Shown here: one piece after another, positions 1-64,000 of the stretch
Numbering within the stretch: the first letter of the stretch is position 1
How the letters are laid out: every line of letters starts with the position of its first letter
Assembly: GCA_947632405.1 (NCBI GenBank)
Contig: CANRPE010000003.1
Location: 322-64,321, forward strand
Length of the DNA: 64,000 nucleotides
Source: an uncultured Bacilli bacterium
Lineage (GTDB): Bacteria > Bacillota_I > Bacilli_A > RF39 > UBA660
Reading direction: 5' to 3'
Notes under the pieces: model-generated
The model's input: only the letters and a program-made list of their open reading frames with translations
What the model was told of the DNA's origin: nothing
Databases searched by the model: none
Made by a program: the position numbers and the translations under genes

Positions 1-666
1 TTGATATTTTTCTAATTGTTCTTTTTTAGTAATAGTCCAAATAAAAATAAAATATTGATCTTTCATCTTTTTATAAAAATTATTTGTTAACATTTTTTTA
101 TTTATAGCAATAAAGTCAGGTTTTATATATTTAATATATTTAAAAATAAGTTTTGTTTTATATGCAAAGTTTGCTAAAAATTTATGATAATTATCAGTGA
201 CTAATATACCTAAAGGATATTTGGTTGTTTGCTTTTTAATTTTTTTTATAATATTTGGATTAAATGATTTCAATAATACTTTACCTTTATAATTTTCTAA
301 AGCTTTAAGTATTAATTCAATAATTTCTTTTTTCTTTTTTGTATTTTTTATTTCAATATCTAAGATAACTTTTCCATTTACAAGTTGAAGAACTTCTTGG
401 AAAGTTGGAATTTTTTCTTTTGTATTTTTTAAGTATAGTTTTTTTATTTCAGAATAAGATGTTTCTTGTATGTCTTTATCTAATCCTGTCATTCTTTTTA
501 AATTATCGTCATGAAATATGACTAAGTTATTATCTTTGGTAATTTGAATATCTAGTTCGATAGGATATTTTTTCTTTATTGCTTCTTGAAATGCTAATAG
601 TGAATTTTCTGGAATTGTGATATTGTCATGAACTCCTCGATGAGCTATAACCAAGTTTGTTAGCAT
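1..666 (-). CDS. glycerophosphodiester phosphodiesterase family protein (3' end runs off the window)
   Basis: Not in the ORF track because there is no stop in the window. Hand translation of the minus strand from ATG (666-664) gives MLTNLVIAHRGVHDNITIPENSLLAFQEAIKKKYPIELDIQITKDNNLVIFHDDNLKRMTG. These are the HRG / ENS / ELD / HDD motifs of the GDPD (GlpQ/UgpQ) family. The frame stays open to base 1. SD gaggtga lies upstream. Confidence 0.7.
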   Translation of the reverse strand, partial: MLTNLVIAHRGVHDNITIPENSLLAFQEAIKKKYPIELDIQITKDNNLVIFHDDNLKRMTGLDKDIQETSYSEIKKLYLKNTKEKIPTFQEVLQLVNGKVILDIEIKNTKKKKEIIELILKALENYKGKVLLKSFNPNIIKKIKKQTTKYPLGILVTDNYHKFLANFAYKTKLIFKYIKYIKPDFIAINKKMLTNNFYKKMKDQYFIFIWTITKKEQLEKYQ

Positions 667-787
667 AAATTTCACCTCTAACTATATTTTATCATATGAT
701 TTTAAAAAATTATTTATTATTTTTGTCGCTATTTGTTTTTGGCATAAATAAAAGTTATATGCTATAATAATATTAGGAAGTGAATTT

Positions 788-2776
788 ATGAAATTAATTA
801 AAACAAATGAAACTCCAATTAATGATCTTAAAATTATAAACCAAATTAGAAGTTTAGGTCTTGATATGATTCATGAAGCTAAAAGTGGTCATCCTGGAAT
901 TGTATTAGGAGCTGCTCCTATTTTATATACTTTATATGCAAAACATTTGAGATTTGATGTTCGAAAACCTGATTTTTTTAATCGTGATCGTTTTATTATG
1001 TCAGCTGGTCATGGATCTGCACTTTTATATGCAACTTTATTTATGGCAGGCTTTATAGAACTTGAAGATTTAAAACAATTTAGAAAAATTGATTCGAAAA
1101 CACCAGGTCATCCTGAATTAAATCAAACTTATGGTGTTGATATGACAACAGGGCCATTAGGTCAAGGATTAGCAACTGCTGTTGGAATGGCTTTGGCTGA
1201 AGCTAAATTAGAAGCTCAATATGAGAAAATAAAAAAGGATTTTATAGGATTTAATACTTATGTATTATGTAGTGATGGTGATTTAGAAGAAGGTATTAGT
1301 TATGAAGCTTGTTCTTTAGCAGGAACATTAAAATTAAATCGTTTAATTGTTTTATATGATTCTAATTCAATTTCTTTAGATGGTCCTACTAAAAATTCGT
1401 TTACTGAAAATATTGAAATGCGTTTTACATCCATGGGTTGGAATTATATAAAAGTAGCTGATGGTGAAGATTATGATGCTATTGATAAAGCACTTATAGA
1501 TGCTAAAAAGCAAACAGATAAGCCTACTTTAATTGAAGTTAAAACAATTATTGGGAAATATTCTAAAGATGAAGGTACTAATAAAATTCATGGTGGCGAT
1601 ATAGAAGATAGCGAAATTACTGCAATTAAGGATAAATTAAAACTTAGAGATATAGCATTTAATGTTACTAATGATACAGTAGAAGATTTTCAATATATGA
1701 TTCAAGAAAGAAATGAAAATATTGTTTCTGATTTTGAAACAAAATTTTCAAGTTTACCTATAGAAGAACAAACAAAATTAAAATCATTAATTGAATATAA
1801 TTATCCAATTGATTTAAAACAAATTGTTTATGAAAAACCCCAAGAAAATATTGAAGCATTAAAAGATACATCATCTAAAGTGTTAACTTCGCTTGTAAAA
1901 AATAATGATTTTATATTTGGCGGTAGTGCAGATGTTTTTATACCTACTAATACTTATGTCCAAGATGCTTCTGATTTTTCAAGTAAAAATTATTTAGGAA
2001 AAAATATATTCTTTGGGGTTAGAGAAAATAGCATGGGAGCAATTCTTAATGGGCTTTCTTTAATAGGTTTTAGAGGATATGGTTCAACATTTTTAGCATT
2101 TTCTGATTATATGAGACCTTCAATTAGAATGGCTGCTCTTTTAAATTTACCAGTTGTTTATATATTTACTCATGATTCTATTAGTATTGGCGAAGATGGT
2201 CCAACTCATCAGCCTGTAGAACAATTAGTATCTTTACGAGCTATTCCAAATTTAGAAGTATTTAGACCATGTGATGCTAACGAAGTAATTGGTGTTTATA
2301 AAACCATTATGAAAAAGACTGCTGGACCTAGTGTAATATCATTATCAAAAACAAAATTACCTATTTTAGAAACAACAAGTTCAAATGGAGTAGAAAAGGG
2401 TGCATATATTGTAAAAGCTGAAACTAGAAAATTAGATGGAATTATAATATCAACAGGAGAAGAAGTTCATCAAGCAATAGAAGTAAGTAAAAGATTAAAT
2501 GTAAAAGGTATTGATATTAGAGTAGTTAGTATGCCTTCTATTAAGAGATTTTTGGATCAAGATTCAACTTATATTGATGAAATATTACCAGTAGGAGTGA
2601 AAAAAATTGTTATAGAAGCAGGAAGTTCTCTTTCTTGGAATCGTCTTATCTTTAATCCAAAATATTTAATTACCTTAGATTCATTTGGTTATTCTGGAAG
2701 TAAAGATGAAGTATATAAAAAATGTGGTTTCGATGTAGATAGTTTAGAAGAAAAAATAGAACTATTATTAAAATAA
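788..2776 (+). CDS. tkt: transketolase
   Basis: 662 aa. GHPG and SAGHGS motifs, and THDSISIGEDGPTHQPVEQL (the transketolase Pyr-domain signature). Confidence 0.95.
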   Translation: MKLIKTNETPINDLKIINQIRSLGLDMIHEAKSGHPGIVLGAAPILYTLYAKHLRFDVRKPDFFNRDRFIMSAGHGSALLYATLFMAGFIELEDLKQFRKIDSKTPGHPELNQTYGVDMTTGPLGQGLATAVGMALAEAKLEAQYEKIKKDFIGFNTYVLCSDGDLEEGISYEACSLAGTLKLNRLIVLYDSNSISLDGPTKNSFTENIEMRFTSMGWNYIKVADGEDYDAIDKALIDAKKQTDKPTLIEVKTIIGKYSKDEGTNKIHGGDIEDSEITAIKDKLKLRDIAFNVTNDTVEDFQYMIQERNENIVSDFETKFSSLPIEEQTKLKSLIEYNYPIDLKQIVYEKPQENIEALKDTSSKVLTSLVKNNDFIFGGSADVFIPTNTYVQDASDFSSKNYLGKNIFFGVRENSMGAILNGLSLIGFRGYGSTFLAFSDYMRPSIRMAALLNLPVVYIFTHDSISIGEDGPTHQPVEQLVSLRAIPNLEVFRPCDANEVIGVYKTIMKKTAGPSVISLSKTKLPILETTSSNGVEKGAYIVKAETRKLDGIIISTGEEVHQAIEVSKRLNVKGIDIRVVSMPSIKRFLDQDSTYIDEILPVGVKKIVIEAGSSLSWNRLIFNPKYLITLDSFGYSGSKDEVYKKCGFDVDSLEEKIELLLK

Positions 2777-2825
2777 TTCGACAAAATTAGACTCTTATAT
2801 TAATTATACTAATAGTGGTGATAAT

Positions 2826-3251
2826 ATGAGAGTTTTTTATATTTTTAAAATTAAAGATGAATTTAAATATTTATATCAAGATAATCCATCTCAATTATAT
2901 AATATTTTCAAACAAATTTATTTTTTAGGAAAAGATGATATTAATTATGGAGAAAATATCTATTATCAATTAATTGATCCTATTGATAAAGCTTTATTAG
3001 ATCGAACATTATTTATAAAATTACATAAAGATATTCCTTATAGTAAAAAAGGACAAACTCACATAATGAATAATTTATATAAAGATGAAGTTAGTAGATT
3101 AATTATAAAAAATACGTATATGAAAATAGAAACAGAATCTAATTTTTCTTCTTTTTTTCATTATTTACCTTTATTACTTGATAATTTATTTGTTTGTGAT
3201 TTTTCTTATCTTGACTTTTTTTTCTTATCTAGAATAAAAACTCTTGTCTAA
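2826..3251 (+). CDS. YneE/SirA-like protein (DUF2522-like), tentative
   Basis: Its position between tkt and a yneF homolog copies the B. subtilis tkt-yneE(sirA)-yneF order. The N-terminus (YIFKIKDEF..LY...) loosely resembles SirA. No catalytic motif. Confidence 0.4.
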   Translation: MRVFYIFKIKDEFKYLYQDNPSQLYNIFKQIYFLGKDDINYGENIYYQLIDPIDKALLDRTLFIKLHKDIPYSKKGQTHIMNNLYKDEVSRLIIKNTYMKIETESNFSSFFHYLPLLLDNLFVCDFSYLDFFFLSRIKTLV

Positions 3252-3295
3252 ACTTATACTTTTTAGTAAAATACAAATAAGGAGATGACTAATTT

Positions 3296-3505
3296 ATGTT
3301 ACATGATATTTTAATGATTTTATTTGGTCTTGTTATTGGAGCTGTGATTGGTTTTTTTGTAGCAAGAACTATAATGAAAAAATACTTAAAGAAAAATCCA
3401 CCCATTAATGAAGAAATGATTAAAGCATTAATGATGCAAATGGGAAGAAAGCCTAATCAAAAACAAATTAATCAAATGATGAAAAATATGCAAAAATATA
3501 TGTAA
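3296..3505 (+). CDS. yneF: UPF0154 small membrane protein YneF
   Basis: 69 aa with one TM helix followed by [36 protein letters not shown], the characteristic YneF/UPF0154 sequence. Confidence 0.8.
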
Positions 3506-3610
3506 AAGTATATATAACTAAAAATTATAAAGTATTTAAATAATAAAAAGAAGAATTTCTTCCTTCTTTTTTTTTATTTTAAAATAAGATATAATATAAA
3601 TGGTGGTTAG

Positions 3611-5371
3611 ATGAAAGACTTTAAAGAGAAATTAGCACTTGTACCAACTAAACCAGGTAGTTATCAAATGAAAAATAAAGATGGTATTATCATTTATGTT
3701 GGAAAAGCTAAAAATTTACAAAGAAGATTGCGTTCCTATTTTACACGAACAGTAACTGGAAAAACAAAAATGCTTGTTGATGATATAGATGATTTTGAAT
3801 ATATTGTAACTTCTTCAGAATTAGAGTCTTTAATATTAGAAATTACTTTAATAAAAAAATATGATCCTAAATATAATATTTTATTAAAAGATGATAAAAC
3901 TTATCCATATATTGAATTTACTAAAGAAAAATATCCTAGGTTAAAAGTAGTTAGAAATGTAAAAAGAAAAAGAAATCAAAATTATTTATATGGACCTTAT
4001 CCTAATGTTAATGCCGCTAGAAAAACAGTTAATATGTTAAATCGTTTGTATCCTTTAAGAAAATGTGAAAATTTAAAAAAAGAGTTATGTCTTTATTATC
4101 ATATTCATGAATGTTTAGGATATTGTCAAAAACAAATACCACAACAACAAATCGATACAATGCAACATGAAATTACAAGTTTCTTAAAGGGAAATACTGA
4201 TTATGTTGTTACTAAAATCAAAGAAGAAATGATTGCAGCATCTGAAAAGTTAAATTATGAAAGAGCAAGCGAATTAAAAGAAATGCTTAATGATATTAAT
4301 ATTACTTTAAATAAACAAAAAATTGATTTAAATGATAATTATAATTTTGATTTATTTAATTATTATCATGATAATAATTATTTATCTGTCCAATTATTTT
4401 TTGTTAGAAATGGTTTATTAATTGGTAGGCATGAAGAAATTCTTTCTACTTTAAATTTAGAAGATGAATTAATTGAATATATTATTAAATTTTATGAAAG
4501 AAATCCTATTTTACCTAAAGAATTATTAATTCCTGAAGAAATGAATCATAGTTTATTAGAAGATTATTTAAATATAAAAGTTATAACTCCAAAACGAGGT
4601 AAATTGTTTTCTCTTTTATCGCTTGCTAAAGAAAATGCTATTTTGAAATTAAATGCTGAGGAAGAAACAATTAAACAAAATGATGAAATTAGGTTTAAGG
4701 CTCTTAATGAATTAAAAGAGTTATTACACGTAAATTCTGTTTCTAGAATGGAATCATTTGATAATTCTCATTTATTTGGAACATTTTATGTAGGTGGTAT
4801 GGTTGTATTTGAAGATTTTTTACCCCTTAAAAATGAATATCGTAAATTTAAGATATCTACAGAAATAAAAGATGATTTAGGTGCAATGAAAGAAGTATTA
4901 TATCGAAGATATTATAAAGTATTAATGGAAAATTTGCAGCAACCAGATTTAATTGTAATGGATGGGGGGAAAACTCAAATAACAGTATGCAAAGAAATTA
5001 TTTCTTCTTTAGGTTTAAAAATTCCAATAATTGGTCTTATTAAAAATAAAAAGCATCAAACAAGTGAAATTATGAATCAAGATTTTGAGATTTTACCAGT
5101 AAAAAAAGATAGTAATTTATTTTTATTTTTAACAAGAATTCAAGAAGAAGTGCATCGATATGCAATTACATATCATCGAAATATTAAAGCAAAAGGAGCA
5201 TTGTCTTCTTTATTAGACGTAGTAGATGGAATTGGTGAAGTAAAGAAAAAAGAATTATTAAAAACATTTGGTTCTTTGAAAAAAATGCAAGAATCTTCCC
5301 TTGAAGAATTAGAAAAAATTTTAAACAAAGATGTCGCAAAAAACTTATTTTCATATTTAAAACAATTATAG
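3611..5371 (+). CDS. uvrC: excinuclease ABC subunit C
   Basis: 586 aa. GIY-YIG N-terminus (GSYQMKNKDGIIIYVGKAKNLQRRLRSYF), UVR domain, C-terminal HhH. Confidence 0.95.
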   Translation: MKDFKEKLALVPTKPGSYQMKNKDGIIIYVGKAKNLQRRLRSYFTRTVTGKTKMLVDDIDDFEYIVTSSELESLILEITLIKKYDPKYNILLKDDKTYPYIEFTKEKYPRLKVVRNVKRKRNQNYLYGPYPNVNAARKTVNMLNRLYPLRKCENLKKELCLYYHIHECLGYCQKQIPQQQIDTMQHEITSFLKGNTDYVVTKIKEEMIAASEKLNYERASELKEMLNDINITLNKQKIDLNDNYNFDLFNYYHDNNYLSVQLFFVRNGLLIGRHEEILSTLNLEDELIEYIIKFYERNPILPKELLIPEEMNHSLLEDYLNIKVITPKRGKLFSLLSLAKENAILKLNAEEETIKQNDEIRFKALNELKELLHVNSVSRMESFDNSHLFGTFYVGGMVVFEDFLPLKNEYRKFKISTEIKDDLGAMKEVLYRRYYKVLMENLQQPDLIVMDGGKTQITVCKEIISSLGLKIPIIGLIKNKKHQTSEIMNQDFEILPVKKDSNLFLFLTRIQEEVHRYAITYHRNIKAKGALSSLLDVVDGIGEVKKKELLKTFGSLKKMQESSLEELEKILNKDVAKNLFSYLKQL

Positions 5372-5394
5372 TATAATAAAAATGAGGTGTTAAG

Positions 5395-5823
5395 ATGAAA
5401 AATAAAGGTTTTACAATGATAGAATTATTAGCAGTTATAGTTTTACTTGGAGTTTTGGGAGTAATTGGAACTGTTAGTACTACAAGATATTTAACTCAAT
5501 CACGAGAAAAATCATATCGAATTATGTCTCAAAGTATTTATGAAGCATATGAAAATTGTGCAATTCAAGGAAAATGTAGTTTACCAGCAAAAGGTTCTAC
5601 AATTAATAATTATAACATTGATAAATTAGTTCAATTAGGTTATTTAGAAAACTTAAGAAATCCATCTAGTAAAAGAAAAGATTGTACAGGAACAATTACT
5701 ATTAAAGCAGGAAGTAATGCTGTAGAATCAGAATATATAAAATATAGTTATACTGTAGATTTAAATTGTGCTGGAATTAACAAAGTTACTTATACATGGC
5801 CAGATGATAAAACAAAAAAATAG
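5395..5823 (+). CDS. type IV pilin / ComGC-like pseudopilin (prepilin-type N-terminal methylation motif)
   Basis: MKNKGFTMIELLAVIVLLGVLGVIG: a G|FTMIE prepilin peptidase site with Glu5 and a hydrophobic helix. Cys pairs in the C-terminal part. Orphan gene located between uvrC and mutL. Confidence 0.8.
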   Translation: MKNKGFTMIELLAVIVLLGVLGVIGTVSTTRYLTQSREKSYRIMSQSIYEAYENCAIQGKCSLPAKGSTINNYNIDKLVQLGYLENLRNPSSKRKDCTGTITIKAGSNAVESEYIKYSYTVDLNCAGINKVTYTWPDDKTKK

Positions 5824-5837
5824 AGTGAGGTATTAGA

Positions 5838-7586
5838 ATGTCACAAATAACAGTAATGAATGATGATTTAGCTAATAAGATAGCAGCAGGGGAAGTTGTA
5901 GAAAAAACAATGAATGTTGTTAAAGAATTAGTTGAAAATAGTATTGATGCTAAAAGTAGTCATATAGAAATTAATTTGATTGATTCTGGTGTCAAAGAAA
6001 TAAAAGTAGAAGATGATGGTATAGGTATGGATCGTGATGATGCAGCATTAGCTTTCAGTCGTCATGCTACATCTAAACTAAAAAACTTAGATGATTTATT
6101 TAATATTTGTTCTTTAGGGTTTAGAGGTGAAGCCTTACCATCAATCGCAGCTGTTTCAAATTTAGAATTAAAAACATCAGATCAAAAAATAGGAACAAAA
6201 ATAACAATTGATGGTGGCAAAAATATGAAAATCGAAAATTCTGATTTACAAAAAGGAACTACTATCATTGTTAAAAATCTTTTTTATAATACTCCTGTTC
6301 GTTTAAAATATTTAAAAAACTTATATATTGAACTTTCATATATTACAGAATATGTAAATAAAATGGCTCTTGCTTATCCACATATTCAATTTAAATTGAC
6401 TAATAATGATAAAACTATATTATCAACGCCAGGTGATGGTGATTTATTAAAAGTAATTTATAGTATTTATGGACCAGATACAGCTAAAAAAATGATTGAA
6501 ATATCAGGAGAAAATGATGATTATTATATTAGTGGTTATATTTCTTATCCTGAACTTACTAAATCAAATCGAAATTCAATTACAACTCTTGTTAATGGTA
6601 GAGTTATTAAAAATAATTTATTAAATAAAGTTATAGTAGAATCTTATCATACTTATATTCCTAAAGATAAATTTCCAATTATTGTTTTAAATATTGATGT
6701 AGATCCAATTCTTGTTGATATTAATATTCATCCTACTAAAATGGATATTAAATTTTCTAAATTCGATACTTTACAAAATTTAATTGAAAAAACAATTAGT
6801 GAGCAATTAAAAACTCTTTTATTAATTCCAAAAGCAGAAGTAAGAGATGAAGTATCAATTCAAGAAATTAGTAAAATTACTCCTTTCAAAACTACAATTG
6901 AGTTAGATCAAGATATGAATAATAAAAATATTATTTATGAAGAAACTACTTTAGATTTTTCTGTAAATGAATCTTCAGATAATTATGAAGAAGATCATTA
7001 TAGAATTAAAAAAATGATTCCTAAAGGTATAGTTTATTTAACTTATATTATTGCAGAAAATGAAGATGGAATGTATATAATTGATCAACATGCTGCAGCC
7101 GAAAGAATTAATTATGAAAAAGTATTAAAAGATATAACTAGTGAACATAAGCAAATCTTCGATTTATTAGTACCTATAAAAATAGAACTTCCTGCAAATG
7201 AATATTTAATTTTGAAAAAGCATTTTGATATTTTAAATAACTTTGGTTTTTCAATTGAAGAATTTGGTCATAATACTGTAATTATTCGTAGTCATCCTAC
7301 ATGGATTAAAGAAGGATATGAGGAAGAAGATATTAGAAAAGTAATAGATATTATTATTTCAGAAGAAAAATTTGATTTAGACCGATTTATATGGAAAATT
7401 TCAGCAACTCAAGCATGTAGAATGAGTATTAAAGCTAATGATTATATCAATCAAGAAGATCAAGAATATTTATTAGATGAACTAAGAAAATGTGATAATC
7501 CTTTTACTTGTCCTCATGGCAGACCAACTATTATCACTTATACAAAATATGATTTAGAAAAACTATTTAAAAGATCAATAGATTAG
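5838..7586 (+). CDS. mutL: DNA mismatch repair protein MutL
   Basis: 582 aa. GHKL ATPase N-terminus (IAAGEVVE..VVKELVENSIDA, DDGIGM, GFRGEAL). C-terminal CPHGRP motif. Confidence 0.95.
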   Translation: MSQITVMNDDLANKIAAGEVVEKTMNVVKELVENSIDAKSSHIEINLIDSGVKEIKVEDDGIGMDRDDAALAFSRHATSKLKNLDDLFNICSLGFRGEALPSIAAVSNLELKTSDQKIGTKITIDGGKNMKIENSDLQKGTTIIVKNLFYNTPVRLKYLKNLYIELSYITEYVNKMALAYPHIQFKLTNNDKTILSTPGDGDLLKVIYSIYGPDTAKKMIEISGENDDYYISGYISYPELTKSNRNSITTLVNGRVIKNNLLNKVIVESYHTYIPKDKFPIIVLNIDVDPILVDINIHPTKMDIKFSKFDTLQNLIEKTISEQLKTLLLIPKAEVRDEVSIQEISKITPFKTTIELDQDMNNKNIIYEETTLDFSVNESSDNYEEDHYRIKKMIPKGIVYLTYIIAENEDGMYIIDQHAAAERINYEKVLKDITSEHKQIFDLLVPIKIELPANEYLILKKHFDILNNFGFSIEEFGHNTVIIRSHPTWIKEGYEEEDIRKVIDIIISEEKFDLDRFIWKISATQACRMSIKANDYINQEDQEYLLDELRKCDNPFTCPHGRPTIITYTKYDLEKLFKRSID

Positions 7587-7594
7587 AGGCTATT

Positions 7595-8470
7595 ATGAAA
7601 GAAATTATTGTAATTATTGGACCAACAGGTGTTGGAAAAACAAAACTTAGTATCGAATTAGCAAAATATTTAGATGCTGAAATTATCAATGGTGATTCTG
7701 TTAGTATTTATAAATATTTAAATATTGGTAGTGCTAAGCCAACTATAGAAGAAAGACAAGGTATTATTCATCATTTAATTGATATTAAAGAATTAAATGA
7801 TGAATATAGTATCTATGATTATCAAAAAGATGTTAGAAATTTAATTAAAGATATAACACAACGTAATAAAAGAATAATTATTATAGGAGGAAGTGGTCTT
7901 TATTTAAAAGCAGCTCTATATGATTATACTTTTACTAAAGGAACTACATATAATGAATATATAAATCTAACTAATCAAGAAATTTTATCCAAAATAAAGA
8001 AAATAAATCCTACAATTGAAATTCATCCAAATAATCGAAAACGATTAGTTAGAGTATTAAATAAATTAGAAAATAATGAAGAAATAGGTCAAAATAAAAA
8101 TAAACTTTTATATCCTATAAAAATTATTGGTCTTACTACAACTAGAGAAAAACTTTATGATCGAATTAATCATAGAGTAGATCAAATGTTTACTGATGGT
8201 TTATTAGAAGAAATTATGAGTTTAAAATCTAATTATAAAAATTCTAGAATATTAAATACAGCTATTGGTTATAAAGAATTTTATGATTATTTATATAATA
8301 ATAAATCTTTAGAACAAGTAATAGAAGAAATAAAAAAGAATTCTAGACATTATGCTAAAAGACAATATACATTCTTTAATAATCAAATGGATAATATAGA
8401 GTGGTATAATGTTAATTTTAATGATTTTAATAAAACAATCGAAGAAATTAAAACAAATTTAAAAAAATAA
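7595..8470 (+). CDS. miaA: tRNA dimethylallyltransferase
   Basis: P-loop IIGPTGVGKTKLSIELA and the typical MiaA layout, directly after mutL as in many Bacillota. Confidence 0.9.
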   Translation: MKEIIVIIGPTGVGKTKLSIELAKYLDAEIINGDSVSIYKYLNIGSAKPTIEERQGIIHHLIDIKELNDEYSIYDYQKDVRNLIKDITQRNKRIIIIGGSGLYLKAALYDYTFTKGTTYNEYINLTNQEILSKIKKINPTIEIHPNNRKRLVRVLNKLENNEEIGQNKNKLLYPIKIIGLTTTREKLYDRINHRVDQMFTDGLLEEIMSLKSNYKNSRILNTAIGYKEFYDYLYNNKSLEQVIEEIKKNSRHYAKRQYTFFNNQMDNIEWYNVNFNDFNKTIEEIKTNLKK

Positions 8471-8557
8471 ATAATTTCTATTTATTTTTTTTTTTAATTA
8501 TGCTAGAATGTTATATAAGGTAGATATTGCCGTAGATATAAAAAGAAGGAGAATAGA

Positions 8558-9040
8558 ATGAAAAAAGGGAAAATGGGTGCTTTAAATAAAAAAGAAGCAG
8601 ATATAAAAAGAAATAAACAAATTTTTATATTAGTATGTTTAATAATTATTGTTGTTATTGTAGTAGCAATGATTATGAATTCTATTAATAATAATAAAAA
8701 AGGACAAAGAAATATTGATATTTCAAGTATTGTTAGAAATGCAGAAACAAAGATTATATATGTAAGTAGTAGTGATTCTAAAAAATGTAAAAAATGTTCT
8801 ACTATAAGAAAATACTTAGATAGTCAAAATATTAAATATGTTACATATGATGTTGAATCATATAGTAAAAAAGAATATAAAGAAATGTTAAAAACAATAG
8901 AAATTAATCCTGATGATTTTGATTATCCAGCAGTTATTTATATTAGAGAAGGTAGATTATATTCTAATATAATTAATTTGGAAGATACAAAGCCAGTAAA
9001 AGAATTTATTGATACTTATGATTTAAAAGAAATTAAATAA
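8558..9040 (+). CDS. membrane-anchored hypothetical protein, possibly thioredoxin/glutaredoxin-like fold
   Basis: N-terminal TM segment. CKKC motif followed by a short alpha/beta-looking domain. No firm family assignment. Confidence 0.3.
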   Translation: MKKGKMGALNKKEADIKRNKQIFILVCLIIIVVIVVAMIMNSINNNKKGQRNIDISSIVRNAETKIIYVSSSDSKKCKKCSTIRKYLDSQNIKYVTYDVESYSKKEYKEMLKTIEINPDDFDYPAVIYIREGRLYSNIINLEDTKPVKEFIDTYDLKEIK

Positions 9041-9125
9041 GTTCTAATGTCAAAAAAAGTCAAATCATTTGAAGATTGACTTTTTTTTATGTATAATTAT
9101 AGTGGAGAGTAATGGAGTGATAAAC

Positions 9126-11027
9126 ATGTCGTTAAAATATGATGATTCATCTATTAAAATATTAGAAGGATTAGAAGCTGTTAGAAAAAGGCCAGGAATG
9201 TATATAGGATCTACTGATAAACGTGGATTGCATCATTTAGTATGGGAAATTGTTGATAATTCTGTAGATGAAGCAATTAATGGTTATGGTGAAGCAATAA
9301 AAATTACTATTCATAAAGATAAAAGTATTAGTATAGAAGATCATGGACGTGGAGTACCTGTTGGTATGCATGAATCAGGTAAATCAACTCCAGAAGTTAT
9401 TTTTACAGTACTTCATGCTGGAGGTAAATTTGAAACAGATGGTTATAAAGTTTCTGGTGGTTTACATGGTGTTGGTTCTTCTGTTGTAAATGCTTTATCC
9501 AATTGGATGGAAGTAACAATAAAAAGAGATAAAGGTGAATATTATATTCGTTTTGAAAATGGTGGTAAAGTAGCAGTTCCATTAAAAAAAATAGGTACTA
9601 CTAATAAAACAGGAACAACTGTTAGATTTTTACCAGATGATACTATTTTTTCATCAACTAATTTTTCATATACAACTATTTGTGAAAGAATGCAAGAATC
9701 TGCTTTTTTATTAAAAGGAATATCTATTGAAGTAATTGATGAAGAAGATGGAAGACAAGTCAAATATTGTTATGAACGAGGTATTGAAGAATTTGTAGAA
9801 GAATTAAATAAAAGTAAAAATCAACTTCATAAAGTATTATCTATTCATGGAATTAAAGATAAAATCGAAGTTGACGTGTCAATGCAATATACTGATACAT
9901 ATACTGAAAATATTGTTAGTTTTGTTAATAATGTTAAAACAGTAGATGGAGGTAGTCATGAAGTTGGTTTTAAAACAGCACTTACTAGATGCTTTAATGA
10001 TTATGCCAAAACAAATGGTTTTATTAAAGGCAAAGAAAAACCATTAGAGGGTAGTGACGTAAGAGAAGGTTTAACAGCAGTTATCAGTTTAAAAATTCCA
10101 GAAGCATTATTACAATTTGAAGGACAAACTAAAGGAAAATTAGGTACTCCTCAAGCTCGTGTTGCTGTTGATACAATTGTAACAGAACAATTAAAAGTAT
10201 TTTTAGAAGAAAATAAAGTTGTAGCTACTGATATTATTAATAAATCTTTAAAAAGTAAAATAGCTCGAGAAGCCGCTCGAAAAGCTCGAGAAGAAGCTAG
10301 AAAAGGTAAAAATAAAAATAGTAAAGAAAGATCTTTATCTGGTAAATTAGCTCCTGCTCAAAGTAAAGATAAAACCCAAAAAGAATTATTTTTAGTTGAA
10401 GGAGATTCTGCTGGGGGCTCTGCAAAACAAGGCAGAGATCGAAAATATCAAGCAATTTTACCTTTACGTGGAAAAGTATTAAATACAGAAAAAACAAAAG
10501 AAGAAGATATTTTAAAAAATGAAGAAATTAATACAATGATTTATACAATTGGTGCTGGATATGGTCCTAATTTTTCAATTGAAGATTGTGAGTATTCTAA
10601 AGTAATCATCATGAGTGATGCTGATGAAGATGGTGGACATATTCAATGCCTATTGCTTACCTTCTTTTATCGATATATGAAACCATTAATTGAAGATGGA
10701 AGACTATTTGTTGCTTTACCACCACTTTTTAAAATTCAAAGTGGTAAAGATATTGATTATGCATATACTATCGAAGAAATGAAAGAAAAATCACAAGGAC
10801 GTAAGTGTGAAATTCAAAGATATAAAGGACTTGGTGAAATGAATGCAGACCAACTTTGTGAGACAACAATGCAAAAAGGAACTAGAACTTTAATTCGCGT
10901 AAATATAGAAGATGCTCAACTTGCAGAAAAACGTGTTTCAGTACTCATGGGCGATGATGTGGCACCTCGTAAAGAATGGATAGATGAAAATGTTGAATTT
11001 ACATTAGAAGATGAGTATCAAATATAA
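9126..11027 (+). CDS. parE: type IIA topoisomerase subunit B, most likely topoisomerase IV ParE
   Basis: GHKL and TOPRIM motifs (EGLEAVRKRPGMYIGS, LVEGDSAGGSAKQGRDR, IMSDADEDGGHI). Start moved to the ATG at 9126, which is preceded by ggagtga; the ORF-track start at 9069 adds a hydrophobic extension. Called ParE rather than GyrB because it is not in a dnaA/recF context. Confidence 0.8.
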   Translation: MSLKYDDSSIKILEGLEAVRKRPGMYIGSTDKRGLHHLVWEIVDNSVDEAINGYGEAIKITIHKDKSISIEDHGRGVPVGMHESGKSTPEVIFTVLHAGGKFETDGYKVSGGLHGVGSSVVNALSNWMEVTIKRDKGEYYIRFENGGKVAVPLKKIGTTNKTGTTVRFLPDDTIFSSTNFSYTTICERMQESAFLLKGISIEVIDEEDGRQVKYCYERGIEEFVEELNKSKNQLHKVLSIHGIKDKIEVDVSMQYTDTYTENIVSFVNNVKTVDGGSHEVGFKTALTRCFNDYAKTNGFIKGKEKPLEGSDVREGLTAVISLKIPEALLQFEGQTKGKLGTPQARVAVDTIVTEQLKVFLEENKVVATDIINKSLKSKIAREAARKAREEARKGKNKNSKERSLSGKLAPAQSKDKTQKELFLVEGDSAGGSAKQGRDRKYQAILPLRGKVLNTEKTKEEDILKNEEINTMIYTIGAGYGPNFSIEDCEYSKVIIMSDADEDGGHIQCLLLTFFYRYMKPLIEDGRLFVALPPLFKIQSGKDIDYAYTIEEMKEKSQGRKCEIQRYKGLGEMNADQLCETTMQKGTRTLIRVNIEDAQLAEKRVSVLMGDDVAPRKEWIDENVEFTLEDEYQI

Positions 11028-11040
11028 AGGAATAATTAAT

Positions 11041-11484
11041 ATGAAAATTTATGATATTGAAAAAGAAAATATTAGTGAAAAAATAGAAACAAGATTAAAT
11101 GAACTATTTTCTGAAAATGAAAATGTTCATTGTAACGATGCAATAAAATATTGTTCTGCTTGTCTAATTTTAGAAAATGAAAAAAATATTATTGGTTATT
11201 GTATGTATCATTTTATTTCTGGTAATTATAATGGAATTTATTTAGATCAAGGAGTACTTGCTAAAAAGTATCAAAATATGAAACTTTCCCAAAAATTTTA
11301 TGATTATTTAATAGAAAAATATCATTGTAATTTATATGCGCATGTTTCTATTTACAATAGACAATCAATGAAATCATTATGTAAATATGGTTTTATTCCA
11401 ATTGAAGTGTCAATTGATAAAGAGTTTTATGGAATTGAAAATTATACTAGTTTACTATTAGTAAAAGAAATAAACACTAATTAA
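11041..11484 (+). CDS. small GNAT-like acetyltransferase (tentative)
   Basis: About 147 aa, wedged between the two topoisomerase subunits. The central and C-terminal pattern is consistent with a GNAT fold, but the similarity is weak. Start taken at the ATG at 11041, after the parE stop. Confidence 0.35.
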   Translation: MKIYDIEKENISEKIETRLNELFSENENVHCNDAIKYCSACLILENEKNIIGYCMYHFISGNYNGIYLDQGVLAKKYQNMKLSQKFYDYLIEKYHCNLYAHVSIYNRQSMKSLCKYGFIPIEVSIDKEFYGIENYTSLLLVKEINTN

Positions 11485-11501
11485 TAAAGTAGGTGATGCA
11501 A

Positions 11502-14030
11502 ATGGCAAAAAAAAGCGAAACAGAGGAAATAATAGAAAAAATTTTTGACTATACATTAGAAGATATCATGGGTGAACGATTTGGAAGTTATTCTAAATAT
11601 ATTATTCAAGATCGTGCAATACCTGATGCACGTGATGGCTTAAAACCAGTTCAACGCCGTATTTTATATTCAATGTATAAAGAACATAATACATATGATA
11701 AGGGTTATCGTAAAAGTGCTAAAACTGTTGGAGATGTAATTGGTAATTATCATCCACATGGTGATACATCTATTTATGATGCAATGGTTAGAATGAGTCA
11801 AGAATGGAAGACACGAATTCCATATATTGATATGCATGGTAATAATGGTTCTATTGATGGAGATAGTCCTGCAGCATATCGTTATACTGAAGCTCGACTT
11901 TCTAAAATTAGTAATGAAATGCTTAGAGATATTGATAAAAACACCGTTGAATTTGCTCCTAATTTTGATGATACAACAGAAGAACCAACAGTTTTACCAG
12001 CAAGATTTCCAGCCCTTCTTGTATATGGTGCTCAAGGTATTTCAGCAGGATATGCTACTAATATTCCTCCACATAATTTAGGAGAAATAATAGATGCTAC
12101 AATTCATCGAATAGATAATCCAAATTGTGGACTTGATACTTTAATGAAATATGTAAAAGGACCAGATTTTCCAACAGGAGGAATTGTAGAAGGTTTAGAC
12201 GGAATAAAACAAGCTTATGAAACAGGTAGAGGTAAAATTATTGTTAGATGCAAATATAAAATAGAAGAAGATAAAAATAAAACAGCAATAGTTATTACAG
12301 AAATTCCATATGAAGCAAACAAAACCTTAATGGTAAAGAAAATTGATGATATAAGAATTGATAAAAAAGTAGATGGAATTGTAGAAGTAAGAGATGAATC
12401 TGCAGCTGACGTTAGAATTGTTATAGATTTAAAAAAGAATGCTAATAAAGATTTAATTTTAAATTATTTACTAAAAAATACTGATATGCAAATTAGTTAT
12501 AATTTTAATATGGTATCAATTGTAAATAAAAGACCAAAATTATTAGGATTAAGAGAAGCACTAGATGCTTTTATTACTCATCAAAGACAAGTTGTAACTA
12601 GACGTACAGAATTTGATTTAGCTCATGCTGAAGCTCGTTTACATATCGTAGAAGGACTTATCAAATGTATTTCAATTCTTGATGAAGTAATTAAAGTAAT
12701 ACGTTCTAGTAAAAATAAAACAGATGCTAAAGAAAATTTAGTTAAAGAATTTGAATTCTCACTAACTCAAGCAGAAGCTATTGTTACTTTACAACTATAT
12801 CGTTTAACAAATACAGACGTTGTTCAATTAGAAGAAGAAATGACTAATTTGAAAAAAATTATCGAAGGTTTAAAATCAATTTTAGGTAATGAAGAAGTAT
12901 TAAAAAATGTTATGAAAAAAGATTTACGTGATGTAAAGAAAAATTATGCACAAGAACGAATAACTGATATAAAAGAAGAAATTACTGAAATTAAAATTGA
13001 TACATCTGTTATGATTCCAAAAGAAGATGTCGTTGTTTTAATAACAAAAGATGGTTATATAAAACGTACTAGTATTAGAAGTTATCAAGCTAGTGCACAA
13101 GAAGAACCATTATTAAAAGAAAATGATTATATAATAGGTTTATATGAAATGAATACACAAGATACCCTACTTGTATTCACAACAGATGGTAATTATTTAT
13201 ATATTCCTGTTCATACAATTTTTGATATAAAATGGAAAGATATTGGTAAACATATTTCAAATTTAATTGATTTATCACCAGATGAAAAAATAGTTTCAGC
13301 TATTCCTGTTTATGATTTTAATAGTGATAAAAATATTATTATTACAACAAAAAATGGTATGATTAAGAGAACAAAATTAGCTGATTTTAAATTAACTAGA
13401 TACTCAAAACCAACTAGTTGTATGAAATTAAAAGAAAAAGATGAAGTAATTACAGCAACTTTAGAAAACTATAATACTATTTTTATTACAACAGATACAG
13501 GATATGGTCTTAGTTTTCCTACAGCTGATATTCCAATAGTTGGTATAAAAGCAAGTGGTGTAAAATCAATAGTTTTAAAAAATGATAATGTAGTGTCAAG
13601 TGTTAATTTTGATTATACTTGTCATGAATTTATATCTATTATTACAGATAAAGGTACTGGAAAAAGAGTAAGATTAGGAGAATTTCCAATTTCAACACGT
13701 GCTCGTAGAGGACTTCTATTATTAAGAGAAGTTAAGACAAATCCATATAAAATTTTAAAGACCTTTATTGTAAATAATAAAGATTATCTTGGAATTAAAA
13801 CTGATAAACTTGCAACAATTAAAGTAACAGAATTACCAATTTTAGATCGTTATTCTACAGGTAGTCAAATATCGAAAAAAGAGATTATAGATGCCTATGT
13901 AGTTCAAGAAATAATGACTAAAGAAATAATTTCAAAAAATGTCATCAAAGAAAATATACCATCAAAAGAAAAAATTGATTTAAAAGAAATAGATGATAGA
14001 TTAATGACTATTGATGATTTTCTAAATTAA
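11502..14030 (+). CDS. parC: type IIA topoisomerase subunit A, most likely topoisomerase IV ParC
   Basis: DGLKPVQRRILY, the HPHGD quinolone-region motif, and AAYRYTEARL containing the catalytic Tyr. The start is ambiguous (GTG 11493, ATG 11496 or ATG 11502). Confidence 0.85.
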   Translation: MAKKSETEEIIEKIFDYTLEDIMGERFGSYSKYIIQDRAIPDARDGLKPVQRRILYSMYKEHNTYDKGYRKSAKTVGDVIGNYHPHGDTSIYDAMVRMSQEWKTRIPYIDMHGNNGSIDGDSPAAYRYTEARLSKISNEMLRDIDKNTVEFAPNFDDTTEEPTVLPARFPALLVYGAQGISAGYATNIPPHNLGEIIDATIHRIDNPNCGLDTLMKYVKGPDFPTGGIVEGLDGIKQAYETGRGKIIVRCKYKIEEDKNKTAIVITEIPYEANKTLMVKKIDDIRIDKKVDGIVEVRDESAADVRIVIDLKKNANKDLILNYLLKNTDMQISYNFNMVSIVNKRPKLLGLREALDAFITHQRQVVTRRTEFDLAHAEARLHIVEGLIKCISILDEVIKVIRSSKNKTDAKENLVKEFEFSLTQAEAIVTLQLYRLTNTDVVQLEEEMTNLKKIIEGLKSILGNEEVLKNVMKKDLRDVKKNYAQERITDIKEEITEIKIDTSVMIPKEDVVVLITKDGYIKRTSIRSYQASAQEEPLLKENDYIIGLYEMNTQDTLLVFTTDGNYLYIPVHTIFDIKWKDIGKHISNLIDLSPDEKIVSAIPVYDFNSDKNIIITTKNGMIKRTKLADFKLTRYSKPTSCMKLKEKDEVITATLENYNTIFITTDTGYGLSFPTADIPIVGIKASGVKSIVLKNDNVVSSVNFDYTCHEFISIITDKGTGKRVRLGEFPISTRARRGLLLLREVKTNPYKILKTFIVNNKDYLGIKTDKLATIKVTELPILDRYSTGSQISKKEIIDAYVVQEIMTKEIISKNVIKENIPSKEKIDLKEIDDRLMTIDDFLN

Positions 14031-14057
14031 AAAGTTGCACTTCGGTGTAATTTTTTC

Positions 14058-14088
14058 TTGCAAAATTACAAACGGGGGGGGGTATAAT
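14058..14088 (+). promoter_or_regulatory. cassette-1 promoter: TTGCAA -35, 19-nt spacer ending in a G9 tract (14074-14082), TATAAT -10
   Basis: Read directly: cTTGCAAaattacaaacGGGGGGGGGTATAATaatc. Preceded by the hairpin gttgcac-ttcg-gtgtaat plus a T-run (parC terminator). Confidence 0.6.
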
Positions 14089-14120
14089 AATCTTAGATAA
14101 ATAAAAATAGGTGATCTAGG

Positions 14121-15122
14121 ATGAAAGAAAAAATAAAAACTATTGCAATAATAATATTAATATTAATGGTAATATCAATAAGTGGAGTATACGCAGCAAC
14201 CATAATATCAAGTATAAATGTAGGATATAATAATGCAAGTTCTAAATTAGCAGCAGATAATGTTCAAGCTGCTATAGATGAAGTATATGATAAAAGTTTT
14301 TCAAAACCTTCAATAGTAGCATATGAATATAGTGAAAAAGATCCAAAATGTATAAATGGAGAAGAAAAAACATGTGTAAAGACAGACTGTTATAAAAAAG
14401 GAAAAACATGTAAACAAGGAACAGTTATCAAATATTATGTCAAAGAAAACGAATATCATTACTTTTACGTTCTAAGAGATGATGGAACAAAGATAACTAT
14501 GCAACAAAGAGAAAATACCATAAGAAATATACCATGGCATGCAGGAGCAAATGATAACAGCAAAGGACCAGATACAATCTTGCCACAATTAGAAGCAGCA
14601 ACTTCAACATGGGTAAATGTAAATGTGTTAAACTATGAACCTGGAGTAACAACATTATATGAAAATGCCAATACAGGCTGTACATATACAGCAAGTACAA
14701 CTTCTGATTATAAAATAAGATGCGAAAAGAACACATATACAAGTTCAGTATTAGGAAAAAGAAAAGCTCGTGCTAGAATGATAACAGCATTAGAAGCAGG
14801 AAGTACAGGTTGTTTGGTATACAAAGACGGCGCTACTGATAAAAGAGTTATACAACCAAGTATAAACGCATATAACTTTGGTTCATGTCCAGATTGGATG
14901 CATAATTATTTATGGGAATCAAAAAATTATGGTGGAAGTTATAATAATGATACAGTAAATGAAAACGAAAATCATGGTCATTGTTACTGGACCATGTCGG
15001 CTTACTCTGGTGACACTGCTTATGCGTGGAATGTGGGCCGTGCAGGTATCGTGAGCAGCGCCTACAATACTACTAATCCTCTCGGTGGTGCGCGTGCCGT
15101 TGTAGAAATAAATAAGTCATAA
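14121..15122 (+). CDS. secreted Cys-rich protein with C-terminal CLec/DUF1566-like domain; DGR variable protein, copy 1
   Basis: Signal peptide ending VYA|AT. C-terminus YWTMSAYSGDTAYAWNVGRAGIVSSAYNTTNPLGGARAVVEI. The 3' end is homologous to the TR. Confidence 0.85.
   Translation: MKEKIKTIAIIILILMVISISGVYAATIISSINVGYNNASSKLAADNVQAAIDEVYDKSFSKPSIVAYEYSEKDPKCINGEEKTCVKTDCYKKGKTCKQGTVIKYYVKENEYHYFYVLRDDGTKITMQQRENTIRNIPWHAGANDNSKGPDTILPQLEAATSTWVNVNVLNYEPGVTTLYENANTGCTYTASTTSDYKIRCEKNTYTSSVLGKRKARARMITALEAGSTGCLVYKDGATDKRVIQPSINAYNFGSCPDWMHNYLWESKNYGGSYNNDTVNENENHGHCYWTMSAYSGDTAYAWNVGRAGIVSSAYNTTNPLGGARAVVEINKS
14996..15103 (+). repeat. VR1, variable repeat of copy 1 (imperfect relative to the current TR)
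   Basis: Hand alignment to the TR. The first 52 nt differ only at 7 TR adenines. The rest carries further A-site changes, one T->G, one extra codon (aat), and a C->T in the 3' GC-rich end (gccgTtgta). Confidence 0.7.
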
Positions 15123-15147
15123 AATTACATATTATTTTATTTTTTTC

Positions 15148-15177
15148 TTGCAAAAACCAAAACGGGGGGGGTATAAT
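15148..15177 (+). promoter_or_regulatory. cassette-2 promoter: TTGCAA -35, 18-nt spacer ending in a G8 tract (15164-15171), TATAAT -10
   Basis: cTTGCAAaaaccaaaacGGGGGGGGTATAATagtc. One G shorter than in the other three cassettes. Confidence 0.6.
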
Positions 15178-15209
15178 AGTCTTAGATAAATAAAAATAGG
15201 TGGTCTAAG

Positions 15210-16211
15210 ATGAGAGAAAAAATTAAAATAGTAGTATCATTTATATTAGGGGGAATAATTTTAGGAGGAATTGGAGTATATGCAGCAACCATAATATCAA
15301 GTATAAATGTAGGATATAATAATGCAAGTTCTAAATTAGCAGCAGATAATGTTCAAGCTGCTATAGATGAAGTATATGATAAAAGTTTTTCAAAACCTTC
15401 AATAGTAGCATATGAATATAGTGAAAAAGATCCAAAATGTATAAATGGAGAAGAAAAAACATGTGTAAAGACAGACTGTTATAAAAAAGGAAAAACATGT
15501 AAACAAGGAACAGTTATCAAATATTATGTCAAAGAAAACGAATATCATTACTTTTACGTTCTAAGAGATGATGGCACAAAGATAACTATGCAACAAAGAG
15601 AAAATACCATAAGAAATATACCATGGCATGCAGGAGCAAATGATAACAGCAAAGGACCAGATACAATCTTGCCACAATTAGAAGCAGCAACTTCAACATG
15701 GGTAAATGTAAATGTGTTAAACTATGAACCTGGAGTAACAACATTATATGAAAATGCCAATACAGGCTGTACATATACAGCAAGTACAACTTCTGATTAT
15801 AAAATAAGATGCGAAAAGAACACATATACAAGTTCAGTATTAGGAAAAAGAAAAGCTCGTGCTAGAATGATAACAGCATTAGAAGCAGGAAGTACAGGTT
15901 GTTTGGTATACAAAGACGGCGCTACTGATAAAAGAGTTATATCTCCAAGTATAAACGCATATAATCAAGGTTCATGTCCAGACTGGATGCATAACTACTT
16001 ATATCAATCCAAAAATTATGGTGGTAGCTATAATAATGACACAGTAAACGAAAACGGAGTATATGATTATGATTACTGGACCATGTCGGCTGACTCTGGT
16101 GACACTGCTTATGCGTGGTTTGTGGGCCGTGGAGGTATCTTGGACAACCACGGCGCTACTAATGCTAACTATGGTGCGCGTGCCGTCGTCGAAATTACCA
16201 AATCATCATAG
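15210..16211 (+). CDS. secreted Cys-rich CLec/DUF1566-like protein; DGR variable protein, copy 2 (primary target)
   Basis: Identical to copy 1 over the central ~220 aa. C-terminus YWTMSADSGDTAYAWFVGRGGILDNHGATNANYGARAVVEITKSS contains VR2. Confidence 0.9.
   Translation: MREKIKIVVSFILGGIILGGIGVYAATIISSINVGYNNASSKLAADNVQAAIDEVYDKSFSKPSIVAYEYSEKDPKCINGEEKTCVKTDCYKKGKTCKQGTVIKYYVKENEYHYFYVLRDDGTKITMQQRENTIRNIPWHAGANDNSKGPDTILPQLEAATSTWVNVNVLNYEPGVTTLYENANTGCTYTASTTSDYKIRCEKNTYTSSVLGKRKARARMITALEAGSTGCLVYKDGATDKRVISPSINAYNQGSCPDWMHNYLYQSKNYGGSYNNDTVNENGVYDYDYWTMSADSGDTAYAWFVGRGGILDNHGATNANYGARAVVEITKSS
16085..16189 (+). repeat. VR2, variable repeat matching the TR
   Basis: 105 nt, colinear with TR 16429-16533 at a constant 344-nt offset with no indel. 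88 identities and 17 mismatches by hand count. Every mismatch sits where the TR has A (VR2 has G/T/C there). The 3' end ggtgcgcgtgccgtcgt is identical (IMH-like GC-rich block). Confidence 0.9.
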
Positions 16212-16220
16212 TGATTTGGT
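16197..16220 (+). promoter_or_regulatory. perfect 9-bp hairpin immediately 3' of VR2/IMH (accaaatca-tcatag-tgatttggt)
   Basis: Read directly; it spans the stop codon of copy 2. In position it matches the hairpin/cruciform downstream of the VR that is needed for retrohoming in the Bordetella phage DGR. The second arm is absent after copies 1, 3 and 4. Confidence 0.55.
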
Positions 16221-16428
16221 CTTTGCCGATAGGCATTAATGTGGAATAAGAAGGGATTATAATAAGGATGGTGATGCTGGTTTATTGATGGTTTAAAACG
16301 GAGTGGTAAAAAATGCTGAAAGCATTTTTGTGAAAAGAAGTTTCTTCTTTTCGTAAGGCGCCACAACTTGGTGCCTAAGATTTTGGGATAATACTGTGAT
16401 GTGTCGCGTGCTTTGGTACTGTCTTGGT

Positions 16429-16533
16429 GTCGGCTAACTCTGGTAACACTACTAATGCGTGGAATGTGAACCGTGAAGGTAACTTGAACAACAACAACAC
16501 TACTAATACTAACAATGGTGCGCGTGCCGTCGT
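16429..16533 (+). repeat. DGR template repeat (TR)
   Basis: Non-coding copy of the VR, rich in AAC/AAT codons in the VR frame (SANSGNTTNAWNVNREGNLNNNNTTNTNNGARAVV). I count 33 adenines. It lies upstream of the accessory genes and RT on the same strand. The ORF-track minus ORF 16169..16573 over it is spurious. Confidence 0.9.
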
Positions 16534-16883
16534 ATTTCTTTAAAACTAAATATTTATGACGTTTAATAGACAAATTATAAATAAAAAGCTAAAGAACAAG
16601 TATTATCCCACTTCTATTAGTATCTTTTAAAATAAGATATATAATATGAAGAAAAATATTATTAATGTGTAAATATATATGGTAACTACTAATTAGTGAA
16701 ATATGATAATTACAGTAAACATTAATATAAAATTTAAGTATTTGTAATGTTCAATATTTATGATACTACTTTGATTATACAAAGAAAGCCATAAATGAAG
16801 TTACAAAAAAAGGTGTAGTAGTATGTAAGCATCTTGTTTTTACTACTGCATCTTTTTATTTTAGAATAAAAGAGGTGTATATT

Positions 16884-17300
16884 ATGGTAGATTTATTTAG
16901 ATTATTAAAATTAGAATATAAAGATTATATTATATTATTTAAAAGTGGAAGTTTTTATTGTTGCTTGGATGAAGATGCTGTAGTAATAAGTAAATTATTT
17001 GATTATAAAATAAATGAATTAAGAAATCATATTAGAGTAGGTTTTCCAATTTCTTTGATAGACAAAAATACTGAAGTATTAAATAAGAAAAAAATTAGTT
17101 ATATTATAGTAGAAAATAAACAACTAGCAAAAATAAAGAAAATAAAAAATAATAATTATTCTAAGTATGTAGAAAGTGTATTTAATATAGTTAGTCTAAA
17201 TGCTAGAATAAATAAAATATGTGATACTTTAAAATCTATGAATGGTAAACAAGATATAGATGAATTATTAACTAAGATAGAGGATATTTTATATGGATAA
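16884..17300 (+). CDS. DGR accessory protein with MutS domain I-like (mismatch-binding-domain-like) fold
   Basis: LFRLLKLEYKDYIILFKSGSFYCCLDEDAVVISKLFDYKI...RVGFPISLIDKNTEVLNKKKISYIIVE aligns with the N-terminus of the MutS in this window ([43 protein letters not shown]...[27 protein letters not shown]). FYE is replaced by FYC. Start set at ATG 16884 after aaagagg. The stop overlaps the avd start (ATGGATAA). Confidence 0.65.
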   Translation: MVDLFRLLKLEYKDYIILFKSGSFYCCLDEDAVVISKLFDYKINELRNHIRVGFPISLIDKNTEVLNKKKISYIIVENKQLAKIKKIKNNNYSKYVESVFNIVSLNARINKICDTLKSMNGKQDIDELLTKIEDILYG

Positions 17301-17637
17301 TTCTAATATTATTCTAAGATTGAAAAAGACTATTATTTATGTAGATAAGGTATTAGAAAATTTTCCAAGGAATGAATATATATTAAAGAAAAGAATTAGT
17401 AATTGTATGTATGATATGTTAGAAGAATCATATGAAGCTTATTTAGATTATGAAAATAAGAATACAATAATTAAAAAAATTTTAACTAAAATGAAAATGT
17501 TAGATTTTTATTTAAAATTATCTTTTGATAAAAGTGCAATTTCTCATAAAAATATAAAAACTATTTCTATTAATTTAAGAGATATTACTAGTATGTATTA
17601 TGCTTGGTTTAATTCAAAAAATGAAACGAAAAAATAA
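17293..17637 (+). CDS. avd: accessory variability determinant (Avd; four-helix-bundle / S23-IVS-like protein)
   Basis: 114 aa, predicted all-helical. The LENFPRNEYILKKRISNCMYDMLEESYEA motif is typical of Avd/PF05635-like proteins. Lies directly upstream of the RT and overlaps it. Confidence 0.75.
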   Translation: MDNSNIILRLKKTIIYVDKVLENFPRNEYILKKRISNCMYDMLEESYEAYLDYENKNTIIKKILTKMKMLDFYLKLSFDKSAISHKNIKTISINLRDITSMYYAWFNSKNETKK

Positions 17638-18733
17638 TTTATATTATGCTATATGTAATTTAGATAATATTAGATTTATTTATGATACTAAAGTAAAAAT
17701 AACAACCAAAAATAAAAAGAAAGTATTAGGTTTTGATAATTATTATTTAGAAAATATATTTTCTATTAAGGATATTTTATCAAATGAAAAATATATTCCA
17801 GGTCATTATAATATTTTTTTAGTTAGTGAACCTAAAATTAGAGTAGTTATGAGTCAAAATATGTATGATAAAATTATTAATCATTTAGTTAGTTATTATA
17901 TATTGAAACCAGTTATTCTTCCTTGTTTAATAGAACAAAATGTTGCAACTAGGGAGTTAAAAGGAACTGATTATGGAATTAAATTATTTAAGAAATATTT
18001 AAATAAAATTAAATATGAAGCTGATGAATTTTATATTTTGAAATTTGATATATCCAAGTATTTTTATAATATTAATCATAAAGTATTAAAGGAAATGTTA
18101 AATAAGAAAATAAAGGATAAAAAGGCATTACATATTTTATATCAAATTATTGATAGTACAAATGAAAAATATATAAATAATAGTATTAAGCATTTAGTAG
18201 AATGTTATAAGAAAAAAGATATTAGTGAAAAAGTTAAAGAAGAATTAGATAAGATACCTATCTATGAAAATGGAAAGGGTTTACCTATTGGAAATATGAC
18301 AAGTCAAATATTAGCTATTTTTTATTTAAATGATTTAGATCATTATATAAAAGAAGAATTAAAAATTAAATATTATATTAGATATATGGATGATGGTATT
18401 TTAATGCATAAGGATAAGAATTATTTAAGATATTGTTTAGTTAAAATAAATGATATAGTTGAAAAATTTTATCATTTGAAGTTAAATAAGAAAACTAAAA
18501 TATTTTCTAGTAAAGAATCTATAGAATTTTTAGGTTTTAATTATAGATTAAGAAATAAAAAGTTAATTGTAAAAGTAAAAAATCAAACTAAAAAAAGATT
18601 TAAAAGAAAAATTAAAGCACTTAAAAAAAGTCATTCTGATAAATATCAACATGTAGTTGGAAGTTATAAAGGACATTTGAAGTATGCTAATAGTAAAAAT
18701 TTGTTATATGAAACTTTATCTAAGAGATATTAG
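17621..18733 (+). CDS. DGR reverse transcriptase
   Basis: RT motifs including YIRYMDDGIL (YxDD) and LPIGNMTSQILAIFYL, which is the DGR-specific [LIV]GxxxSQ motif. About 370 aa, with no maturase, endonuclease or RNase H domain. The start is either ATG 17600 or ATG 17621. Confidence 0.9.
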   Translation: MKRKNNLYYAICNLDNIRFIYDTKVKITTKNKKKVLGFDNYYLENIFSIKDILSNEKYIPGHYNIFLVSEPKIRVVMSQNMYDKIINHLVSYYILKPVILPCLIEQNVATRELKGTDYGIKLFKKYLNKIKYEADEFYILKFDISKYFYNINHKVLKEMLNKKIKDKKALHILYQIIDSTNEKYINNSIKHLVECYKKKDISEKVKEELDKIPIYENGKGLPIGNMTSQILAIFYLNDLDHYIKEELKIKYYIRYMDDGILMHKDKNYLRYCLVKINDIVEKFYHLKLNKKTKIFSSKESIEFLGFNYRLRNKKLIVKVKNQTKKRFKRKIKALKKSHSDKYQHVVGSYKGHLKYANSKNLLYETLSKRY

Positions 18734-18810
18734 ATATAGAATTATAAGTTATTTTCTAAATTAATATAGAATAGTTAAATTTAAAAAGTTACACTTGGTG
18801 TAATTTTTTC

Positions 18811-18841
18811 TTGCAAAAATATAAACGGGGGGGGGTATAAT
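18811..18841 (+). promoter_or_regulatory. cassette-3 promoter: TTGCAA -35, 19-nt spacer ending in G9 (18827-18835), TATAAT -10
   Basis: cTTGCAAaaatataaacGGGGGGGGGTATAATaatc, preceded by the hairpin ttacac-ttg-gtgtaa plus a T-run. Confidence 0.6.
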
Positions 18842-18873
18842 AATCTTAGATAAATAAAAATAGGTGATCTAGG

Positions 18874-19878
18874 ATGAAAGAAAAAATAAAAACTATTGCA
18901 ATAATAATATTAATATTAATATTAATGGTAATATCAATAAGTGGAGTATACGCAGCAACTATAATATCAAGTATAAATGTTGGTTATAGTAATGCAAATT
19001 CCAAGTTAGCAGCAGATAATGTTCAAGCTGCTATAGACGAAGTATATGATAAAAGTTTTTCAAAACCTTCAATAGTAGCCTATGAATATAGTGAAGAAGA
19101 TCCAAAATGTATAAATGGTGAAGAAAAAACATGTGTAAAAACAGATTGTTATAAAAAAGGAAAAATATGTAAACAAGGAACAGTTATCAAATATTATGTC
19201 AAAGAAAACGAATATCATTATTTTTATGTATTAAGAGATAACGGAACAATAATAACCATGCAACAAAGAGAAAACACAATAAGAAATATACCATGGCATG
19301 CGGGAACAAATGATAATAGTAAAGGACCTGATACAATATTACCAGCCTTAGAACAAGCAACTTCTACCTGGGTAAATGTAAATGTACTAGAATATGAACC
19401 TGGAGTAACGACATTATATGAAAATGTTTATACAGGTTGTACATGGACTGTAAGCACAACTTCTGATTATAAAATAAGGTGCGAAGCAAATAAATATACA
19501 AGTACAGTCTTAGGAACAAGAAAAGCACGAGCTAGAATGATAACAGCATTAGAAGCTTCAGCTACAGGTTGTTTAGTATGGAAAGATGGAACAACAGATA
19601 AAAGAATTATATCTCCAAGTATAAATGTATATAATGCTGGTTCTTGTCCAGACTTTATGCATAATTATCTGCATAATTCAAAAAATTATGGTGGTAGCTA
19701 TAATAATGATTCAACTAATGAAAAAGATGAATCTGATTCTGGTTATTGGACCATGTCAGCTCGTTCTAATAACTCAAATATAGCATTTGACGTTGGATTT
19801 GGTGGTAATATGAATTATTATAATACTACAGATACTAAAGATGGAGCACGAGCAGTTGTCGAAATAACCAAATCATAA
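18874..19878 (+). CDS. secreted Cys-rich CLec/DUF1566-like paralog, copy 3 (no TR-matching VR)
   Basis: Clearly homologous to copies 1 and 2, but diverged at many positions. C-terminus YWTMSARSNNSNIAFDVGFGGNMNYYNTTDTKDGARAVVEITKS is encoded by AT-rich codons with many non-A differences from the TR. Confidence 0.85.
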   Translation: MKEKIKTIAIIILILILMVISISGVYAATIISSINVGYSNANSKLAADNVQAAIDEVYDKSFSKPSIVAYEYSEEDPKCINGEEKTCVKTDCYKKGKICKQGTVIKYYVKENEYHYFYVLRDNGTIITMQQRENTIRNIPWHAGTNDNSKGPDTILPALEQATSTWVNVNVLEYEPGVTTLYENVYTGCTWTVSTTSDYKIRCEANKYTSTVLGTRKARARMITALEASATGCLVWKDGTTDKRIISPSINVYNAGSCPDFMHNYLHNSKNYGGSYNNDSTNEKDESDSGYWTMSARSNNSNIAFDVGFGGNMNYYNTTDTKDGARAVVEITKS

Positions 19879-19902
19879 ATTACACTTCGGTGTAATTTTT
19901 AC

Positions 19903-19933
19903 TTGCAAAAATATAAACGGGGGGGGGTATAAT
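19903..19933 (+). promoter_or_regulatory. cassette-4 promoter: TTGCAA -35, 19-nt spacer ending in G9 (19919-19927), TATAAT -10
   Basis: cTTGCAAaaatataaacGGGGGGGGGTATAATaatc, preceded by the hairpin aattacac-ttcg-gtgtaatt. Confidence 0.6.
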
Positions 19934-19965
19934 AATCTTAGATAAATAAAAATAGGTGATCTAGG

Positions 19966-20964
19966 ATGAAAGAAAAAATAAAAACTATTGCAATAATAAT
20001 ATTAATATTAATGGTAATATCAATAAGTGGAGTATACGCAGCAACTATAATATCAAGTATAAATGTAGGATATAGTAATGAAAGTTCCAAGTTAGTAGCA
20101 GATAATGTTCAAGATGCAATAGATGAAGTATATGATAAAAGTTTTAATAAAGAATTAATAACAGCCTATGAATATAGTGAACAAGAACCAAAATGTATAA
20201 ACGGAGAAGAAAAGACATGTGTAAAAACAGATTGTTATAAAAAAGGACAAACATGTGAACAAGGAACAGTTATAAAATATTATGTCAAAGAAAATGAATA
20301 TCATTATTTCTATGTATTAAGAGATGATGGCACAAAAATAACTATGCAACAAAGAGAAAATACCATAAGAAATATAGCATGGCATGCAGGAGAAAATGAT
20401 AATAGTAAAGGGCCAGATACAGTATTACTAGCTTTAGAACAAGCAACTTCAACGTGGACAAATGTAAATATAATAGAATATGAGCCAGGGATAACTAATT
20501 TATATGAAAATGCTTACACAGGTTGTACCTATAATTCAGGTACTTCAGGAGATTATAAAATAAAATGTGAAACAAATACATATACAAGTTCAGTCTTAGG
20601 AACAAGAAAAGCACGAGCAAGGATGATTACAGCATTAGAAGCAGGAAGTACAGGTTGCTTAGTATACAAAGATGGTGCTGCTGATAATAGAGTTATTCAA
20701 CCAAGTATAAACGCATGGAATAATGGTTCCTGTCCAGATTTTATGCATAATTATTTATATGGATCAAAAAATACTGGAGGAAGTTATAATAATGATACAG
20801 TAAATGAAAATGAAGTATATGATTATGCCTACTGGACAATGTCTTCTTACTCTGATGATACTACTCTCGCATGGTGTATAAATCGTGGTGGTAACTTTGA
20901 TGATAGTGGAGTTACTGGTACTGGAGTTGGTGCACGAGCAGTCGTAGAAATTGATAAAGATTAA
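19966..20964 (+). CDS. secreted Cys-rich CLec/DUF1566-like paralog, copy 4 (no TR-matching VR)
   Basis: Same family. C-terminus YWTMSSYSDDTTLAWCINRGGNFDDSGVTGTGVGARAVVEIDKD, with the GARAVV block encoded as ggtgcacgagcagtcgta. A terminator hairpin follows (aataaac...gtttatt plus T-run). Confidence 0.85.
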   Translation: MKEKIKTIAIIILILMVISISGVYAATIISSINVGYSNESSKLVADNVQDAIDEVYDKSFNKELITAYEYSEQEPKCINGEEKTCVKTDCYKKGQTCEQGTVIKYYVKENEYHYFYVLRDDGTKITMQQRENTIRNIAWHAGENDNSKGPDTVLLALEQATSTWTNVNIIEYEPGITNLYENAYTGCTYNSGTSGDYKIKCETNTYTSSVLGTRKARARMITALEAGSTGCLVYKDGAADNRVIQPSINAWNNGSCPDFMHNYLYGSKNTGGSYNNDTVNENEVYDYAYWTMSSYSDDTTLAWCINRGGNFDDSGVTGTGVGARAVVEIDKD

Positions 20965-21043
20965 TTTATAATAAACTGATAACTTATTGGTTTATTTTTT
21001 TTATTATTCTTGCTATAATATAAATAGAAGGAAGGTAGAAAAT

Positions 21044-21763
21044 ATGGCAACACCACATATTGAAGCAAATATAGGCGATATTGCTAAAAAGGTTTTATTG
21101 CCAGGAGATCCATTAAGATGCAAATATATTGCTGATAATTTTTTAACTGATGCTAAGGTTGTAAATACTGTTCGTAATATGATTGCATATACTGGAATAT
21201 ATAATGGAGAAAAAATAACCGTTTTTCCTTCTGGCATGGGTATTCCTAGTGTTGGAATATATTCGTATGAATTATATAAAATATATGGAGTTGAGGAAAT
21301 AATTCGTATTGGTACAAGTGGTTCTGCTAATCAACAATTGAATTTATTGGATATTGTTTTAGCAACTTCTTCATATAGTATTTCTACTTTTCCAAAAGCA
21401 TTTGATGGAGATATAATTGATCAAATAGAAAGTAATTCGTTGTTAAATAATAAAATTATTGCTGCAGCTACTAAAAATAATACTTTACTAAAAGTAGGAC
21501 CAATTATTACTAGTGATATTTTTGATCCATATATTGATTTTTCTAAATATATTAAAAATTATCCTGATAATGTTGATTATTTAGCACTTGAAATGGAAGC
21601 TTTTGGATTATTTTATATTGCTAAAAAATTAGGTAAAAAAGCAGCTGCAATGATGACTATTACTGATATAATTGGTACTAATAAATCTATTAGTAGTCAA
21701 GATAGACAAAATAGCTTAAATAAAATGATAAAAATTGCTTTGGATGCTATAACTTTGTCATAA
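21044..21763 (+). CDS. deoD: purine nucleoside phosphorylase DeoD-type
   Basis: MATPHIEANIGDIAKKVLLPGDPLR..., GMGIPS, EMEAFGL motifs. Start moved to ATG 21044; the ORF-track extension is upstream non-coding sequence. Confidence 0.9.
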   Translation: MATPHIEANIGDIAKKVLLPGDPLRCKYIADNFLTDAKVVNTVRNMIAYTGIYNGEKITVFPSGMGIPSVGIYSYELYKIYGVEEIIRIGTSGSANQQLNLLDIVLATSSYSISTFPKAFDGDIIDQIESNSLLNNKIIAAATKNNTLLKVGPIITSDIFDPYIDFSKYIKNYPDNVDYLALEMEAFGLFYIAKKLGKKAAAMMTITDIIGTNKSISSQDRQNSLNKMIKIALDAITLS

Positions 21764-21802
21764 TTTTATAAAATAAATACATAATAAAAAATGAGGTGAA
21801 CT

Positions 21803-23074
21803 ATGGAATATATCAAGAAAGATTTTGGTTCTTATCGCTTACATATGATTAAGACTAAAAAATTTAAAACTATTAAAATTAAAGTATCTTTTAGAAGACC
21901 TATTATTAAAGATGAGATTACATTACGTAATATATTGTCTGAAATATTAATTCAAACTTCAAATAAATATAAAACTAAAAGAGATCTTGCAATAAAAGCT
22001 CAAGATTTATATGCAGCATCTATTTCTAGTACAAATAATCGAATTGGTAATTATATTAATACTGATATTATTTTATCTGTATTAAATGATAAATATACTG
22101 AAAATGGAAATTTTGCTACTGCTGTTGATTTTCTTCATGATTTAATATATGATCCAAATGTTTCTGATAATCAATTTGATATGGAACAATTAGAAATTAT
22201 TAAAACTAATGAAAAAACTTCTTTAGCAAGTTTGAAGGAAGATTCTAGTTATTATAGTTTGTTACGTTTATATGAATGTATGGGAAAAAATAGTCCTATT
22301 TCATATCGAATGGTTGGTTATATTGAAGATATTGATAAAATAGATGGTAAAAAATTATATGATTATTATTTAGAGGTTTTGAAAAAGGATTTAATGGATA
22401 TTTTTGTTATTGGAGATATTAATTTTTCTGAAATAGAGACTTTAATTAAGAAAAAATTTAATATTAATACTTTTAAGAAATCAAGAAAAGAATATTATGT
22501 TGAAGAAGAAAAAATTAGACGTCATAAACAAATAGTAATTGAAAAAGATACTAATAATCAATCAAAATTAGCAATAGGTGCGAGAATAAATGGCTTAACT
22601 ATGTATGAAAGAAATTATCCACTTACTCTTTATAATATTATTTTAGGTGGAGGAGAAGATTCTAAGTTATTTCGTAATGTTAGAGAGCAAAATTCTCTTT
22701 GTTATTATATTAATTCTGTTCCACAAAAATTAGATAGTATTTTAATTATACGTGCTGGTATTGATAAAGAAAATATTAAAAAAACAGTTTCATTAATTGA
22801 GAAAGAAATGACAAAAATCAAGAAAGGAAAGATTACTGAAAATGATTTAGTAACAGCTAAAGAATTTTTTCAAACAGCAATGGATTCTTTGTTAGAAAGT
22901 CAAGTAAGTATTATGGAACATTATTATATGATGGAACTTTTAAAAACTGATGATATGGAAACAAGAATTAAAAAAATGAATGAAGTAACTATATCTGATA
23001 TTATAAAAGTAGCGAAAAAAATAAAAATTGATACTGTTTATTGTTTGGAGGGGGTAAATAATGAAAGAAATTAA
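21803..23074 (+). CDS. M16-family peptidase-like protein (non-catalytic partner, YmfF-like)
   Basis: 423 aa with M16 architecture but no HxxEH. Overlaps the next M16 gene (paired subunits). Confidence 0.7.
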   Translation: MEYIKKDFGSYRLHMIKTKKFKTIKIKVSFRRPIIKDEITLRNILSEILIQTSNKYKTKRDLAIKAQDLYAASISSTNNRIGNYINTDIILSVLNDKYTENGNFATAVDFLHDLIYDPNVSDNQFDMEQLEIIKTNEKTSLASLKEDSSYYSLLRLYECMGKNSPISYRMVGYIEDIDKIDGKKLYDYYLEVLKKDLMDIFVIGDINFSEIETLIKKKFNINTFKKSRKEYYVEEEKIRRHKQIVIEKDTNNQSKLAIGARINGLTMYERNYPLTLYNIILGGGEDSKLFRNVREQNSLCYYINSVPQKLDSILIIRAGIDKENIKKTVSLIEKEMTKIKKGKITENDLVTAKEFFQTAMDSLLESQVSIMEHYYMMELLKTDDMETRIKKMNEVTISDIIKVAKKIKIDTVYCLEGVNNERN

Positions 23075-24353
23075 GTTAAAAGGATTGGATCAATCTTGTT
23101 ATACTGAGACTTTAAAAAATAAGTTAAATATAATTTTTATTCCTTATGAAGATAAGAAAAATTATTTTATTACTTATGCAACTTTTTATGGTAGTGATAC
23201 TAATTCTTTTGTTCCAATTGGTTCTAAAAAAATGGTTACTGTTCCAAATGGAATTGCACATTTTCTAGAACATAAAATGTTTGAGCAAGAAAATGGAGTT
23301 GATCCTTTTACTTTTTTCTCAGAAAGTGGAACAGGAGCTAATGCATCTACAAGTTTTGATAGTACACAATATATTTGTTATGGTACTAAAGAATTTAATA
23401 AAAATCTGAAATTTTTGTTAAATTATGTAAATCAACCATATTTTACTGATGAAAATGTAGAAAAAGAAAAAGGAATTATTAAAGAAGAAATTAAAATGTA
23501 TGAAGATATTCCTGAGTCAGTATTAGAAAATAAAATAAGAGAAAATTTATATCATGTTGATCCTCATCGAATTGATATTGCAGGTTCATGTAGTGATATT
23601 GATAAAATAACTAAAGAAGATTTATATACTTGTTATAATACTTTTTATAATCCTAATAATATGTTTATTATTATTGCTGGAAATTTTAATAAAGATGAAG
23701 CTTTAGAGATTATTAAAGAAGAATTAGAAAAGGTTGAAAATAGAATTGAAAAACCAGTAGTAAGGGAATATAAGGAACCTAAATCAGTTTATAAAAAAGA
23801 AGAAGAATTAGCAATTAATATAAAAGTTCCTAAAATAGCTTTAGGCTATAAATTTTCTAAAGATGAATTGAAAATTAAGAATAGTCTTGAATTAGATTTA
23901 TATTTATCTCTTTTAACAACATTGTTATTTGGCAGTGCATCTTTATTTAAAGAAAAAATGCGTAATAAAAATTTAATGACTAATTTTTATTTTGAATGGG
24001 ATGAACTAAAAAAATATAAAAGTTTATTGATTTATGCTGAAACTGAAAATCCAGAATTATTAATTGATGAGATTCAACATGAATTAGAAAATATTGAAAT
24101 AAATGAAGAAGATTTTAATCGAATTAAAAAAGTTTGGGTTGCTAATGAAGTTAAGATGATAGATTATGTAGAAACAACAGTTAGAAATGTATATGATGAT
24201 ATGATTAAATATCGAAAAGTTGTTCCAAATAAAATAGATCTTATTAAAAAATTAGATATAAAGGTTCTAGAAGATTTAATTGCTAGAATGAAATTTAATA
24301 ATCGTGCTAAAGTGATACTACTTCCTAAAAAGATTATTACGAAGAAAAAATAA
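23061..24353 (+). CDS. M16-family zinc peptidase (YmfH-like)
   Basis: GIAHFLEHKMFE contains the inverted zinc motif HxxEH. 430 aa. Confidence 0.8.
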   Translation: MKEIKLKGLDQSCYTETLKNKLNIIFIPYEDKKNYFITYATFYGSDTNSFVPIGSKKMVTVPNGIAHFLEHKMFEQENGVDPFTFFSESGTGANASTSFDSTQYICYGTKEFNKNLKFLLNYVNQPYFTDENVEKEKGIIKEEIKMYEDIPESVLENKIRENLYHVDPHRIDIAGSCSDIDKITKEDLYTCYNTFYNPNNMFIIIAGNFNKDEALEIIKEELEKVENRIEKPVVREYKEPKSVYKKEEELAINIKVPKIALGYKFSKDELKIKNSLELDLYLSLLTTLLFGSASLFKEKMRNKNLMTNFYFEWDELKKYKSLLIYAETENPELLIDEIQHELENIEINEEDFNRIKKVWVANEVKMIDYVETTVRNVYDDMIKYRKVVPNKIDLIKKLDIKVLEDLIARMKFNNRAKVILLPKKIITKKK

Positions 24354-24411
24354 GGTGAAATATTTTGCCTTATTTATTTTTTTATTTTATAATATTTTAA
24401 GGAGTTAAAAT

Positions 24412-25131
24412 ATGGATAAAACTAATTTAATTTGGACTAAATCAAGTTATGCTAAATTTAAAAAATATTTAATCACACAAAAAAAGTCTGATGACTTTAT
24501 TGAATTTAGTAAGAAATTAATTTTTACTAAATATGAATTTATTGGTATTACTATACCAAATTTAAGAAAAATTGCTAAAGAAATTAGTAAAACTGATATT
24601 AGAAGTTTTCTTGATATAGAAAAGAAAACTACTTATGAAGAAATTATGTTAGAAGGATTTGCTATTTCATATATTAAAGATTATCAACTTTTTCTATCAT
24701 ATTTTAATCAATTTATTAAAAAGATTGATAACTGGGCAATTTGTGATTCATGTGTAAATAGCATGAAAATAATTACTCATTATAAAGATGATTTTTTCAG
24801 TGAAATTAAAAAATATCTAAATAGTAATGAGGAATTTATTGTTCGAATAGGGATTGTATTTTTATTAAATTATTATTTAGATGATATGTATGTTGATGAA
24901 GTATTAAATTTGATTGATCAAATCAAACAAGATCAATATTATATTAATATGGCAATTGCTTGGCTTATTAGTGAATGTTTTATAAAATATAAGGCTAAAA
25001 TTTATAAATATTTAAAAAATAATAAGTTAAATAAATTTGCTTATAATAAAGCTATTCAAAAGATATTAGAATCTAGAAAAGTTTCATTAAGTGATAAACA
25101 AAAACTAAGAAGACAAAAATCCAATATTTAA
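24412..25131 (+). CDS. DNA alkylation repair protein (AlkD/HEAT-like repeat family), tentative
   Basis: 239 aa, helical-repeat protein with the NWAICDSC and INMAIAWLISE pattern seen in the DNA alkylation repair enzyme family. Confidence 0.5.
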   Translation: MDKTNLIWTKSSYAKFKKYLITQKKSDDFIEFSKKLIFTKYEFIGITIPNLRKIAKEISKTDIRSFLDIEKKTTYEEIMLEGFAISYIKDYQLFLSYFNQFIKKIDNWAICDSCVNSMKIITHYKDDFFSEIKKYLNSNEEFIVRIGIVFLLNYYLDDMYVDEVLNLIDQIKQDQYYINMAIAWLISECFIKYKAKIYKYLKNNKLNKFAYNKAIQKILESRKVSLSDKQKLRRQKSNI

Positions 25132-25172
25132 AAAATTTACACCAATATAATTTTGATGTAAATTTTATTTTT

Positions 25173-26042
25173 TTATTGATATAATTCTTGTTTTAATAAA
25201 TCTAAATTTTCTTTCATTAGTGCTATATAGTCTTTATTTTCATTTCTATCATTGTCTGATATTACGTCTAGTCTATTTAAGTTTAATTCTTTTACATTGG
25301 AATTATCAAATAATACATCTTTTGCAGCATCGGTTAATTCTTCATTTTTAAAATTATAAATATAATTAACTATTTTCTTTTTTATTAAGTCATTTACTTC
25401 ATATAATTCTTTATCTGTAGTATTACTATCTAAACATATTACTCTAAGTCCAAATTTTTCTAAAAATTTTAATGATGAATCTGAAACAACAATGATTTTA
25501 TTTTCAGTATTATCTACAGTTAAACGATAATCTGCATCTAATTCTGAAAGTTCAATTTTTAATTCATTATAAGCTTCATCAACTTCTTTAGCTAAATAAG
25601 TACTAGTAATATATTCTTTTAATCCAAGTCTAACATTTTGAGCCATCATTAGTAAAGAAGAAGGATTTAACCATAATTCTTCATTTGCATAATCTGTTTC
25701 TAGTACATATGAAGTATCAATTATTTTTAAATTTTGATTAATATCTAATAAATCAACAGCAATATTTCTTTCTTTTTCAATTAAACCTGTATAGATAAAA
25801 AGATCCATTTTACTATAATTTTGTTTTTGTTTTTTAGTTACTTTATAGTCTTTAATTTTAACTCCATCAGGATATATTTGATTGATTGTTGCATGATTTC
25901 CATATAATTTTGTTAAAATATATTCATTAGGATAATTTGTAACAGCTATTTCAATATCTTCCATATTATCTTGTTTACATCCTGTTGTAAACATTGTTAG
26001 TATCATTAATAATAATAGTAATCCAATTTTTTTTCGTTTCAT
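25173..26042 (-). CDS. lipoprotein, ZnuA/TroA-like solute-binding fold (metal ligands not evident)
   Basis: Lipobox MFTTGC. The length and block pattern resemble cluster-9 SBPs, but I do not see the usual His ligands. No adjacent ABC genes. Confidence 0.4.
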
Positions 26043-26266
26043 TTTTCTTTATTCTCCTTTTTTATAACAGGATCATAACCACTTGTTCCAAATGGTTGAC
26101 ACCTTAATATTCTTTTAATTGCTAAAAAACTTCCTTTGATAGATCCATATTCATTAATTGCATCGATGGCATAATTACTACAAGTTGGAATATGACGACA
26201 TGATGAATGAAAAGAACCTGGTATTTTTTGATATAGTTTAATGAAATAGATAAGTATGTTTTTCAT
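26039..26266 (-). CDS. yidD: membrane protein insertion efficiency factor YidD
   Basis: 75 aa. [37 protein letters not shown] is the YidD signature. Confidence 0.9.
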
Positions 26267-26416
26267 ATCATCACCGTATTATTATTTTACTATAAATATT
26301 TAAAAATATCAATTCAAGTAAAAAGAAATTTACATTTAGGTTTAATCTTAATTAATTATAATTATAGATACATTATTTTAACCTATACTATTTTTTATAT
26401 TTTTGATATACTTAAT

Positions 26417-27094
26417 ATGGTGACTAACATGAATGAATTATATCAAATATTAAAAATTAATCCTAAAGATGAAAGATTATATGAAATAGCTGTTTCTCAT
26501 TCATCTTATGCAAATGAGCATAAAGCTAAGAAAGACTATGAAAGATTAGAGTTTTTAGGAGATGCAGTTGTTGATTTAGCTGTTGCTGATTATTTATATT
26601 CTAATCATAATGAAGATGAAGGAGAAATGACTAAAGTACGAGCAAGTTATGTTTGTGAAAATGCTTTATATGAATATGCTGCAAAATTAAATTTATCTAA
26701 ATTTATTAAAGTAGGGCATGGTGAAGAAAAAGAAGGTGGCAAAACTAAAAAGTCTATTTTATCTGATATATTTGAAGCATTAATAGGGGCAATTTATCTT
26801 GACTTAGGTTATGCAACAGCAAGAAAAACGGTTTTGAATATTATTGTTCCATATATTGAAGATCCTAATGTTACTTTCTTTAGTGATTATAAATCTGCAT
26901 TACAAGAATATGTTCAAACAGAACAGAAAACTTTATTTTATGATTTAGTTGATGAATTTGGTCCAGCTCATGAAAAAACATTTGTTATTGAAGTTAGAAT
27001 CGATGATATTATTTATGGAAAGGGCAGTGCTAGAAGTAAAAAAGAAGCAGAACAAGAAGCAGCTAAAGCTGCACTAGATAAATTAGCACGATAG
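26417..27094 (+). CDS. rnc: ribonuclease III
   Basis: ERLEFLGDAVVDL catalytic signature plus a C-terminal dsRBD (KTFVIEVRIDD...GSARSKKEAEQEAAKAAL). Confidence 0.9.
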   Translation: MVTNMNELYQILKINPKDERLYEIAVSHSSYANEHKAKKDYERLEFLGDAVVDLAVADYLYSNHNEDEGEMTKVRASYVCENALYEYAAKLNLSKFIKVGHGEEKEGGKTKKSILSDIFEALIGAIYLDLGYATARKTVLNIIVPYIEDPNVTFFSDYKSALQEYVQTEQKTLFYDLVDEFGPAHEKTFVIEVRIDDIIYGKGSARSKKEAEQEAAKAALDKLAR

Positions 27095-27103
27095 GAGTTA
27101 GTA

Positions 27104-27526
27104 ATGAAAAAAGAAAAAAGCTGTGGAAGTATTATCTTTTTAGAGCAAGCAGATGGTTTAGCTGTTTTATTAGTTCATCATAATTTAGGACATTGGGGTT
27201 TGCCAAAAGGTCATGTAGAATTAGGTGAAACAGAAGAAGAAACAGCTGCAAGAGAAGTATTTGAAGAAACTGGAATCGAATCAATTGTAATTCCTGGTTT
27301 TAGAAAACAAATTACCTATTGCCCTAAAAAAAATATATCAAAAGATGTAATTTTTTTCATTGGTAAAGCTATCAATTCATCAGACCCTATTGCTCAATTA
27401 AGTGAGGTATGTGAAGCAAAATTTATCAAAATCCAAAAATGTTTTTCTTTAATTACTTATCAAAGTGAACAAGAAGTGTTAAAAGAAGCACTTTTATATT
27501 ACCAAAAAAATATCAAGAATATTTGA
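27104..27526 (+). CDS. NUDIX hydrolase (Ap4A-hydrolase-like)
   Basis: Nudix box GLPKGHVELGETEEETAAREVFEETGI. Confidence 0.8.
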   Translation: MKKEKSCGSIIFLEQADGLAVLLVHHNLGHWGLPKGHVELGETEEETAAREVFEETGIESIVIPGFRKQITYCPKKNISKDVIFFIGKAINSSDPIAQLSEVCEAKFIKIQKCFSLITYQSEQEVLKEALLYYQKNIKNI

Positions 27527-27596
27527 AAAAATATTCTATTTTTGTTATAATTAAGGAGTTCATTAACTTATAAGACAAAGAAAGGAGACTAATTTT

Positions 27597-29249
27597 ATGA
27601 GTAAAATTAAAATTTTTAGTTTAGGTGGTTTAAACGAAAATGGTAAAAATATGTATGTAGTTGAAGTAGATAAAGATATTTTTATTTTTGATGCGGGTTT
27701 AAAATATGATAATGATCGTAATTTAGGAATTGATTATATTATTCCAAATATGGAGTATCTTATTAATAATCGAAAAAGAATTAAAGGTGTATTTTTAACT
27801 CATGGACATGATAGTAATATGGGAGCTGTGCCTGATTTATTAGATAATATTCCTGAAGTTAATATTTATGCAACTAAATTAACAATGGAAATATTAAAAA
27901 ACAAATTAAATGGAATTGATTATTCTAAATATCATTTAAATGAAATAAAAGCACACACTAAGCTTAATTTTGGTAAAAATTCAATTTTTCCAATTAACGT
28001 AACTCATTCTATTCCAGATGCAGTATGCTATGTATTATATACAAAAGATGGTGCTATTGTTTATACTGGTGATTTTACAATTGATGCTACGATGATTGAA
28101 AATTATAAAACTGATATTGGTAAACTTGCCTATGTTGGAAAACAAGGAGTTTTATGTTTATTAGCAGAATCAATTTATGCTGAAAATTTAGGACATACTA
28201 GTCCAAATAATCGAGTTGCATCTTTTATTAGAGAAGTTCTTAGTAAAAATGAAAATAGAATTATCGCAACAATTATGCCTGCGCATTTTTATCGTATTCA
28301 AGAATTATTCGACGAAATATCAAAAACTCATCGTAAAATAATAATCATGGGTAAATCACTTCAACTAATGATTAATATGGCTATCAAAAATGGCTATTTA
28401 AAGATTAATGGCGATAAAATTGGAGATTTAACTAATATTAATGATAAAGATTGTGTTATCTTAATTTCAGATGAAAAAGAAAAACCTTTTGCTAATTTAG
28501 AAAGAATTATTAAAGGTTATGATAAATATATTAAATTAATGGAAACAGATACAATATTTATTACTGAACCAAGTTATGCCGGAATTGAAAAAAGAATGGC
28601 ATTAATTATGGATGAGATTGCAATGCTTGGAGCTAATGCTATTTCTTTATCTAGTAAAAAACATTTACTTCATCATGCTTCAAGAGAAGATTTAATGATG
28701 ATGATTAATTTAATAAATCCAAAATATTATTTTCCAGTTAAAGGGGAATATCGTCATCAATATGCTAATGCAGTAATTGCAGAAGATATGGGAATTGCTA
28801 AAGAAAACATTATTCTAAAAGAAAATGGTGATGTTGCATATTTTGTTAATGGAGTCTTGACTCCATCTAATGAACATATCGAAGTAGATGAAGTATTAAT
28901 TGATGGTAAAACAAGTGAAGATGTAGGAGATTTAGTTTTAAAAGATAGAGAAATGTTAGGCTCTAATGGGATTGTTATCATTAGTTGTACATTAGATAAA
29001 AAAACAAAACAAATTATTGGTGGTCCAGAAATATTAACAAGAGGTTTTATTTATGTAAAGGAAAGCCAAGAATTATTAACTGAAACTAAAGAAATAGCTC
29101 GTCAAGCAATTGAAGAAAATATCATCCCAAATAGTCAAAGAGTTGACTATTCTAAGATAAAAACAGATGTAAGAGATATTTTAGGAAAATTTTTCTATAA
29201 AGAAACAGAATCAAAACCAATGATTATTACAGTTATTCAAGAAGTATAA
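27597..29249 (+). CDS. rnj: ribonuclease J
   Basis: 550 aa. Beta-CASP metallo-beta-lactamase with the THGHDSNMGA motif and the RNase J C-terminal domain. Confidence 0.9.
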   Translation: MSKIKIFSLGGLNENGKNMYVVEVDKDIFIFDAGLKYDNDRNLGIDYIIPNMEYLINNRKRIKGVFLTHGHDSNMGAVPDLLDNIPEVNIYATKLTMEILKNKLNGIDYSKYHLNEIKAHTKLNFGKNSIFPINVTHSIPDAVCYVLYTKDGAIVYTGDFTIDATMIENYKTDIGKLAYVGKQGVLCLLAESIYAENLGHTSPNNRVASFIREVLSKNENRIIATIMPAHFYRIQELFDEISKTHRKIIIMGKSLQLMINMAIKNGYLKINGDKIGDLTNINDKDCVILISDEKEKPFANLERIIKGYDKYIKLMETDTIFITEPSYAGIEKRMALIMDEIAMLGANAISLSSKKHLLHHASREDLMMMINLINPKYYFPVKGEYRHQYANAVIAEDMGIAKENIILKENGDVAYFVNGVLTPSNEHIEVDEVLIDGKTSEDVGDLVLKDREMLGSNGIVIISCTLDKKTKQIIGGPEILTRGFIYVKESQELLTETKEIARQAIEENIIPNSQRVDYSKIKTDVRDILGKFFYKETESKPMIITVIQEV

Positions 29250-29386
29250 AAATTAGATGAATTTATTAATTATTCTCACAATATACATTTAAAAATAAAA
29301 TTATATATAAATTGTAACAAATTACGACAAAATATTTTAAATAAGCAGGAAAATATGATATAATCTAAATAGGATAGGGTGAGAAT

Positions 29387-30178
29387 ATGAATAATGTTGA
29401 TATTTTAAAAAATGGGGGAATTGAAGTAGCAAAAGGTCTAGAATTACTTGGTGATATGGAAATGTATAATTCTATTTTATTAGAATTTTATAATGGATAT
29501 TATGAAAGAATGAAAAAAATTGAGTCTTATAAGATTAATTCTGATATGGCAAATTATGCAATAGAAGTACATTCATTAAAAAGTGATTCTAGATATTTGG
29601 GCATTACTAGATTAGCTGATTTAGCTTATCAACACGAAATGGCTAGTAAGGCTAATGATATTAGTAGTGTTAATAATTCTTATAATGAATTAGTTTTGGA
29701 AGGTAATAGAATTATTTCAATAATAAATGAATATTTTATGAGTGGTAAATCTAGTAATTCATCAGCAACTGCTGATAATTCTAATGAAAAAGCATTAAAT
29801 AATAATGCAAAAACAATTTTAATTGCAGATGATTCTAGCATCATTCGTGATTTTGTTAAAGAAATTTTTCATGATAAGTATAATGTATTAATGGCAAGTG
29901 ATGGTGAAGAAGTAATTAATATCGTTAAAACAAATCCAAATATTGCTGCTCTTTTGTTAGATTTAAATATGCCAAATATTAGTGGTTTTGAAGTTTTAGA
30001 ATACTTTAAACAAAATAATTTGTTTAAGGAGGTTCCAGTATCAATAATTTCTGGTGCAAATGATAAAGATTCTATTGATAAAGCATTTAATTATAATATT
30101 GTTGATATGTTAAATAAGCCGTTTAATAAAGATAATGTAAGAATTGTTGTAGAAAAAACAATTGCATTTAAAAATTAG
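29387..30178 (+). CDS. HPt-receiver fusion protein (intact phospho-His motif)
   Basis: N-terminal HPt with EVHSLKSDSRYLG. C-terminal REC with DD, LLDLNMP and LNKPF. Confidence 0.75.
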   Translation: MNNVDILKNGGIEVAKGLELLGDMEMYNSILLEFYNGYYERMKKIESYKINSDMANYAIEVHSLKSDSRYLGITRLADLAYQHEMASKANDISSVNNSYNELVLEGNRIISIINEYFMSGKSSNSSATADNSNEKALNNNAKTILIADDSSIIRDFVKEIFHDKYNVLMASDGEEVINIVKTNPNIAALLLDLNMPNISGFEVLEYFKQNNLFKEVPVSIISGANDKDSIDKAFNYNIVDMLNKPFNKDNVRIVVEKTIAFKN

Positions 30179-30186
30179 GTGATTTT

Positions 30187-30984
30187 ATGAATGATGTAAA
30201 TTGGCTTATTTCTAATGGAGTAGACGTAGAAAAAGCATTGCAACTATTTGGTAATATTGATATGTATAATAATACATTACATGATTTTTTAAATGAAGTG
30301 TTTAATCATTTAGAAAAAATAAAAAAATACAAAGAAATATCTGATATGGCAAATTATGCTTTTGAAATTCAGTCTTTAAAAAATGATGCTAATTATTTTG
30401 GTTTTACAACATTAGCTGATTTAGCAGCTCAACATGAAAATGAAAGTAAAAAAAATAATATGTTTTATGTTATAGATCATTTTGATGAAATAATAAAAGA
30501 AACAAATAGAATTATTAGAATTATTCAAGAATATTTAGGTGAAGAAGTAACAGTACACGTTAATCTACAAAAAAATAATTCTAATTCTGTTATTTTAGAT
30601 GCAAAAACGATATTAGTCGTTGATGATTCTAACATCACAAGAAAATTTGTCCAAAAAATATTTAGTAATCAGTTTAATGTATTAGTAGCTACAGATGGAG
30701 ATGAAGCTATTGATATTATTGCAAATAATCTTAATCATAAGATAGTAGCAGTTTTATTAGATTTAAATATGCCAGGTACTAATGGTTATGATGTATTAAA
30801 TTATTTTAAAACAAATAATTTATTTTCAGAAATACCAGTTTCAATAATTACAAGTGATTATTCCAAAGAAACAAGAGATAAAGTATTTTCATATGGTATT
30901 ATTGATATTTTAATAAAACCATTTAATGAACGAGATGTAAAGATGGTATTAGATAAAACTATATATTTTAATGATCAACTATAA
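30187..30984 (+). CDS. HPt-receiver fusion paralog (HPt His replaced by Gln)
   Basis: Same architecture, but the HPt motif reads EIQSLKNDANYFG. REC has VDD, LLDLNMP and LIKPF. Confidence 0.75.
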   Translation: MNDVNWLISNGVDVEKALQLFGNIDMYNNTLHDFLNEVFNHLEKIKKYKEISDMANYAFEIQSLKNDANYFGFTTLADLAAQHENESKKNNMFYVIDHFDEIIKETNRIIRIIQEYLGEEVTVHVNLQKNNSNSVILDAKTILVVDDSNITRKFVQKIFSNQFNVLVATDGDEAIDIIANNLNHKIVAVLLDLNMPGTNGYDVLNYFKTNNLFSEIPVSIITSDYSKETRDKVFSYGIIDILIKPFNERDVKMVLDKTIYFNDQL

Positions 30985-31045
30985 AATAGTTGATTTTTTT
31001 GTAAAAATGAGGTATTCTAATTAGCAAAAAAAGGGGGATTATATT

Positions 31046-31834
31046 ATGTACGAAGTAGTTGATCGTCTAGAATATGAAATAATTAATGTCCAACTTTTAG
31101 ATCGTCATTATGATAATAAAAAAATATATACAGATGAGTATTATATGCGAGAAGAATATCAAAAACAAATGGACGAATTTCATGATATTTTAGAAGAATA
31201 TAGTGATTTTGATAATGTGGAATATGAAGAATATCAGGAAATTATAAGCTATACTTTAAGTGATGTTATGGAGACATTAGTTAGTGATTTGTATATATAT
31301 GACTTATTATATTATGTACCAAAAGTAACTATTACTAATGATGAATGGGATTTATTTTTTGTAACAGTGGCAAATTACTATATAAAAAATAATTTTTCTG
31401 ATTTATTTTTTGATGATATGGTTTTTCTTAATAAAATGGTTATGGCAAAAGCAATGGTCTATGAAGAAAGTGAAATAACATTAGAAACTTATATTAGTTC
31501 TTTAAAATATATTGAATCTAATATTCTTACTCTTTCTAATATTATGGATATAGTTGATAAACTTGGTGATGCTTTTAAAATAGATTCTAAAGCAATTTTT
31601 GCTAATGATGATGGTAGTTATGGTTGTATTGGTAAATGCGATGAAGTATTTTTATTAGATTATAGTATATCTGAATATGAGATAAATACTGATAATATTA
31701 AAAGATTTTTAATAGATGAAGGTTATGAAATTATTAATAAATCTAAAATAAAAAATGAACAAGAAAGTGATTTACCTTCAAATGTAATTGATTTTAATAA
31801 AATGAAACTAAAAAGACGAAAGGTTGGCAAATAA
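31046..31834 (+). CDS. hypothetical acidic protein
   Basis: Long ORF with an SD (aaggggga). No recognisable motif. Confidence 0.5.
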   Translation: MYEVVDRLEYEIINVQLLDRHYDNKKIYTDEYYMREEYQKQMDEFHDILEEYSDFDNVEYEEYQEIISYTLSDVMETLVSDLYIYDLLYYVPKVTITNDEWDLFFVTVANYYIKNNFSDLFFDDMVFLNKMVMAKAMVYEESEITLETYISSLKYIESNILTLSNIMDIVDKLGDAFKIDSKAIFANDDGSYGCIGKCDEVFLLDYSISEYEINTDNIKRFLIDEGYEIINKSKIKNEQESDLPSNVIDFNKMKLKRRKVGK

Positions 31835-31835
31835 T

Positions 31836-31865
31836 TTGACATTATGGCATATTCTATGTTATAAT
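31836..31865 (+). promoter_or_regulatory. rplU operon promoter (TTGACA - 18 nt - TGtTATAAT)
   Basis: Read directly: TTGACAttatggcatattctatgtTATAAT. Confidence 0.6.
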
Positions 31866-31869
31866 CAAT

Positions 31870-31960
31870 ATGTTTGACGCCTCATGCTCAAACCGCATTG
31901 AAAAGGTAGAAACAAGATAACTTGTACCTTAAGAGCGAGTCTTAAGTTTAATTAAAGGAG
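31870..31960 (+). ncRNA. probable L21 ribosomal-protein leader (autoregulatory 5' UTR)
   Basis: About 100-nt GC-richer leader between the promoter and rplU, in the position of the Firmicute L21 leader. Structure not verified. Confidence 0.4.
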
Positions 31961-31968
31961 GTATAGAA

Positions 31969-32274
31969 ATGAACGCTGTAATTAAAGTTGGTGGAAAACA
32001 ATACTTTGTCAAAGAAAACGACGAAATTTTTATTGAAAAATTAGATGCTAATCCTGGTGATAGTATTAGTTTTGATCAAGTTTTGATGATTGATAGCAAA
32101 GTAGGAAGTCCATTTCTTGAAGGAGCTACTGTTTTAGGAGAAGTAATAAAAAATGGTAAGCAACGTAAAATTAGAATATTTAAATATAAAAGTAAAGATA
32201 GATCTAATCGTAAAACTCAAGGTCATAGACAACCTTATACAAAAGTAAAAATTACAAAGATTAATAATGGGTAA
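31969..32274 (+). CDS. rplU: 50S ribosomal protein L21
   Basis: [18 protein letters not shown]... Canonical L21. Confidence 0.95.
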
Positions 32275-32583
32275 TTGTTTATGGTAAAAGTTAGAGTTGA
32301 AAAAAATGGTGCAAATTATGTGAAAGTATCTATTCTAGGTCATGCAATGTATGATGATTATGGAAAAGATATTGTTTGTAGTGCAGTTAGTAGTATTGTT
32401 ACTACAACAGTTAATGGTTTGCTATCACTAGATCGAGAAAGTATCAGTTATTTAGTAAGTAATAAAGGAATGACTATTACCATAAAAAAAACTGATAGAA
32501 CTACACAAGTTTTAATTCGTAACATGATTAGTTTATTAAAAGAACTAGAAAAAAATTATAAAGATAATGTAGAAGTAAAATAA
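32275..32583 (+). CDS. prp: ribosomal-processing cysteine protease Prp
   Basis: About 100 aa between rplU and rpmA, with GHA...DIVCSAVS (catalytic His/Cys). The start may be ATG 32281. Confidence 0.85.
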
Positions 32584-32596
32584 GGAGGACAAAATC

Positions 32597-32884
32597 ATGA
32601 GATTTTTAAAGTTAGATATCCAATTATTTGCTCACCATAAAGGGCAAGGATCTACTTCTAATGGACGTGATTCAATTGGTCGTAGATTAGGTGCTAAAGC
32701 TGCTGATGGTCAATTTATAACAGCTGGATCTATTATTTATCGTCAACGTGGTACTAAAATATTTCCAGGTACAAATGTAAGACGTGGTAATGATGATACT
32801 TTATATTCAACTGTAGATGGTATTGTAAAATTTGAACGTTTAGGTAGAGATAAAAAACAAGCATCTGTTTATCCAGCAGTTTAA
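32597..32884 (+). CDS. rpmA: 50S ribosomal protein L27 (with Prp-cleaved N-terminal extension)
   Basis: [11 protein letters not shown]|[15 protein letters not shown]. The Firmicute-type propeptide followed by the conserved L27 N-terminus. Confidence 0.95.
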
Positions 32885-32968
32885 GGTGAAAAGCAAGTAT
32901 ATATTACTTGTTTTTTATTATTTAGTAATAAATATGATATACTAATGATATAAAATAGAGGTGAAAAT

Positions 32969-34252
32969 ATGTTTGTTGATGAAGTAGAAATAAAAGTTAT
33001 TGCTGGTACTGGTGGAGATGGTTGTACAGCTTTTAGAAGGGAAAAATATGTTGCCATGGGTGGTCCATACGGTGGTAATGGTGGACATGGTGGAGACGTT
33101 ATTTTTCAAGTTGATCAAGGACTTCACACTTTATTAGATTTACGTTATCAAAAAATAATTAAAGCAGCAAAAGGAGAAAATGGTAAAGGTAAGAATCAAA
33201 ATGGAAAAAATGCACCTGATTTAGTTGTTAAAGTTCCACAAGGAACAGTAATAACTGATATTGATACTGGTTTTATAATTGGTGATTTAAAAGATAAAGA
33301 TAGTAAAGTTGTCGTGGCTAAAGGTGGTCGTGGCGGTAGAGGAAATACAGCTTTTAAAACTCAAACAAATCCGGCTCCTAATTTTTCAGAAAATGGGGAA
33401 GAAGGAGAAGAAAAAATTTTAAAGGTTGAAGTTAAAATGATTGCTGATGTTGGTTTAGTTGGGCTTCCAAGTGTTGGCAAAAGTACAATAATTTCGTGTG
33501 TTTCTAAATCAAAGCCAAAAATTGCTGCATATCATTTTACAACTTTATCACCAAATTTAGGTGTTACAAAAGCAACAGATGGTCGAAGTTTTGTTTTGGC
33601 AGATTTGCCTGGATTAATTGAAGGAGCAAGTGAAGGCGAAGGCTTAGGTGATAAATTTTTAAGGCATATTGAAAGAACGAAGGTAATAGCACATGTAATT
33701 GATATGAGTGGAAGTGAAATGAGAGATCCATATGAAGACTATATTTTAATTAATAAAGAATTAGAAAAATTTAATGCGAAACTTTTGAAAAAACCACAAA
33801 TAATTATTGCTAATAAAATGGATATAGCCAGTGCTAAAAATAATTTAATTGAATTTAAAAAGAAAATAAATGATTCAACAATTCCAATTTATGAAATAAG
33901 TGCAATTACAAATCAAGGACTAGAAAAGGTCATTGATGCTTTAGCTGATTTAGTAGATAAAACAAAAGATATGCCATTATATGATGAAAATCAGTATGAA
34001 AGTCATGTTTTATATAAATTTAAAAAGGAAGAACCATACACAATTGAAAAGGAAGAAAGTGATTTGTGGGTAATTAAAGGTAAAGAGATCGAAAAATTAT
34101 TTAAAATGACAAAATTTTCATCAGAAGAAGGAATGTTGCGCTTTGCTAAAAAGTTAAAAAGAATGGGAATAGATGATAAGCTAGAAGAATTAGGTGCCAA
34201 ATCAGGTGATCAAGTAAGAATTTTAGATTTTTATTTTGACTATAGAAATTAA
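32969..34252 (+). CDS. obg: GTPase ObgE/CgtA
   Basis: Gly-rich Obg fold (GGDGCTAFRREKY..GGNGGHGGDV), G domain GLPSVGKST, C-terminal TGS-like OCT domain. Confidence 0.95.
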   Translation: MFVDEVEIKVIAGTGGDGCTAFRREKYVAMGGPYGGNGGHGGDVIFQVDQGLHTLLDLRYQKIIKAAKGENGKGKNQNGKNAPDLVVKVPQGTVITDIDTGFIIGDLKDKDSKVVVAKGGRGGRGNTAFKTQTNPAPNFSENGEEGEEKILKVEVKMIADVGLVGLPSVGKSTIISCVSKSKPKIAAYHFTTLSPNLGVTKATDGRSFVLADLPGLIEGASEGEGLGDKFLRHIERTKVIAHVIDMSGSEMRDPYEDYILINKELEKFNAKLLKKPQIIIANKMDIASAKNNLIEFKKKINDSTIPIYEISAITNQGLEKVIDALADLVDKTKDMPLYDENQYESHVLYKFKKEEPYTIEKEESDLWVIKGKEIEKLFKMTKFSSEEGMLRFAKKLKRMGIDDKLEELGAKSGDQVRILDFYFDYRN

Positions 34253-34354
34253 TGGCTATATAAATATAGTTTTAAGTTATTTAAATTTTTGTTATTAGTA
34301 CTTTTCTTAATTTAAACGAATATAAGAAAAAAAATGCAAAAATACTAAATATTC

Positions 34355-34383
34355 TTGCACTATGATTAAAAATATGCTATTAT
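34355..34383 (+). promoter_or_regulatory. tRNA operon promoter (TTGCAC - 17 nt - TATTAT)
   Basis: TTGCACtatgattaaaaatatgcTATTAT, about 11 nt upstream of the first tRNA. Confidence 0.5.
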
Positions 34384-34394
34384 TAAATAGCGAT

Positions 34395-34471
34395 GGACCC
34401 TTAGCTCAGTTGGTTAGAGCATCCGGCTCATAACCGGGCGGTCATAGGTTCAAGTCCTATAGGGTCCACCA
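34395..34471 (+). tRNA. tRNA with CAU anticodon (elongator Met or lysidine-modified Ile2)
   Basis: Hand-folded cloverleaf: acceptor ggaccct/agggtcc, D arm gctc/gagc, anticodon loop ctCATaa, T arm atagg-ttcaagt-cctat, encoded CCA. It lacks initiator features. Confidence 0.85.
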
Positions 34472-34479
34472 TTTCAAGC

Positions 34480-34564
34480 GCGGGTATGGCGGAATTGGCA
34501 GACGCGCTAGACTTAGGATCTAGTGCCGTAAGGCTTGCAGGTTCAACTCCTGTTACCCGCACCA
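34480..34564 (+). tRNA. tRNA-Leu (UAG)
   Basis: Acceptor gcgggta/tacccgc, anticodon loop ctTAGga, long variable arm, T loop ggttcaactcc, encoded CCA. The ORF-track ORF 34486..34677 over it is spurious. Confidence 0.85.
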
Positions 34565-34581
34565 GATTGATACCAAACTCG
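34558..34581 (+). repeat. 24-bp direct repeat, left copy (tRNA-Leu 3' end plus flank; att-like)
   Basis: cgcaccagattgataccaaactcg is repeated exactly at 38899-38922. Confidence 0.7.
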
Positions 34582-34653
34582 GACTTTTATAATTCGAGTA
34601 TGTATAACAAAAGACAACTTGCAAAAAAGTTGTTTTTATGTTATGATGTATTT

Positions 34654-34771
34654 GTCAAGGAAACTTGCATAAAATAAAAAAGGATACATTTGATTGCAGG
34701 AATCAGATGTTATCCCTTATGGAATGCATCTGAAATCAACGATTGTTGAAATCAGATGCTTTTGCTATTTT
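34654..34771 (+). ncRNA. putative antitoxin sRNA of type I TA-like module A
   Basis: Promoter TTGCAA(34619-34624)-17 nt-TGtTATGAT(-10 at 34642-34647). Terminator hairpin 34726-34759 plus a U-run. It is antisense to the 3' end and 3' UTR of the small minus-strand ORF. Confidence 0.45.
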
Positions 34772-34842
34772 AGAAGTAAAATAATTACGACTAAGAATAG
34801 GAGTAATATTATAATAAATTGAGAAAATTCTCTTTTTGTCAT
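34765..34842 (-). CDS. 25-aa hydrophobic peptide, putative type I toxin A
   Basis: Not in the ORF track (too short). SD aaaggtggtga, 5 nt, ATG. MTKREFSQFIIILLLFLVVIILLLK*. Own promoter TTGTAC(34949-34944)-17 nt-TGtTATAAT(34926-34921). Minus-strand terminator at 34715-34672. Confidence 0.55.
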   Translation of the reverse strand: MTKREFSQFIIILLLFLVVIILLLK

Positions 34843-35022
34843 AAATATCACCACCTTTCTTTTATCATTTGATAAATAGAAAGGGAAAGCATCTGATATA
34901 TTTCAAATGTATCCAATAACATTATAACAAACAAATGTTCTTTGTACAATGATTTATACTAAATTTTGACAATTAAAAAAACACACTTGCATATTGACAA
35001 TCAATATGCATAATGTAGTTAT

Positions 35023-35514
35023 TTAATTTTTTCTTTTAGGAAAAATGTTTCTCATTAGTTTTTGTATTTTTTTTTCTTTATTTGGTAAAGTCATTTTCAA
35101 TTGTCCTTGTTTAAACAATAAAATATCTCTTAATGAATACATTTTAAAATCTAATAATTCACATTGAGTGACCATATCCAAATTTTTTTTACGTTCCTTT
35201 AATGACATTGAATTAAATTGTTTGGCAATTTGATTTTTTGATTGAGCGATGCTTTGTCCCATTTCTATAATCTCATCATCTGATAAATCTTTTACTGAAT
35301 CATAATCAATTATCCAATCAAGACCGTTAAAAAATTCAATTTCACTAGGATCTTCAAATTTAAAAAAATCATATCTATTATCATTATTAATTATTACTAT
35401 GCCATTCCCAAAAACTTTCATAAATATTGAAGCAGGAATAGGTAAATCTGTATGATGTAAGTAAGCTATATCATTTTTTTGAACATAAACTGCATTTTCT
35501 GTTATTATTTTCAC
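35023..35514 (-). CDS. hypothetical protein
   Basis: 163-aa ORF, followed by the perfect palindrome tgcatattg-acaat-caatatgca (about 34990-35012) as a likely terminator. No motif recognised. Confidence 0.5.
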   Translation of the reverse strand: MKIITENAVYVQKNDIAYLHHTDLPIPASIFMKVFGNGIVIINNDNRYDFFKFEDPSEIEFFNGLDWIIDYDSVKDLSDDEIIEMGQSIAQSKNQIAKQFNSMSLKERKKNLDMVTQCELLDFKMYSLRDILLFKQGQLKMTLPNKEKKIQKLMRNIFPKRKN

Positions 35515-35757
35515 TATAAAAACCTCCCATTGGTTATATATTATAGCATAGAATTTGAAAGTTTTAACAAATATTTAATATTTTTAGTAATTTTGTATTA
35601 TGCTATAATTAATTAATAGTTTATTACTTACTATTTCTTTTACTCATAAGTTGTTGTACTCCTTCCTTTAGATTACTAGATAAATAGGAAACTCGAACTT
35701 TTATAGTAAATATAAAACGTACTTGATAAAAGTGCGTTTTTATGTTATTATGAATAT

Positions 35758-35877
35758 ATCAAGGAAACTTGAATAAAATAAAAAAGGGAACATTCAGTTT
35801 TTGCGAGTTGAATGTCTACCCAATTAATATTGTTTAGACATTTAATTCAGTTTGAAGAATTAAGTGTCATTTTTTTA
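35758..35877 (+). ncRNA. putative antitoxin sRNA of type I TA-like module B
   Basis: Promoter TTGATA(35723-35728)-17 nt-TGtTATTAT(-10 at 35746-35751). Strong terminator gacatttaattc-agtttgaa-gaattaagtgtc (35837-35868) plus a U-run. It overlaps the stop codon of toxin ORF B. Confidence 0.45.
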
Positions 35878-35959
35878 TTACTACTATCATAACGATAAGG
35901 AGAAATAAAATGATAGTAATGAGCTTTAGAGCTTTTATGAAAAAAGTCTTAGTTTTCAT
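35867..35959 (-). CDS. 30-aa hydrophobic peptide, putative type I toxin B
   Basis: SD aaaggaggt, 9 nt, ATG. MKTKTFFIKALKLITIILFLLIVMIVVIKK*. Promoter TTGTAC(36054-36049)-17 nt-TGgTATACT(36031-36026). Confidence 0.55.
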   Translation of the reverse strand: MKTKTFFIKALKLITIILFLLIVMIVVIKK

Positions 35960-36147
35960 TTTTATCAAACCTCCTTTCTATAAATATTGGAGGTAGACAC
36001 TCAACAACTGATATTCCCTATAAAAAGTATACCAAACAATTGTTCTTTGTACAATAGAATTTGATATTAAATTTATGACAGTTTAAAAAACACACCTGCA
36101 TATGGACAATATCACTATAGAAAAAGAAACGAAAAGTGGAATTTTTG

Positions 36148-36456
36148 ATGATAAAATTTAGTGTTAATTTGTACGAAACAGATGATTTATTATTATCAAA
36201 ATTTATGAAACAAAATAGTATTAAAAGTAAGTCATAGGCACTAAGAAAATATATTCAACTTGCAGTGAATTTAGAATCAAGAAATGATTTATTAATGGAC
36301 ATAGATAATAAATTAAATAGAATCATTTATAGAGAAAATGTTCAAAATAAATTATTAGAACAATTTTATGCAAATATGGAATTTCCAGTTAATCAAAATG
36401 TTAAAACTGAACCAAGTCTTGTTCGATTTTATGAGAATAATAGTTTATATAAATAA
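36148..36456 (+). pseudogene. ribbon-helix-helix (CopG/Arc-like) gene interrupted by an in-frame TAG at 36235-36237
   Basis: ATG 36148: MIKFSVNLYETDDLLLSKFMKQNSIKSKS*ALRKYIQLAVNLESRND.... This is the RHH pattern (beta strand, then helix, with S-x-S-[E/K/Q]-ALRKYI). The ORF-track ORF 36265..36456 is the same frame downstream of the stop. Confidence 0.5.
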
Positions 36457-36545
36457 AATTATAAATTAGAGTTAAAAGAATAATTTACTTAAAAATTTTT
36501 ATATATAGTGTTATAATATAATACAATTGATTTGGTGGTGGTGTT

Positions 36546-38795
36546 ATGCAAGAAAGTAAATATTACTATAATGGCATACCCTTATCTAAGTATTGTAAAG
36601 ATAATGATATTAATATAAGTACTATACGAGCAAGAATATGGAAAAAGAAGCAAAATCGAAAATATGAAAATTATACGGAACAAGAAATTGTAGATATGGT
36701 TATAGAAGCTTATGGTAGTGGAAGTATTAAATACATGTATAAAGGTATATCTTTAAGACAATATTGTTTAGATAACGGTATTAATATAGGAACTATAAAT
36801 TCCAGAATAAAGAATTTAAAAAAGAAAAATAAAAATCTATCAAATGATGAATTAGTAATTTTAGCAATAGAAGAATTTGATAATCAAAATTTTAGATTTT
36901 TTTATCACGGTATACCTTTAAAAGAGTATTGTAAATGTCATCCTGAAATAAATTACAATACTATTAGAATCTATATCAATGGAGAAAAAGAAAAAAATCC
37001 AAAATTGTCTGATGAAGAACTTATTGAACAATATTTAAATAAAGAACACAAAGGAAGTTATAAATATTACTATTTAGGCATACCACTAAAACAATATTGC
37101 GATGAAAATAATTTGAATTATAGAAATATAACTACATATATGCGCAGATATAGAAATACTGATAACTTTAAAGGTTTAAGCGATGATGAATTTGTTGAAG
37201 CAATTATGAATCAATATCAACCATTTGAACCTAAATATTTATATAACGGAGTAACATTAAGAGAGTATTGTATTCAAAATGATTTATCATATTATAGTGT
37301 AGTATCTTTTGTAAAAAGAAAATTAGCGAAAGATAGTACGAAAAGTATTGATGATTTAATTGATGAAGGGATAAATACAATAAATAGGTATGGAATAATT
37401 TATTATTATAAAGGTACACCTTTAAAAGATTACGCAGAACAAAATAACTTAAATGTAAGCTCGATTCGTGTTGCTATTTTAAGAAAGCAAATAATAAGTG
37501 ATAAACCACTACAAGAAATAATTGATGAATGTGTTGAATCTTATCAAAAATTTTCTATAAAGTACTACTATGATGGAATACCACTTATAACATATTGTAA
37601 TAGTATTGGTTTGAATTATAATACAGTAATTAATAATTATTTATATGAATATGCTGACAATACAGATATGTCAACTGATGATGCAATTAAGCAAATTGTA
37701 GATTATTATATAGAACATCCACCAGTAAATACTAAATATTATTTTAATGATCAATCACTTAGAAAATTTTGTGATATAAATGGCTATCCTTATTTATCAA
37801 TCTATAGAAGAATTAAAACATTGGAGTCTAAAGATGACTTTTTAGATAGTGAACAAATTATAATCTCAGCAATAAAAAAATATGAAGATAGATTGCAAAT
37901 AAATAAGATAAATGAAATATTTGATAAATTAAAAGATAAAAAAATAAGTAATATTAATGAAATAAAAGATATATGTGATTTTTTAAAAATTGATTTTGAA
38001 AATGTCAATGATTTAATTAATATGGATTTTTCATATAATCAAGCAATTAATATGATATGGTATTTTTCTGATAAAAAAACTATTGATGACTATAAAATAA
38101 TTACAGATAAAAAAATAAAAGAAGTTTTTTCTTTTATTGATAATTTAAAAAATTCTAATATAGATATTCAAGAATTAAAATTATATGATTTAATAGGTAT
38201 CTACAAAAGTGAATTGTATGATTCAAGAAATGAAATATTATTGAGGCAAAAAAAGTATATTCATAAAACAATATTTTCCTTATGTAGAAACTATGAAGTT
38301 AAAGTTAATAGTAGTAATTATGAAGATTTTGAAAGCGAGATAAAATATTATTTACTTATGGTAATAAATCGTATTAGTTTAAATATAGAAGGACAAATAA
38401 TTAAATATATAGATTTAATTATAAAGGGTTATTTTAAAACTTATTTAAAAAAATATAAGAAGCAAAATAACAGTTTATCATTAAATGATGTTGAATATTC
38501 TAATGATAGAGGCACGAGAAAAGAAAAATTAAGAATCGATTATTTAGCTGATCCTGATAATCCATATGAAAAAACAGAAAATACTTCATTTAGTTCTGAT
38601 ATGATGCAAGTGTTGTCAACTTTATCGTCTGAAGATTTATCACTTGTTATGTTAAAATACCAAGAAAATTATAGTGATGATGATTTAGCAAATCATTTTA
38701 ATTTAACAATTGATGAAATAAACCAAAAAGAAATAGAAATATTATCTTTATTGAAAAATAACGATAATGTAAAATCATTAAAAAAAAGAAAATAA
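36546..38795 (+). CDS. large repeat protein with sigma-70-like C-terminus (eight N-terminal ~56-aa HTH-like repeats)
   Basis: Eight repeats of the pattern [YF]xYxG[IV]xLxxYCxxNxLNxxT[IV]xxR (YYYNGIPLSKYCKDNDINISTIRARI, YMYKGISLRQYCLDNGINIGTINSRI, FFYHGIPLKEYCKCHPEINYNTIRIYI, and so on). The C-terminus EDLSLVMLKYQENYSDDDLANHFNLTIDEINQKEIEILSLLKNN resembles sigma-70 region 4. Confidence 0.6.
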   Translation: MQESKYYYNGIPLSKYCKDNDINISTIRARIWKKKQNRKYENYTEQEIVDMVIEAYGSGSIKYMYKGISLRQYCLDNGINIGTINSRIKNLKKKNKNLSNDELVILAIEEFDNQNFRFFYHGIPLKEYCKCHPEINYNTIRIYINGEKEKNPKLSDEELIEQYLNKEHKGSYKYYYLGIPLKQYCDENNLNYRNITTYMRRYRNTDNFKGLSDDEFVEAIMNQYQPFEPKYLYNGVTLREYCIQNDLSYYSVVSFVKRKLAKDSTKSIDDLIDEGINTINRYGIIYYYKGTPLKDYAEQNNLNVSSIRVAILRKQIISDKPLQEIIDECVESYQKFSIKYYYDGIPLITYCNSIGLNYNTVINNYLYEYADNTDMSTDDAIKQIVDYYIEHPPVNTKYYFNDQSLRKFCDINGYPYLSIYRRIKTLESKDDFLDSEQIIISAIKKYEDRLQINKINEIFDKLKDKKISNINEIKDICDFLKIDFENVNDLINMDFSYNQAINMIWYFSDKKTIDDYKIITDKKIKEVFSFIDNLKNSNIDIQELKLYDLIGIYKSELYDSRNEILLRQKKYIHKTIFSLCRNYEVKVNSSNYEDFESEIKYYLLMVINRISLNIEGQIIKYIDLIIKGYFKTYLKKYKKQNNSLSLNDVEYSNDRGTRKEKLRIDYLADPDNPYEKTENTSFSSDMMQVLSTLSSEDLSLVMLKYQENYSDDDLANHFNLTIDEINQKEIEILSLLKNNDNVKSLKKRK

Positions 38796-38898
38796 ATTAA
38801 AATTGTATATAGTATTATATTTAATTAATAAACACGATACAATCTTTTTATCAAATGGGATGAATCATACTGTAAGGTGTAAAAAACCCTTTTGCAAA

Positions 38899-38922
38899 CG
38901 CACCAGATTGATACCAAACTCG
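38899..38922 (+). repeat. 24-bp direct repeat, right copy (att-like)
   Basis: An exact copy of 34558-34581. Followed by a third copy of the promoter module (TTGATA 38952-38957, 17 nt, TGcTATTAT with the -10 at 38975-38980). Confidence 0.7.
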
Positions 38923-39050
38923 AACTTTTATAGTAAAAATAGAAAACGCACTTGATAAAGGTGCGTTTTTATGCTATTATGCATTTGTCAGTCTTCTTAG
39001 AAAATACTTAGATACTAATAAACTATATACTTTTAGGGAGGTAATTATAA

Positions 39051-39623
39051 TTGGAAAAAATATTATACGAAAACGGCATTTTTGAATTTGTAGCTGAAGA
39101 AAAGCTTTATACTATTAATGGTATGGATAGAAATATAAAAAGATCCTTTGTTAGAAGACCTCCTGGAATAAGAGCAATTATATTAAATGATAAAAATGAA
39201 ATACTACTATCAAAAGAGTATAGATATGAGTTAGAAACTTTTGACTATAGACTGCCTGGAGGTAAAGTCTTTGACAATTTGGAAGATTATAAAAAATCAG
39301 TTAAAGATAATACACTATTAGATTCAGTATATAATACAGTAACTAAAGAAGTGAAGGAAGAAGTTGGAATTAAAATTAAAAATCCAATATTATATCATGT
39401 ATCTCATGCAGGGGCTAGTATTGTGTGGGACCTATATTATTTTATAGTTAGTGATTATAAAATAATAAAGGATGGTCAAGAATTGGAAGAAAATGAAATA
39501 GTTGATGGTTTTGTTTGGAAAAATTATAATGAAATAATTAAAATGTGTGTTGAAAAGCAAATACATGAAGAAAGAACTATAGGAGTATTGTTATCTTATA
39601 TTTTAGAAAACAAAAATAATTAA
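39051..39623 (+). CDS. NUDIX hydrolase (ADP-ribose pyrophosphatase-like)
   Basis: Nudix box GGKVFDNLEDYKKSVKDNTLLDSVYNTVTKEVKEEVGI (an unusually long insert before the REx2EE part). TTG start after gggaggt. Confidence 0.65.
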   Translation: MEKILYENGIFEFVAEEKLYTINGMDRNIKRSFVRRPPGIRAIILNDKNEILLSKEYRYELETFDYRLPGGKVFDNLEDYKKSVKDNTLLDSVYNTVTKEVKEEVGIKIKNPILYHVSHAGASIVWDLYYFIVSDYKIIKDGQELEENEIVDGFVWKNYNEIIKMCVEKQIHEERTIGVLLSYILENKNN

Positions 39624-39853
39624 AAATTTTTATATTTTTTACTTATTGTGTTAGATTTAAACTCGGACTTTAATAATTCGAGTTTTAAAATACTTTAATT
39701 TATGGTATAATTTTGTAGTTTAAATGATATATTTGTCAATTTAGAAAACACGCTTGCTTATTGATAAACTAATAATGTCTATAAAAATATAGAAAAATAA
39801 GTAAATTAAATAAAATACATGCTATAATGATATATAATGAGGTGGATTGATTT

Positions 39854-40339
39854 ATGATTTATACGGTTGGAAGACTAAAAGTTAGTCGTATTCAATTTAA
39901 TAATTATGATTTTATGAGGCTTTTTTTAGCTTATTTAAGAGTTAACGGAATTACATTTATTAATAAAGATAATTTAAGATATAATTTATATGAATTATAT
40001 CAAAATAAAGAATATAAAGATTTATTTCAAGATTTTGCAGTTAAACAACAAATAGAAGGTAATTTTTTAGATATAGATTATGCTATACAAAATGCTGTAT
40101 TATATGGTTTAATAAGTGCTCATGACTGCAATCTTAATAATTCAAAAAGAGTAATACTTATAGATGAAAATGAAAGTATTACAATAATAAATAGCTATAG
40201 TGAAAATTATAAAGAAAAAATGGAAAGATTAGTAGGTGAATTTCTTGATAAATCAATAAATAAACGTGATAAATATTACTATGATGGTAAAATAAAACAA
40301 TTAAAGAAAAGAAAAATACTAAGAAATTATAATGCATAA
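39854..40339 (+). CDS. hypothetical protein
   Basis: 161-aa ORF with SD gaggtgga. No motif recognised. Confidence 0.45.
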   Translation: MIYTVGRLKVSRIQFNNYDFMRLFLAYLRVNGITFINKDNLRYNLYELYQNKEYKDLFQDFAVKQQIEGNFLDIDYAIQNAVLYGLISAHDCNLNNSKRVILIDENESITIINSYSENYKEKMERLVGEFLDKSINKRDKYYYDGKIKQLKKRKILRNYNA

Positions 40340-40646
40340 CAAGGACAATATATTTATTGAATAAAATAACTTTATCAAGCAAATTTGCAAAATATGGGAA
40401 TAATGGCAATTTTATTGAGCTATATAATTAAAATGATGCTTTTTGATGAATTAATTAAAGGTAGAAGAATCTGCCAATGGAGCAACTATTTCTTTTGCTC
40501 ATAAGTTGTTGTACGTCTTCTTTTAGAACACTATTTTTATACTAAACATGGACTTTTAATTGATTTAAATTTTTATAATATTTTAATTTATGATAAAATA
40601 TCTATAAGTTAAAATTAATATACGTGATTATATGAGGAGATTAATA

Positions 40647-42083
40647 ATGAGAATAGGTGTAGATATAGATAATGTTATTTCAACATTTAATGATGATTTA
40701 TTAGAAGAATTTTTAAAGCATAATAAGGAACTTGGCTATAGTGACGAAATAAATAAAAATGCTGGTTATATAACAGAAGGTATGTTTAATTGGAAAGATG
40801 AAGAAGTAAAAGTATTTTATAAAGATGCTATCAAAAGAATAGTAAGCAAATTAAATGTTAAAAGTGGAGCAAAAGAATATATAGATAAGTTAAAAGAAGA
40901 AGGTCATTTAATATATATTATTACAGGTAGAGATAATGAAGATCATCTAGATCCATACAATATTACAAAAAAATGGTTAGATGATAATTTAATTTATTAT
41001 GATAAGCTAATATTAACTAAGTCTTATAAAGATGACAAACACGGAAAATCAAAAAAGTGTATAGAAAATAATATTGATATCATGATTGATGATTCTTCTT
41101 CTATTTGTAAAGATTGCATTGATTATGGAATAGAAACTTTATTAATGGATACTCCATATAATAGACAAAATAAAGATATTAAAAGAGTTTATAGTTGGAA
41201 AGAAATATATGAATATATAACAAAACATAGTAAAGAAAAATTAAATGTAATTTTAGATACTGATGTATATAATGAATGTGATGACCAATTTGCCATTACA
41301 TATATGATTAAAAATCAAGATATATTTAATATTGAAGCAATAACTGTTGCACCTTATTCTAATAAGGAAAAAAATGAAACTGTTGTGAGCGGACGAGAGA
41401 AAAGTTATAACGAAATATTAAAAATATGTAATTGGTTAAAATTTAATACAACTAATAAAGTATTCAAAGGTGCAACAGATTATATGTCTAATTGTTATGA
41501 TGAAAATAATGATGCAGTAAGTAAAATAATTGAAATAGCACTAAAAAATAATAAAACTTATATTATGGCAATAGGTGCTATTACAAATGTTGCACTAGCA
41601 ATAAAAAAAGAACCTAAAATAATTGATAGAATAGAAGTTATTTGGCTAGGAGGTCATAGTCTATTACAGAAAAATAATTTAGAATTTAATTTTATGCAAG
41701 ACATAAGCGCTGTAAAAGTAGTATTTAACTCAAAAGTTAAATTGACTATTATTCCATGTAAAAATGTTGCTTCAAATTTAATAACTTCTATTTATGAATT
41801 AAACTATTATTTGAAAGATAAAAGTGAATTATGTAATTATTTAATAGATAGATTTTATGATGATGGATATAATGGTATACAAAAAAGGCGAGTTATTTGG
41901 GATATATCAGTTATTGCATATATGATAAACAAGGATTGGTTTACAAGTGAAAATATAAGTTGTCCTAACATAAATGATGATACTTCTTATGAATTAACTA
42001 TTGATAATCATAAAATAACAATGGTAAATTACATAGATGTAAATAAGGTATATGAAGATTTATTTAAAAAGTTGGGTGAATAA
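40647..42083 (+). CDS. fusion protein: HAD-type 5'(3')-deoxyribonucleotidase-like domain plus inosine/uridine-preferring nucleoside hydrolase domain
   Basis: N-terminus MRIGVDIDNVIS (DxDxV HAD motif I), IITGR, DD near residue 150. C-terminal half starts LNVILDTDVYNECDDQFAITYMI (the IUNH DxDxxxDD aspartate cluster). Start set at ATG 40647 after aggaga. Confidence 0.65.
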   Translation: MRIGVDIDNVISTFNDDLLEEFLKHNKELGYSDEINKNAGYITEGMFNWKDEEVKVFYKDAIKRIVSKLNVKSGAKEYIDKLKEEGHLIYIITGRDNEDHLDPYNITKKWLDDNLIYYDKLILTKSYKDDKHGKSKKCIENNIDIMIDDSSSICKDCIDYGIETLLMDTPYNRQNKDIKRVYSWKEIYEYITKHSKEKLNVILDTDVYNECDDQFAITYMIKNQDIFNIEAITVAPYSNKEKNETVVSGREKSYNEILKICNWLKFNTTNKVFKGATDYMSNCYDENNDAVSKIIEIALKNNKTYIMAIGAITNVALAIKKEPKIIDRIEVIWLGGHSLLQKNNLEFNFMQDISAVKVVFNSKVKLTIIPCKNVASNLITSIYELNYYLKDKSELCNYLIDRFYDDGYNGIQKRRVIWDISVIAYMINKDWFTSENISCPNINDDTSYELTIDNHKITMVNYIDVNKVYEDLFKKLGE

Positions 42084-42087
42084 GATT

Positions 42088-42684
42088 ATGAAATTAGCAA
42101 GTAAAGAGGCAATAGATATATTGGAAAATGCCAGAAATAATTTTGAAGATCAAAGATGGATAGATCATTCACTTTGTGTTGGAAAAGCTGCAAGAAAAAT
42201 TGCAGAGGCTCTCAAAAAAAATAATATAGAAGTGGATATTGATAAAGCTGAAACTTTAGGTTATATTCACGATATAGGTAAAATGGTAGGTCCATCAAGT
42301 GAACATGTCATAAAAGGATATGAGTATATGAAAAAACAAGGCTATGATGAAGAATTTTGCAATGTTTGCTTGACTCATTCATATCTAAATAATGATATTA
42401 ATTGTACAGCAGGTGGCATTCCTGATAATATACCTTTTAGAACAGAATTTATTAAAAATCATCAATATACACTTGAAGAAAAAATTATAAATTTATGTGA
42501 TTTAATGTGTACTAGTAAAATAAATACGATAGATAAAAGACTAATTGATATTATGATTAGGAGAGGAGCTTATTCAAATACACAATATCATATAAAAGAA
42601 ACATATAAATTGAAAATGTATTTTGATGAGTTATTGGGATATAATTTATATGATTTATTTCCAGAAATTAATGATAATTTATAA
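42088..42684 (+). CDS. HD-domain phosphohydrolase
   Basis: IDHSLCVGKAARKIAE ... GYIHDIGK (H...HD motif). Start moved to ATG 42088, after the upstream stop. Confidence 0.65.
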   Translation: MKLASKEAIDILENARNNFEDQRWIDHSLCVGKAARKIAEALKKNNIEVDIDKAETLGYIHDIGKMVGPSSEHVIKGYEYMKKQGYDEEFCNVCLTHSYLNNDINCTAGGIPDNIPFRTEFIKNHQYTLEEKIINLCDLMCTSKINTIDKRLIDIMIRRGAYSNTQYHIKETYKLKMYFDELLGYNLYDLFPEINDNL

Positions 42685-42847
42685 TTGTAATAAATTGATT
42701 TTATTAAATTAGAAATTGAAAAGTTTTGAGTGATTCAAAATTTACTAATTATATTTCCAAAAAATTTGACACAATTATTGTAAAATTATTTTTATTAGTG
42801 TGTACATATCTTGAATATTTATATATATTTTGATAAGTTAATAATAG

Positions 42848-43888
42848 GTGAAGAAGATGAAGAAAAAAATATTTTTAATTTTATTGTTAGTAGGTGTGAT
42901 TTTTAGTTGTAATGATGCTTATGCTGTTACTGGTAGTTATGAACATAATAATTTTAAATTTACAATAAAGAAGATTCATTTTGATATTTATAAATCAAAA
43001 TTAGATGCTGAGAAAAACTTTGCAGGTTATGAAGGTGAAGCTCTTGCAACTGTAGATGTACCAGATGAGAAAACTATTAAATTAGAATTTGTAGATAATA
43101 GTGAAGATGAAGACGAATTAATCCATAAAACAACAACTCTTGCTCCTTTAACACTAGATATGGAAAAAAATGATGTTTTAGAATTAATAAAAGGTAAAGT
43201 AACAACTCCAGATGAAAATAATCATTATTATGTTAGAATGGTTGTTGACTATAGTATTGATAAAGTATCTAGTCCATATAAATATTATTATAAGCTTAGT
43301 TATGAAGATAAGAATAATGATTTATTTCTTGCTTCTGAAACAAGTGAAAATTTTATAAAATATAATAAAATTAGTAATACAGGAGAAACTATTTCAAGTG
43401 TATTTGGAGCATTTGAATATAAATTAATTGGTGAACAAGAAGATGTTAACTATTCAAAAACATATGAAAAAGGTATGCCTCTTTATTTGGATTATTTGTT
43501 AAATGGTATGGTATTTTCAACTTTAGATGAGTTAAAACAACAAATTATTGTTCCAGAAGGTAGTCAAGCTGATGTTGATAATCCAGATGATTATGTTATA
43601 GCACATGAAAAATATATTCAAACATTTAATTTCTTTGGTTATACTAATTTTGAAGCTTATACAGAAGCTATGGCAAATGATTGGTTTGAAACTATTCAAG
43701 ATGCCTTTGAAAATAATAAAAATACACAAGTAGTTAAGTCTGAAGATAAACCAGAAGAAGTTTCTGTTGCAGATACAGCACTTAATTTAAATATCTATAT
43801 TTATATTATAGGAACAGTTATCATATTATGTGGTTTAATAGCAATTGGTATAGTTTTGAAAAAAAATAAAAATTCTACTAATAATTAA
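42848..43888 (+). CDS. surface protein with signal peptide and C-terminal TM anchor, function unknown
   Basis: N-terminal signal (LLLVGVIFSCNDAYA|VT). C-terminal IYIYIIGTVIILCGLIAIGIVLKKNK anchor. A long hairpin terminator follows at 43960-44001. Confidence 0.55.
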   Translation: MKKMKKKIFLILLLVGVIFSCNDAYAVTGSYEHNNFKFTIKKIHFDIYKSKLDAEKNFAGYEGEALATVDVPDEKTIKLEFVDNSEDEDELIHKTTTLAPLTLDMEKNDVLELIKGKVTTPDENNHYYVRMVVDYSIDKVSSPYKYYYKLSYEDKNNDLFLASETSENFIKYNKISNTGETISSVFGAFEYKLIGEQEDVNYSKTYEKGMPLYLDYLLNGMVFSTLDELKQQIIVPEGSQADVDNPDDYVIAHEKYIQTFNFFGYTNFEAYTEAMANDWFETIQDAFENNKNTQVVKSEDKPEEVSVADTALNLNIYIYIIGTVIILCGLIAIGIVLKKNKNSTNN

Positions 43889-44115
43889 ATTAAAGCATCA
43901 AGTGAAATAAATTAAATTTACTAAGAAAAATACTTTTTAAAAACATTAGATTGAGATATAAAACTCGAACATATAATAATTTAATTAAAAGTTCGAGTTT
44001 TAATATGCAATAATTAGGTATAATATAAATTATTTATTAGTTTAGTAATATTAGATATTGACATATGACAAGTTGTCGTATTATAATGGAAAAGGCGTCT
44101 AGAGGATGTGATATT

Positions 44116-44700
44116 ATGCCTAGTAAAACTTTTCTAAATTTACCAAAAGAAAAGCAAAAAAAACTAATTCAATCTGCAACGGAAGAATTCAGTAGTCATA
44201 ATTTTATGGATGTTTCAATTAATAGAATTATTAATAGTGTAAATATTCCTAGAGGTAGTTTCTATATGTATTTTAATGATAAAGAAGATTTATTTGAATA
44301 TTTACTAGAGTCTTATACTCAAAAATTAAAAATTATAATAGCTGAGTCACTAAAAATAAATAAAGGTGATTTAAGGGATACATTTGTTTATTTATATGAT
44401 GAGATAACTAAACGAATTAAAAAAATAAAAATAGAAATTTTATTTAGGAATGCTTTTATTTATTTAAATTTGAATAGGAATAAATTTAATTATATTATAG
44501 GTAATGAATTATTTAATACTATAAAATCTGATATTGATAAAAGAAATATAAAAAGTATTGATTTAGAGTTTATTTTTAAAGTGTTAATGCATAATTTATT
44601 TATGGCTATTACAGATAGTATTCATATAAAAGATTCTAATTTAGAAAAGGAATTTTATATTAAAAGATTAGATATGATTTGTTATGGATTTTATAAATAA
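44116..44700 (+). CDS. TetR/AcrR family transcriptional regulator
   Basis: KKLIQSATEEFSSHNFMDVSINRIINSVNIPRGSFYMYFNDKEDLF is the TetR N-terminal HTH. Upstream of the ABC exporter pair. Confidence 0.85.
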   Translation: MPSKTFLNLPKEKQKKLIQSATEEFSSHNFMDVSINRIINSVNIPRGSFYMYFNDKEDLFEYLLESYTQKLKIIIAESLKINKGDLRDTFVYLYDEITKRIKKIKIEILFRNAFIYLNLNRNKFNYIIGNELFNTIKSDIDKRNIKSIDLEFIFKVLMHNLFMAITDSIHIKDSNLEKEFYIKRLDMICYGFYK

Positions 44701-44717
44701 AGGGAAGGTGAAAGATT

Positions 44718-46478
44718 ATGATTAAATTATTAAAATGTTTTAAGAAAAGAGAATGGTTTATTGTTTTTATTAGTTTTTTACTTATCTTTGGTCAAGTTTG
44801 GTTAGAATTAAAAATGCCTGATTATATGTCAAAAATAACTGAATTAGTTCAAACTGAAGGAAGTAAAATGTCTAATATTTTAGAAAATGGTGGCTATATG
44901 CTATTATGTGCTTTTGGTAGTTTAGTTGCTGCTGTTATAGTTGGATATTTTATATCTGTTCTAGCATCAACTTTTTCTTTACGTACAAGAAAAAAACTAT
45001 TTAATAAAGTTGGTAATTTAGCAATGCATGAAGTAAAACAGTTTTCAACTAATAGTTTAATTACAAGAACAACTAATGATATTACTCAAATTGAAATGTT
45101 AATTGGCATGGGTTTACAGTTATTGATTAAAGCACCTATAACTGCAATTTGGGCAATTACTAAAATTTTAAATAAAAGTTGGCAGTGGAGTGTTGTTACA
45201 GCAATTGCAGTTATGATTTTATTAGCTGTTATAGCTTCTTTAGTAATAGTTGTCATGCCTAAATTTAAAATTGTTCAAAGATTAATTGATTTAATTAATG
45301 GTGTAACTCGTGAGAATTTAACTGGTATTAGAGTTGTTCGTGCTTTTAACGCTGAAAATTATCAAGAAGAAAAATTTGAAGATGTTAATACAAAATTAAC
45401 AAATCAACAACTTTATAATCAGAAGAAATTTGCTGTTATGTCACCAGTTATGTATTTAGTAATGTATTTTTTAACACTATTAATTTACTATATAGGTTCT
45501 TATTTAATTATGGATGCTGATATGGCTTCTAAAATATCATTATTTGGAGATATGATTGTTTTCTCATCATACGCTATGCAAGTAATTATGTCATTTTTAA
45601 TGCTTGCTATGATTTTTATGATGATTCCACGTGCTCAAGTTTCAGCAAAACGTATTAATGAAGTACTTGATACTGACATTACTATTTTAGATGGAAAAAT
45701 TGATCATGATATAACTTCACTAAAAGGAACAGTAGAATTTAAAAATGTATCATTTAAATATCCTGATGCTGAAGAATATTTACTTGAAAATATTTCATTT
45801 ACTGCTCATAAAGGAGAAACAGTTGCTTTTATTGGTTCAACTGGTAGTGGAAAATCAAGTTTAATTAATTTAGTTCCTAGATTTTATGATGTAACTAAGG
45901 GAGAAATATTAATTGATGGAGTTAATGTAAAAGATTATAAGCAAGAATTTTTACATGAAAAAATAGGTTATGTTCCTCAAAAAGCAGTTATATTTAATGG
46001 TACAGTAGAAGAAAATGTCGCATATGGTAAAAGTAAAAAACAAAAAACAAAAAAAATTATCAAAGATGCAGTTAAAGTAGCTCAAGCAGAAGAATTTGTT
46101 TTGAAAATGGATGATAAGTATGAAACTCATCTTGCTCAAGGTGGTACTAATATAAGTGGTGGTCAAAAACAACGTTTAGCTATCGCTCGAGCAATAGCAA
46201 GAGAACCAGAAATATATATATTTGATGATTCATTTTCTGCCCTTGATTATAAGACAGATTCAATTCTTCGAAAAGAATTGAAAAAATATACAAAAAATGC
46301 TACAAATTTAATTGTTGCTCAACGAATTGGAACTATTATGAACGCTGATAAAATTCTAGTGTTAGATAATGGTAAATGCGTTGGTATTGGTACTCATAAG
46401 GAACTACTAAATAATTGTGAAATTTATAAACAAATAGCTCTATCACAATTATCAAAGGAGGAATTAGAATATGAATAA
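44718..46478 (+). CDS. ABC exporter, fused permease/ATPase (heterodimer subunit 1)
   Basis: Six-TM domain plus NBD: GSTGSGKSS Walker A, ISGGQKQRLAIARA signature, IYIFDDSFSALD Walker B. Confidence 0.9.
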   Translation: MIKLLKCFKKREWFIVFISFLLIFGQVWLELKMPDYMSKITELVQTEGSKMSNILENGGYMLLCAFGSLVAAVIVGYFISVLASTFSLRTRKKLFNKVGNLAMHEVKQFSTNSLITRTTNDITQIEMLIGMGLQLLIKAPITAIWAITKILNKSWQWSVVTAIAVMILLAVIASLVIVVMPKFKIVQRLIDLINGVTRENLTGIRVVRAFNAENYQEEKFEDVNTKLTNQQLYNQKKFAVMSPVMYLVMYFLTLLIYYIGSYLIMDADMASKISLFGDMIVFSSYAMQVIMSFLMLAMIFMMIPRAQVSAKRINEVLDTDITILDGKIDHDITSLKGTVEFKNVSFKYPDAEEYLLENISFTAHKGETVAFIGSTGSGKSSLINLVPRFYDVTKGEILIDGVNVKDYKQEFLHEKIGYVPQKAVIFNGTVEENVAYGKSKKQKTKKIIKDAVKVAQAEEFVLKMDDKYETHLAQGGTNISGGQKQRLAIARAIAREPEIYIFDDSFSALDYKTDSILRKELKKYTKNATNLIVAQRIGTIMNADKILVLDNGKCVGIGTHKELLNNCEIYKQIALSQLSKEELEYE

Positions 46479-48843
46479 AGAAGAAAATTCAATTAAAAGA
46501 AGACCAATGCGTGGACCTGGTGCAAGAATGAATTTTGAAAAAGCTAAAGATTTTAAAGGTTCAATGTTACGTCTAATTAAAGAATTAAAAAGTTTTAAAT
46601 TCGTGATTTTATTTTCTCTTACTTTAGCTATTTTAGGTTCAATTTTATCAATTTTAGCACCTAATCGTCTATCAGATTTAACAGATGAAATTTCAAAAGG
46701 ATTAGTTATAAATACTAAAAATATAAAAACTATTACTACAAAAATTACTAATAATTTTAATGAAGAAAAGATGAAAGTAGTTTTGCCTAGTATTTTACAA
46801 ATAAATATAAATCAATCTAAAATATTAGAAATTATGAATTCTAATGAACTTAGTTTAGAAGATAAAAAAATATTTTCTGATAAGTTAGCTAGTATTTCGA
46901 CAAACGATTATAATCAAATGATAAAAACTATTTTAGAACTTCCATCTAGTATTCAAAAACTTCTTTTACCAACTACTTCTTATAAAAATGTTGAATTTAC
47001 AACTAATGATAAACTTGATTTATTAAAGATAACAGATCAAATGAAAACAAAAAAAACATCTAATTTAAAATTACCTAAAGCAATTTATCAAGTATTATTA
47101 GAAGATATAGTTATAGATAAAACTACAATTACTGTTAATGATCAAATTAAATTTTTAGATATTATGATGGATTCTATAGATAAAAAAAATAGTGATGTTA
47201 ATAAATTGTATAAAAAAATAGATTTATTACCTAAGAATGTAAAAAAGGTAATAGAGCCAAAAATGAATTTAGAAAAAATTAAAAAATTTGCATTATTACT
47301 TGCAATCTTATATATTTGTAGTGCTTTATTTAATTATATTGAATCAATTTGTATGACAACTGTGTCTAATAGATTTGCTCAAAAATTAAGAAGAAAAATA
47401 TCTACGAAAATTAATAAATTGCCATTAAAATATTTTGATTCTCACTCAACTGGTGATATTTTATCTCGTGTTACTAATGATATTGATACTATTGCTCAGT
47501 CAATGAATCATTCTTTAGCAACTTTAGTTAGTGCTATTACTTTATTTTTAGGAACTTTAATTATGATGTTCTATACTAATGCAGTTATGGCTATTACTGC
47601 TGTTGTAGCAAGTTTATTTGGGTTTGTTTTTATGTCTTTAGTATTAAAAAAGTCACAAAAATATTTTATTTCTAGACAAAAAGAATTAGGTGCCTTAAAC
47701 GGTCATATTGAAGAAATTTATTCTGGCTTGAATGTTGTTAAAGCTTATAATGGTATTGAAAAAGCAGAACAAGAATTTGATATTTTAAATAAAAAATTAT
47801 ATACTGCTAATCAAAAGAGCCAGTTTTTATCAGGTTTAATGATGCCTATGATGAATTTTATTGGTAATTTTGGTTATGTTGCTGTTTGTATTGTAGGATC
47901 TTTATTGGTAACAAATGATTACATTACTTTTGGAGTTATAGTTGCTTTTATAACATATGTTAGATTGTTTACTTCTCCATTATCACAAATTGCTCAATCA
48001 ATGACATCAATGCAATCAACTGTTGCATCTGCAGAGCGTGTTTTTGAATTTGTCGATGAAGAAGAAATGACTCAAGAAGATAATAGTAAAATTTATCTTG
48101 AAAGAAACGAAGTTAAGGGTAAAATTTCTTTTGAACATGTTGTATTTCAATATGCTGGCAATGATGCTCCAACAATAAAAGATTTTAGTGTAAATGTATC
48201 CCCTGGTCAAAAAGTAGCTATAGTTGGACCAACAGGAGCAGGAAAAACTACAATGGTTAATTTATTGATGAAATTTTATGATATTACACAAGGTGATATT
48301 AAAATTGATAATATTTCAATTAAAGATTTAACTAGAGAAAATATTCATTCATTATTTACAATGGTATTGCAAGATACTTGGCTTTTTTCTGGAACAGTTA
48401 AAGAAAATATTATTTATAATCGAAAAAATGTAAGTGATGAAAAAGTAAAAGAAGTATGTAAAACAGTAGGCTTAGATCATTTTATTAAAACTTTACCTCA
48501 TGGTTATAATTCAAAAATATCTGATAATGATAGCGTTTCAGCAGGACAAAGACAATTACTTACTATTGCTAGAGGTATGATTGAAGATTCACCTTTCTTA
48601 ATTTTAGATGAAGCTACATCTAATGTTGATACTAGAACAGAAGAATTAGTACAAAAAGCTATGGATAAATTAACAGAAGGAAAAACATCTTTCATTATTG
48701 CTCATCGTTTATCTACTATTAAGAATGCTGATATTATTCTTGTAATGAAAGAAGGAAATATCATTGAGCAAGGAAACCATGAACAACTAATGAAACAAAA
48801 TGGTTTTTATGCTGATTTATATAATTCTCAATTTGAACTATAA
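46471..48843 (+). CDS. ABC exporter, fused permease/ATPase (heterodimer subunit 2) with ~200-aa insertion after TM1
   Basis: GPTGAGKTT, VSAGQRQLLTIARG, FLILDEATSNVD. 790 aa. The extra K/N/I-rich segment (about aa 75-275) lies between the first and second predicted TM helices. Confidence 0.85.
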   Translation: MNKEENSIKRRPMRGPGARMNFEKAKDFKGSMLRLIKELKSFKFVILFSLTLAILGSILSILAPNRLSDLTDEISKGLVINTKNIKTITTKITNNFNEEKMKVVLPSILQININQSKILEIMNSNELSLEDKKIFSDKLASISTNDYNQMIKTILELPSSIQKLLLPTTSYKNVEFTTNDKLDLLKITDQMKTKKTSNLKLPKAIYQVLLEDIVIDKTTITVNDQIKFLDIMMDSIDKKNSDVNKLYKKIDLLPKNVKKVIEPKMNLEKIKKFALLLAILYICSALFNYIESICMTTVSNRFAQKLRRKISTKINKLPLKYFDSHSTGDILSRVTNDIDTIAQSMNHSLATLVSAITLFLGTLIMMFYTNAVMAITAVVASLFGFVFMSLVLKKSQKYFISRQKELGALNGHIEEIYSGLNVVKAYNGIEKAEQEFDILNKKLYTANQKSQFLSGLMMPMMNFIGNFGYVAVCIVGSLLVTNDYITFGVIVAFITYVRLFTSPLSQIAQSMTSMQSTVASAERVFEFVDEEEMTQEDNSKIYLERNEVKGKISFEHVVFQYAGNDAPTIKDFSVNVSPGQKVAIVGPTGAGKTTMVNLLMKFYDITQGDIKIDNISIKDLTRENIHSLFTMVLQDTWLFSGTVKENIIYNRKNVSDEKVKEVCKTVGLDHFIKTLPHGYNSKISDNDSVSAGQRQLLTIARGMIEDSPFLILDEATSNVDTRTEELVQKAMDKLTEGKTSFIIAHRLSTIKNADIILVMKEGNIIEQGNHEQLMKQNGFYADLYNSQFEL

Positions 48844-48923
48844 TTAAGTTTTATTTATGTAAAATATAGTATAATCATTTGAAGAAAACTATAACTTATG
48901 TTATAGTTTAATAGGTGATATAT

Positions 48924-49448
48924 ATGAAAATAGAAACGGTTGTTACTGGTTCACTAGAAGAAAATTGCTATATTTTAATCAAGGAAAATAATTGTTTAAT
49001 AATTGACCCAGGAGATGATTATCCGCTAATTAAAGAAAAAATAGGTAATAATAAAGTCTTAGGAGTTTTAATTACACATTCTCATTTTGATCATATTGGA
49101 GCATTAAGAAATTTTTTGAAAAATAGAAGTGTTAAAATATTTAAAAAGAGTAATGTTTCCGAGCAAAATTATGTCATTGGACCTTTTGAATTTGAGTGTA
49201 TTAATACGCCAGGACATTCAAGTGATTCTATAAGTTTTTATTTTAGCCAAGAAAAGGCAATGTTTGTAGGTGATTTTGTTTTTAAAGGAAGTATTGGTCG
49301 TTGTGATTTGCCAACAGGTGACTTTAAGCAAATGCAACAAAGTATAGAAAAAATTAAAGCCTATCCAGATGATATAACATTATATAATGGACATGGTTTA
49401 GAAACTACTTTAAAAATAGAGAAAGAAAATAATCCATATTTTAATTAA
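48924..49448 (+). CDS. MBL-fold metallo-hydrolase
   Basis: ITHSHFDHIG motif. About 175 aa. Confidence 0.8.
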   Translation: MKIETVVTGSLEENCYILIKENNCLIIDPGDDYPLIKEKIGNNKVLGVLITHSHFDHIGALRNFLKNRSVKIFKKSNVSEQNYVIGPFEFECINTPGHSSDSISFYFSQEKAMFVGDFVFKGSIGRCDLPTGDFKQMQQSIEKIKAYPDDITLYNGHGLETTLKIEKENNPYFN

Positions 49449-49529
49449 ATTAGAAAAGGATTTCTTTTTAATAATATTGAAATTATTGTCATTTTTTGGT
49501 ATAATCCAAAAACAAGGGATGGGTGATAT

Positions 49530-51326
49530 ATGATACAAGAAAATATTAGAAATTTTTGCATTATTGCTCATATTGATCATGGAAAAAGTACCTTAGCCGA
49601 TCGTATTTTAGAAAAAACAGGAGCTATTTCTAAATATGAATTAAAAGAACAGATGCTTGATAGTATGGACATAGAAAGGGAACGTGGAATAACTATTAAA
49701 TTAAATGCTGTACAAATAAAGTATCAAACCAATGATCAAACTTATTTTTTAAATCTTATTGATACCCCTGGTCATGTTGATTTTTCTTATGAGGTTTCCC
49801 GTAGTTTAGCGGCATGTGAAGGTGCATTGCTTGTTATTGATGCTTCACAAGGAATCGAAGCACAGACTTTGGCCAATTTATATTTAGCATTAGATAATAA
49901 TTTAACTATTATTCCTGTAATAAATAAGATTGATTTACCTAATGCTGATGTTTTAAAAGTAACACAAGAGTTAGAAAATATTGGTTTTAATAAGGAAGAA
50001 ATTATTTTAACAAGTGCTAAAACAGGAGTTGGAATTGATGAACTTTTAGAGGCAATTATAAATAAAATTCCTTCACCAAATGGTCAAAAAAAATTACCGT
50101 TAAGTGCTTTGATTTTTGATAGTATTTTTGATTCTTATAAAGGAGTAATTACAAGTATTAGAATTGTTGATGGAACAATTAAAGTAGGAGATACAATCAA
50201 GATGATGAAAACTAACGCTACTTATGAAGTACTATCGCTTAGTATTAATACTCCTCATGAACAAGAAGTAAAGGAACTATCTGCTGGTGAAGTAGGTTAT
50301 TTATATGCATCTATTAAAAGTTTAGAGGATGTGAAAGTAGGAGATACTATTACACTTCTTAATAATCCAACTTCAAAAGCTCTGCCAGGTTATAAAGAAA
50401 TGAAACCTATGGTTTATTGTGGTATCTATCCAATTGAATCAAATAAATATGAAGATTTAAGAGAAGCCTTAGAAAAATTAAAATTGAATGATGCTTCTTT
50501 AGTATTTGAACCTGAAACATCTAAGGCATTAGGTTTTGGCTTTCGTTGTGGTTTTCTTGGTTTACTTCATATGGAAATTATTGAAGAACGTATTGAAAGA
50601 GAGTTTCATATTGATATTATTGCAACTTCGCCGTCAGTTATTTATGAAGTGCTTTTAACTGATCACAAAAAAGTTGTAATTGATTCGCCAACAAAGATGC
50701 CAGATCGAAGTGTTATTGCTAAAACATATGAACCATTTGTTAAAGTAAGTATTTATTCACCAAAAGAATATATTGGGGCAATTATGGAATTATGCCAAGA
50801 TCGAAGGGGTATTTTTAACAATATGGATTATTTAAATGATACACGAGTCACCATTTATTATCAGTTACCTTTATCAGAAATTGTTTATGATTTTTTTGAT
50901 AAGTTAAAATCTTGTACGAAAGGTTATGCTTCCTTTGATTATGAATTTATTGGTTATATTGAAAGTAATCTTGTGAAGATGGATATTTTACTTAATGGTG
51001 AGATTGTTGATGCTTTATCAGTTGTTGTTCATAAGGATTATGCATATAAACGAGGTAAACTTGTCGTTGAAAAATTAAAAGAAATAATTCCAAGGCAATT
51101 ATTTGAAGTACCAATCCAAGCTGCTATTGGCACTCATGTAATTGCAAGGTGTGATATTAAAGCACTTCGAAAAAATGTATTAGCCAAGTGTTATGGTGGC
51201 GACGTTAGTCGAAAGAAAAAATTATTAGAAAAACAAAAAGCTGGGAAGAAAAGAATGAAGCAAATAGGAAGTGTAGAAGTTCCTCAAGAAGCTTTTTTAT
51301 CAATTCTTTCCACTTCAGAAAAATAG
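49530..51326 (+). CDS. lepA: translation elongation factor 4 (LepA)
   Basis: [28 protein letters not shown], and the LepA-specific C-terminal domain. Confidence 0.95.
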
Positions 51327-51335
51327 GAGGTTTTT

Positions 51336-51851
51336 ATGAAATATACAGTAAATTATTCAACATTATTATTAAATACACTATTAGATACTATAAAAAGGGA
51401 AAATCGTAGAACTATTGATGGCACAGATATAATTAATTTTGAAAAAATAATTCATAATTTTGTCAAGCCATTTAATTATTCTATAGAATTTGATACTTTA
51501 TCAAATTCAGAATTAGAAAAATTAAAACAATTTATTCATATCGAAGAAAGTGCTAATAAAGAAACTTATACTTTACTTCCTTGGATAAGTGAACAAGAAT
51601 TAGAAGAAAGTTTAACTAATACTCTTTTTGATGATATGAGTAGTATTTATCAAATAACTGAAAAAGAATTATTACTAAAAAGAAATCGTAATGAAGTATT
51701 TAATTTAAAAGAAGTAGAAAAAAAAGTAAATGACAATTATTTAAATTCTTCTACTAAAACTATTAGTTTATTAGAAGAACAGAAGATTTTTGAAGAAGCT
51801 AAACTTCAAAAAATACAAAATACTATTGCAAATGCAAGTAAAAGAAAATGA
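51336..51851 (+). CDS. hypothetical protein
   Basis: 171-aa ORF coupled to hemW through an ATGA overlap. No motif recognised. Confidence 0.5.
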   Translation: MKYTVNYSTLLLNTLLDTIKRENRRTIDGTDIINFEKIIHNFVKPFNYSIEFDTLSNSELEKLKQFIHIEESANKETYTLLPWISEQELEESLTNTLFDDMSSIYQITEKELLLKRNRNEVFNLKEVEKKVNDNYLNSSTKTISLLEEQKIFEEAKLQKIQNTIANASKRK

Positions 51852-52936
51852 TAAAACATACTTATATTCATATTCCATTTTGTCATAGTATTTGTTCATA
51901 TTGCAGTTTTTGTAAAATTCTATATAATCATAAATATGTTAAACTTTATTTAGAAGCACTTAAAAATGAGTTAAATCATATCTATCAAGGTGAAATACAA
52001 GAGACAATTTATATTGGTGGAGGAACACCATCAGTATTAGATGTGAATGAATTAGAACAATTATTTAAGATATTATCTAAATTAAAGAAAGATACTTTTA
52101 CTGAATATACAATCGAATGTAATTTTTCATCTTTAAATTTAGAAAAACTTTTACTTTTTAAAAAATATGGAATTAATCGATTAAGTTTTGGGATTGAATC
52201 TATTTCAGATAAAAATTTAAAATTATTGGAAAGAGAAGAACAAAAAAACCAAATAGTTGAATTAATTAAACTAGCACGAAAATTAGGATTTAATAATATT
52301 AATTTAGATTTAATGTATGCTATTCCAAAAGAAACAATGTCTAATTTAGATGAAGATCTAGAATTTATAATGAATTTAAATCCTGAACATATTTCAACTT
52401 ATTCATGTATGATTGAACCTAATACCAAATTATATTTAAATAAGGTTAAAGCAATAGATGAAGATTTAGACTTTAAAATGTATCAAAAAATATGTAATAA
52501 ATTAAAGAAGAAATATATTCACTACGAAATTAGTAATTTTGCTAAAGAACAGTATCAATCTAAGCATAACTTAGGTTATTGGAAAAATGAAGAATATTAT
52601 GGTTTTGGTGTTAGCGCATCATCATATCGAAATAATTCAAGATATACTAATACCAAAAGTATTACAAAATATATTAAAGGGGAATATGATTATTATCATG
52701 AATTATTAGATAAAAGTGATAAAATGAGTTATGAAATGATCTTAGGTTTAAGATTATTAGAAGGAGTATCGAAAAAGAATTTTTTTAATAAATTTCAACA
52801 AGATATAAAAGATAGTTTTGATATTGATTCATTATTAGAAAAAAAACTATTAAATGAATCAAAAACACATTATTATATTAATGAAAAAGATTTATATATT
52901 AGTAATTCTATATTAGTAGAATTTATAAAGGAGTAG
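51848..52936 (+). CDS. hemW: radical SAM heme chaperone HemW (HemN-like, oxygen-independent coproporphyrinogen oxidase family)
   Basis: IHIPFCHSICSYCSF (CxxxCxxC). Located after lepA, as in many Bacillota. Confidence 0.85.
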   Translation: MIKHTYIHIPFCHSICSYCSFCKILYNHKYVKLYLEALKNELNHIYQGEIQETIYIGGGTPSVLDVNELEQLFKILSKLKKDTFTEYTIECNFSSLNLEKLLLFKKYGINRLSFGIESISDKNLKLLEREEQKNQIVELIKLARKLGFNNINLDLMYAIPKETMSNLDEDLEFIMNLNPEHISTYSCMIEPNTKLYLNKVKAIDEDLDFKMYQKICNKLKKKYIHYEISNFAKEQYQSKHNLGYWKNEEYYGFGVSASSYRNNSRYTNTKSITKYIKGEYDYYHELLDKSDKMSYEMILGLRLLEGVSKKNFFNKFQQDIKDSFDIDSLLEKKLLNESKTHYYINEKDLYISNSILVEFIKE

Positions 52937-52938
52937 AA

Positions 52939-53520
52939 ATGGATTGTTTAGAAGTTTTTAAAAATGAAATTAGTTATATTAAAAATGAAAATATTAAAGA
53001 GGCATTAATTTATATGATTAAGAAGTTGCCTAAATATTTTTTTGAGGTAGAAGCATCATCAACTGGTAAATATCATCCTAAATATGCACTTGGGGAAGGT
53101 GGTTTACTACGTCATACTAAAGCAGCTGTTAGAATTGGATTTGAATTATTACAAAATCCAATAATTGGTGATAAATATTCAAGTGATGAAAAAGATTTAA
53201 TGCTAGTAGGTCTATTACTTCATGATGGACTAAAATTAGGAAAAGACAAAGAAAAATACACTAGATTTGACCATCCTATTTTAATGGCAAATTATATTGA
53301 AGAAGAAAAAGCTAATTTAAAAATAAGTGATGAACAAAGAAAATTACTTTGTGATGTAATTAAAACACATATGGGAGTTTGGACTAAGGATTATGATGGT
53401 AATGAAGTTTTAGAAAAACCAAAAACTAAATATCAGAATTTTGTTCATATGTGTGATTATTTAGCAAGTAGAAAATGTATATTGTTGCCTTTTGATGAAA
53501 ATAATAATATTAATGTGTAA
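52939..53520 (+). CDS. HD-domain protein
   Basis: STGKYHP...LLRHTKAAV...LLLHDGLK pattern (H...HD). Confidence 0.6.
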   Translation: MDCLEVFKNEISYIKNENIKEALIYMIKKLPKYFFEVEASSTGKYHPKYALGEGGLLRHTKAAVRIGFELLQNPIIGDKYSSDEKDLMLVGLLLHDGLKLGKDKEKYTRFDHPILMANYIEEEKANLKISDEQRKLLCDVIKTHMGVWTKDYDGNEVLEKPKTKYQNFVHMCDYLASRKCILLPFDENNNINV

Positions 53521-53608
53521 ATATATGTAAAATATATTTTAAAATTATTTATTTTCTTGTAAGAGTTAAACTTATTTGTTATTTTATTTATAGTAGGAGA
53601 GTGATTAC

Positions 53609-54202
53609 ATGAACCAAGAAAAAAATAAAAATAAAAAAGAAATTATTGTCATGACACTTTCAGTAGTTATCTTAATTGTAGCTGTAATCGGAATTTCTTA
53701 TTCTATTTGGACACAAACTTTCATGGGTACAAAAGAAAATAGTATTAATACAGGATATATTTCTTTTTCTTATACAGAAAGTAATACTAATGTAATAGAA
53801 ATTAAAGATGCTGTTCCTATTTCAGATGAAAATGGAAAAAAATTAACTGGTAATACTAATATGTTTGACTTTACAGTTTCTGCTAAATATGCAGGTGTAC
53901 CATCTATTGATTATGAAATATATATAACTCCAAGCAAACAAACATTAGAAAGTAAGTATGTAAAAGTTTATTTAACTAATCAAAATGACCAACCATTACC
54001 TGGTTTTGAAAATGAAGTTCCAACCTATGAAAGTCTTATGGATTCAAATATTGATGATTCTAAGGTAGTATATAAATCATCATTAAAAAATTCAAATAGT
54101 TCAGCAGACTATCGTTTAAGAATTTGGGTTAGTTCTGAATATAACGAACCATCTTTATCTAAAGACTTTTCTTTTAAAGTTAATGTTATTGGTGTTGCCT
54201 AA
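53609..54202 (+). CDS. membrane-anchored hypothetical protein
   Basis: N-terminal TM segment followed by a beta-rich-looking extracellular part. No motif recognised. Confidence 0.45.
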   Translation: MNQEKNKNKKEIIVMTLSVVILIVAVIGISYSIWTQTFMGTKENSINTGYISFSYTESNTNVIEIKDAVPISDENGKKLTGNTNMFDFTVSAKYAGVPSIDYEIYITPSKQTLESKYVKVYLTNQNDQPLPGFENEVPTYESLMDSNIDDSKVVYKSSLKNSNSSADYRLRIWVSSEYNEPSLSKDFSFKVNVIGVA

Positions 54203-54302
54203 AATAAATAGTAGATATTCTACTTTTTTATTTTGAATTATTAAAAAAGAAAGGAGTTAATCAATTATAGAACAGGTATTTTTATAATTGATTAGATTGC
54301 TT

Positions 54303-54977
54303 ATGAGAGGAAAAATTATTGTTATTGAAGGAACAGATTGTTCTGGAAAAGAAACTCAATCAAAATTATTAGAAAAACACTTAAAGGAAAAGAATGTTGC
54401 ATGTATAAGGTTTGAATTTCCAAATTATGAAAGTCCTACTGGTAAAATAGTAGGTGGTGCCTATCTTGGAAAAGAAGAAATATCAGAATCATATTTTAAA
54501 GAAGGTGCAACTAATGTAGATCCACATATTGCATGTTTATATTATGCAGCAGATAGAAAATATAATATTTCTAAGATTGAAAAATATTTGGAGCAAGGCT
54601 ATTTTGTTATTATTGATCGTTATACAACTTCTAATATGGCTCATCAAGGTGGAAAAATTCACGATAAAGATGAACGATTTAATATGTATCAATGGATTGA
54701 TAAATTGGAATTTTGGTTATTGAATTTACCAAAGCCTGATAAAACAATTTTTTTGCATATGCCATATGAATATGCTGCTACTTTAAAAAAGAATCGTATC
54801 CATTTAGATGAGCATGAAAAATCTGAAGAACATTTAAAAAACGCCGAAGAAGCATATGTAGAATTATCAGAACTATACCATTGGGATAGTATTGAATGTG
54901 TAGAAAATAATAAGATTAAAAGTATTGAGCAAATAAATAGTGAAATAATAAAAAAACTAGAAGATATAATAAAATAA
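54303..54977 (+). CDS. tmk: thymidylate kinase
   Basis: GKIIVIEGTDCSGKETQSKLL P-loop and DRYTTSNMAHQ. Start set at ATG 54303. Confidence 0.85.
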   Translation: MRGKIIVIEGTDCSGKETQSKLLEKHLKEKNVACIRFEFPNYESPTGKIVGGAYLGKEEISESYFKEGATNVDPHIACLYYAADRKYNISKIEKYLEQGYFVIIDRYTTSNMAHQGGKIHDKDERFNMYQWIDKLEFWLLNLPKPDKTIFLHMPYEYAATLKKNRIHLDEHEKSEEHLKNAEEAYVELSELYHWDSIECVENNKIKSIEQINSEIIKKLEDIIK

Positions 54978-54983
54978 CACACT

Positions 54984-56939
54984 TTATGGCGTGTTATTTT
55001 TTGTTTCAGAAACAATTTTTGGCATTGCTGAATCAATATCATTATCATCATTATTAGTATCAAAATTAATATCATCATCAGTGCTATCAGTATCATTGTC
55101 AGTGTCAATATCAATGTCAATGTCATTGTTATCATTATAATCATCATTATTATTAGTATCAGTATTAGCATCATCATCTTTGTAGTCATCATAATAATCA
55201 TCGAGTTCTACTAAAGTTGGATCTTGTTCGATTTCTTCATTTTCAATGATTTTAGGTTCAGAAGTTGGTTGATTAATTTCTACTTCAAATTTAGGTAATT
55301 CAATTAAAGTAGGTTCACTGTCATTATCTTGATCATTTTCGTGAGATTGATTTAATAAGGATTGAGTATTTGCTGAAATCATTGGAGCTGCTGTACTAGA
55401 TACAATTTGAGGTTCACTATCATCTAAATAATTATATAGTTGAGGTCCTTCTTGATTTTTATCTTCTTCTTCTGATAAATTATTTGGAATTTCAGTATCA
55501 ATTAATGGTTGTGTTGAATCAGTAGTAGTAAAGTTATCTATATTATCATCTAAATTATTTTGATTATCTAATTGTTCTTCACTAGATTCCATTTCATTTT
55601 CTTCATTATTATTACTTATTAATGCTTGAATACTAGATGATACAACTTCATTGTTATCTATTTTAGGTGTTTCTTCCTCACCATCATTATTATCAGTAGT
55701 TTCTTCTTTATTTTCCTCTAATATTTTTTTATTATAATTATCAGTAACGTCAGAATCTATTTCAATAATTCTATATATTTCTTCAAATGAAGTAATTCCA
55801 TCTAAAACTTTATATAGACCATCTTGCAATAACGTAATGACATTATCTGTATATACTAAATTTTTAAGTTCTTCTTTAGTTAGATTTTCATTATTAATAG
55901 CTAAACGAATATCATCATCTATCTCTAAAACCTCTTGAATTGCAATACGTCCTTTATAACCATTATGACATTCACTACAACCATCATGATTAGCATCATA
56001 AATTGAATCAATATCTTTATCTAATACGCACATAAATATCTTTTTTTCATATTCTGTTGGTTCACGTGTAATTCGACATTTTGTACATATTTTTTTTGCT
56101 AGACGTTGTGAAATAATTCCAGTTAGAGCAGATGATAGTAAATAACGTTCAACATCCATATCTAAAAGTCTTTCAATTGTAGATAAAGAATTATTTGTAT
56201 GGATAGTTGATAAAACAAAGTGTCCAGTTATTGAAGCTCTAACAGCAATTTTAGCTGTTTCTGAATCACGAATTTCTCCAATTAGTATAACGTTTGGATC
56301 TTGTCTTAATATTGATCTTAAAACTGTTGCAAAGTCAAGACCAATTTCACTATTTACTTGAACTTGATTTAATCCTTCAATATTCATTTCAACGGGATCT
56401 TCTACTGTAATAATGTTTACTTCTTTACGATTTAAAGTTTGTAAAATTGAGTAAGTTGTTGTACTTTTACCAGAACCAGTAGCACCAGTAACTAGGACAA
56501 TTCCATTAGGTACAGCAATCATTCTTTTTAATTTTTCATAATTAGTATGAGAAAAACCAAGATTTTCTAATCCTTCCAAGCTCATAGAATAATCTAAAAT
56601 ACGAATAACTATTTTTTCGCCTTCATTTGTTGGCAAGCTTGAAACACGCATATCAAGAAATAAATTTCCAAATTTACCTTTAATAGAACCATCTTGAGGA
56701 AGACGGCTTTCGGTAATATTCATGTTTGCTAAAAGTTTTAAACGAGTAATAAGATTACGCTCATAATCAACTGGTACTAAAGTATAATCTCTTAAATCTC
56801 CATCAATACGAATTCGTACCATTAATCCATTTTCATGAGGGTCGAAATGGATGTCACTGGCACCATTTTTAGCTGAATACATAATAATATAATCGGCAAT
56901 TTGGGTGATTGGAGTTTTCTTATAATCAAATGTCACCAT
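54984..56939 (-). CDS. GspE/PilB/ComGA-family secretion ATPase with ~250-aa acidic low-complexity C-terminal tail
   Basis: VTGATGSGKSTT Walker A, ILIGEIRD, a tetracysteine zinc motif (CTKC...CSEC). After about aa 395 comes an N/D/E-rich tail ending DIDIDIDTDNDTDSTDDD.... Confidence 0.85.
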   Translation of the reverse strand: MVTFDYKKTPITQIADYIIMYSAKNGASDIHFDPHENGLMVRIRIDGDLRDYTLVPVDYERNLITRLKLLANMNITESRLPQDGSIKGKFGNLFLDMRVSSLPTNEGEKIVIRILDYSMSLEGLENLGFSHTNYEKLKRMIAVPNGIVLVTGATGSGKSTTTYSILQTLNRKEVNIITVEDPVEMNIEGLNQVQVNSEIGLDFATVLRSILRQDPNVILIGEIRDSETAKIAVRASITGHFVLSTIHTNNSLSTIERLLDMDVERYLLSSALTGIISQRLAKKICTKCRITREPTEYEKKIFMCVLDKDIDSIYDANHDGCSECHNGYKGRIAIQEVLEIDDDIRLAINNENLTKEELKNLVYTDNVITLLQDGLYKVLDGITSFEEIYRIIEIDSDVTDNYNKKILEENKEETTDNNDGEEETPKIDNNEVVSSSIQALISNNNEENEMESSEEQLDNQNNLDDNIDNFTTTDSTQPLIDTEIPNNLSEEEDKNQEGPQLYNYLDDSEPQIVSSTAAPMISANTQSLLNQSHENDQDNDSEPTLIELPKFEVEINQPTSEPKIIENEEIEQDPTLVELDDYYDDYKDDDANTDTNNNDDYNDNNDIDIDIDTDNDTDSTDDDINFDTNNDDNDIDSAMPKIVSETKNNTP

Positions 56940-57032
56940 ATTTTCAACCCCTTTTTGGCTACTTTCTATGGTATTTTATCTTTTTTTATTATATAATATA
57001 TTTAGTATAATATCAAGGAGTGAAATCAAAAA

Positions 57033-57674
57033 ATGTTAAAATTAAATAAAAAGGGATTTGCTTTAATTGAGACTTTAGTTGTGACTGTTTTTGTTGCTAC
57101 TATTTTTTCAATGATGTATACAAATTTTTTTCCAATGATGGGTGAGTATGAACGTAGAGAAACATATGATGATATTGATACTATTTATAAAACTTATTTA
57201 ATTAAAAGAATGTTAGAAGACAGTAATTTTTCTGAATTTAAGAAGAATATTAGTAATCTTAAAACTAGTAGTCCTTATTATAAAGAAATTTTTAGTGCTC
57301 AATATGATCCTGTTTATAATAAAGGAGAAATTAACATGAAAAGTCAAGATATTATAAATTCTTGTAATAAATTAACTACTATAAGTGAAAGCAGAACTTA
57401 TTGCCAAAATCTATTTACGGAAATTAAAGCAACTAAAATTTATTTAGCAAGCTATAATATTACTAATTTAAAAAAAGAAATAAAAAAAGGAAGTACTGTT
57501 ATTAGTGGTATAGATAATGAAACACGAGAATATATAAATACACTCCCATATTATATAAATGAAGATATTTGTAATTATCGCATTATTGTAAAATATGCTA
57601 AAGAATTGAATAAAGAAAGTGATCTTGCTGGTACTGTAATTAATAGTTTTACAACGATAGGAGTTAAATTATGA
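57033..57674 (+). CDS. pilin-like protein (prepilin-type N-terminal motif)
   Basis: MLKLNKKGFALIETLVVTVFVATIF: a G|FALIE cleavage/methylation motif. Confidence 0.7.
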   Translation: MLKLNKKGFALIETLVVTVFVATIFSMMYTNFFPMMGEYERRETYDDIDTIYKTYLIKRMLEDSNFSEFKKNISNLKTSSPYYKEIFSAQYDPVYNKGEINMKSQDIINSCNKLTTISESRTYCQNLFTEIKATKIYLASYNITNLKKEIKKGSTVISGIDNETREYINTLPYYINEDICNYRIIVKYAKELNKESDLAGTVINSFTTIGVKL

Positions 57675-58267
57675 TAGTTAAAAAATTAAATAATAAGGGA
57701 TTAACAGCAATTGAGGTATTAGTATCTTTTGCTTTAATTAGTGTTATAATTATTTCAATGTTTAATGTTATAAATAATTATAAAGATAAAGAAGATTTAG
57801 AATCTTATAAAACTGATGTTACTACTTATAAAAATACTTTAACGAAAACAATTTATGATGATATCATAGCTAATGATGGAGTTACAAAAACATGTAATGC
57901 TAGTGATGATTGCTCAACTTGTGTTAGTCAAACAATTGATTCAAGTGCTAGTGACTTAACTGCTAATTTTGAATATAAGTTAAAATTATGTTATAAAAGA
58001 GTAAATAAATCAGCTACAATTGTAGTTCATAATAATGATGATAAAAGTGAATATTATGTAGATTTTATTGATAGTACAAATAATAAAGAAAGATTTAAAT
58101 TACCTAGTTTATATAATGTAAAATTCAATGAAATTGCTACTTATCAAGAACCTAAAACCTCTTTTATTAGAATTCATATAGGTTTATGGACAGCTGATTT
58201 TGGAACTAAATATGATGCTTTAAATATTATTACTCCAAATACAGCTGTTTATCCTAAGGCATTATGA
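57671..58267 (+). CDS. minor pilin-like protein (degenerate prepilin motif)
   Basis: KLNNKGLTAIEVLVSFALISVIIISMF: G|LTAIE. Overlaps the upstream pilin gene through ATGA. Confidence 0.6.
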   Translation: MIVKKLNNKGLTAIEVLVSFALISVIIISMFNVINNYKDKEDLESYKTDVTTYKNTLTKTIYDDIIANDGVTKTCNASDDCSTCVSQTIDSSASDLTANFEYKLKLCYKRVNKSATIVVHNNDDKSEYYVDFIDSTNNKERFKLPSLYNVKFNEIATYQEPKTSFIRIHIGLWTADFGTKYDALNIITPNTAVYPKAL

Positions 58268-59167
58268 CATTAAAAAGATTAAAATACAAGATGCTATTGC
58301 TATTTGACAAATTCTTCCTAATAAAAAATTACGGTATTTAATTTTAGTATTTGCAATAATATTTTTTACTTGCATATGAATATTAATTCCACCAAAACAA
58401 ATAAAAGTAGTTGTTAAAATACCTTTAAATAAAAGATTTACTGATAACATTGAAATACTTTGGATTCCTTTTGTAATATCAAAAAAACCATTTATTAAAA
58501 CATTAAAAAATAAAGGAAGATTTGAATAAATTGAAATAAGTTTTGTAATTAAAAAGAAAAAACAAGTATTACCTAAAATAATAACTAATAAATCAATAGA
58601 ATTTTTTATAGATTTAGATAAAGCTAGAGCAAAATTTGGAGTTTGTTGATACTTCAAATTTATGTTTTTATCTATTTTTTTTGGTCTAGTAATAATTCCT
58701 ATAATTAAATTAGATAAATACATAGCAATTAATATATAAATTGGTATTTTATTGTCATGAAAAATAGTTTTTGTTACTGTTAATACAAATAATGGATTTG
58801 CAAAGTGAGTAAAAGTAATCAAGTAATTAGCTTGATCTAAATTTAACATATCTAAATCATATAAATTTCTAATATATTTAGCGCCACTTGGAAATCCTGA
58901 AACCATACTCATTAAAATAATAAAAGAAGAAGCAGCAGTTGTATGAAATAATTTTTCTGTTATTTTAGAAAAAATTTTATTTAAAGTTAAAACAAAATTA
59001 TATTCTATTAGTAAATCACTAATTAAAAAGAAAGGAAAAATAGAAGGAAATAATACCTTAAAAAATACTTCTAGAGCGTATCTTAATTCTTCAGTAACAA
59101 CGTTTGAATTTACAATTAACGACATAAATATAAAAAATATTAGTATTTGTATTATTTTGTTTTTCAT
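58262..59167 (-). CDS. YlbJ-like integral membrane protein (nucleoside-recognition/Gate-domain family)
   Basis: Polytopic membrane protein. The N-terminal pattern ALEVFFKVLFPSIFPFFLISDLL resembles YlbJ. Adjacent to a ylbL homolog, as in Bacillus. Confidence 0.5.
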   Translation of the reverse strand: MKNKIIQILIFFIFMSLIVNSNVVTEELRYALEVFFKVLFPSIFPFFLISDLLIEYNFVLTLNKIFSKITEKLFHTTAASSFIILMSMVSGFPSGAKYIRNLYDLDMLNLDQANYLITFTHFANPLFVLTVTKTIFHDNKIPIYILIAMYLSNLIIGIITRPKKIDKNINLKYQQTPNFALALSKSIKNSIDLLVIILGNTCFFFLITKLISIYSNLPLFFNVLINGFFDITKGIQSISMLSVNLLFKGILTTTFICFGGINIHMQVKNIIANTKIKYRNFLLGRICQIAIASCILIFLMS

Positions 59168-59203
59168 ATTTCACCAACTTTTTGATATAATTAAATAAGG
59201 GGA

Positions 59204-60229
59204 ATGATTATGATTAAAAATATTTATCAAAAATTAAAAGAAGTAATATTAGAAAATTATAAAACTATTTTCTTTTTTGTTATCTTATATATTATATTTA
59301 TGTGGCCTATGGATTATTACATTATTACTGGTGGTGGTATTATGAAAATAGGAAACAGAATAGTAGTAGAGGATAGCTATAATTCAAAAGGTAGTTTTAA
59401 TCTTGCTTATGTTTCAGAAGCAAATGGAACAGTAGCGACTTATTTATTAAGTTATGTTTTACCAAATTGGGAAAGAGTAAAAGCTAGTGATTATACTTAT
59501 TCAGAAAATGAAACTATTGATGATGTTGAATTTCGAGGTAAAATTGATTTATTAGTTGCAAGTGATAATGCAATTAAAAATGCTTTTTTGTTAGCAAATA
59601 AAACTTATAAAATTACTAAAAATTTAGTATATGTTTATTATGTTGATGAAAATTCTAAATCTAAATTAAAAGTTGGAGATCAAATTTTAAAAATTGGTAA
59701 TCAAGAAATAACAAATTTAGAAAATTTTCAAGATCAATTAGCTAACTATGAAATAGGTGATAATATACCTATTACAATTTTAAGAAATGATAAGCAAAAA
59801 CAAATAACAGCTAGTTTATATGAAAGTGATAATAAAAAAATACTAGGCATTTATGTTAATGAAATCCATAAATATAAAACATATCCTAAAGTAAAAATCG
59901 ATTTTCATAAAGGTGAATCTGGTCCTTCTGGAGGTTTGATGGAAGCTTTAGATATTTATAATAAAATTACAAAAAAAGATTTAACTAAGGGATTAAAAAT
60001 AGCAGGTACTGGTGAAATTGATGAAAAAGGAAATATTACTTCAATTGGAGGAGTTAAATATAAATTATTGGGAGCTGAAAAACAAAAAGCAGATATATTT
60101 TTAGTACCTAATGGTGAAAATTATAAAACCTGTCTTAAAGTTGCTAAAAAAGAAAAATTAAAAATAAAAATAATTAGTGTAAATACATTAAAAGATGCAA
60201 TCACAAAACTAGAAAAAGTAAAAGAATAA
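59204..60229 (+). CDS. PDZ-domain Lon-like S16 protease (YlbL/SepM family)
   Basis: N-terminal TM segment, a PDZ segment (KVGDQILKIGNQEI), and the Lon proteolytic domain GESGPSGGLMEALDIYN ... IAGTGEIDEKGNITSIGGVKYK. Confidence 0.8.
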   Translation: MIMIKNIYQKLKEVILENYKTIFFFVILYIIFMWPMDYYIITGGGIMKIGNRIVVEDSYNSKGSFNLAYVSEANGTVATYLLSYVLPNWERVKASDYTYSENETIDDVEFRGKIDLLVASDNAIKNAFLLANKTYKITKNLVYVYYVDENSKSKLKVGDQILKIGNQEITNLENFQDQLANYEIGDNIPITILRNDKQKQITASLYESDNKKILGIYVNEIHKYKTYPKVKIDFHKGESGPSGGLMEALDIYNKITKKDLTKGLKIAGTGEIDEKGNITSIGGVKYKLLGAEKQKADIFLVPNGENYKTCLKVAKKEKLKIKIISVNTLKDAITKLEKVKE

Positions 60230-60311
60230 TTGAAAAAATATACTTAGCGCAGTATATTTTTTCTTTTAACTTTTTTGATATTTTGATATAATATTTTTAG
60301 TGGTGAACAAT

Positions 60312-62861
60312 ATGAAAAGAAGTACAGTTGATAGAACAAAATTAAGTCCAATGATGCTCCAATATATGGAAATAAAAGATAAATATGAGGATTGTATAAT
60401 CTTTTTTAGACTTGGTGATTTTTATGAAATGTTTTTTGATGATGCAATTCTTGCTTCTCGTGAATTAGAACTTACATTAACTGGTAAAAATGCAGGTCTT
60501 GATGAAAGAGTTCCAATGTGTGGAGTTCCTCATCATGCATATGCTTCATATATTGATACTTTAATTGAAAAAGGATATAAAGTTGCAATCGTTGAACAAC
60601 TAGAAGATCCAAAATTAGTTAAGGGAATGGTTAAAAGAGATGTTATTCAAGTAGTAACCAAAGGAACTAGAATTGATAATAATTTAGATAGTAAAAATAA
60701 TAATTATATTGCTAATATTTATGATTTTGATTATTGTAAAGGGATTAGTTTTACTGATATTTCAACAGGAGAATTTTATTGCGAATTATTAGAATATAAC
60801 CAAGATGAAATAATTAGAGAAGTTGTAAGACGAGGATTTAAAGAATTAATTGTAAATGAAAAAATTGATCGAGAATTAGTTAATATTCTTCGTTCTACTT
60901 ATGGAATATTAGTTACTATTACTAAAGAACTTGATGATACTAAAGAATATCAGTATATATATGAAGATATTGATGATCCTAGAATTATTACAACAATAAA
61001 ACATTTATTATATTATGTTTTAGATGCTAAAAAAGGAGATTTGCATCACTTAAAAAAATGTGAAATAATTAGTAGTCAAAAAACATTATTTTTTGATAAT
61101 AATACTAAGAAAAATCTTGAATTAGTTGAAACAATTCGTTCTCGTGATCGACAATATTCATTATTATGGCTATTAGATAAAAATAAAACTGCCATGGGAT
61201 CACGTTATTTAAAACATGAAATAGAAAATCCTTTAACTGATAAAAAAGAATTAGAAAGAAGATATAATTTTATTGAAAAATTATCTACTGAATTTATTTT
61301 ACGAGATGATTTAAGAAATTATTTAGATCAAGTCTATGATTTAGAGCGCTTAGCTGCTAGAATTAGTTATGGAAATTTAAATGCTAGAGATATGTTACAA
61401 TTAAAAAAATCATTAAATGTTCTTCCAGATATTAAAAATATATTAGAACAACTTGATTATGATAAGACCATTAATCCTATTACAGAAGTAGCATCTCTTT
61501 TAGAAAAATCTATCCATGAAGATCCACCTCTAACTTTAAAAGAAGGTTCACTTATTAAAGATGGCTATAATTCAGAATTAGATGAATTAAGAAAACTAAG
61601 TAGTGGTTCAAAAGATTTTATTTTAGAAATTGAACATCAAGAAAAAGAACGTACAGGTATTAAAACTTTAAAAGTAGGTTTTAATAAAATATTTGGCTAT
61701 TATATTGAAGTTAGTAAAGGCCAAAAGAATCTAGTTAAAGAAGAATATGGCTATGAACGAAGACAGACTTTAGCGAATTGTGAAAGATATACAACGCCAT
61801 TATTAAAAGAAAAAGAAAATATAATTTTAGGTGCTGAAGAAAAAATTATTAACCTAGAATACAAATTATTTATGGATATTCGTGAAATTATTAAAAGATA
61901 TATTACGCTTATTCAAGAAGTATCAAAAATTATTAGTGAAGTAGATATGTTGCAATCATTTTCTATTGTGAGTGATGAAAATAAATTTGTTAGGCCAAAA
62001 TTAGTTGATGAAAAATCTCTAGAATTAATTGAATGTCGTCATCCTGTTATTGAGAAAGTATTAACAACTAAATATGTAGCTAATGATATTATAATGGATA
62101 AATCGACTGATATTTTATTAATTACAGGTCCAAATATGGCAGGTAAATCTACTTATATGCGTCAATGTGCAATTACTATTATTATGGCTCAAATTGGTTG
62201 TTTTGTTCCTTGCAAAAGCTGTAAAATGCCTATATTTGATAAAATATTTACTCGAATTGGAGCAAGCGATGATTTAGTAAGTGGTGAATCTACTTTTATG
62301 ATTGAGATGAAAGAAGCCAATTATGCAATATCAGAAGCAACTGAAAATAGTTTAATTTTGTTCGATGAATTAGGTCGAGGAACAGCAACATATGATGGTA
62401 TGAGTCTTGCTCAGGCAATATTAGAATATATTCATGATAAAATTAAAGCTAAAACTATGTTTTCCACACATTATCATGAATTGACTGCTTTAGAAAAAGA
62501 TTTAAAACATTTAAAAAATGTTCATGTATCAGCTATAGAAGAAGCTGGAAAAATAACTTTTTTACATAAAGTTAAACCAGGTTCTATTGACAAAAGTTAT
62601 GGTATCCACGTTGCTAGTTTAGCTAAATTACCACTTGAATTAATTAATCGTAGTAAAAATATATTAGATATATATGAAAATAAAAAAGGCAAACAAGAGA
62701 CATTTACACAAACTTCTTTATTTGAACTTGATGAAGAAGAAATTAATGAACAAGAAAATAAAAATGAACTAGAAGAAAAAATAAAAGAAATAAATCCTTT
62801 AGAAATGTCTCCTATTGAAGCACTTAACTTTTTATATGAATTGAAGAAAAATATGAAGTAA
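60312..62861 (+). CDS. mutS: DNA mismatch repair protein MutS
   Basis: GDFYEMF mismatch-binding motif, GPNMAGKSTYMRQ Walker A, STFMIEM, DELGRGT. Not adjacent to mutL in this genome. Confidence 0.95.
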   Translation: MKRSTVDRTKLSPMMLQYMEIKDKYEDCIIFFRLGDFYEMFFDDAILASRELELTLTGKNAGLDERVPMCGVPHHAYASYIDTLIEKGYKVAIVEQLEDPKLVKGMVKRDVIQVVTKGTRIDNNLDSKNNNYIANIYDFDYCKGISFTDISTGEFYCELLEYNQDEIIREVVRRGFKELIVNEKIDRELVNILRSTYGILVTITKELDDTKEYQYIYEDIDDPRIITTIKHLLYYVLDAKKGDLHHLKKCEIISSQKTLFFDNNTKKNLELVETIRSRDRQYSLLWLLDKNKTAMGSRYLKHEIENPLTDKKELERRYNFIEKLSTEFILRDDLRNYLDQVYDLERLAARISYGNLNARDMLQLKKSLNVLPDIKNILEQLDYDKTINPITEVASLLEKSIHEDPPLTLKEGSLIKDGYNSELDELRKLSSGSKDFILEIEHQEKERTGIKTLKVGFNKIFGYYIEVSKGQKNLVKEEYGYERRQTLANCERYTTPLLKEKENIILGAEEKIINLEYKLFMDIREIIKRYITLIQEVSKIISEVDMLQSFSIVSDENKFVRPKLVDEKSLELIECRHPVIEKVLTTKYVANDIIMDKSTDILLITGPNMAGKSTYMRQCAITIIMAQIGCFVPCKSCKMPIFDKIFTRIGASDDLVSGESTFMIEMKEANYAISEATENSLILFDELGRGTATYDGMSLAQAILEYIHDKIKAKTMFSTHYHELTALEKDLKHLKNVHVSAIEEAGKITFLHKVKPGSIDKSYGIHVASLAKLPLELINRSKNILDIYENKKGKQETFTQTSLFELDEEEINEQENKNELEEKIKEINPLEMSPIEALNFLYELKKNMK

Positions 62862-62921
62862 TTCTTGACATATTTAATTTTTTCTGCTATAATAGGCACA
62901 GTTTTAAGGGAGAAAGTTTAT

Positions 62922-63647
62922 ATGGAAGAACAATTAAATATTTCTGAAAATTATTTTTATGATGAAAAAGGATATATGATTCAATACCAAATTACAGGTA
63001 ATGATCCTAAAAATAAAATAGAAGTTATTGAAAAAATAAGTTCTGATAATTCTAAATATTCTTACTATGAGAAATATGTTGGAGATGAAGGAATTACAAT
63101 CTTAGGAGCTACTACTGATTTAATTGAAGATAGTATTGGAGCGTCTATTCCTACAAATATTGTTATGGGAATTTGGAACTTTGATATAGATTTATTAAAA
63201 AGTGTTAAAGATATTAATAAATTTATTGAAAATATGGCAGATGATGCTGAACCAATAAGTAATTTAGAAAAAAACATGAAAAAAGTCAAAAAAGAAGAAA
63301 AATTAGAACCATATTTCCATAAATCAGTTCATGCAACTGTAAAAAAACAATATTTTGAAAGTAATAAAGAAAATATTGGATATTATGTCTATCGAAATGG
63401 ATATGAACCAGAAGATAATTTATCTTTTGTGTACAAACTATCATTACAAGATTTTAGACAACAATTAAATAATTTGTATACATCAGTAATTAGAACTGGA
63501 ATTTCTGAAAAAGATGTTGTTGATATTACAGGAATTTCAAGTGATATCATGCCTAACCAATTTGGTATATTTGATGCAAATAATTATTATGATATGGTTA
63601 AAAAACAAAATGATAGATTTGAAATCAATAAACAATTAAAAAAATAA
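62922..63647 (+). CDS. hypothetical protein
   Basis: The promoter TTGACA-17 nt-TATAAT lies at 62866-62894, so the start is taken at ATG 62922 after aagggagaaag. No motif recognised. Confidence 0.5.
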   Translation: MEEQLNISENYFYDEKGYMIQYQITGNDPKNKIEVIEKISSDNSKYSYYEKYVGDEGITILGATTDLIEDSIGASIPTNIVMGIWNFDIDLLKSVKDINKFIENMADDAEPISNLEKNMKKVKKEEKLEPYFHKSVHATVKKQYFESNKENIGYYVYRNGYEPEDNLSFVYKLSLQDFRQQLNNLYTSVIRTGISEKDVVDITGISSDIMPNQFGIFDANNYYDMVKKQNDRFEINKQLKK

Positions 63648-63728
63648 AAGGGAAAAAGCAACTTAGTTGCTTTTCTTTATTGTAATTAAGAAGATATCTA
63701 TGATAAAATATAGTCGAGGTGATACTCA

Positions 63729-64000
63729 ATGAAAAGTAGAAGTGAATTACGAGAGATTATTATTAAAATTCTTTATCAAATAAATATATTTGAAAAAAGT
63801 AATTTAGAATACAATATTGATGAATTAATTAAAGAACAGTTAAATATTAAAAACGAATTTGTTACTGATAGTGTCTATAATATTATTAAGAGGCAGGAAG
63901 AAATAAAAGTAACCGCTAACAAATATTTAAATAATTGGACCATAAATCGTTTGAATCAAGTGGATCAAGCTATTTTATCATTGGGAATATATGAATTGCT
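63729..64000 (+). CDS. nusB: transcription antitermination factor NusB (5' part; runs off the window)
   Basis: MKSRSELREIIIKILYQINIFEK... with a later LNNWTINRLNQVDQAILSLGIYEL, which resembles the NusB pattern. Not in the ORF track (no stop in the window). Confidence 0.6.
   Translation, partial: MKSRSELREIIIKILYQINIFEKSNLEYNIDELIKEQLNIKNEFVTDSVYNIIKRQEEIKVTANKYLNNWTINRLNQVDQAILSLGIYEL

Follow-up and report, generated by a model that had tools for sequence, protein, structure and literature searches.

In phage BPP-1, whose diversity-generating retroelement (DGR) is arranged as mtd-avd-TR-brt, efficient homing needs the IMH and a downstream hairpin (PMC3240598). MSL is a described class of DGR accessory protein, the 'Architecture D' of Wu et al. 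(2018), who also reported MutS_I fused to the reverse transcriptase (RT) C-terminus in three RTs (PMC5758913). Multi-target DGRs are described in Treponema denticola, with tvpA and seven remote targets, and in Stenotrophomonas, with eight tandem targets (PMC5758913). DUF6273 has been reported as a C-lec-like domain of DGR targets (PMC10743442).

We analyzed a 64-kb stretch of DNA, called the window here in its full length. We propose that it carries a chromosomal, non-phage MSL-Avd-RT DGR of an uncultured low-GC gut Bacilli member, and we give this whole explanation a probability of about 0.9.

Gene order and retroelement proteins

The element consists of the following features, in the order target-TR-MSL-avd-RT.
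15210-16211, + strand: T2, the DGR target gene, 333 aa; signal-like N-terminus, Cys-rich body and C-terminal lectin-like variable face
16085-16189, + strand: VR2, variable region, T2 residues 293-327; includes the GC-rich IMH-like block at 16173-16189
16429-16533, + strand: TR, template repeat, 105 nt with 33 adenines
16884-17300, + strand: MSL, a MutS-domain-I-only accessory protein, 138 aa from ATG; Pfam MutS_I
17293-17637, + strand: Avd accessory protein, 114 aa; Pfam bAvd and PHROG
17600-18733, + strand: DGR RT, 377 aa, with IGNMTSQ and YMDD

The initial annotation had called this a complete DGR. Every test that we ran agrees, but the MSL gene between TR and Avd had been overlooked. The ungapped comparison of TR with VR2 bears out the 88 identities in 105 positions counted initially, with 17/17 mismatches at TR adenines (11 A>G, 5 A>T, and 1 A>C; hypergeometric P = 7e-11 for 33 A in 105 nt). 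The pairwise alignment proposed at that time thus gives a clear adenine bias, and VR2 has no non-A mismatches that would speak against a DGR. The TR was said to be rich in AAC/AAT in the VR frame, and 13 AAY, 5 ACT, and 1 GAA codons are found among its 35 codons. The GC block described as common, GGTGCGCGTGCCGTCGT, is present in both TR (16517-16533) and VR2 (16173-16189), and the TR/VR2 homology ends immediately 3' of it.

The Avd-like gene and the RT with YMDD and IGNMTSQ are both found downstream on the same strand, as claimed. Avd matches Pfam bAvd at 43.8 bits (cut-off 40) and the PHROG family 'Avd protein of DGR' at 6e-15. The proposed check of the RT against group II intron, retron, and Abi types favors the DGR type. 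Its nearest solved structure is the Bordetella phage bRT 8ub7 (1.4e-29), whereas the best group II intron RT matches at 1.9e-9 and retron-type RTs are no stronger. The phage RT family phrog_1423 matches at 8.6e-83, and defence RTs match only generically.

The MSL reading frame was listed as 16875-17300 from a GTG codon, and the ATG at 16884 is the likely start. The protein matches Pfam MutS_I (2.4e-8, 34.6 bits, cut-off 20.6) and aligns with the N-terminus of the host MutS, which is encoded in the window (60279-62861) together with MutL (5829-7586). The motifs G-x-F-Y, DDA, and GFP are kept in about 40 homologues, in which the Glu of the MutS Phe-X-Glu motif is not conserved. With its MSL gene, the element belongs to 'Architecture D', the class of DGRs that contain MSL. 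Many MAG loci of gut Bacilli show the same arrangement, MSL-Avd-RT preceded by a TR/VR pair; among the 80 related RT loci fetched, about half have MSL, and about seven carry a MutS_I domain fused to the RT C-terminus.

The MSL-containing DGRs of Legionella and Bacteroides (Bfr/Bth/Bun) likewise combine a small MutS-domain-I protein with Avd and RT and have no HRDC gene (PMC5758913; bioRxiv 10.1101/2024.11.15.621889), and the RT/MutS_I fusions among the related loci resemble those of Wu et al. The differences are the host, an uncultured low-GC Bacilli member for which some MAG records use the label 'Tenericutes', the target family, which lacks a Pfam model and does not consist of Bacteroides pilus tip proteins, and the paralog array with apparently one competent target only.

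Hairpin and structured non-coding regions

The non-coding parts of the cassette contain three further features.
16197-16220, + strand: hairpin (DNA fold), ACCAAATCAT / CATA / GTGATTTGGT, 8 nt 3' of VR2
16306-16428, + strand: conserved leader 5' of TR; three hairpins at about 16306-16382, followed by the conserved GGGATAATACTGTGATGTGTCGCGTG
16534-16874, + strand: structured non-coding spacer 3' of TR, starting with ATTTCTTTAAAACTAA

The 10-bp hairpin 3' of VR2 is rich in A/T and overlaps the stop codon of T2. Five related DGR targets have a hairpin of the T2 type in the corresponding position, and 4 of its pairs show compensatory changes; it is a candidate target-recognition hairpin or cruciform. 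The ATTTCTTTAAAACTAA at the spacer start is invariant across five loci, and the spacer closes with a 17-bp hairpin and a T-run at about 16806-16870. The fold z-score for 16212-16874 is -8.7, and 24 of the 105 predicted pairs have compensatory changes in 5 loci. The spacer is presumably part of the DGR RNA.

The locus shares with BPP-1 the adenine-specific TR-to-VR transfer, the Avd partner, a bRT-homologous RT with the [LIV]GxxxSQ motif, a VR at the C-terminus of a lectin-like binding protein, and a GC-rich block that ends the VR with a hairpin just 3' of it. Unlike BPP-1, the element is cellular rather than phage-borne, its TR lies upstream of avd, and it has the extra MSL gene. Its hairpin is AT-rich and overlaps a stop codon, its 17-nt GC block is identical in TR and VR, the two differ only from the next base onward, and T2 is no Mtd homologue.

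Variation of VR2 and the paralog array

We compared the window with metagenome assemblies of three ENA samples (L095, L096, and L097), in which the RT is identical to that of the window, the TR copy is exact, and the RT, Avd, and MSL reading frames are intact and identical. The variation described here is between assembly consensus sequences of one ENA project at 8-10x coverage. Outside VR2, 2.7-3 kb of the cassette is identical, and base substitutions against the window are confined to 16092-16168; L095 and L096 also have one 6-nt indel each, attributed to the T3 start. Each VR2 differs from that of the window at 9-13 positions, almost all TR adenines. Mismatches to TR fall on adenines in 16/17 (L095), 17/17 (L096), and 15/16 (L097) cases, a total of 48/50 with 2/50 elsewhere. 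The population check for A-site polymorphism proposed initially is thus positive: the three assemblies vary only in VR2 and nearly only at TR adenines. In the target family (109 members), entropy is 3.0 bits at TR-adenine codons and 0.76 bits elsewhere (P = 2.6e-6). The DGR is currently active and diversifies VR2 of T2. At TR positions 40-41 and 47 (0-based in the 105-nt TR), non-A states are common to all VR2 variants and T1, which is not expected of fully independent rewriting without selection or partial conversion. In a sister DGR (RT 73% identical), no VR variation was found across three samples, so activity does not extend to the whole clade.

The sample differences in VR2 could instead come from recombination or gene conversion among paralogs, with the retroelement a relic, as the mosaic paralogs and the static sister DGR might suggest. 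T1 and T2 share a near-identical stretch of about 750 nt and diverged in the signal peptide and the last 170 nt. We consider this very unlikely, since conversion from the known paralogs would import non-A changes and an altered GC block, whereas TR adenines account for 48/50 mismatches, the flanks of the variable stretch are identical over up to 2.7 kb, and all three retroelement genes are intact in every assembly compared.

Three extra target paralogs had been claimed around the element. Four genes of 332-334 aa are indeed found, all with N-terminal hydrophobic signal-like segments, but T1, T3, and T4 are not clean TR targets.
14121-15122, + strand: T1 paralog, 333 aa; VR-equivalent at 14996-15103
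18874-19878, + strand: T3 paralog, 334 aa; VR-equivalent at 19755-19859
19966-20964, + strand: T4 paralog, 332 aa; VR-equivalent at 20841-20945; static

The near-identity of T1 and T2 DNA spans about nt 80-838 within the gene, and their differences in the last 170 nt include positions upstream of VR. Against TR, T1 has 19 substitutions (16 at A and 3 non-A), a 3-nt indel, and a single C>T change in the GC block; it is probably a recently frozen copy. T3 has 41 substitutions, 28 of them non-A, and its GC block has drifted to GGAGCACGAGCAGTTGT by 5 synonymous changes towards A/T. For T4, 19 of 39 substitutions are non-A, with 3 synonymous changes towards A/T in the GC block. The hairpin 3' of VR is absent from T1, T3, and T4; T3 keeps its 5' arm and nothing more.

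All four paralogs might be current targets of the single TR, as in Treponema or Stenotrophomonas, where several paralogs with VR-like ends likewise accompany one RT/TR. Several targets occur in about 15% of DGRs (PMC5758913), the YWTMS...GARAVV frame is common to all four paralogs, the family is hypervariable exactly at TR-adenine codons, and T1 comes close to T2 in its adenine bias and GC block. However, a DGR target usually differs from its TR at A only, and the extra copies here differ from those of multi-target DGRs in their non-adenine mismatches, in lacking the hairpin kept in 5 related targets, and, for T4 at least, in being invariant. The T4 VR-equivalent is 100% identical in three assemblies (L108-L110), one of them from a sample with 13 differences in VR2. 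L081/L082 and L083/L084 represent two more paralogs, each encoding the same protein in two samples with differing VR2; they have 12 and 22 non-A mismatches to TR. We therefore regard four current targets as improbable. Among the four paralogs, T2 alone combines zero non-A mismatches, an intact GC block, and a 3' hairpin, and it looks like the sole live target. T1, T4, and T3 would be progressively older duplicates that lost the hairpin and whose GC blocks are drifting to A/T.

Target protein, promoters, and proposed mechanism

The target, called secreted initially, has a signal-peptide-like N-terminus and on this basis is a putative secreted protein. Of the DUF1566/C-type-lectin scaffold proposed initially, the C-type-lectin-like structural likeness stands, but DUF1566 is sub-threshold. 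Lcl_C (DUF1566) matches 5/109 family members (best E 0.0055) and DUF6273 matches 4/109 (best E 0.0093), both sub-threshold, and T2 itself has no Pfam domain and matches no lectin family significantly at the sequence level. The high-confidence T2 model (pLDDT 85) matches DUF6273 proteins in BFVD with E down to 5e-5. In the PDB, the T. ramosa IgA peptidase ranks first through its N-terminal DUF6273 domain (PMC12402451, PMC10743442), ahead of numerous weak matches to C-type lectins and FGE. The predicted fold of T2 thus resembles DUF6273/C-type-lectin-like DGR targets. T2 is similar in predicted fold to the DUF6273/C-type-lectin-fold variable proteins of gut-phage DGRs (tentaclins, Faecalibacterium prophages), with the VR forming C-terminal beta-hairpins of a lectin-like domain. 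In contrast to them, T2 has sub-threshold sequence similarity, an extra Cys-rich N-terminal lobe and a signal peptide, and is cellular and not a virion protein.

The best structural matches of T2, which are gut-phage DUF6273 proteins, together with the PHROG matches of RT and Avd, would fit an element that is part of a prophage with phage receptor-binding proteins as targets. We find this hardly credible given its surroundings. The parC/deoD setting amid housekeeping genes noted initially is confirmed, with parE/parC upstream and deoD downstream; yfmF and yfmH are also among the flanks, and no phage structural or integrase genes were found nearby. T2 has no PHROG match, the targets have signal-peptide-like N-termini and promoters of their own, and large cellular surface proteins that carry Flg_new, BspA-LRR, and Ig-like domains end in the T2-type module as well.

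Each paralog is preceded by a promoter-like site.
14058-14088, + strand: T1 site, TTGCAA, 19-nt spacer, TATAAT; G9 at 14074-14082 in the spacer
15148-15177, + strand: T2 site, TTGCAA, 18-nt spacer, TATAAT; G8 at 15164-15171
18811-18841, + strand: T3 site, 19-nt spacer; G9 at 18827-18835
19903-19933, + strand: T4 site, 19-nt spacer; G9 at 19919-19927

The promoter scan covers spacers of 16-18 nt, and of the four sites only that of T2 falls within this range. The window has four G8/G9 tracts, every one inside a paralog promoter spacer, and about 0.016 are expected by chance. Homologues with 40-60% protein identity to T2 have G8, G9, and G10 at the same promoter position (L085, L086, and L092), and a G8-G10 tract likewise lies upstream of the sister-DGR target (L098). 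The poly-A tract of Mycoplasma hyorhinis vlp is an example of promoter phase variation. Since the tracts lie between the -35 and -10 hexamers, tract length sets spacer length, and a poly-G promoter for each paralog suggests that the array is probably also switched by slipped-strand phase variation. Phase variation through homopolymeric promoter tracts is a described general phenomenon (PMC2831843, PMC6389960). As in such systems, for example Neisseria nspA, a long mononucleotide tract lies between -35 and -10, here in each member of a surface-gene family. Unlike in those systems, no length difference was seen at orthologous tracts here (T3 G9 in 4 assemblies; T1 G9 in 2, the second being L111). 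In full-text searches, we found no report of promoter tracts coupled to a DGR target family.

In the proposed mechanism, the 105-nt TR would be part of a structured, non-coding RNA about 0.6 kb long. By analogy with the family, the RT/Avd complex would copy the TR RNA and misincorporate opposite the 33 template adenines. The cDNA would then replace VR2 at the T2 3' end, with the common GC-rich block as anchor and the downstream hairpin as aid, as in phage BPP-1. Such replacement would alter 19 codons for the C-terminal face of a lectin-like protein that is secreted or at the cell surface, with a theoretical diversity of about 1e19 proteins (13 AAY x 15 residues, 5 ACT x 4, and 1 GAA x 5). Speculatively, MSL, a mismatch-binding domain of MutS in which the intercalating Phe is retained, would most likely bind the mismatch-dense cDNA/VR heteroduplex and so limit heteroduplex reversal by the host MutS/MutL. 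In Bacteroides, mutS deletion raises retrohoming 5-10 fold (bioRxiv 10.1101/2024.11.15.621889). This kind of system is already known, and the locus is a well-documented further example, in which the tip of one protein is rewritten while its neighbors are apparently frozen.

A complete retroelement between parC and deoD

Between parE/parC and deoD there are seven or eight genes on the same strand, including four paralogs (T1–T4) and the genes of a diversity-generating retroelement (DGR):

14121–15122, + strand: T1 (VR-equivalent 14996–15103)
15210–16211, + strand: T2, the DGR target (variable region VR2, 16085–16189)
16429–16533, + strand: template repeat (TR)
16884–17300, + strand: MSL, a MutS_I-only ORF (alternative start 16875)
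17293–17637, + strand: Avd
17600–18733, + strand: reverse transcriptase (RT)
18874–19878, + strand: T3 (VR-equivalent 19755–19859)
19966–20964, + strand: T4 (VR-equivalent 20841–20945)

We scanned the 105-nt TR over the whole window and found four partial matches, each at the 3' end of one of T1–T4, with no TR-like match on the opposite strand. The TR aligns with T2 without gaps at 88 of 105 positions, and each of the 17 mismatches falls on a TR adenine (P = 7e-11 by chance, with 33 A in the TR). Translated in the VR frame, the TR reads SANSGNTTNAWNVNREGNLNNNNTTNTNNGARAVV and includes 13 AAY codons. The initial annotation had described this pair, its adenine-restricted mismatches and its AAC/AAT-rich template, and the coordinates, identity and mismatch counts and motifs were all correct on recount. 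Genetic code 4 (TGA as Trp) was ruled out, as long housekeeping ORFs are unbroken under table 11.

DGR-clade RTs have [LIV]GxxxSQ where group II and retroviral RTs have QGxxxSP. The RT of the window carries YMDD and IGNMTSQ, and the latter aligns with IGSLTSQ of bRT. A defence RT, a retron or a group II intron RT was considered for this gene. The defence RT models gave generic matches, with no specific DRT, retron or Abi match, and group II intron RTs matched at 1.9e-9 or weaker, whereas the closest solved structure is Bordetella phage bRT (8ub7, 1.4e-29). The phage RT family phrog_1423 matched at 8.6e-83. We therefore rejected these alternatives and retained the proposed DGR type. The Avd-like gene predicted downstream was also borne out by Pfam bAvd (43.8 bits, cut-off 40) and the PHROG family 'Avd protein of DGR' (6.3e-15); its score against NCBIfam DivGenRetAVD was 53.6 bits, under the cut-off of 80. 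A prophage origin was considered and rejected given the flanking parE/parC and deoD. The DGR observation is real and was rightly interpreted, and the element is a complete, active DGR.

The initial annotation did not mention the MutS_I-only ORF (16875/16884–17300). Its product, MSL, has 138–141 aa depending on the start, matches Pfam MutS_I (2.4e-8, 34.6 bits, cut-off 20.6) and aligns with residues 22–51 of the host MutS. The MSL class ('Architecture D') is defined as a MutS domain I homologue of 112–283 aa, encoded in the cassette with avd and without HRDC (PMC5758913); the cassette here agrees in size, MutS_I domain, presence of avd and absence of HRDC. MSL was found in 16 of 372 DGRs, always alongside avd (Wu et al. 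2018, PMC5758913), and Bacteroides DGRs also have it (bioRxiv 10.1101/2024.11.15.621889). The related loci supplied about 40 MSL homologues, in which G-x-F-Y, DDA and GFP are conserved and the residue matching MutS Glu38 is not. In the MSL of the window, the mismatch-binding motif of MutS, Phe-X-Glu, retains its Phe, and Cys replaces Glu. The same window encodes full-length host MutS (60279–62861) and MutL (5829–7586). An MSL beside a MutS and MutL host offers the setting needed for testing the unexplained role of MSL.

The MSL-Avd-RT architecture is already known, and such elements are common in the clade. At least 80 RT relatives were found in gut MAGs, whose labels include uncultured Bacilli, 'Tenericutes', Erysipelotrichaceae and Candidatus Onthousia. 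About half of the related RT loci have the order MSL-Avd-RT, and in many of them an A-biased TR/VR pair lies upstream; the counts of such pairs are lower bounds, because our in-house TR/VR caller missed the window's own pair (exact seeds more than 40 nt apart). In about seven loci (L020, L025, L026, L028, L030, L055 and L060; RT ORFs of about 500 aa) MutS_I/MSL is fused to the RT C-terminus. Four closer DGRs (L098, L101, L103 and L106; RT 67–78% identical) keep the layout target, hairpin, leader, TR, spacer, MSL, Avd and RT, and occupy different chromosomal sites. A metagenome scan returned 10 loci, every one at 60% identity or less. For the closest target homologues in NCBI MAGs, P0002 and P0016 have no locus on record and others are on contigs of 1.1–1.3 kb only. 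The target of the sister DGR L098 (4700–5719; also on L099 and L100, the same DGR in other samples) has an in-frame TAA in the signal-peptide region, a G10 promoter tract and a VR identical in three samples; this DGR may be silenced, or the target may be a pseudogene.

Other features of the chromosomal setting were noted. In L079, a distant relative (4231–10963; ParC 58% identical), parE-parC is followed by two short ORFs, which hold only the T-family N-terminal 'signal + NVQxAIDELY' segment, and by an RT truncated at its 5' end; MSL and Avd are missing. This locus may be a decayed DGR at the equivalent chromosomal site. In the part of the window from 34395 to 38990, tRNA-Met and tRNA-Leu are located at 34395–34564, and the tRNA-Leu 3' end and flank is repeated directly at 35672–35705 (74%) and 38899–38932 (97%). 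The repeats bracket two small islets that look like tRNA-targeted insertions, one of which encodes a 754-aa protein (36531–38795) of tandem repeats of about 55 aa. Two adjoining small ORFs at 57024–58267 have hydrophobic pilin-like N-termini (KGFALIETLVV and KGLTAIEVLV; N_methyl is borderline for the second, 21.0 bits vs a cut-off of 21.2) and possibly encode competence or type IV pilin-like proteins.

Diversification of the target and its predicted fold

Contigs from three other ENA samples (L095–L097) encode an identical RT protein and each carries the exact TR. Over 2,825 nt, L097 differs from the window by 13 substitutions, all inside 16092–16167, and is otherwise identical. L095 and L096 have substitutions at 11 and 9 sites only, all between 16107 and 16168, and one additional 6-nt indel, which was attributed to the T3 signal peptide. 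The VR2-TR mismatches of L095–L097 are at adenines in 16 of 17, 17 of 17 and 15 of 16 cases (48 of 50 in total). At the consensus level, the four assemblies thus give four distinct VR2 sequences with identical TR and flanks, and the adenine-site variation that the initial annotation suggested looking for in populations is present. As a control, the VR of the sister DGR is identical in three samples, so the VR2 differences are not an assembly artefact. Over the family as a whole (109 homologues), the entropy is 3.0 bits where the TR codon has A, compared with 0.76 elsewhere in the VR and 0.97 outside it. VR2 diversification is ongoing and adenine-specific in the population, as seen at the consensus level.

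The T2 protein had no sequence match in Pfam, NCBIfam, PHROG or PDB. A DUF1566 scaffold had been suggested for the target, and membership of this family is not supported: T1–T4 showed no match to Lcl_C/DUF1566 (PF07603) at E<0.1, and 5 of the 109 family members matched without reaching the gathering score (best E 0.0055). DUF6273 (PF19789) was matched by 4 of the 109, also sub-threshold (best E 0.0093). The AlphaFold model of T2, built with 109 sequences, is confident, with a pLDDT of 85 and a pTM of 0.79. In the model, the VR maps onto the final beta-strands, where the means of 10-residue blocks of pLDDT are 93–98. Foldseek against BFVD retrieved gut-phage DUF6273 proteins (E 5e-5 to 1e-2, probability up to 1.0, TM 0.3–0.4). 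Against PDB, the first match was 9qa6, the IgA peptidase of Thomasclavelia ramosa (E 1.1e-3). Numerous weak matches to C-type lectins and FGE/EgtB came after it; the C-type lectin and FGE matches are each non-significant (E 1–4). The N-terminal domain of the T. ramosa IgA peptidase is annotated as DUF6273 (PMC12402451), which is reported to be a C-lec-like DGR target domain (PMC10743442). An exhaustive profile search with the target module gave 1,414 representative clusters, in which the module is often C-terminal in large proteins of the cell surface that also carry Listeria-Bacteroides repeats, BspA LRRs or Ig-like domains. From the fold resemblance and this C-terminal placement, the prediction of a lectin-like, surface-exposed binding module is well supported, and a DUF6273 or C-type-lectin fold is a tentative assignment. 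At the other end of T2, residues ~33–77 (window ~15306–15440; NVQAAIDEVYDK) match 44 separate stretches of the 5,298-aa P0261 in the representative library, so the T N-terminal segment is a repeat module of giant proteins.

Target recognition and the RNA around the template

The four paralogs differ in their relation to the TR and in two sequence elements at the 3' end.

Table. Comparison of T1–T4 with the TR and with the target-site elements of T2.
Gene; mismatches to TR; GC block; downstream hairpin
T2; 17 at A, 0 non-A; GGTGCGCGTGCCGTCGT, intact; present
T1; 16 at A, 3 non-A, plus a 3-nt indel; 1 change; absent
T4; 20 at A, 19 non-A; 3 changes; absent
T3; 13 at A, 28 non-A; 5 changes; 5' arm only

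The GC-block changes in T1, T3 and T4 are all synonymous and all towards A/T (genome 25% GC), which would be the expected outcome once retrohoming stops refreshing the block. A 10-bp hairpin (16197–16220) begins 8 nt past VR2 and spans the T2 stop codon, and only T2 among the paralogs has it in full. All four sister DGRs have it after their VR as well, with compensatory changes in 4 of 10 pairs across the five loci, and it is missing after the TR. The GC block (16173–16189) and the downstream inverted repeat, which has no TR counterpart, are therefore putative DGR target-site signals. In phage BPP-1, a hairpin/cruciform and the IMH are needed for efficient homing and are sufficient for retargeting (PMC3240598). 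The 5' arm left in T3 suggests that duplication break-points fell within the hairpin. Three other assemblies match the T4 3' end at 100% identity through the VR-equivalent, and one of these assemblies is from the sample with the 13-site VR2 difference. T1 and T2 hardly differ along about 750 nt but are mosaic at both ends, a sign of recent duplication or of gene conversion.

Four nearly identical genes within 7 kb, only one of which looks to be rewritten, serve as internal controls for target choice. The copies differ little, by one to five synonymous changes in the 17-nt GC block and the loss of the 10-bp hairpin. The contrast of one live target with three apparently frozen ones would pinpoint what a DGR of this clade needs for target recognition. 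More T-family paralogs are present on L081–L084 (ENA ERZ27249295 and ERZ27249300; 82–84% DNA identity to T1–T4), at similar coverage in samples that carry the strain's DGR; downstream of each lies a G9 promoter, and its 3' end is of the terminator type and lacks the recognition hairpin. The T family may be larger than the window's four copies.

DGR RTs are known to need RNA flanking the TR, and the conserved TR flanks fit this need. The non-coding sequence around the TR (16290–16428 and 16534–16874) is strongly conserved and structured in five DGRs (the element in the window and its four sisters), with RT identities of only 67–78%. Between the T2 stop codon and MSL, the 663-nt sequence gives a far better fold than its shuffled versions do (z = −8.7). 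Three hairpins are found 5' of the TR in the five DGRs, and ATTTCTTTAAAACTAA directly 3' of it is invariant across the five loci. The spacer of about 340 nt 3' of the TR has 105 predicted pairs, 24 of them with compensatory changes, and closes with a terminator-like hairpin ahead of the MSL ribosome-binding site. No Rfam family covers this RNA; the single match was mir-84, which hit the terminal hairpin by chance. The comparison of five sequences is suggestive of a DGR RNA scaffold of the clade.

Poly-G promoters and a possible second tier of variation

Each of T1–T4 is preceded, about 45 nt before its ATG, by TTGCAA-N18/19-TATAAT, whose spacer contains a G tract:

14074–14082: G9, T1, spacer 19 nt
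15164–15171: G8, T2, spacer 18 nt
18827–18835: G9, T3, spacer 19 nt
19919–19927: G9, T4, spacer 19 nt

The 64-kb window (25% GC) has no other G/C run of 7 or longer, and the expected number of runs of at least G8 in it is about 0.016. All four sites have the tract of a phase-variable promoter, a homopolymer of at least 8 nt between −35 and −10. A promoter scan limited to 16–18-nt spacers picked up the T2 site alone. Tracts of G8, G9 and G10 are found at the equivalent position before the homologues on L085, L086 and L092 (40–60% protein identity) and the sister-DGR target on L098, where the position is kept despite diverged surrounding sequence. From this position and its conservation, the T promoters are candidates for slipped-strand phase variation; tract length is constant at orthologous promoters across the assemblies compared, and varies only between paralogs and homologues. 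Full-text searching found no report coupling promoter poly-G tracts to DGR targets.

We hypothesize a two-tier variation at this locus, in which the DGR rewrites the master gene T2, the duplicates form a frozen archive, and poly-G phase switching operates among the copies. This reading is tentative, and we give it roughly three chances in ten. Duplication of T2 may break off the recognition hairpin, after which retrohoming would end and the GC block would decay. T1, T4, T3 and the paralogs elsewhere may then be a growing archive of frozen binding specificities. Slipped-strand poly-G switching would let the population alternate between the stored variants and the evolving T2. At present T2, with G8 and an 18-nt spacer, may have the best-placed promoter, and the copies with G9 and 19 nt may be down-shifted.

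The analysis adds evidence of activity, the comparison of one live target with three apparently frozen ones, a conserved hairpin and RNA scaffold, and a possible poly-G overlay. The element is a cellular DGR of an uncultured gut lineage whose current activity is directly supported by sequence; such evidence is missing for most catalogued DGRs. If the poly-G promoters phase-vary, two hypervariation mechanisms would act on one surface-protein family.

Follow-up and report, generated by a model that had tools for sequence, protein, structure and literature searches.

Poly-G tracts in the promoter spacers of a secreted-protein family from an uncultured gut Bacilli lineage: a candidate slipped-strand expression switch

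Introduction

Runs of G can become longer or shorter by one base when slipped strands mispair in replication. In the promoter-spacer mechanism of Neisseria meningitidis reportedly worked out by van der Ende et al. in 1995, slippage by ±1 alters the spacer and thus the level of transcription. The vlp genes of Mycoplasma hyorhinis, the subject of work by Citti and Wise in the same year, are said to form a multigene family whose members each have their own conserved promoter, leader and signal peptide and a homopolymer in the spacer, switch independently and diverge in their C-terminal regions. Mycoplasmas belong to the GTDB class Bacilli, as does the lineage considered here. In Bordetella pertussis, Willems et al. 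reportedly found in 1990 that fim2, fim3 and fimX carry poly-C promoter tracts whose length sets expression. Among gut commensals, phase variation is known mostly from the invertible promoters of Bacteroides. The porA and opc tracts of Neisseria meningitidis are polymorphic among isolates (PMC6735796), and the poly-G tracts of Campylobacter jejuni have a modal length of nine, with a bias towards insertions at G8 and towards deletions at G11 (PMC3401435).

Here we analyse a G tract that lies between the -35 and -10 hexamers of a multigene family in an uncultured gut 'Bacilli' lineage. On balance, we think it probable that the tract switches expression by slipped-strand mispairing, as in porA, vlp and fim.

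Results

A repeated promoter module upstream of four paralogues

The DNA studied (hereafter the window, 64 kb in all) is bacterial chromosome, with gyrB, gyrA and mutS, and not phage. Four paralogous genes in it are each preceded by the same module. Re-reading of the sequence upheld the original prediction as to the positions of the four tracts and as to the -35/-10 spacers, which measure 19, 18, 19 and 19 nt in copies 1 to 4 and lie in the order TTGCAA, 10 nt, tract, TATAAT. The elements are as follows.

14029..14057, + strand: terminator/insulator hairpin and T-run (TTGCACTTCGGTGTAA-TTTTTT), 3' of gyrA, part of the repeated module; RNA fold -10.6 kcal/mol, z -6.9
14058..14063, + strand: copy 1, -35-like TTGCAA
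14074..14082, + strand: copy 1, G9 tract, 19-nt spacer
14083..14088, + strand: copy 1, -10 TATAAT, followed by the conserved leader AATCTTAGATA...AGGTGATCTAGG and the ATG at 14121
15148..15153, + strand: copy 2, -35-like TTGCAA
15164..15171, + strand: copy 2, G8 tract, 18-nt spacer
15172..15177, + strand: copy 2, -10 TATAAT
18783..18810, + strand: hairpin and T-run 5' of copy 3; -8.9 kcal/mol, z -4.7
18811..18816, + strand: copy 3, -35-like TTGCAA
18827..18835, + strand: copy 3, G9 tract, 19-nt spacer
18836..18841, + strand: copy 3, -10 TATAAT
19877..19902, + strand: hairpin and T-run in the interval between copies 3 and 4; -7.9 kcal/mol, z -6.2
19903..19908, + strand: copy 4, -35-like TTGCAA
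19919..19927, + strand: copy 4, G9 tract, 19-nt spacer
19928..19933, + strand: copy 4, -10 TATAAT

These tracts are the only runs of at least 7 G in the window, whose GC content is 25%, and C runs of 5 or more are absent from its 64 kb. A first-order Markov model of the window predicts 0.01 runs of at least 8 G against the 4 observed, which bears out the earlier view that four runs of 8-9 G are very unlikely to have arisen by chance; we reject that origin. The pattern TTGCAA-N6-AAAC-G8 is matched 4 times in the window against 0.02 expected, and runs of at least 9 A number 0 against 17 expected. Tracts beyond chance, in a genome that otherwise avoids slippery runs, are one line of support for a switch. 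Tract length already differs between the copies, as had also been claimed: G8 in copy 2 against G9 in copies 1, 3 and 4.

The upstream modules of the four paralogues are 91% identical. TTGCAA is invariant among them, the leader ends in aggtgatctaggATG in copies 1, 3 and 4 and in aggtggtctaagATG in copy 2, and the hairpin upstream of copy 2 is degenerate (fold only -1.7 kcal/mol). Because the paralogues share modules this similar, the four window copies represent one inherited feature and not four independent events, a circumstance that would suit a functionless passenger copied in the duplication of the cassette. A neutral G9 would, however, decay in a genome of 25% GC, and the uninterrupted tract persists where the proteins share only their N-terminal module and the spacer and hairpin flanks have diverged. 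Its conservation across genomes (see below) effectively refutes the passenger explanation, to which we give almost no credence.

The ordinary good promoters of the window are TTGACA-like, with spacers of 17-18 nt and TGnTATAAT. Judged by these, the usual G9 state, with its 19-nt spacer, looks suboptimal, and G8 (18 nt) falls in the canonical range; in an organism that uses canonical spacing, a change of 1 bp between 18 and 20 nt should matter. A generic promoter/terminator scan was uninformative in this AT-rich DNA, with 142 matches against 152 in shuffles, 19-nt spacers being outside its design. In Rfam searches over the window only two tRNAs reached the gathering score, and no family covers the promoter module. 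The leader holds an inverted repeat, TCTTAG/CTAAGA, whose consensus folds only weakly (-4 kcal/mol) and shows no compensatory pairs.

Two further explanations of the run were rejected. MerR-type promoters have a 19-20 bp spacer that holds a dyad-symmetric operator, and DNA distortion activates them; the spacer here resembles theirs in its 19-nt length only, being T/A-rich with a G run and no dyad. A G-quadruplex initiating recombination, of the Neisseria pilE type, requires four G runs, and here a single run of 8-10 G has no neighbouring ones.

Conservation of the tract across genomes

A DNA-pattern scan for G5-TATAATAATCTTAGAT was productive in the search for the module; a protein-pattern scan of GTDB representative genomes gave no match, and exact-protein look-ups of P0002 and P0020 returned no record. 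Human-gut metagenomes and one ground-squirrel sample yielded 45 complete tracts with 23 distinct flank contexts, none of the tracts being interrupted. These contexts in other genomes are independent support for the tract, beyond the paralogous copies of the window. G9 accounts for 40 of the 45 (89%), G10 for three and G8 for two. In every case (45/45) the homopolymer stands between the -35 and -10 hexamers, in the order TTGCAA or TTGATT, 9-11 nt, G8-10, TATAAT, with TTGATT replacing TTGCAA at more distant loci; these are presumably the hexamers in use. The tract abuts TATAAT directly throughout, one locus having an extra T. Since all 45 tracts are uninterrupted and without any substitution while the adjoining 9-11 nt of spacer vary freely, the comparison indicates that selection acts on the G bases themselves and not on spacer length alone. 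G9 occurs with 9, 10 or 11 nt in the remaining spacer (18-20 nt for the whole), so that the junction of G9 with TATAAT is more conserved than the -35/-10 distance. Just 3' of the -10, AATCTTAGATA is, like the tract, almost invariant.

Such constancy could mean that G9 acts as a cis element of fixed length in a promoter specific to the family, either as the binding site of a dedicated regulator or sigma factor or as a rigid A-like helix with which a 19-bp spacer can function, G8 and G10 being neutral or mildly harmful slippage. The prevalence of G9 in both human and ground-squirrel gut samples fits this explanation, as does its fixed junction with TATAAT at variable distance from the -35, and the near-invariant block beyond the -10 suggests that a protein reads the whole. 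The tract also places a G at position -14, and this G is half of the extended -10 (TGn) found in the genome's other promoters. However, binding sites normally tolerate degeneracy, and 0 tracts have a substitution; of all ways to encode a site, a homopolymer is the most prone to mutation, here in a genome otherwise purging homopolymers; and no candidate regulator is linked to the loci, whose neighbouring genes differ every time. The tract is, moreover, the sole indel between near-identical strains at two loci (see below). We consider a fixed element rather unlikely. Some of the same facts nonetheless weigh against a switch: the 89% share of G9, together with 8/8 at one locus (P0098), is explained equally well by a length held fixed under constraint and by a mutational attractor, no tract has a 17-nt spacer, and it is the junction that is conserved more than the distance. 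The genome also encodes a full MutS of five domains, whose presence fits a fixed element and which should damp slippage.

The G tract characterises a broad family of secreted proteins, found at many loci and in many genomes, and is not peculiar to the DGR cassette described below. Besides the 4 copies of the window there are 163 homologues, often several per contig and at dispersed loci. Identity of the tract-bearing proteins to copy 2 falls to ~59%, and their C-terminal domains are unrelated. The N-terminus is hydrophobic and signal-peptide-like, with VYA-AT and no lipobox Cys, and the products are probably located at the surface. A signal-peptide-like family of many copies and loci is typical of contingency genes, and surface or secreted products of multigene families are those on which promoter-spacer phase variation acts. 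The hairpin, too, precedes family genes that lie behind unrelated upstream genes (contigs L038, L042 and L044); that this insulating element moves together with the module is further support for a switch. The invariant block G9-TATAATAATCTTAGATA offers a cheap sequence tag with which family members could be found and the heterogeneity of tract length gauged in metagenome reads that already exist.

Length variation between near-identical strains

Comparison of tract lengths among relatives, which had been proposed as a check, turned up G8, G9 and G10, and strains that are otherwise nearly identical differ at two orthologous loci by one indel, which falls in the tract. Eight contigs of the P0091 locus, assembled from different samples, share 99.9-100% identity over 1.3-4.5 kb, and the one indel among them is G9 versus G10 (the latter in L036 and L037, from samples ERZ28615125 and ERZ27287351). 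L003 and L014 are 97.7% identical over 2.7 kb, with a single gap, G9 versus G8 (in L014, JABLTO010149368). At P0098 the length is G9 in eight cases out of eight, strains 1.4-2.5% diverged included. With conserved flanks, then, length is polymorphic at two loci, and the variation is modest (5 of 45 tracts are not G9). The predominance of G9 with ±1 variants matches the established poly-G phase variation of C. jejuni.

These ±1 differences rest on short-read (Illumina) metagenome assemblies, at least one of the compared contigs being of very low coverage (L035, cov 2.5), and may be homopolymer miscalls; the tracts would then be real and their length would not vary biologically. It agrees with this that every variant is ±1 and that many contigs break at or inside the module, which marks the region as hard to assemble. 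Yet G10 at P0091 occurs in two otherwise identical contigs from different samples and pipelines, and both the sole other homopolymer of at least 8 in the P0091 reference contig (A8, L030) and the remaining alignment are free of indels. The G8 copy of the window, for its part, has private substitutions on both sides of the tract. Sequencing or assembly error as the whole explanation strikes us as improbable.

A DGR cassette among the paralogues

The paralogues flank a DGR, laid out as follows.

14121..15122, + strand: paralogue 1, 333 aa, signal-peptide-like N-terminus, VR-like 3' end at 14996-15103
15210..16211, + strand: paralogue 2, 333 aa, canonical DGR target, VR at 16085-16189
16429..16533, + strand: DGR template repeat (TR), aligned core of 105 nt with 33 adenines
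16875..17300, + strand: MutS_I-like DGR accessory protein (MSL); Pfam MutS_I, E 2.4e-8
17293..17637, + strand: bAvd accessory protein; Pfam bAvd, E 4e-11
17600..18733, + strand: DGR reverse transcriptase; Pfam RVT_1, E 7e-14
18874..19878, + strand: paralogue 3, 334 aa, no current DGR target (28 non-A mismatches to TR)
19966..20964, + strand: paralogue 4, 332 aa, no current DGR target (19 non-A mismatches to TR)

As expected of a DGR, there are an RT, an Avd and, for copy 2, a TR/VR pair that differs at TR adenines only: 88 matches, 17 mismatches all at TR adenines and 0 non-A mismatches. Relative to TR, the 3' end of paralogue 1 is mismatched at 16 A sites and 3 non-A sites and has 3 nt inserted. 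The proposal that the copy with the shortest spacer is the DGR target holds for copy 2. The 17-nt optimum is reached by no tract, and copy 1, with G9, has a VR-like 3' end too. Copy 2 lies directly upstream of TR-MSL-avd-RT and is not insulated from copy 1. The MSL class of DGR accessory proteins has been described (PMC5758913). Phage genomes searched by megablast with 13000-21000 held no match, and a viral-contig scan for the module was likewise negative; the element is chromosomal and not phage-borne. A role of the tract in DGR target recognition was rejected: it lies 5' of every gene, also at loci whose fetched DNA holds no DGR, and no tract follows copies 2 and 4 on the 3' side.

Discussion

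In the slipped-strand switch that we favour, each family gene would be a self-contained module of terminator hairpin, sigma-A-type promoter, short Shine-Dalgarno leader, signal peptide and secreted protein. The hairpin would shield the module from upstream transcription. Between TTGCAA or TTGATT and TATAAT, the last 8-10 spacer bases being an uninterrupted G run, one slip would shift the -35/-10 distance by ±1 bp and probably alter promoter strength. One could picture G9, with its 19-nt spacer, as a ground state of probably low expression and G8 (18 nt), within the range of the genome's ordinary promoters, as a state of probably higher expression. We infer that genes switch within populations; the outcome would be stochastic, heritable and reversible variation in the expression of each gene, as a volume or an on/off control.

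In the window, the G8 copy is also the gene that is rewritten by the adjacent DGR, so that one gene might undergo both expression switching and sequence diversification. It is possible, and we put it forward tentatively, that this commensal gut lineage has a two-layer system in which independent poly-G switches choose among paralogues in each cell and the DGR rewrites the ligand-binding end of the paralogue switched up. The wider claim of two-layer variation over the gene family applies to copy 2, and perhaps to copy 1; in the sequence fetched, most members lack a DGR beside them.

If the switch is real, a repeat-based promoter control on a large secreted-protein family would be a second mode of phase variation for gut commensals, in an uncultured Bacilli lineage with small genomes, and the family proteins would stand out as contingency factors that face the host or phages. 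In DGR biology, it would show that one gene can carry both layers, expression state and sequence diversification, which bears on the number of variants that a population actually displays. The literature searched held no prior description of a homopolymer promoter switch on a DGR target, nor, on RF39 and DGR or on SSR promoter switches in gut metagenomes, of such a system; should the two-layer reading be true, it would be the first known case of slipped-strand phase variation coupled to DGR diversification.

As in N. meningitidis porA (poly-G) and opc (poly-C), the gene of an outer-surface protein has a G/C homopolymer of ~9-11 nt in its -35/-10 spacer; unlike these, the tract here is common to a multi-locus family, abuts the -10 directly and gives a modal spacer of 19 nt, and the host belongs to an uncultured lineage of gut commensals of Gram-positive type. 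B. pertussis fim offers several paralogous surface-protein genes, each with a C/G homopolymer upstream of the -10, but there the tract sets the distance between the -10 and the site of an activator, BvgA, and no activator is known here. C. jejuni shares an AT-rich genome, G/C runs confined to contingency genes and a mode of nine with mutational pull towards nine (PMC3401435); its tracts, in contrast, are mostly inside reading frames and act through translational frameshift, and it lacks MutS and MutL. The vlp genes of M. hyorhinis are likewise a multigene family with a homopolymer in each -35/-10 spacer; that tract is poly-A and the products are lipoproteins, whereas here it is poly-G and the N-terminus appears to be an ordinary signal peptide without a lipobox Cys, and mycoplasmas are without mismatch repair whereas this genome has MutS. 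Finally, the cassette resembles the MSL-type DGRs of Bacteroides and Legionella (architecture D of Wu et al. 2018) in its target with C-terminal VR, TR, MutS_I-like MSL, Avd and RT and in its adenine-specific differences; unlike in those, the target here belongs to a family with G-tract promoters.

Promoter tracts in the window

Each of the four paralogous secreted-protein genes of the window (copies 1-4, starting at 14121, 15210, 18874 and 19966) had been predicted to carry a poly-G tract between its -35 and -10 elements. Direct reading of positions 13800-20400 bore out every coordinate.

G tracts of the four copies, by direct reading of the sequence
14074-14082, plus strand, G9 tract of copy 1
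15164-15171, plus strand, G8 tract of copy 2
18827-18835, plus strand, G9 tract of copy 3
19919-19927, plus strand, G9 tract of copy 4

In all four copies, TTGCAA and 10 nt (the last four AAAC) precede the tract, TATAAT follows it immediately, and a leader of about 32 nt containing AGGTG then runs to the ATG. The window has a GC content of 25.1%; in its entire 64 kb these tracts are the only G runs of at least 7 nt, and C runs of at least 5 nt are absent. Under a first-order Markov model of the window, 0.01 G runs of at least 8 nt are expected against the four present, and the composite tract pattern matches 4 times against 0.02 expected. The tracts are thus as improbable by chance as originally proposed, but they do not amount to four independent coincidences: the upstream modules are 91% identical, and the other copies' proteins 80-89% identical to that of copy 1, so that within the window they represent a single inherited feature present in four copies. 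The plus strand holds far fewer long A runs than expected (at least 9 nt, 0 versus 17 expected; at least 8 nt, 16 versus 39 expected); T runs on this strand show no depletion, and nearly all genes of the window lie on it.

A hairpin terminator stands before copies 1, 3 and 4 (-8 to -10.6 kcal/mol) and is degenerate before copy 2 (15118-15148, -1.7 kcal/mol). Read-through from the promoter of copy 1 could therefore also transcribe copy 2, and perhaps reach the template repeat (TR) and reverse transcriptase (RT) genes behind it as well.

A tract family wider than the DGR cassette

The protein of copy 2 has 163 homologues, frequently several on one contig. Loci were fetched by family protein and by the downstream block (GGGGGTATAATAATCTTAGAT in genomes, GGGTATAATAATCTTAGATA in metagenomes), and yielded 45 complete tracts from 23 distinct flank contexts. 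Hence the tract, originally tied to the cassette of a diversity-generating retroelement (DGR), marks a wider family that includes the DGR target, copy 2. Genes preceded by a tract are of three kinds. The first are close paralogues situated downstream of unrelated genes, namely those for a glucosaminidase, LGT and WhiA. The second are orthologues with about 59% identity to copy 2; their loci are single-copy and neighbour either lepA or a gene for an adenosine deaminase. The third encode proteins that have in common just the signal peptide and an N-terminal module, YAAT...NVQAAIDG. Both proteins of the third kind that were scanned (loci L005 and L012) contain Pfam Gp10_C, a domain of the phage T4 baseplate receptor-binding type. 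Proteins at L007 and L019 appear similar to these in sequence, and the G9 module also drives secreted proteins of the third kind at L008, L010 and L013. The module behaves like a portable expression-and-export head joined to varied binding domains.

In loci closely related to those of the window, the module comes with a terminator-like hairpin; at more distant loci another hairpin sequence usually occupies the same position, and at some there is none. Two family members have no tract: one in a 450-aa subfamily (L040), the other (L039, 8950-10996) 84% identical to copy 2 with a different N-terminus. Directly 5' of the latter is a gene for a tyrosine recombinase (Phage_integrase), and the family gene that comes after this member carries a normal G9 module. 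The arrangement is reminiscent of mycoplasma surface-gene clusters linked to a recombinase. Many short metagenome contigs have an end at the module or within it (L001, L002, L009, L011, L042, L043, L045), some of them in the G run itself, probably owing to the module's nature as a dispersed repeat; tract lengths are consequently under-sampled in assemblies.

Tract length and its interpretation

The tract is G9 in 40 of the 45 cases, G10 in three and G8 in two, and the total spacer measures 19 nt in 38, 20 nt in four and 18 nt in three. At the P0091 locus of the family, the eight contigs compared stem from different samples and share 99.9-100% identity across 1.3-4.5 kb; their sole indel separates G9 (six contigs) from G10 (two). 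Beside lepA, two contigs (L003 and L014) share 97.7% identity across 2.7 kb and show a single gap, G9 versus G8. The tract is therefore the most indel-prone site at these two loci. That the length calls differing by one are assembly errors is improbable, since G10 was found twice, in independent assemblies, and the eight P0091 contigs have no other indel between them. Relatives thus do differ in tract length as the original prediction would have it, but G9 dominates in spite of this proneness to indels; at a further family locus, P0098, it is found in 8 of 8 informative contigs, strains 1.4-2.5% diverged included.

The mode of nine with neighbours one repeat away is shared with the well-established poly-G phase-variation system of Campylobacter jejuni, in which G8 mostly inserts and G11 mostly deletes (PMC3401435). 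G9 persists with 9, 10 or 11 nt in the remainder of the spacer, which fits a mutational attractor and, equally, a fixed-length recognition element. A neutral passenger tract is excluded by conservation across genomes. G9 could also be a cis element of fixed length that a regulator recognises or that helix geometry demands. This would account for the prevalence of G9, for its invariant junction with TATAAT and for the equal invariance of AATCTTAGATA directly after that. We regard it as the less likely reading: it leaves unexplained why a homopolymer-avoiding genome, with no A run of at least 9 nt, should carry a site in the form most open to mutation, and why no substitution interrupts any of the 45 tracts while the 9-11 nt between the -35 element and the tract are free to vary.

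AATCTTAGATA directly follows the -10 element in the leader (14089-14123 for copy 1, with equivalents in copies 2-4 and in L003-L045); it is nearly invariant over the 23 contexts and more conserved than the coding sequence. Together with the bases just 5' of the ATG it forms an inverted repeat, TCTTAG/CTAAGA, enclosing the Shine-Dalgarno sequence. The repeat is reduced to its 5' arm at the lepA-adjacent locus and shows no compensatory covariation; a protein operator and a weak leader hairpin are both possible readings of it.

As to which length is "on", the best promoters elsewhere in the window, its tRNA promoter among them in kind, offer a standard.

Examples of sigma-70-like promoters in the window
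27546, 31860, 49500 and 62888, TTGACA-like -35, 17-18 nt spacer, TGnTATAAT

Judged by these, a 19-nt spacer lacking the T of TGn would be suboptimal and one of 18 nt canonical, so that G9 may give low and G8 higher expression. Low expression from G9 would agree with most of the family being quiet at the population-consensus level.

The DGR and its chromosomal setting

The DGR reads target, TR (16429-16533), MSL, avd, RT. The small MSL gene (16875-17300) is MutS_I-like, an accessory class described previously (PMC5758913), and matches the full host MutS only weakly (30 residues of domain I, 40% identity, E 4e-4). The 3' end of copy 2 and the TR disagree at 17 positions, all of them adenines in the TR; the G8 copy is thus the clean DGR target, as foreseen. 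Copy 1 (G9) ends in a similar stretch (14996-15103) with 16 A-site and three non-A mismatches and a 3-nt insertion, and could be a second variable repeat, decaying or still active; its GC-rich 3' boundary shows one change in comparison with the TR (GCCGTTGT versus GCCGTCGT). Non-A differences number 28 in copy 3 and 19 in copy 4.

The AlphaFold model of copy 2 (15210-16211) is confident from about residue 60 on (mean pLDDT 84). Its sole significant PDB match is the IgA peptidase (9qa6, E 6.7e-4; TM 0.33 over 297 columns) of Thomasclavelia ramosa, another gut member of the Bacilli. A C-type-lectin or FGE-like fold is the expectation for a DGR variable domain; such structures gave only weak matches (E above 1).

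The window is bacterial chromosome and not phage. It has two tRNAs and the genes below, and searches of phage genomes and viral contigs gave no match.

Chromosomal genes of the window
9069-11027, GyrB, just 5' of the tract gene cluster
11493-14030, GyrA, just 5' of the tract gene cluster
60300-62861, MutS, five domains

Matches to the DNA pattern in genomes come from metagenome-assembled genomes of "uncultured Bacilli bacterium" of the human gut, Hadza samples among them; one match is from a ground-squirrel sample. PBP, LtaS and LytR genes at related loci indicate a walled lineage.

A candidate promoter switch

Literature searches found no earlier description of a homopolymer promoter switch paired with a DGR target. 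This pairing is the most novel element here, and the two-layer system originally envisioned does find its tract on the clean target, copy 2, but it is limited to one or two of many family members. For the family at large, we lean towards a candidate promoter-spacer homopolymer switch, hosted by an uncultured gut commensal lineage and working by the mechanism of porA/opc, vlp and fim, with which it has in common the defining features of anatomy, between-strain polymorphism and gene class.
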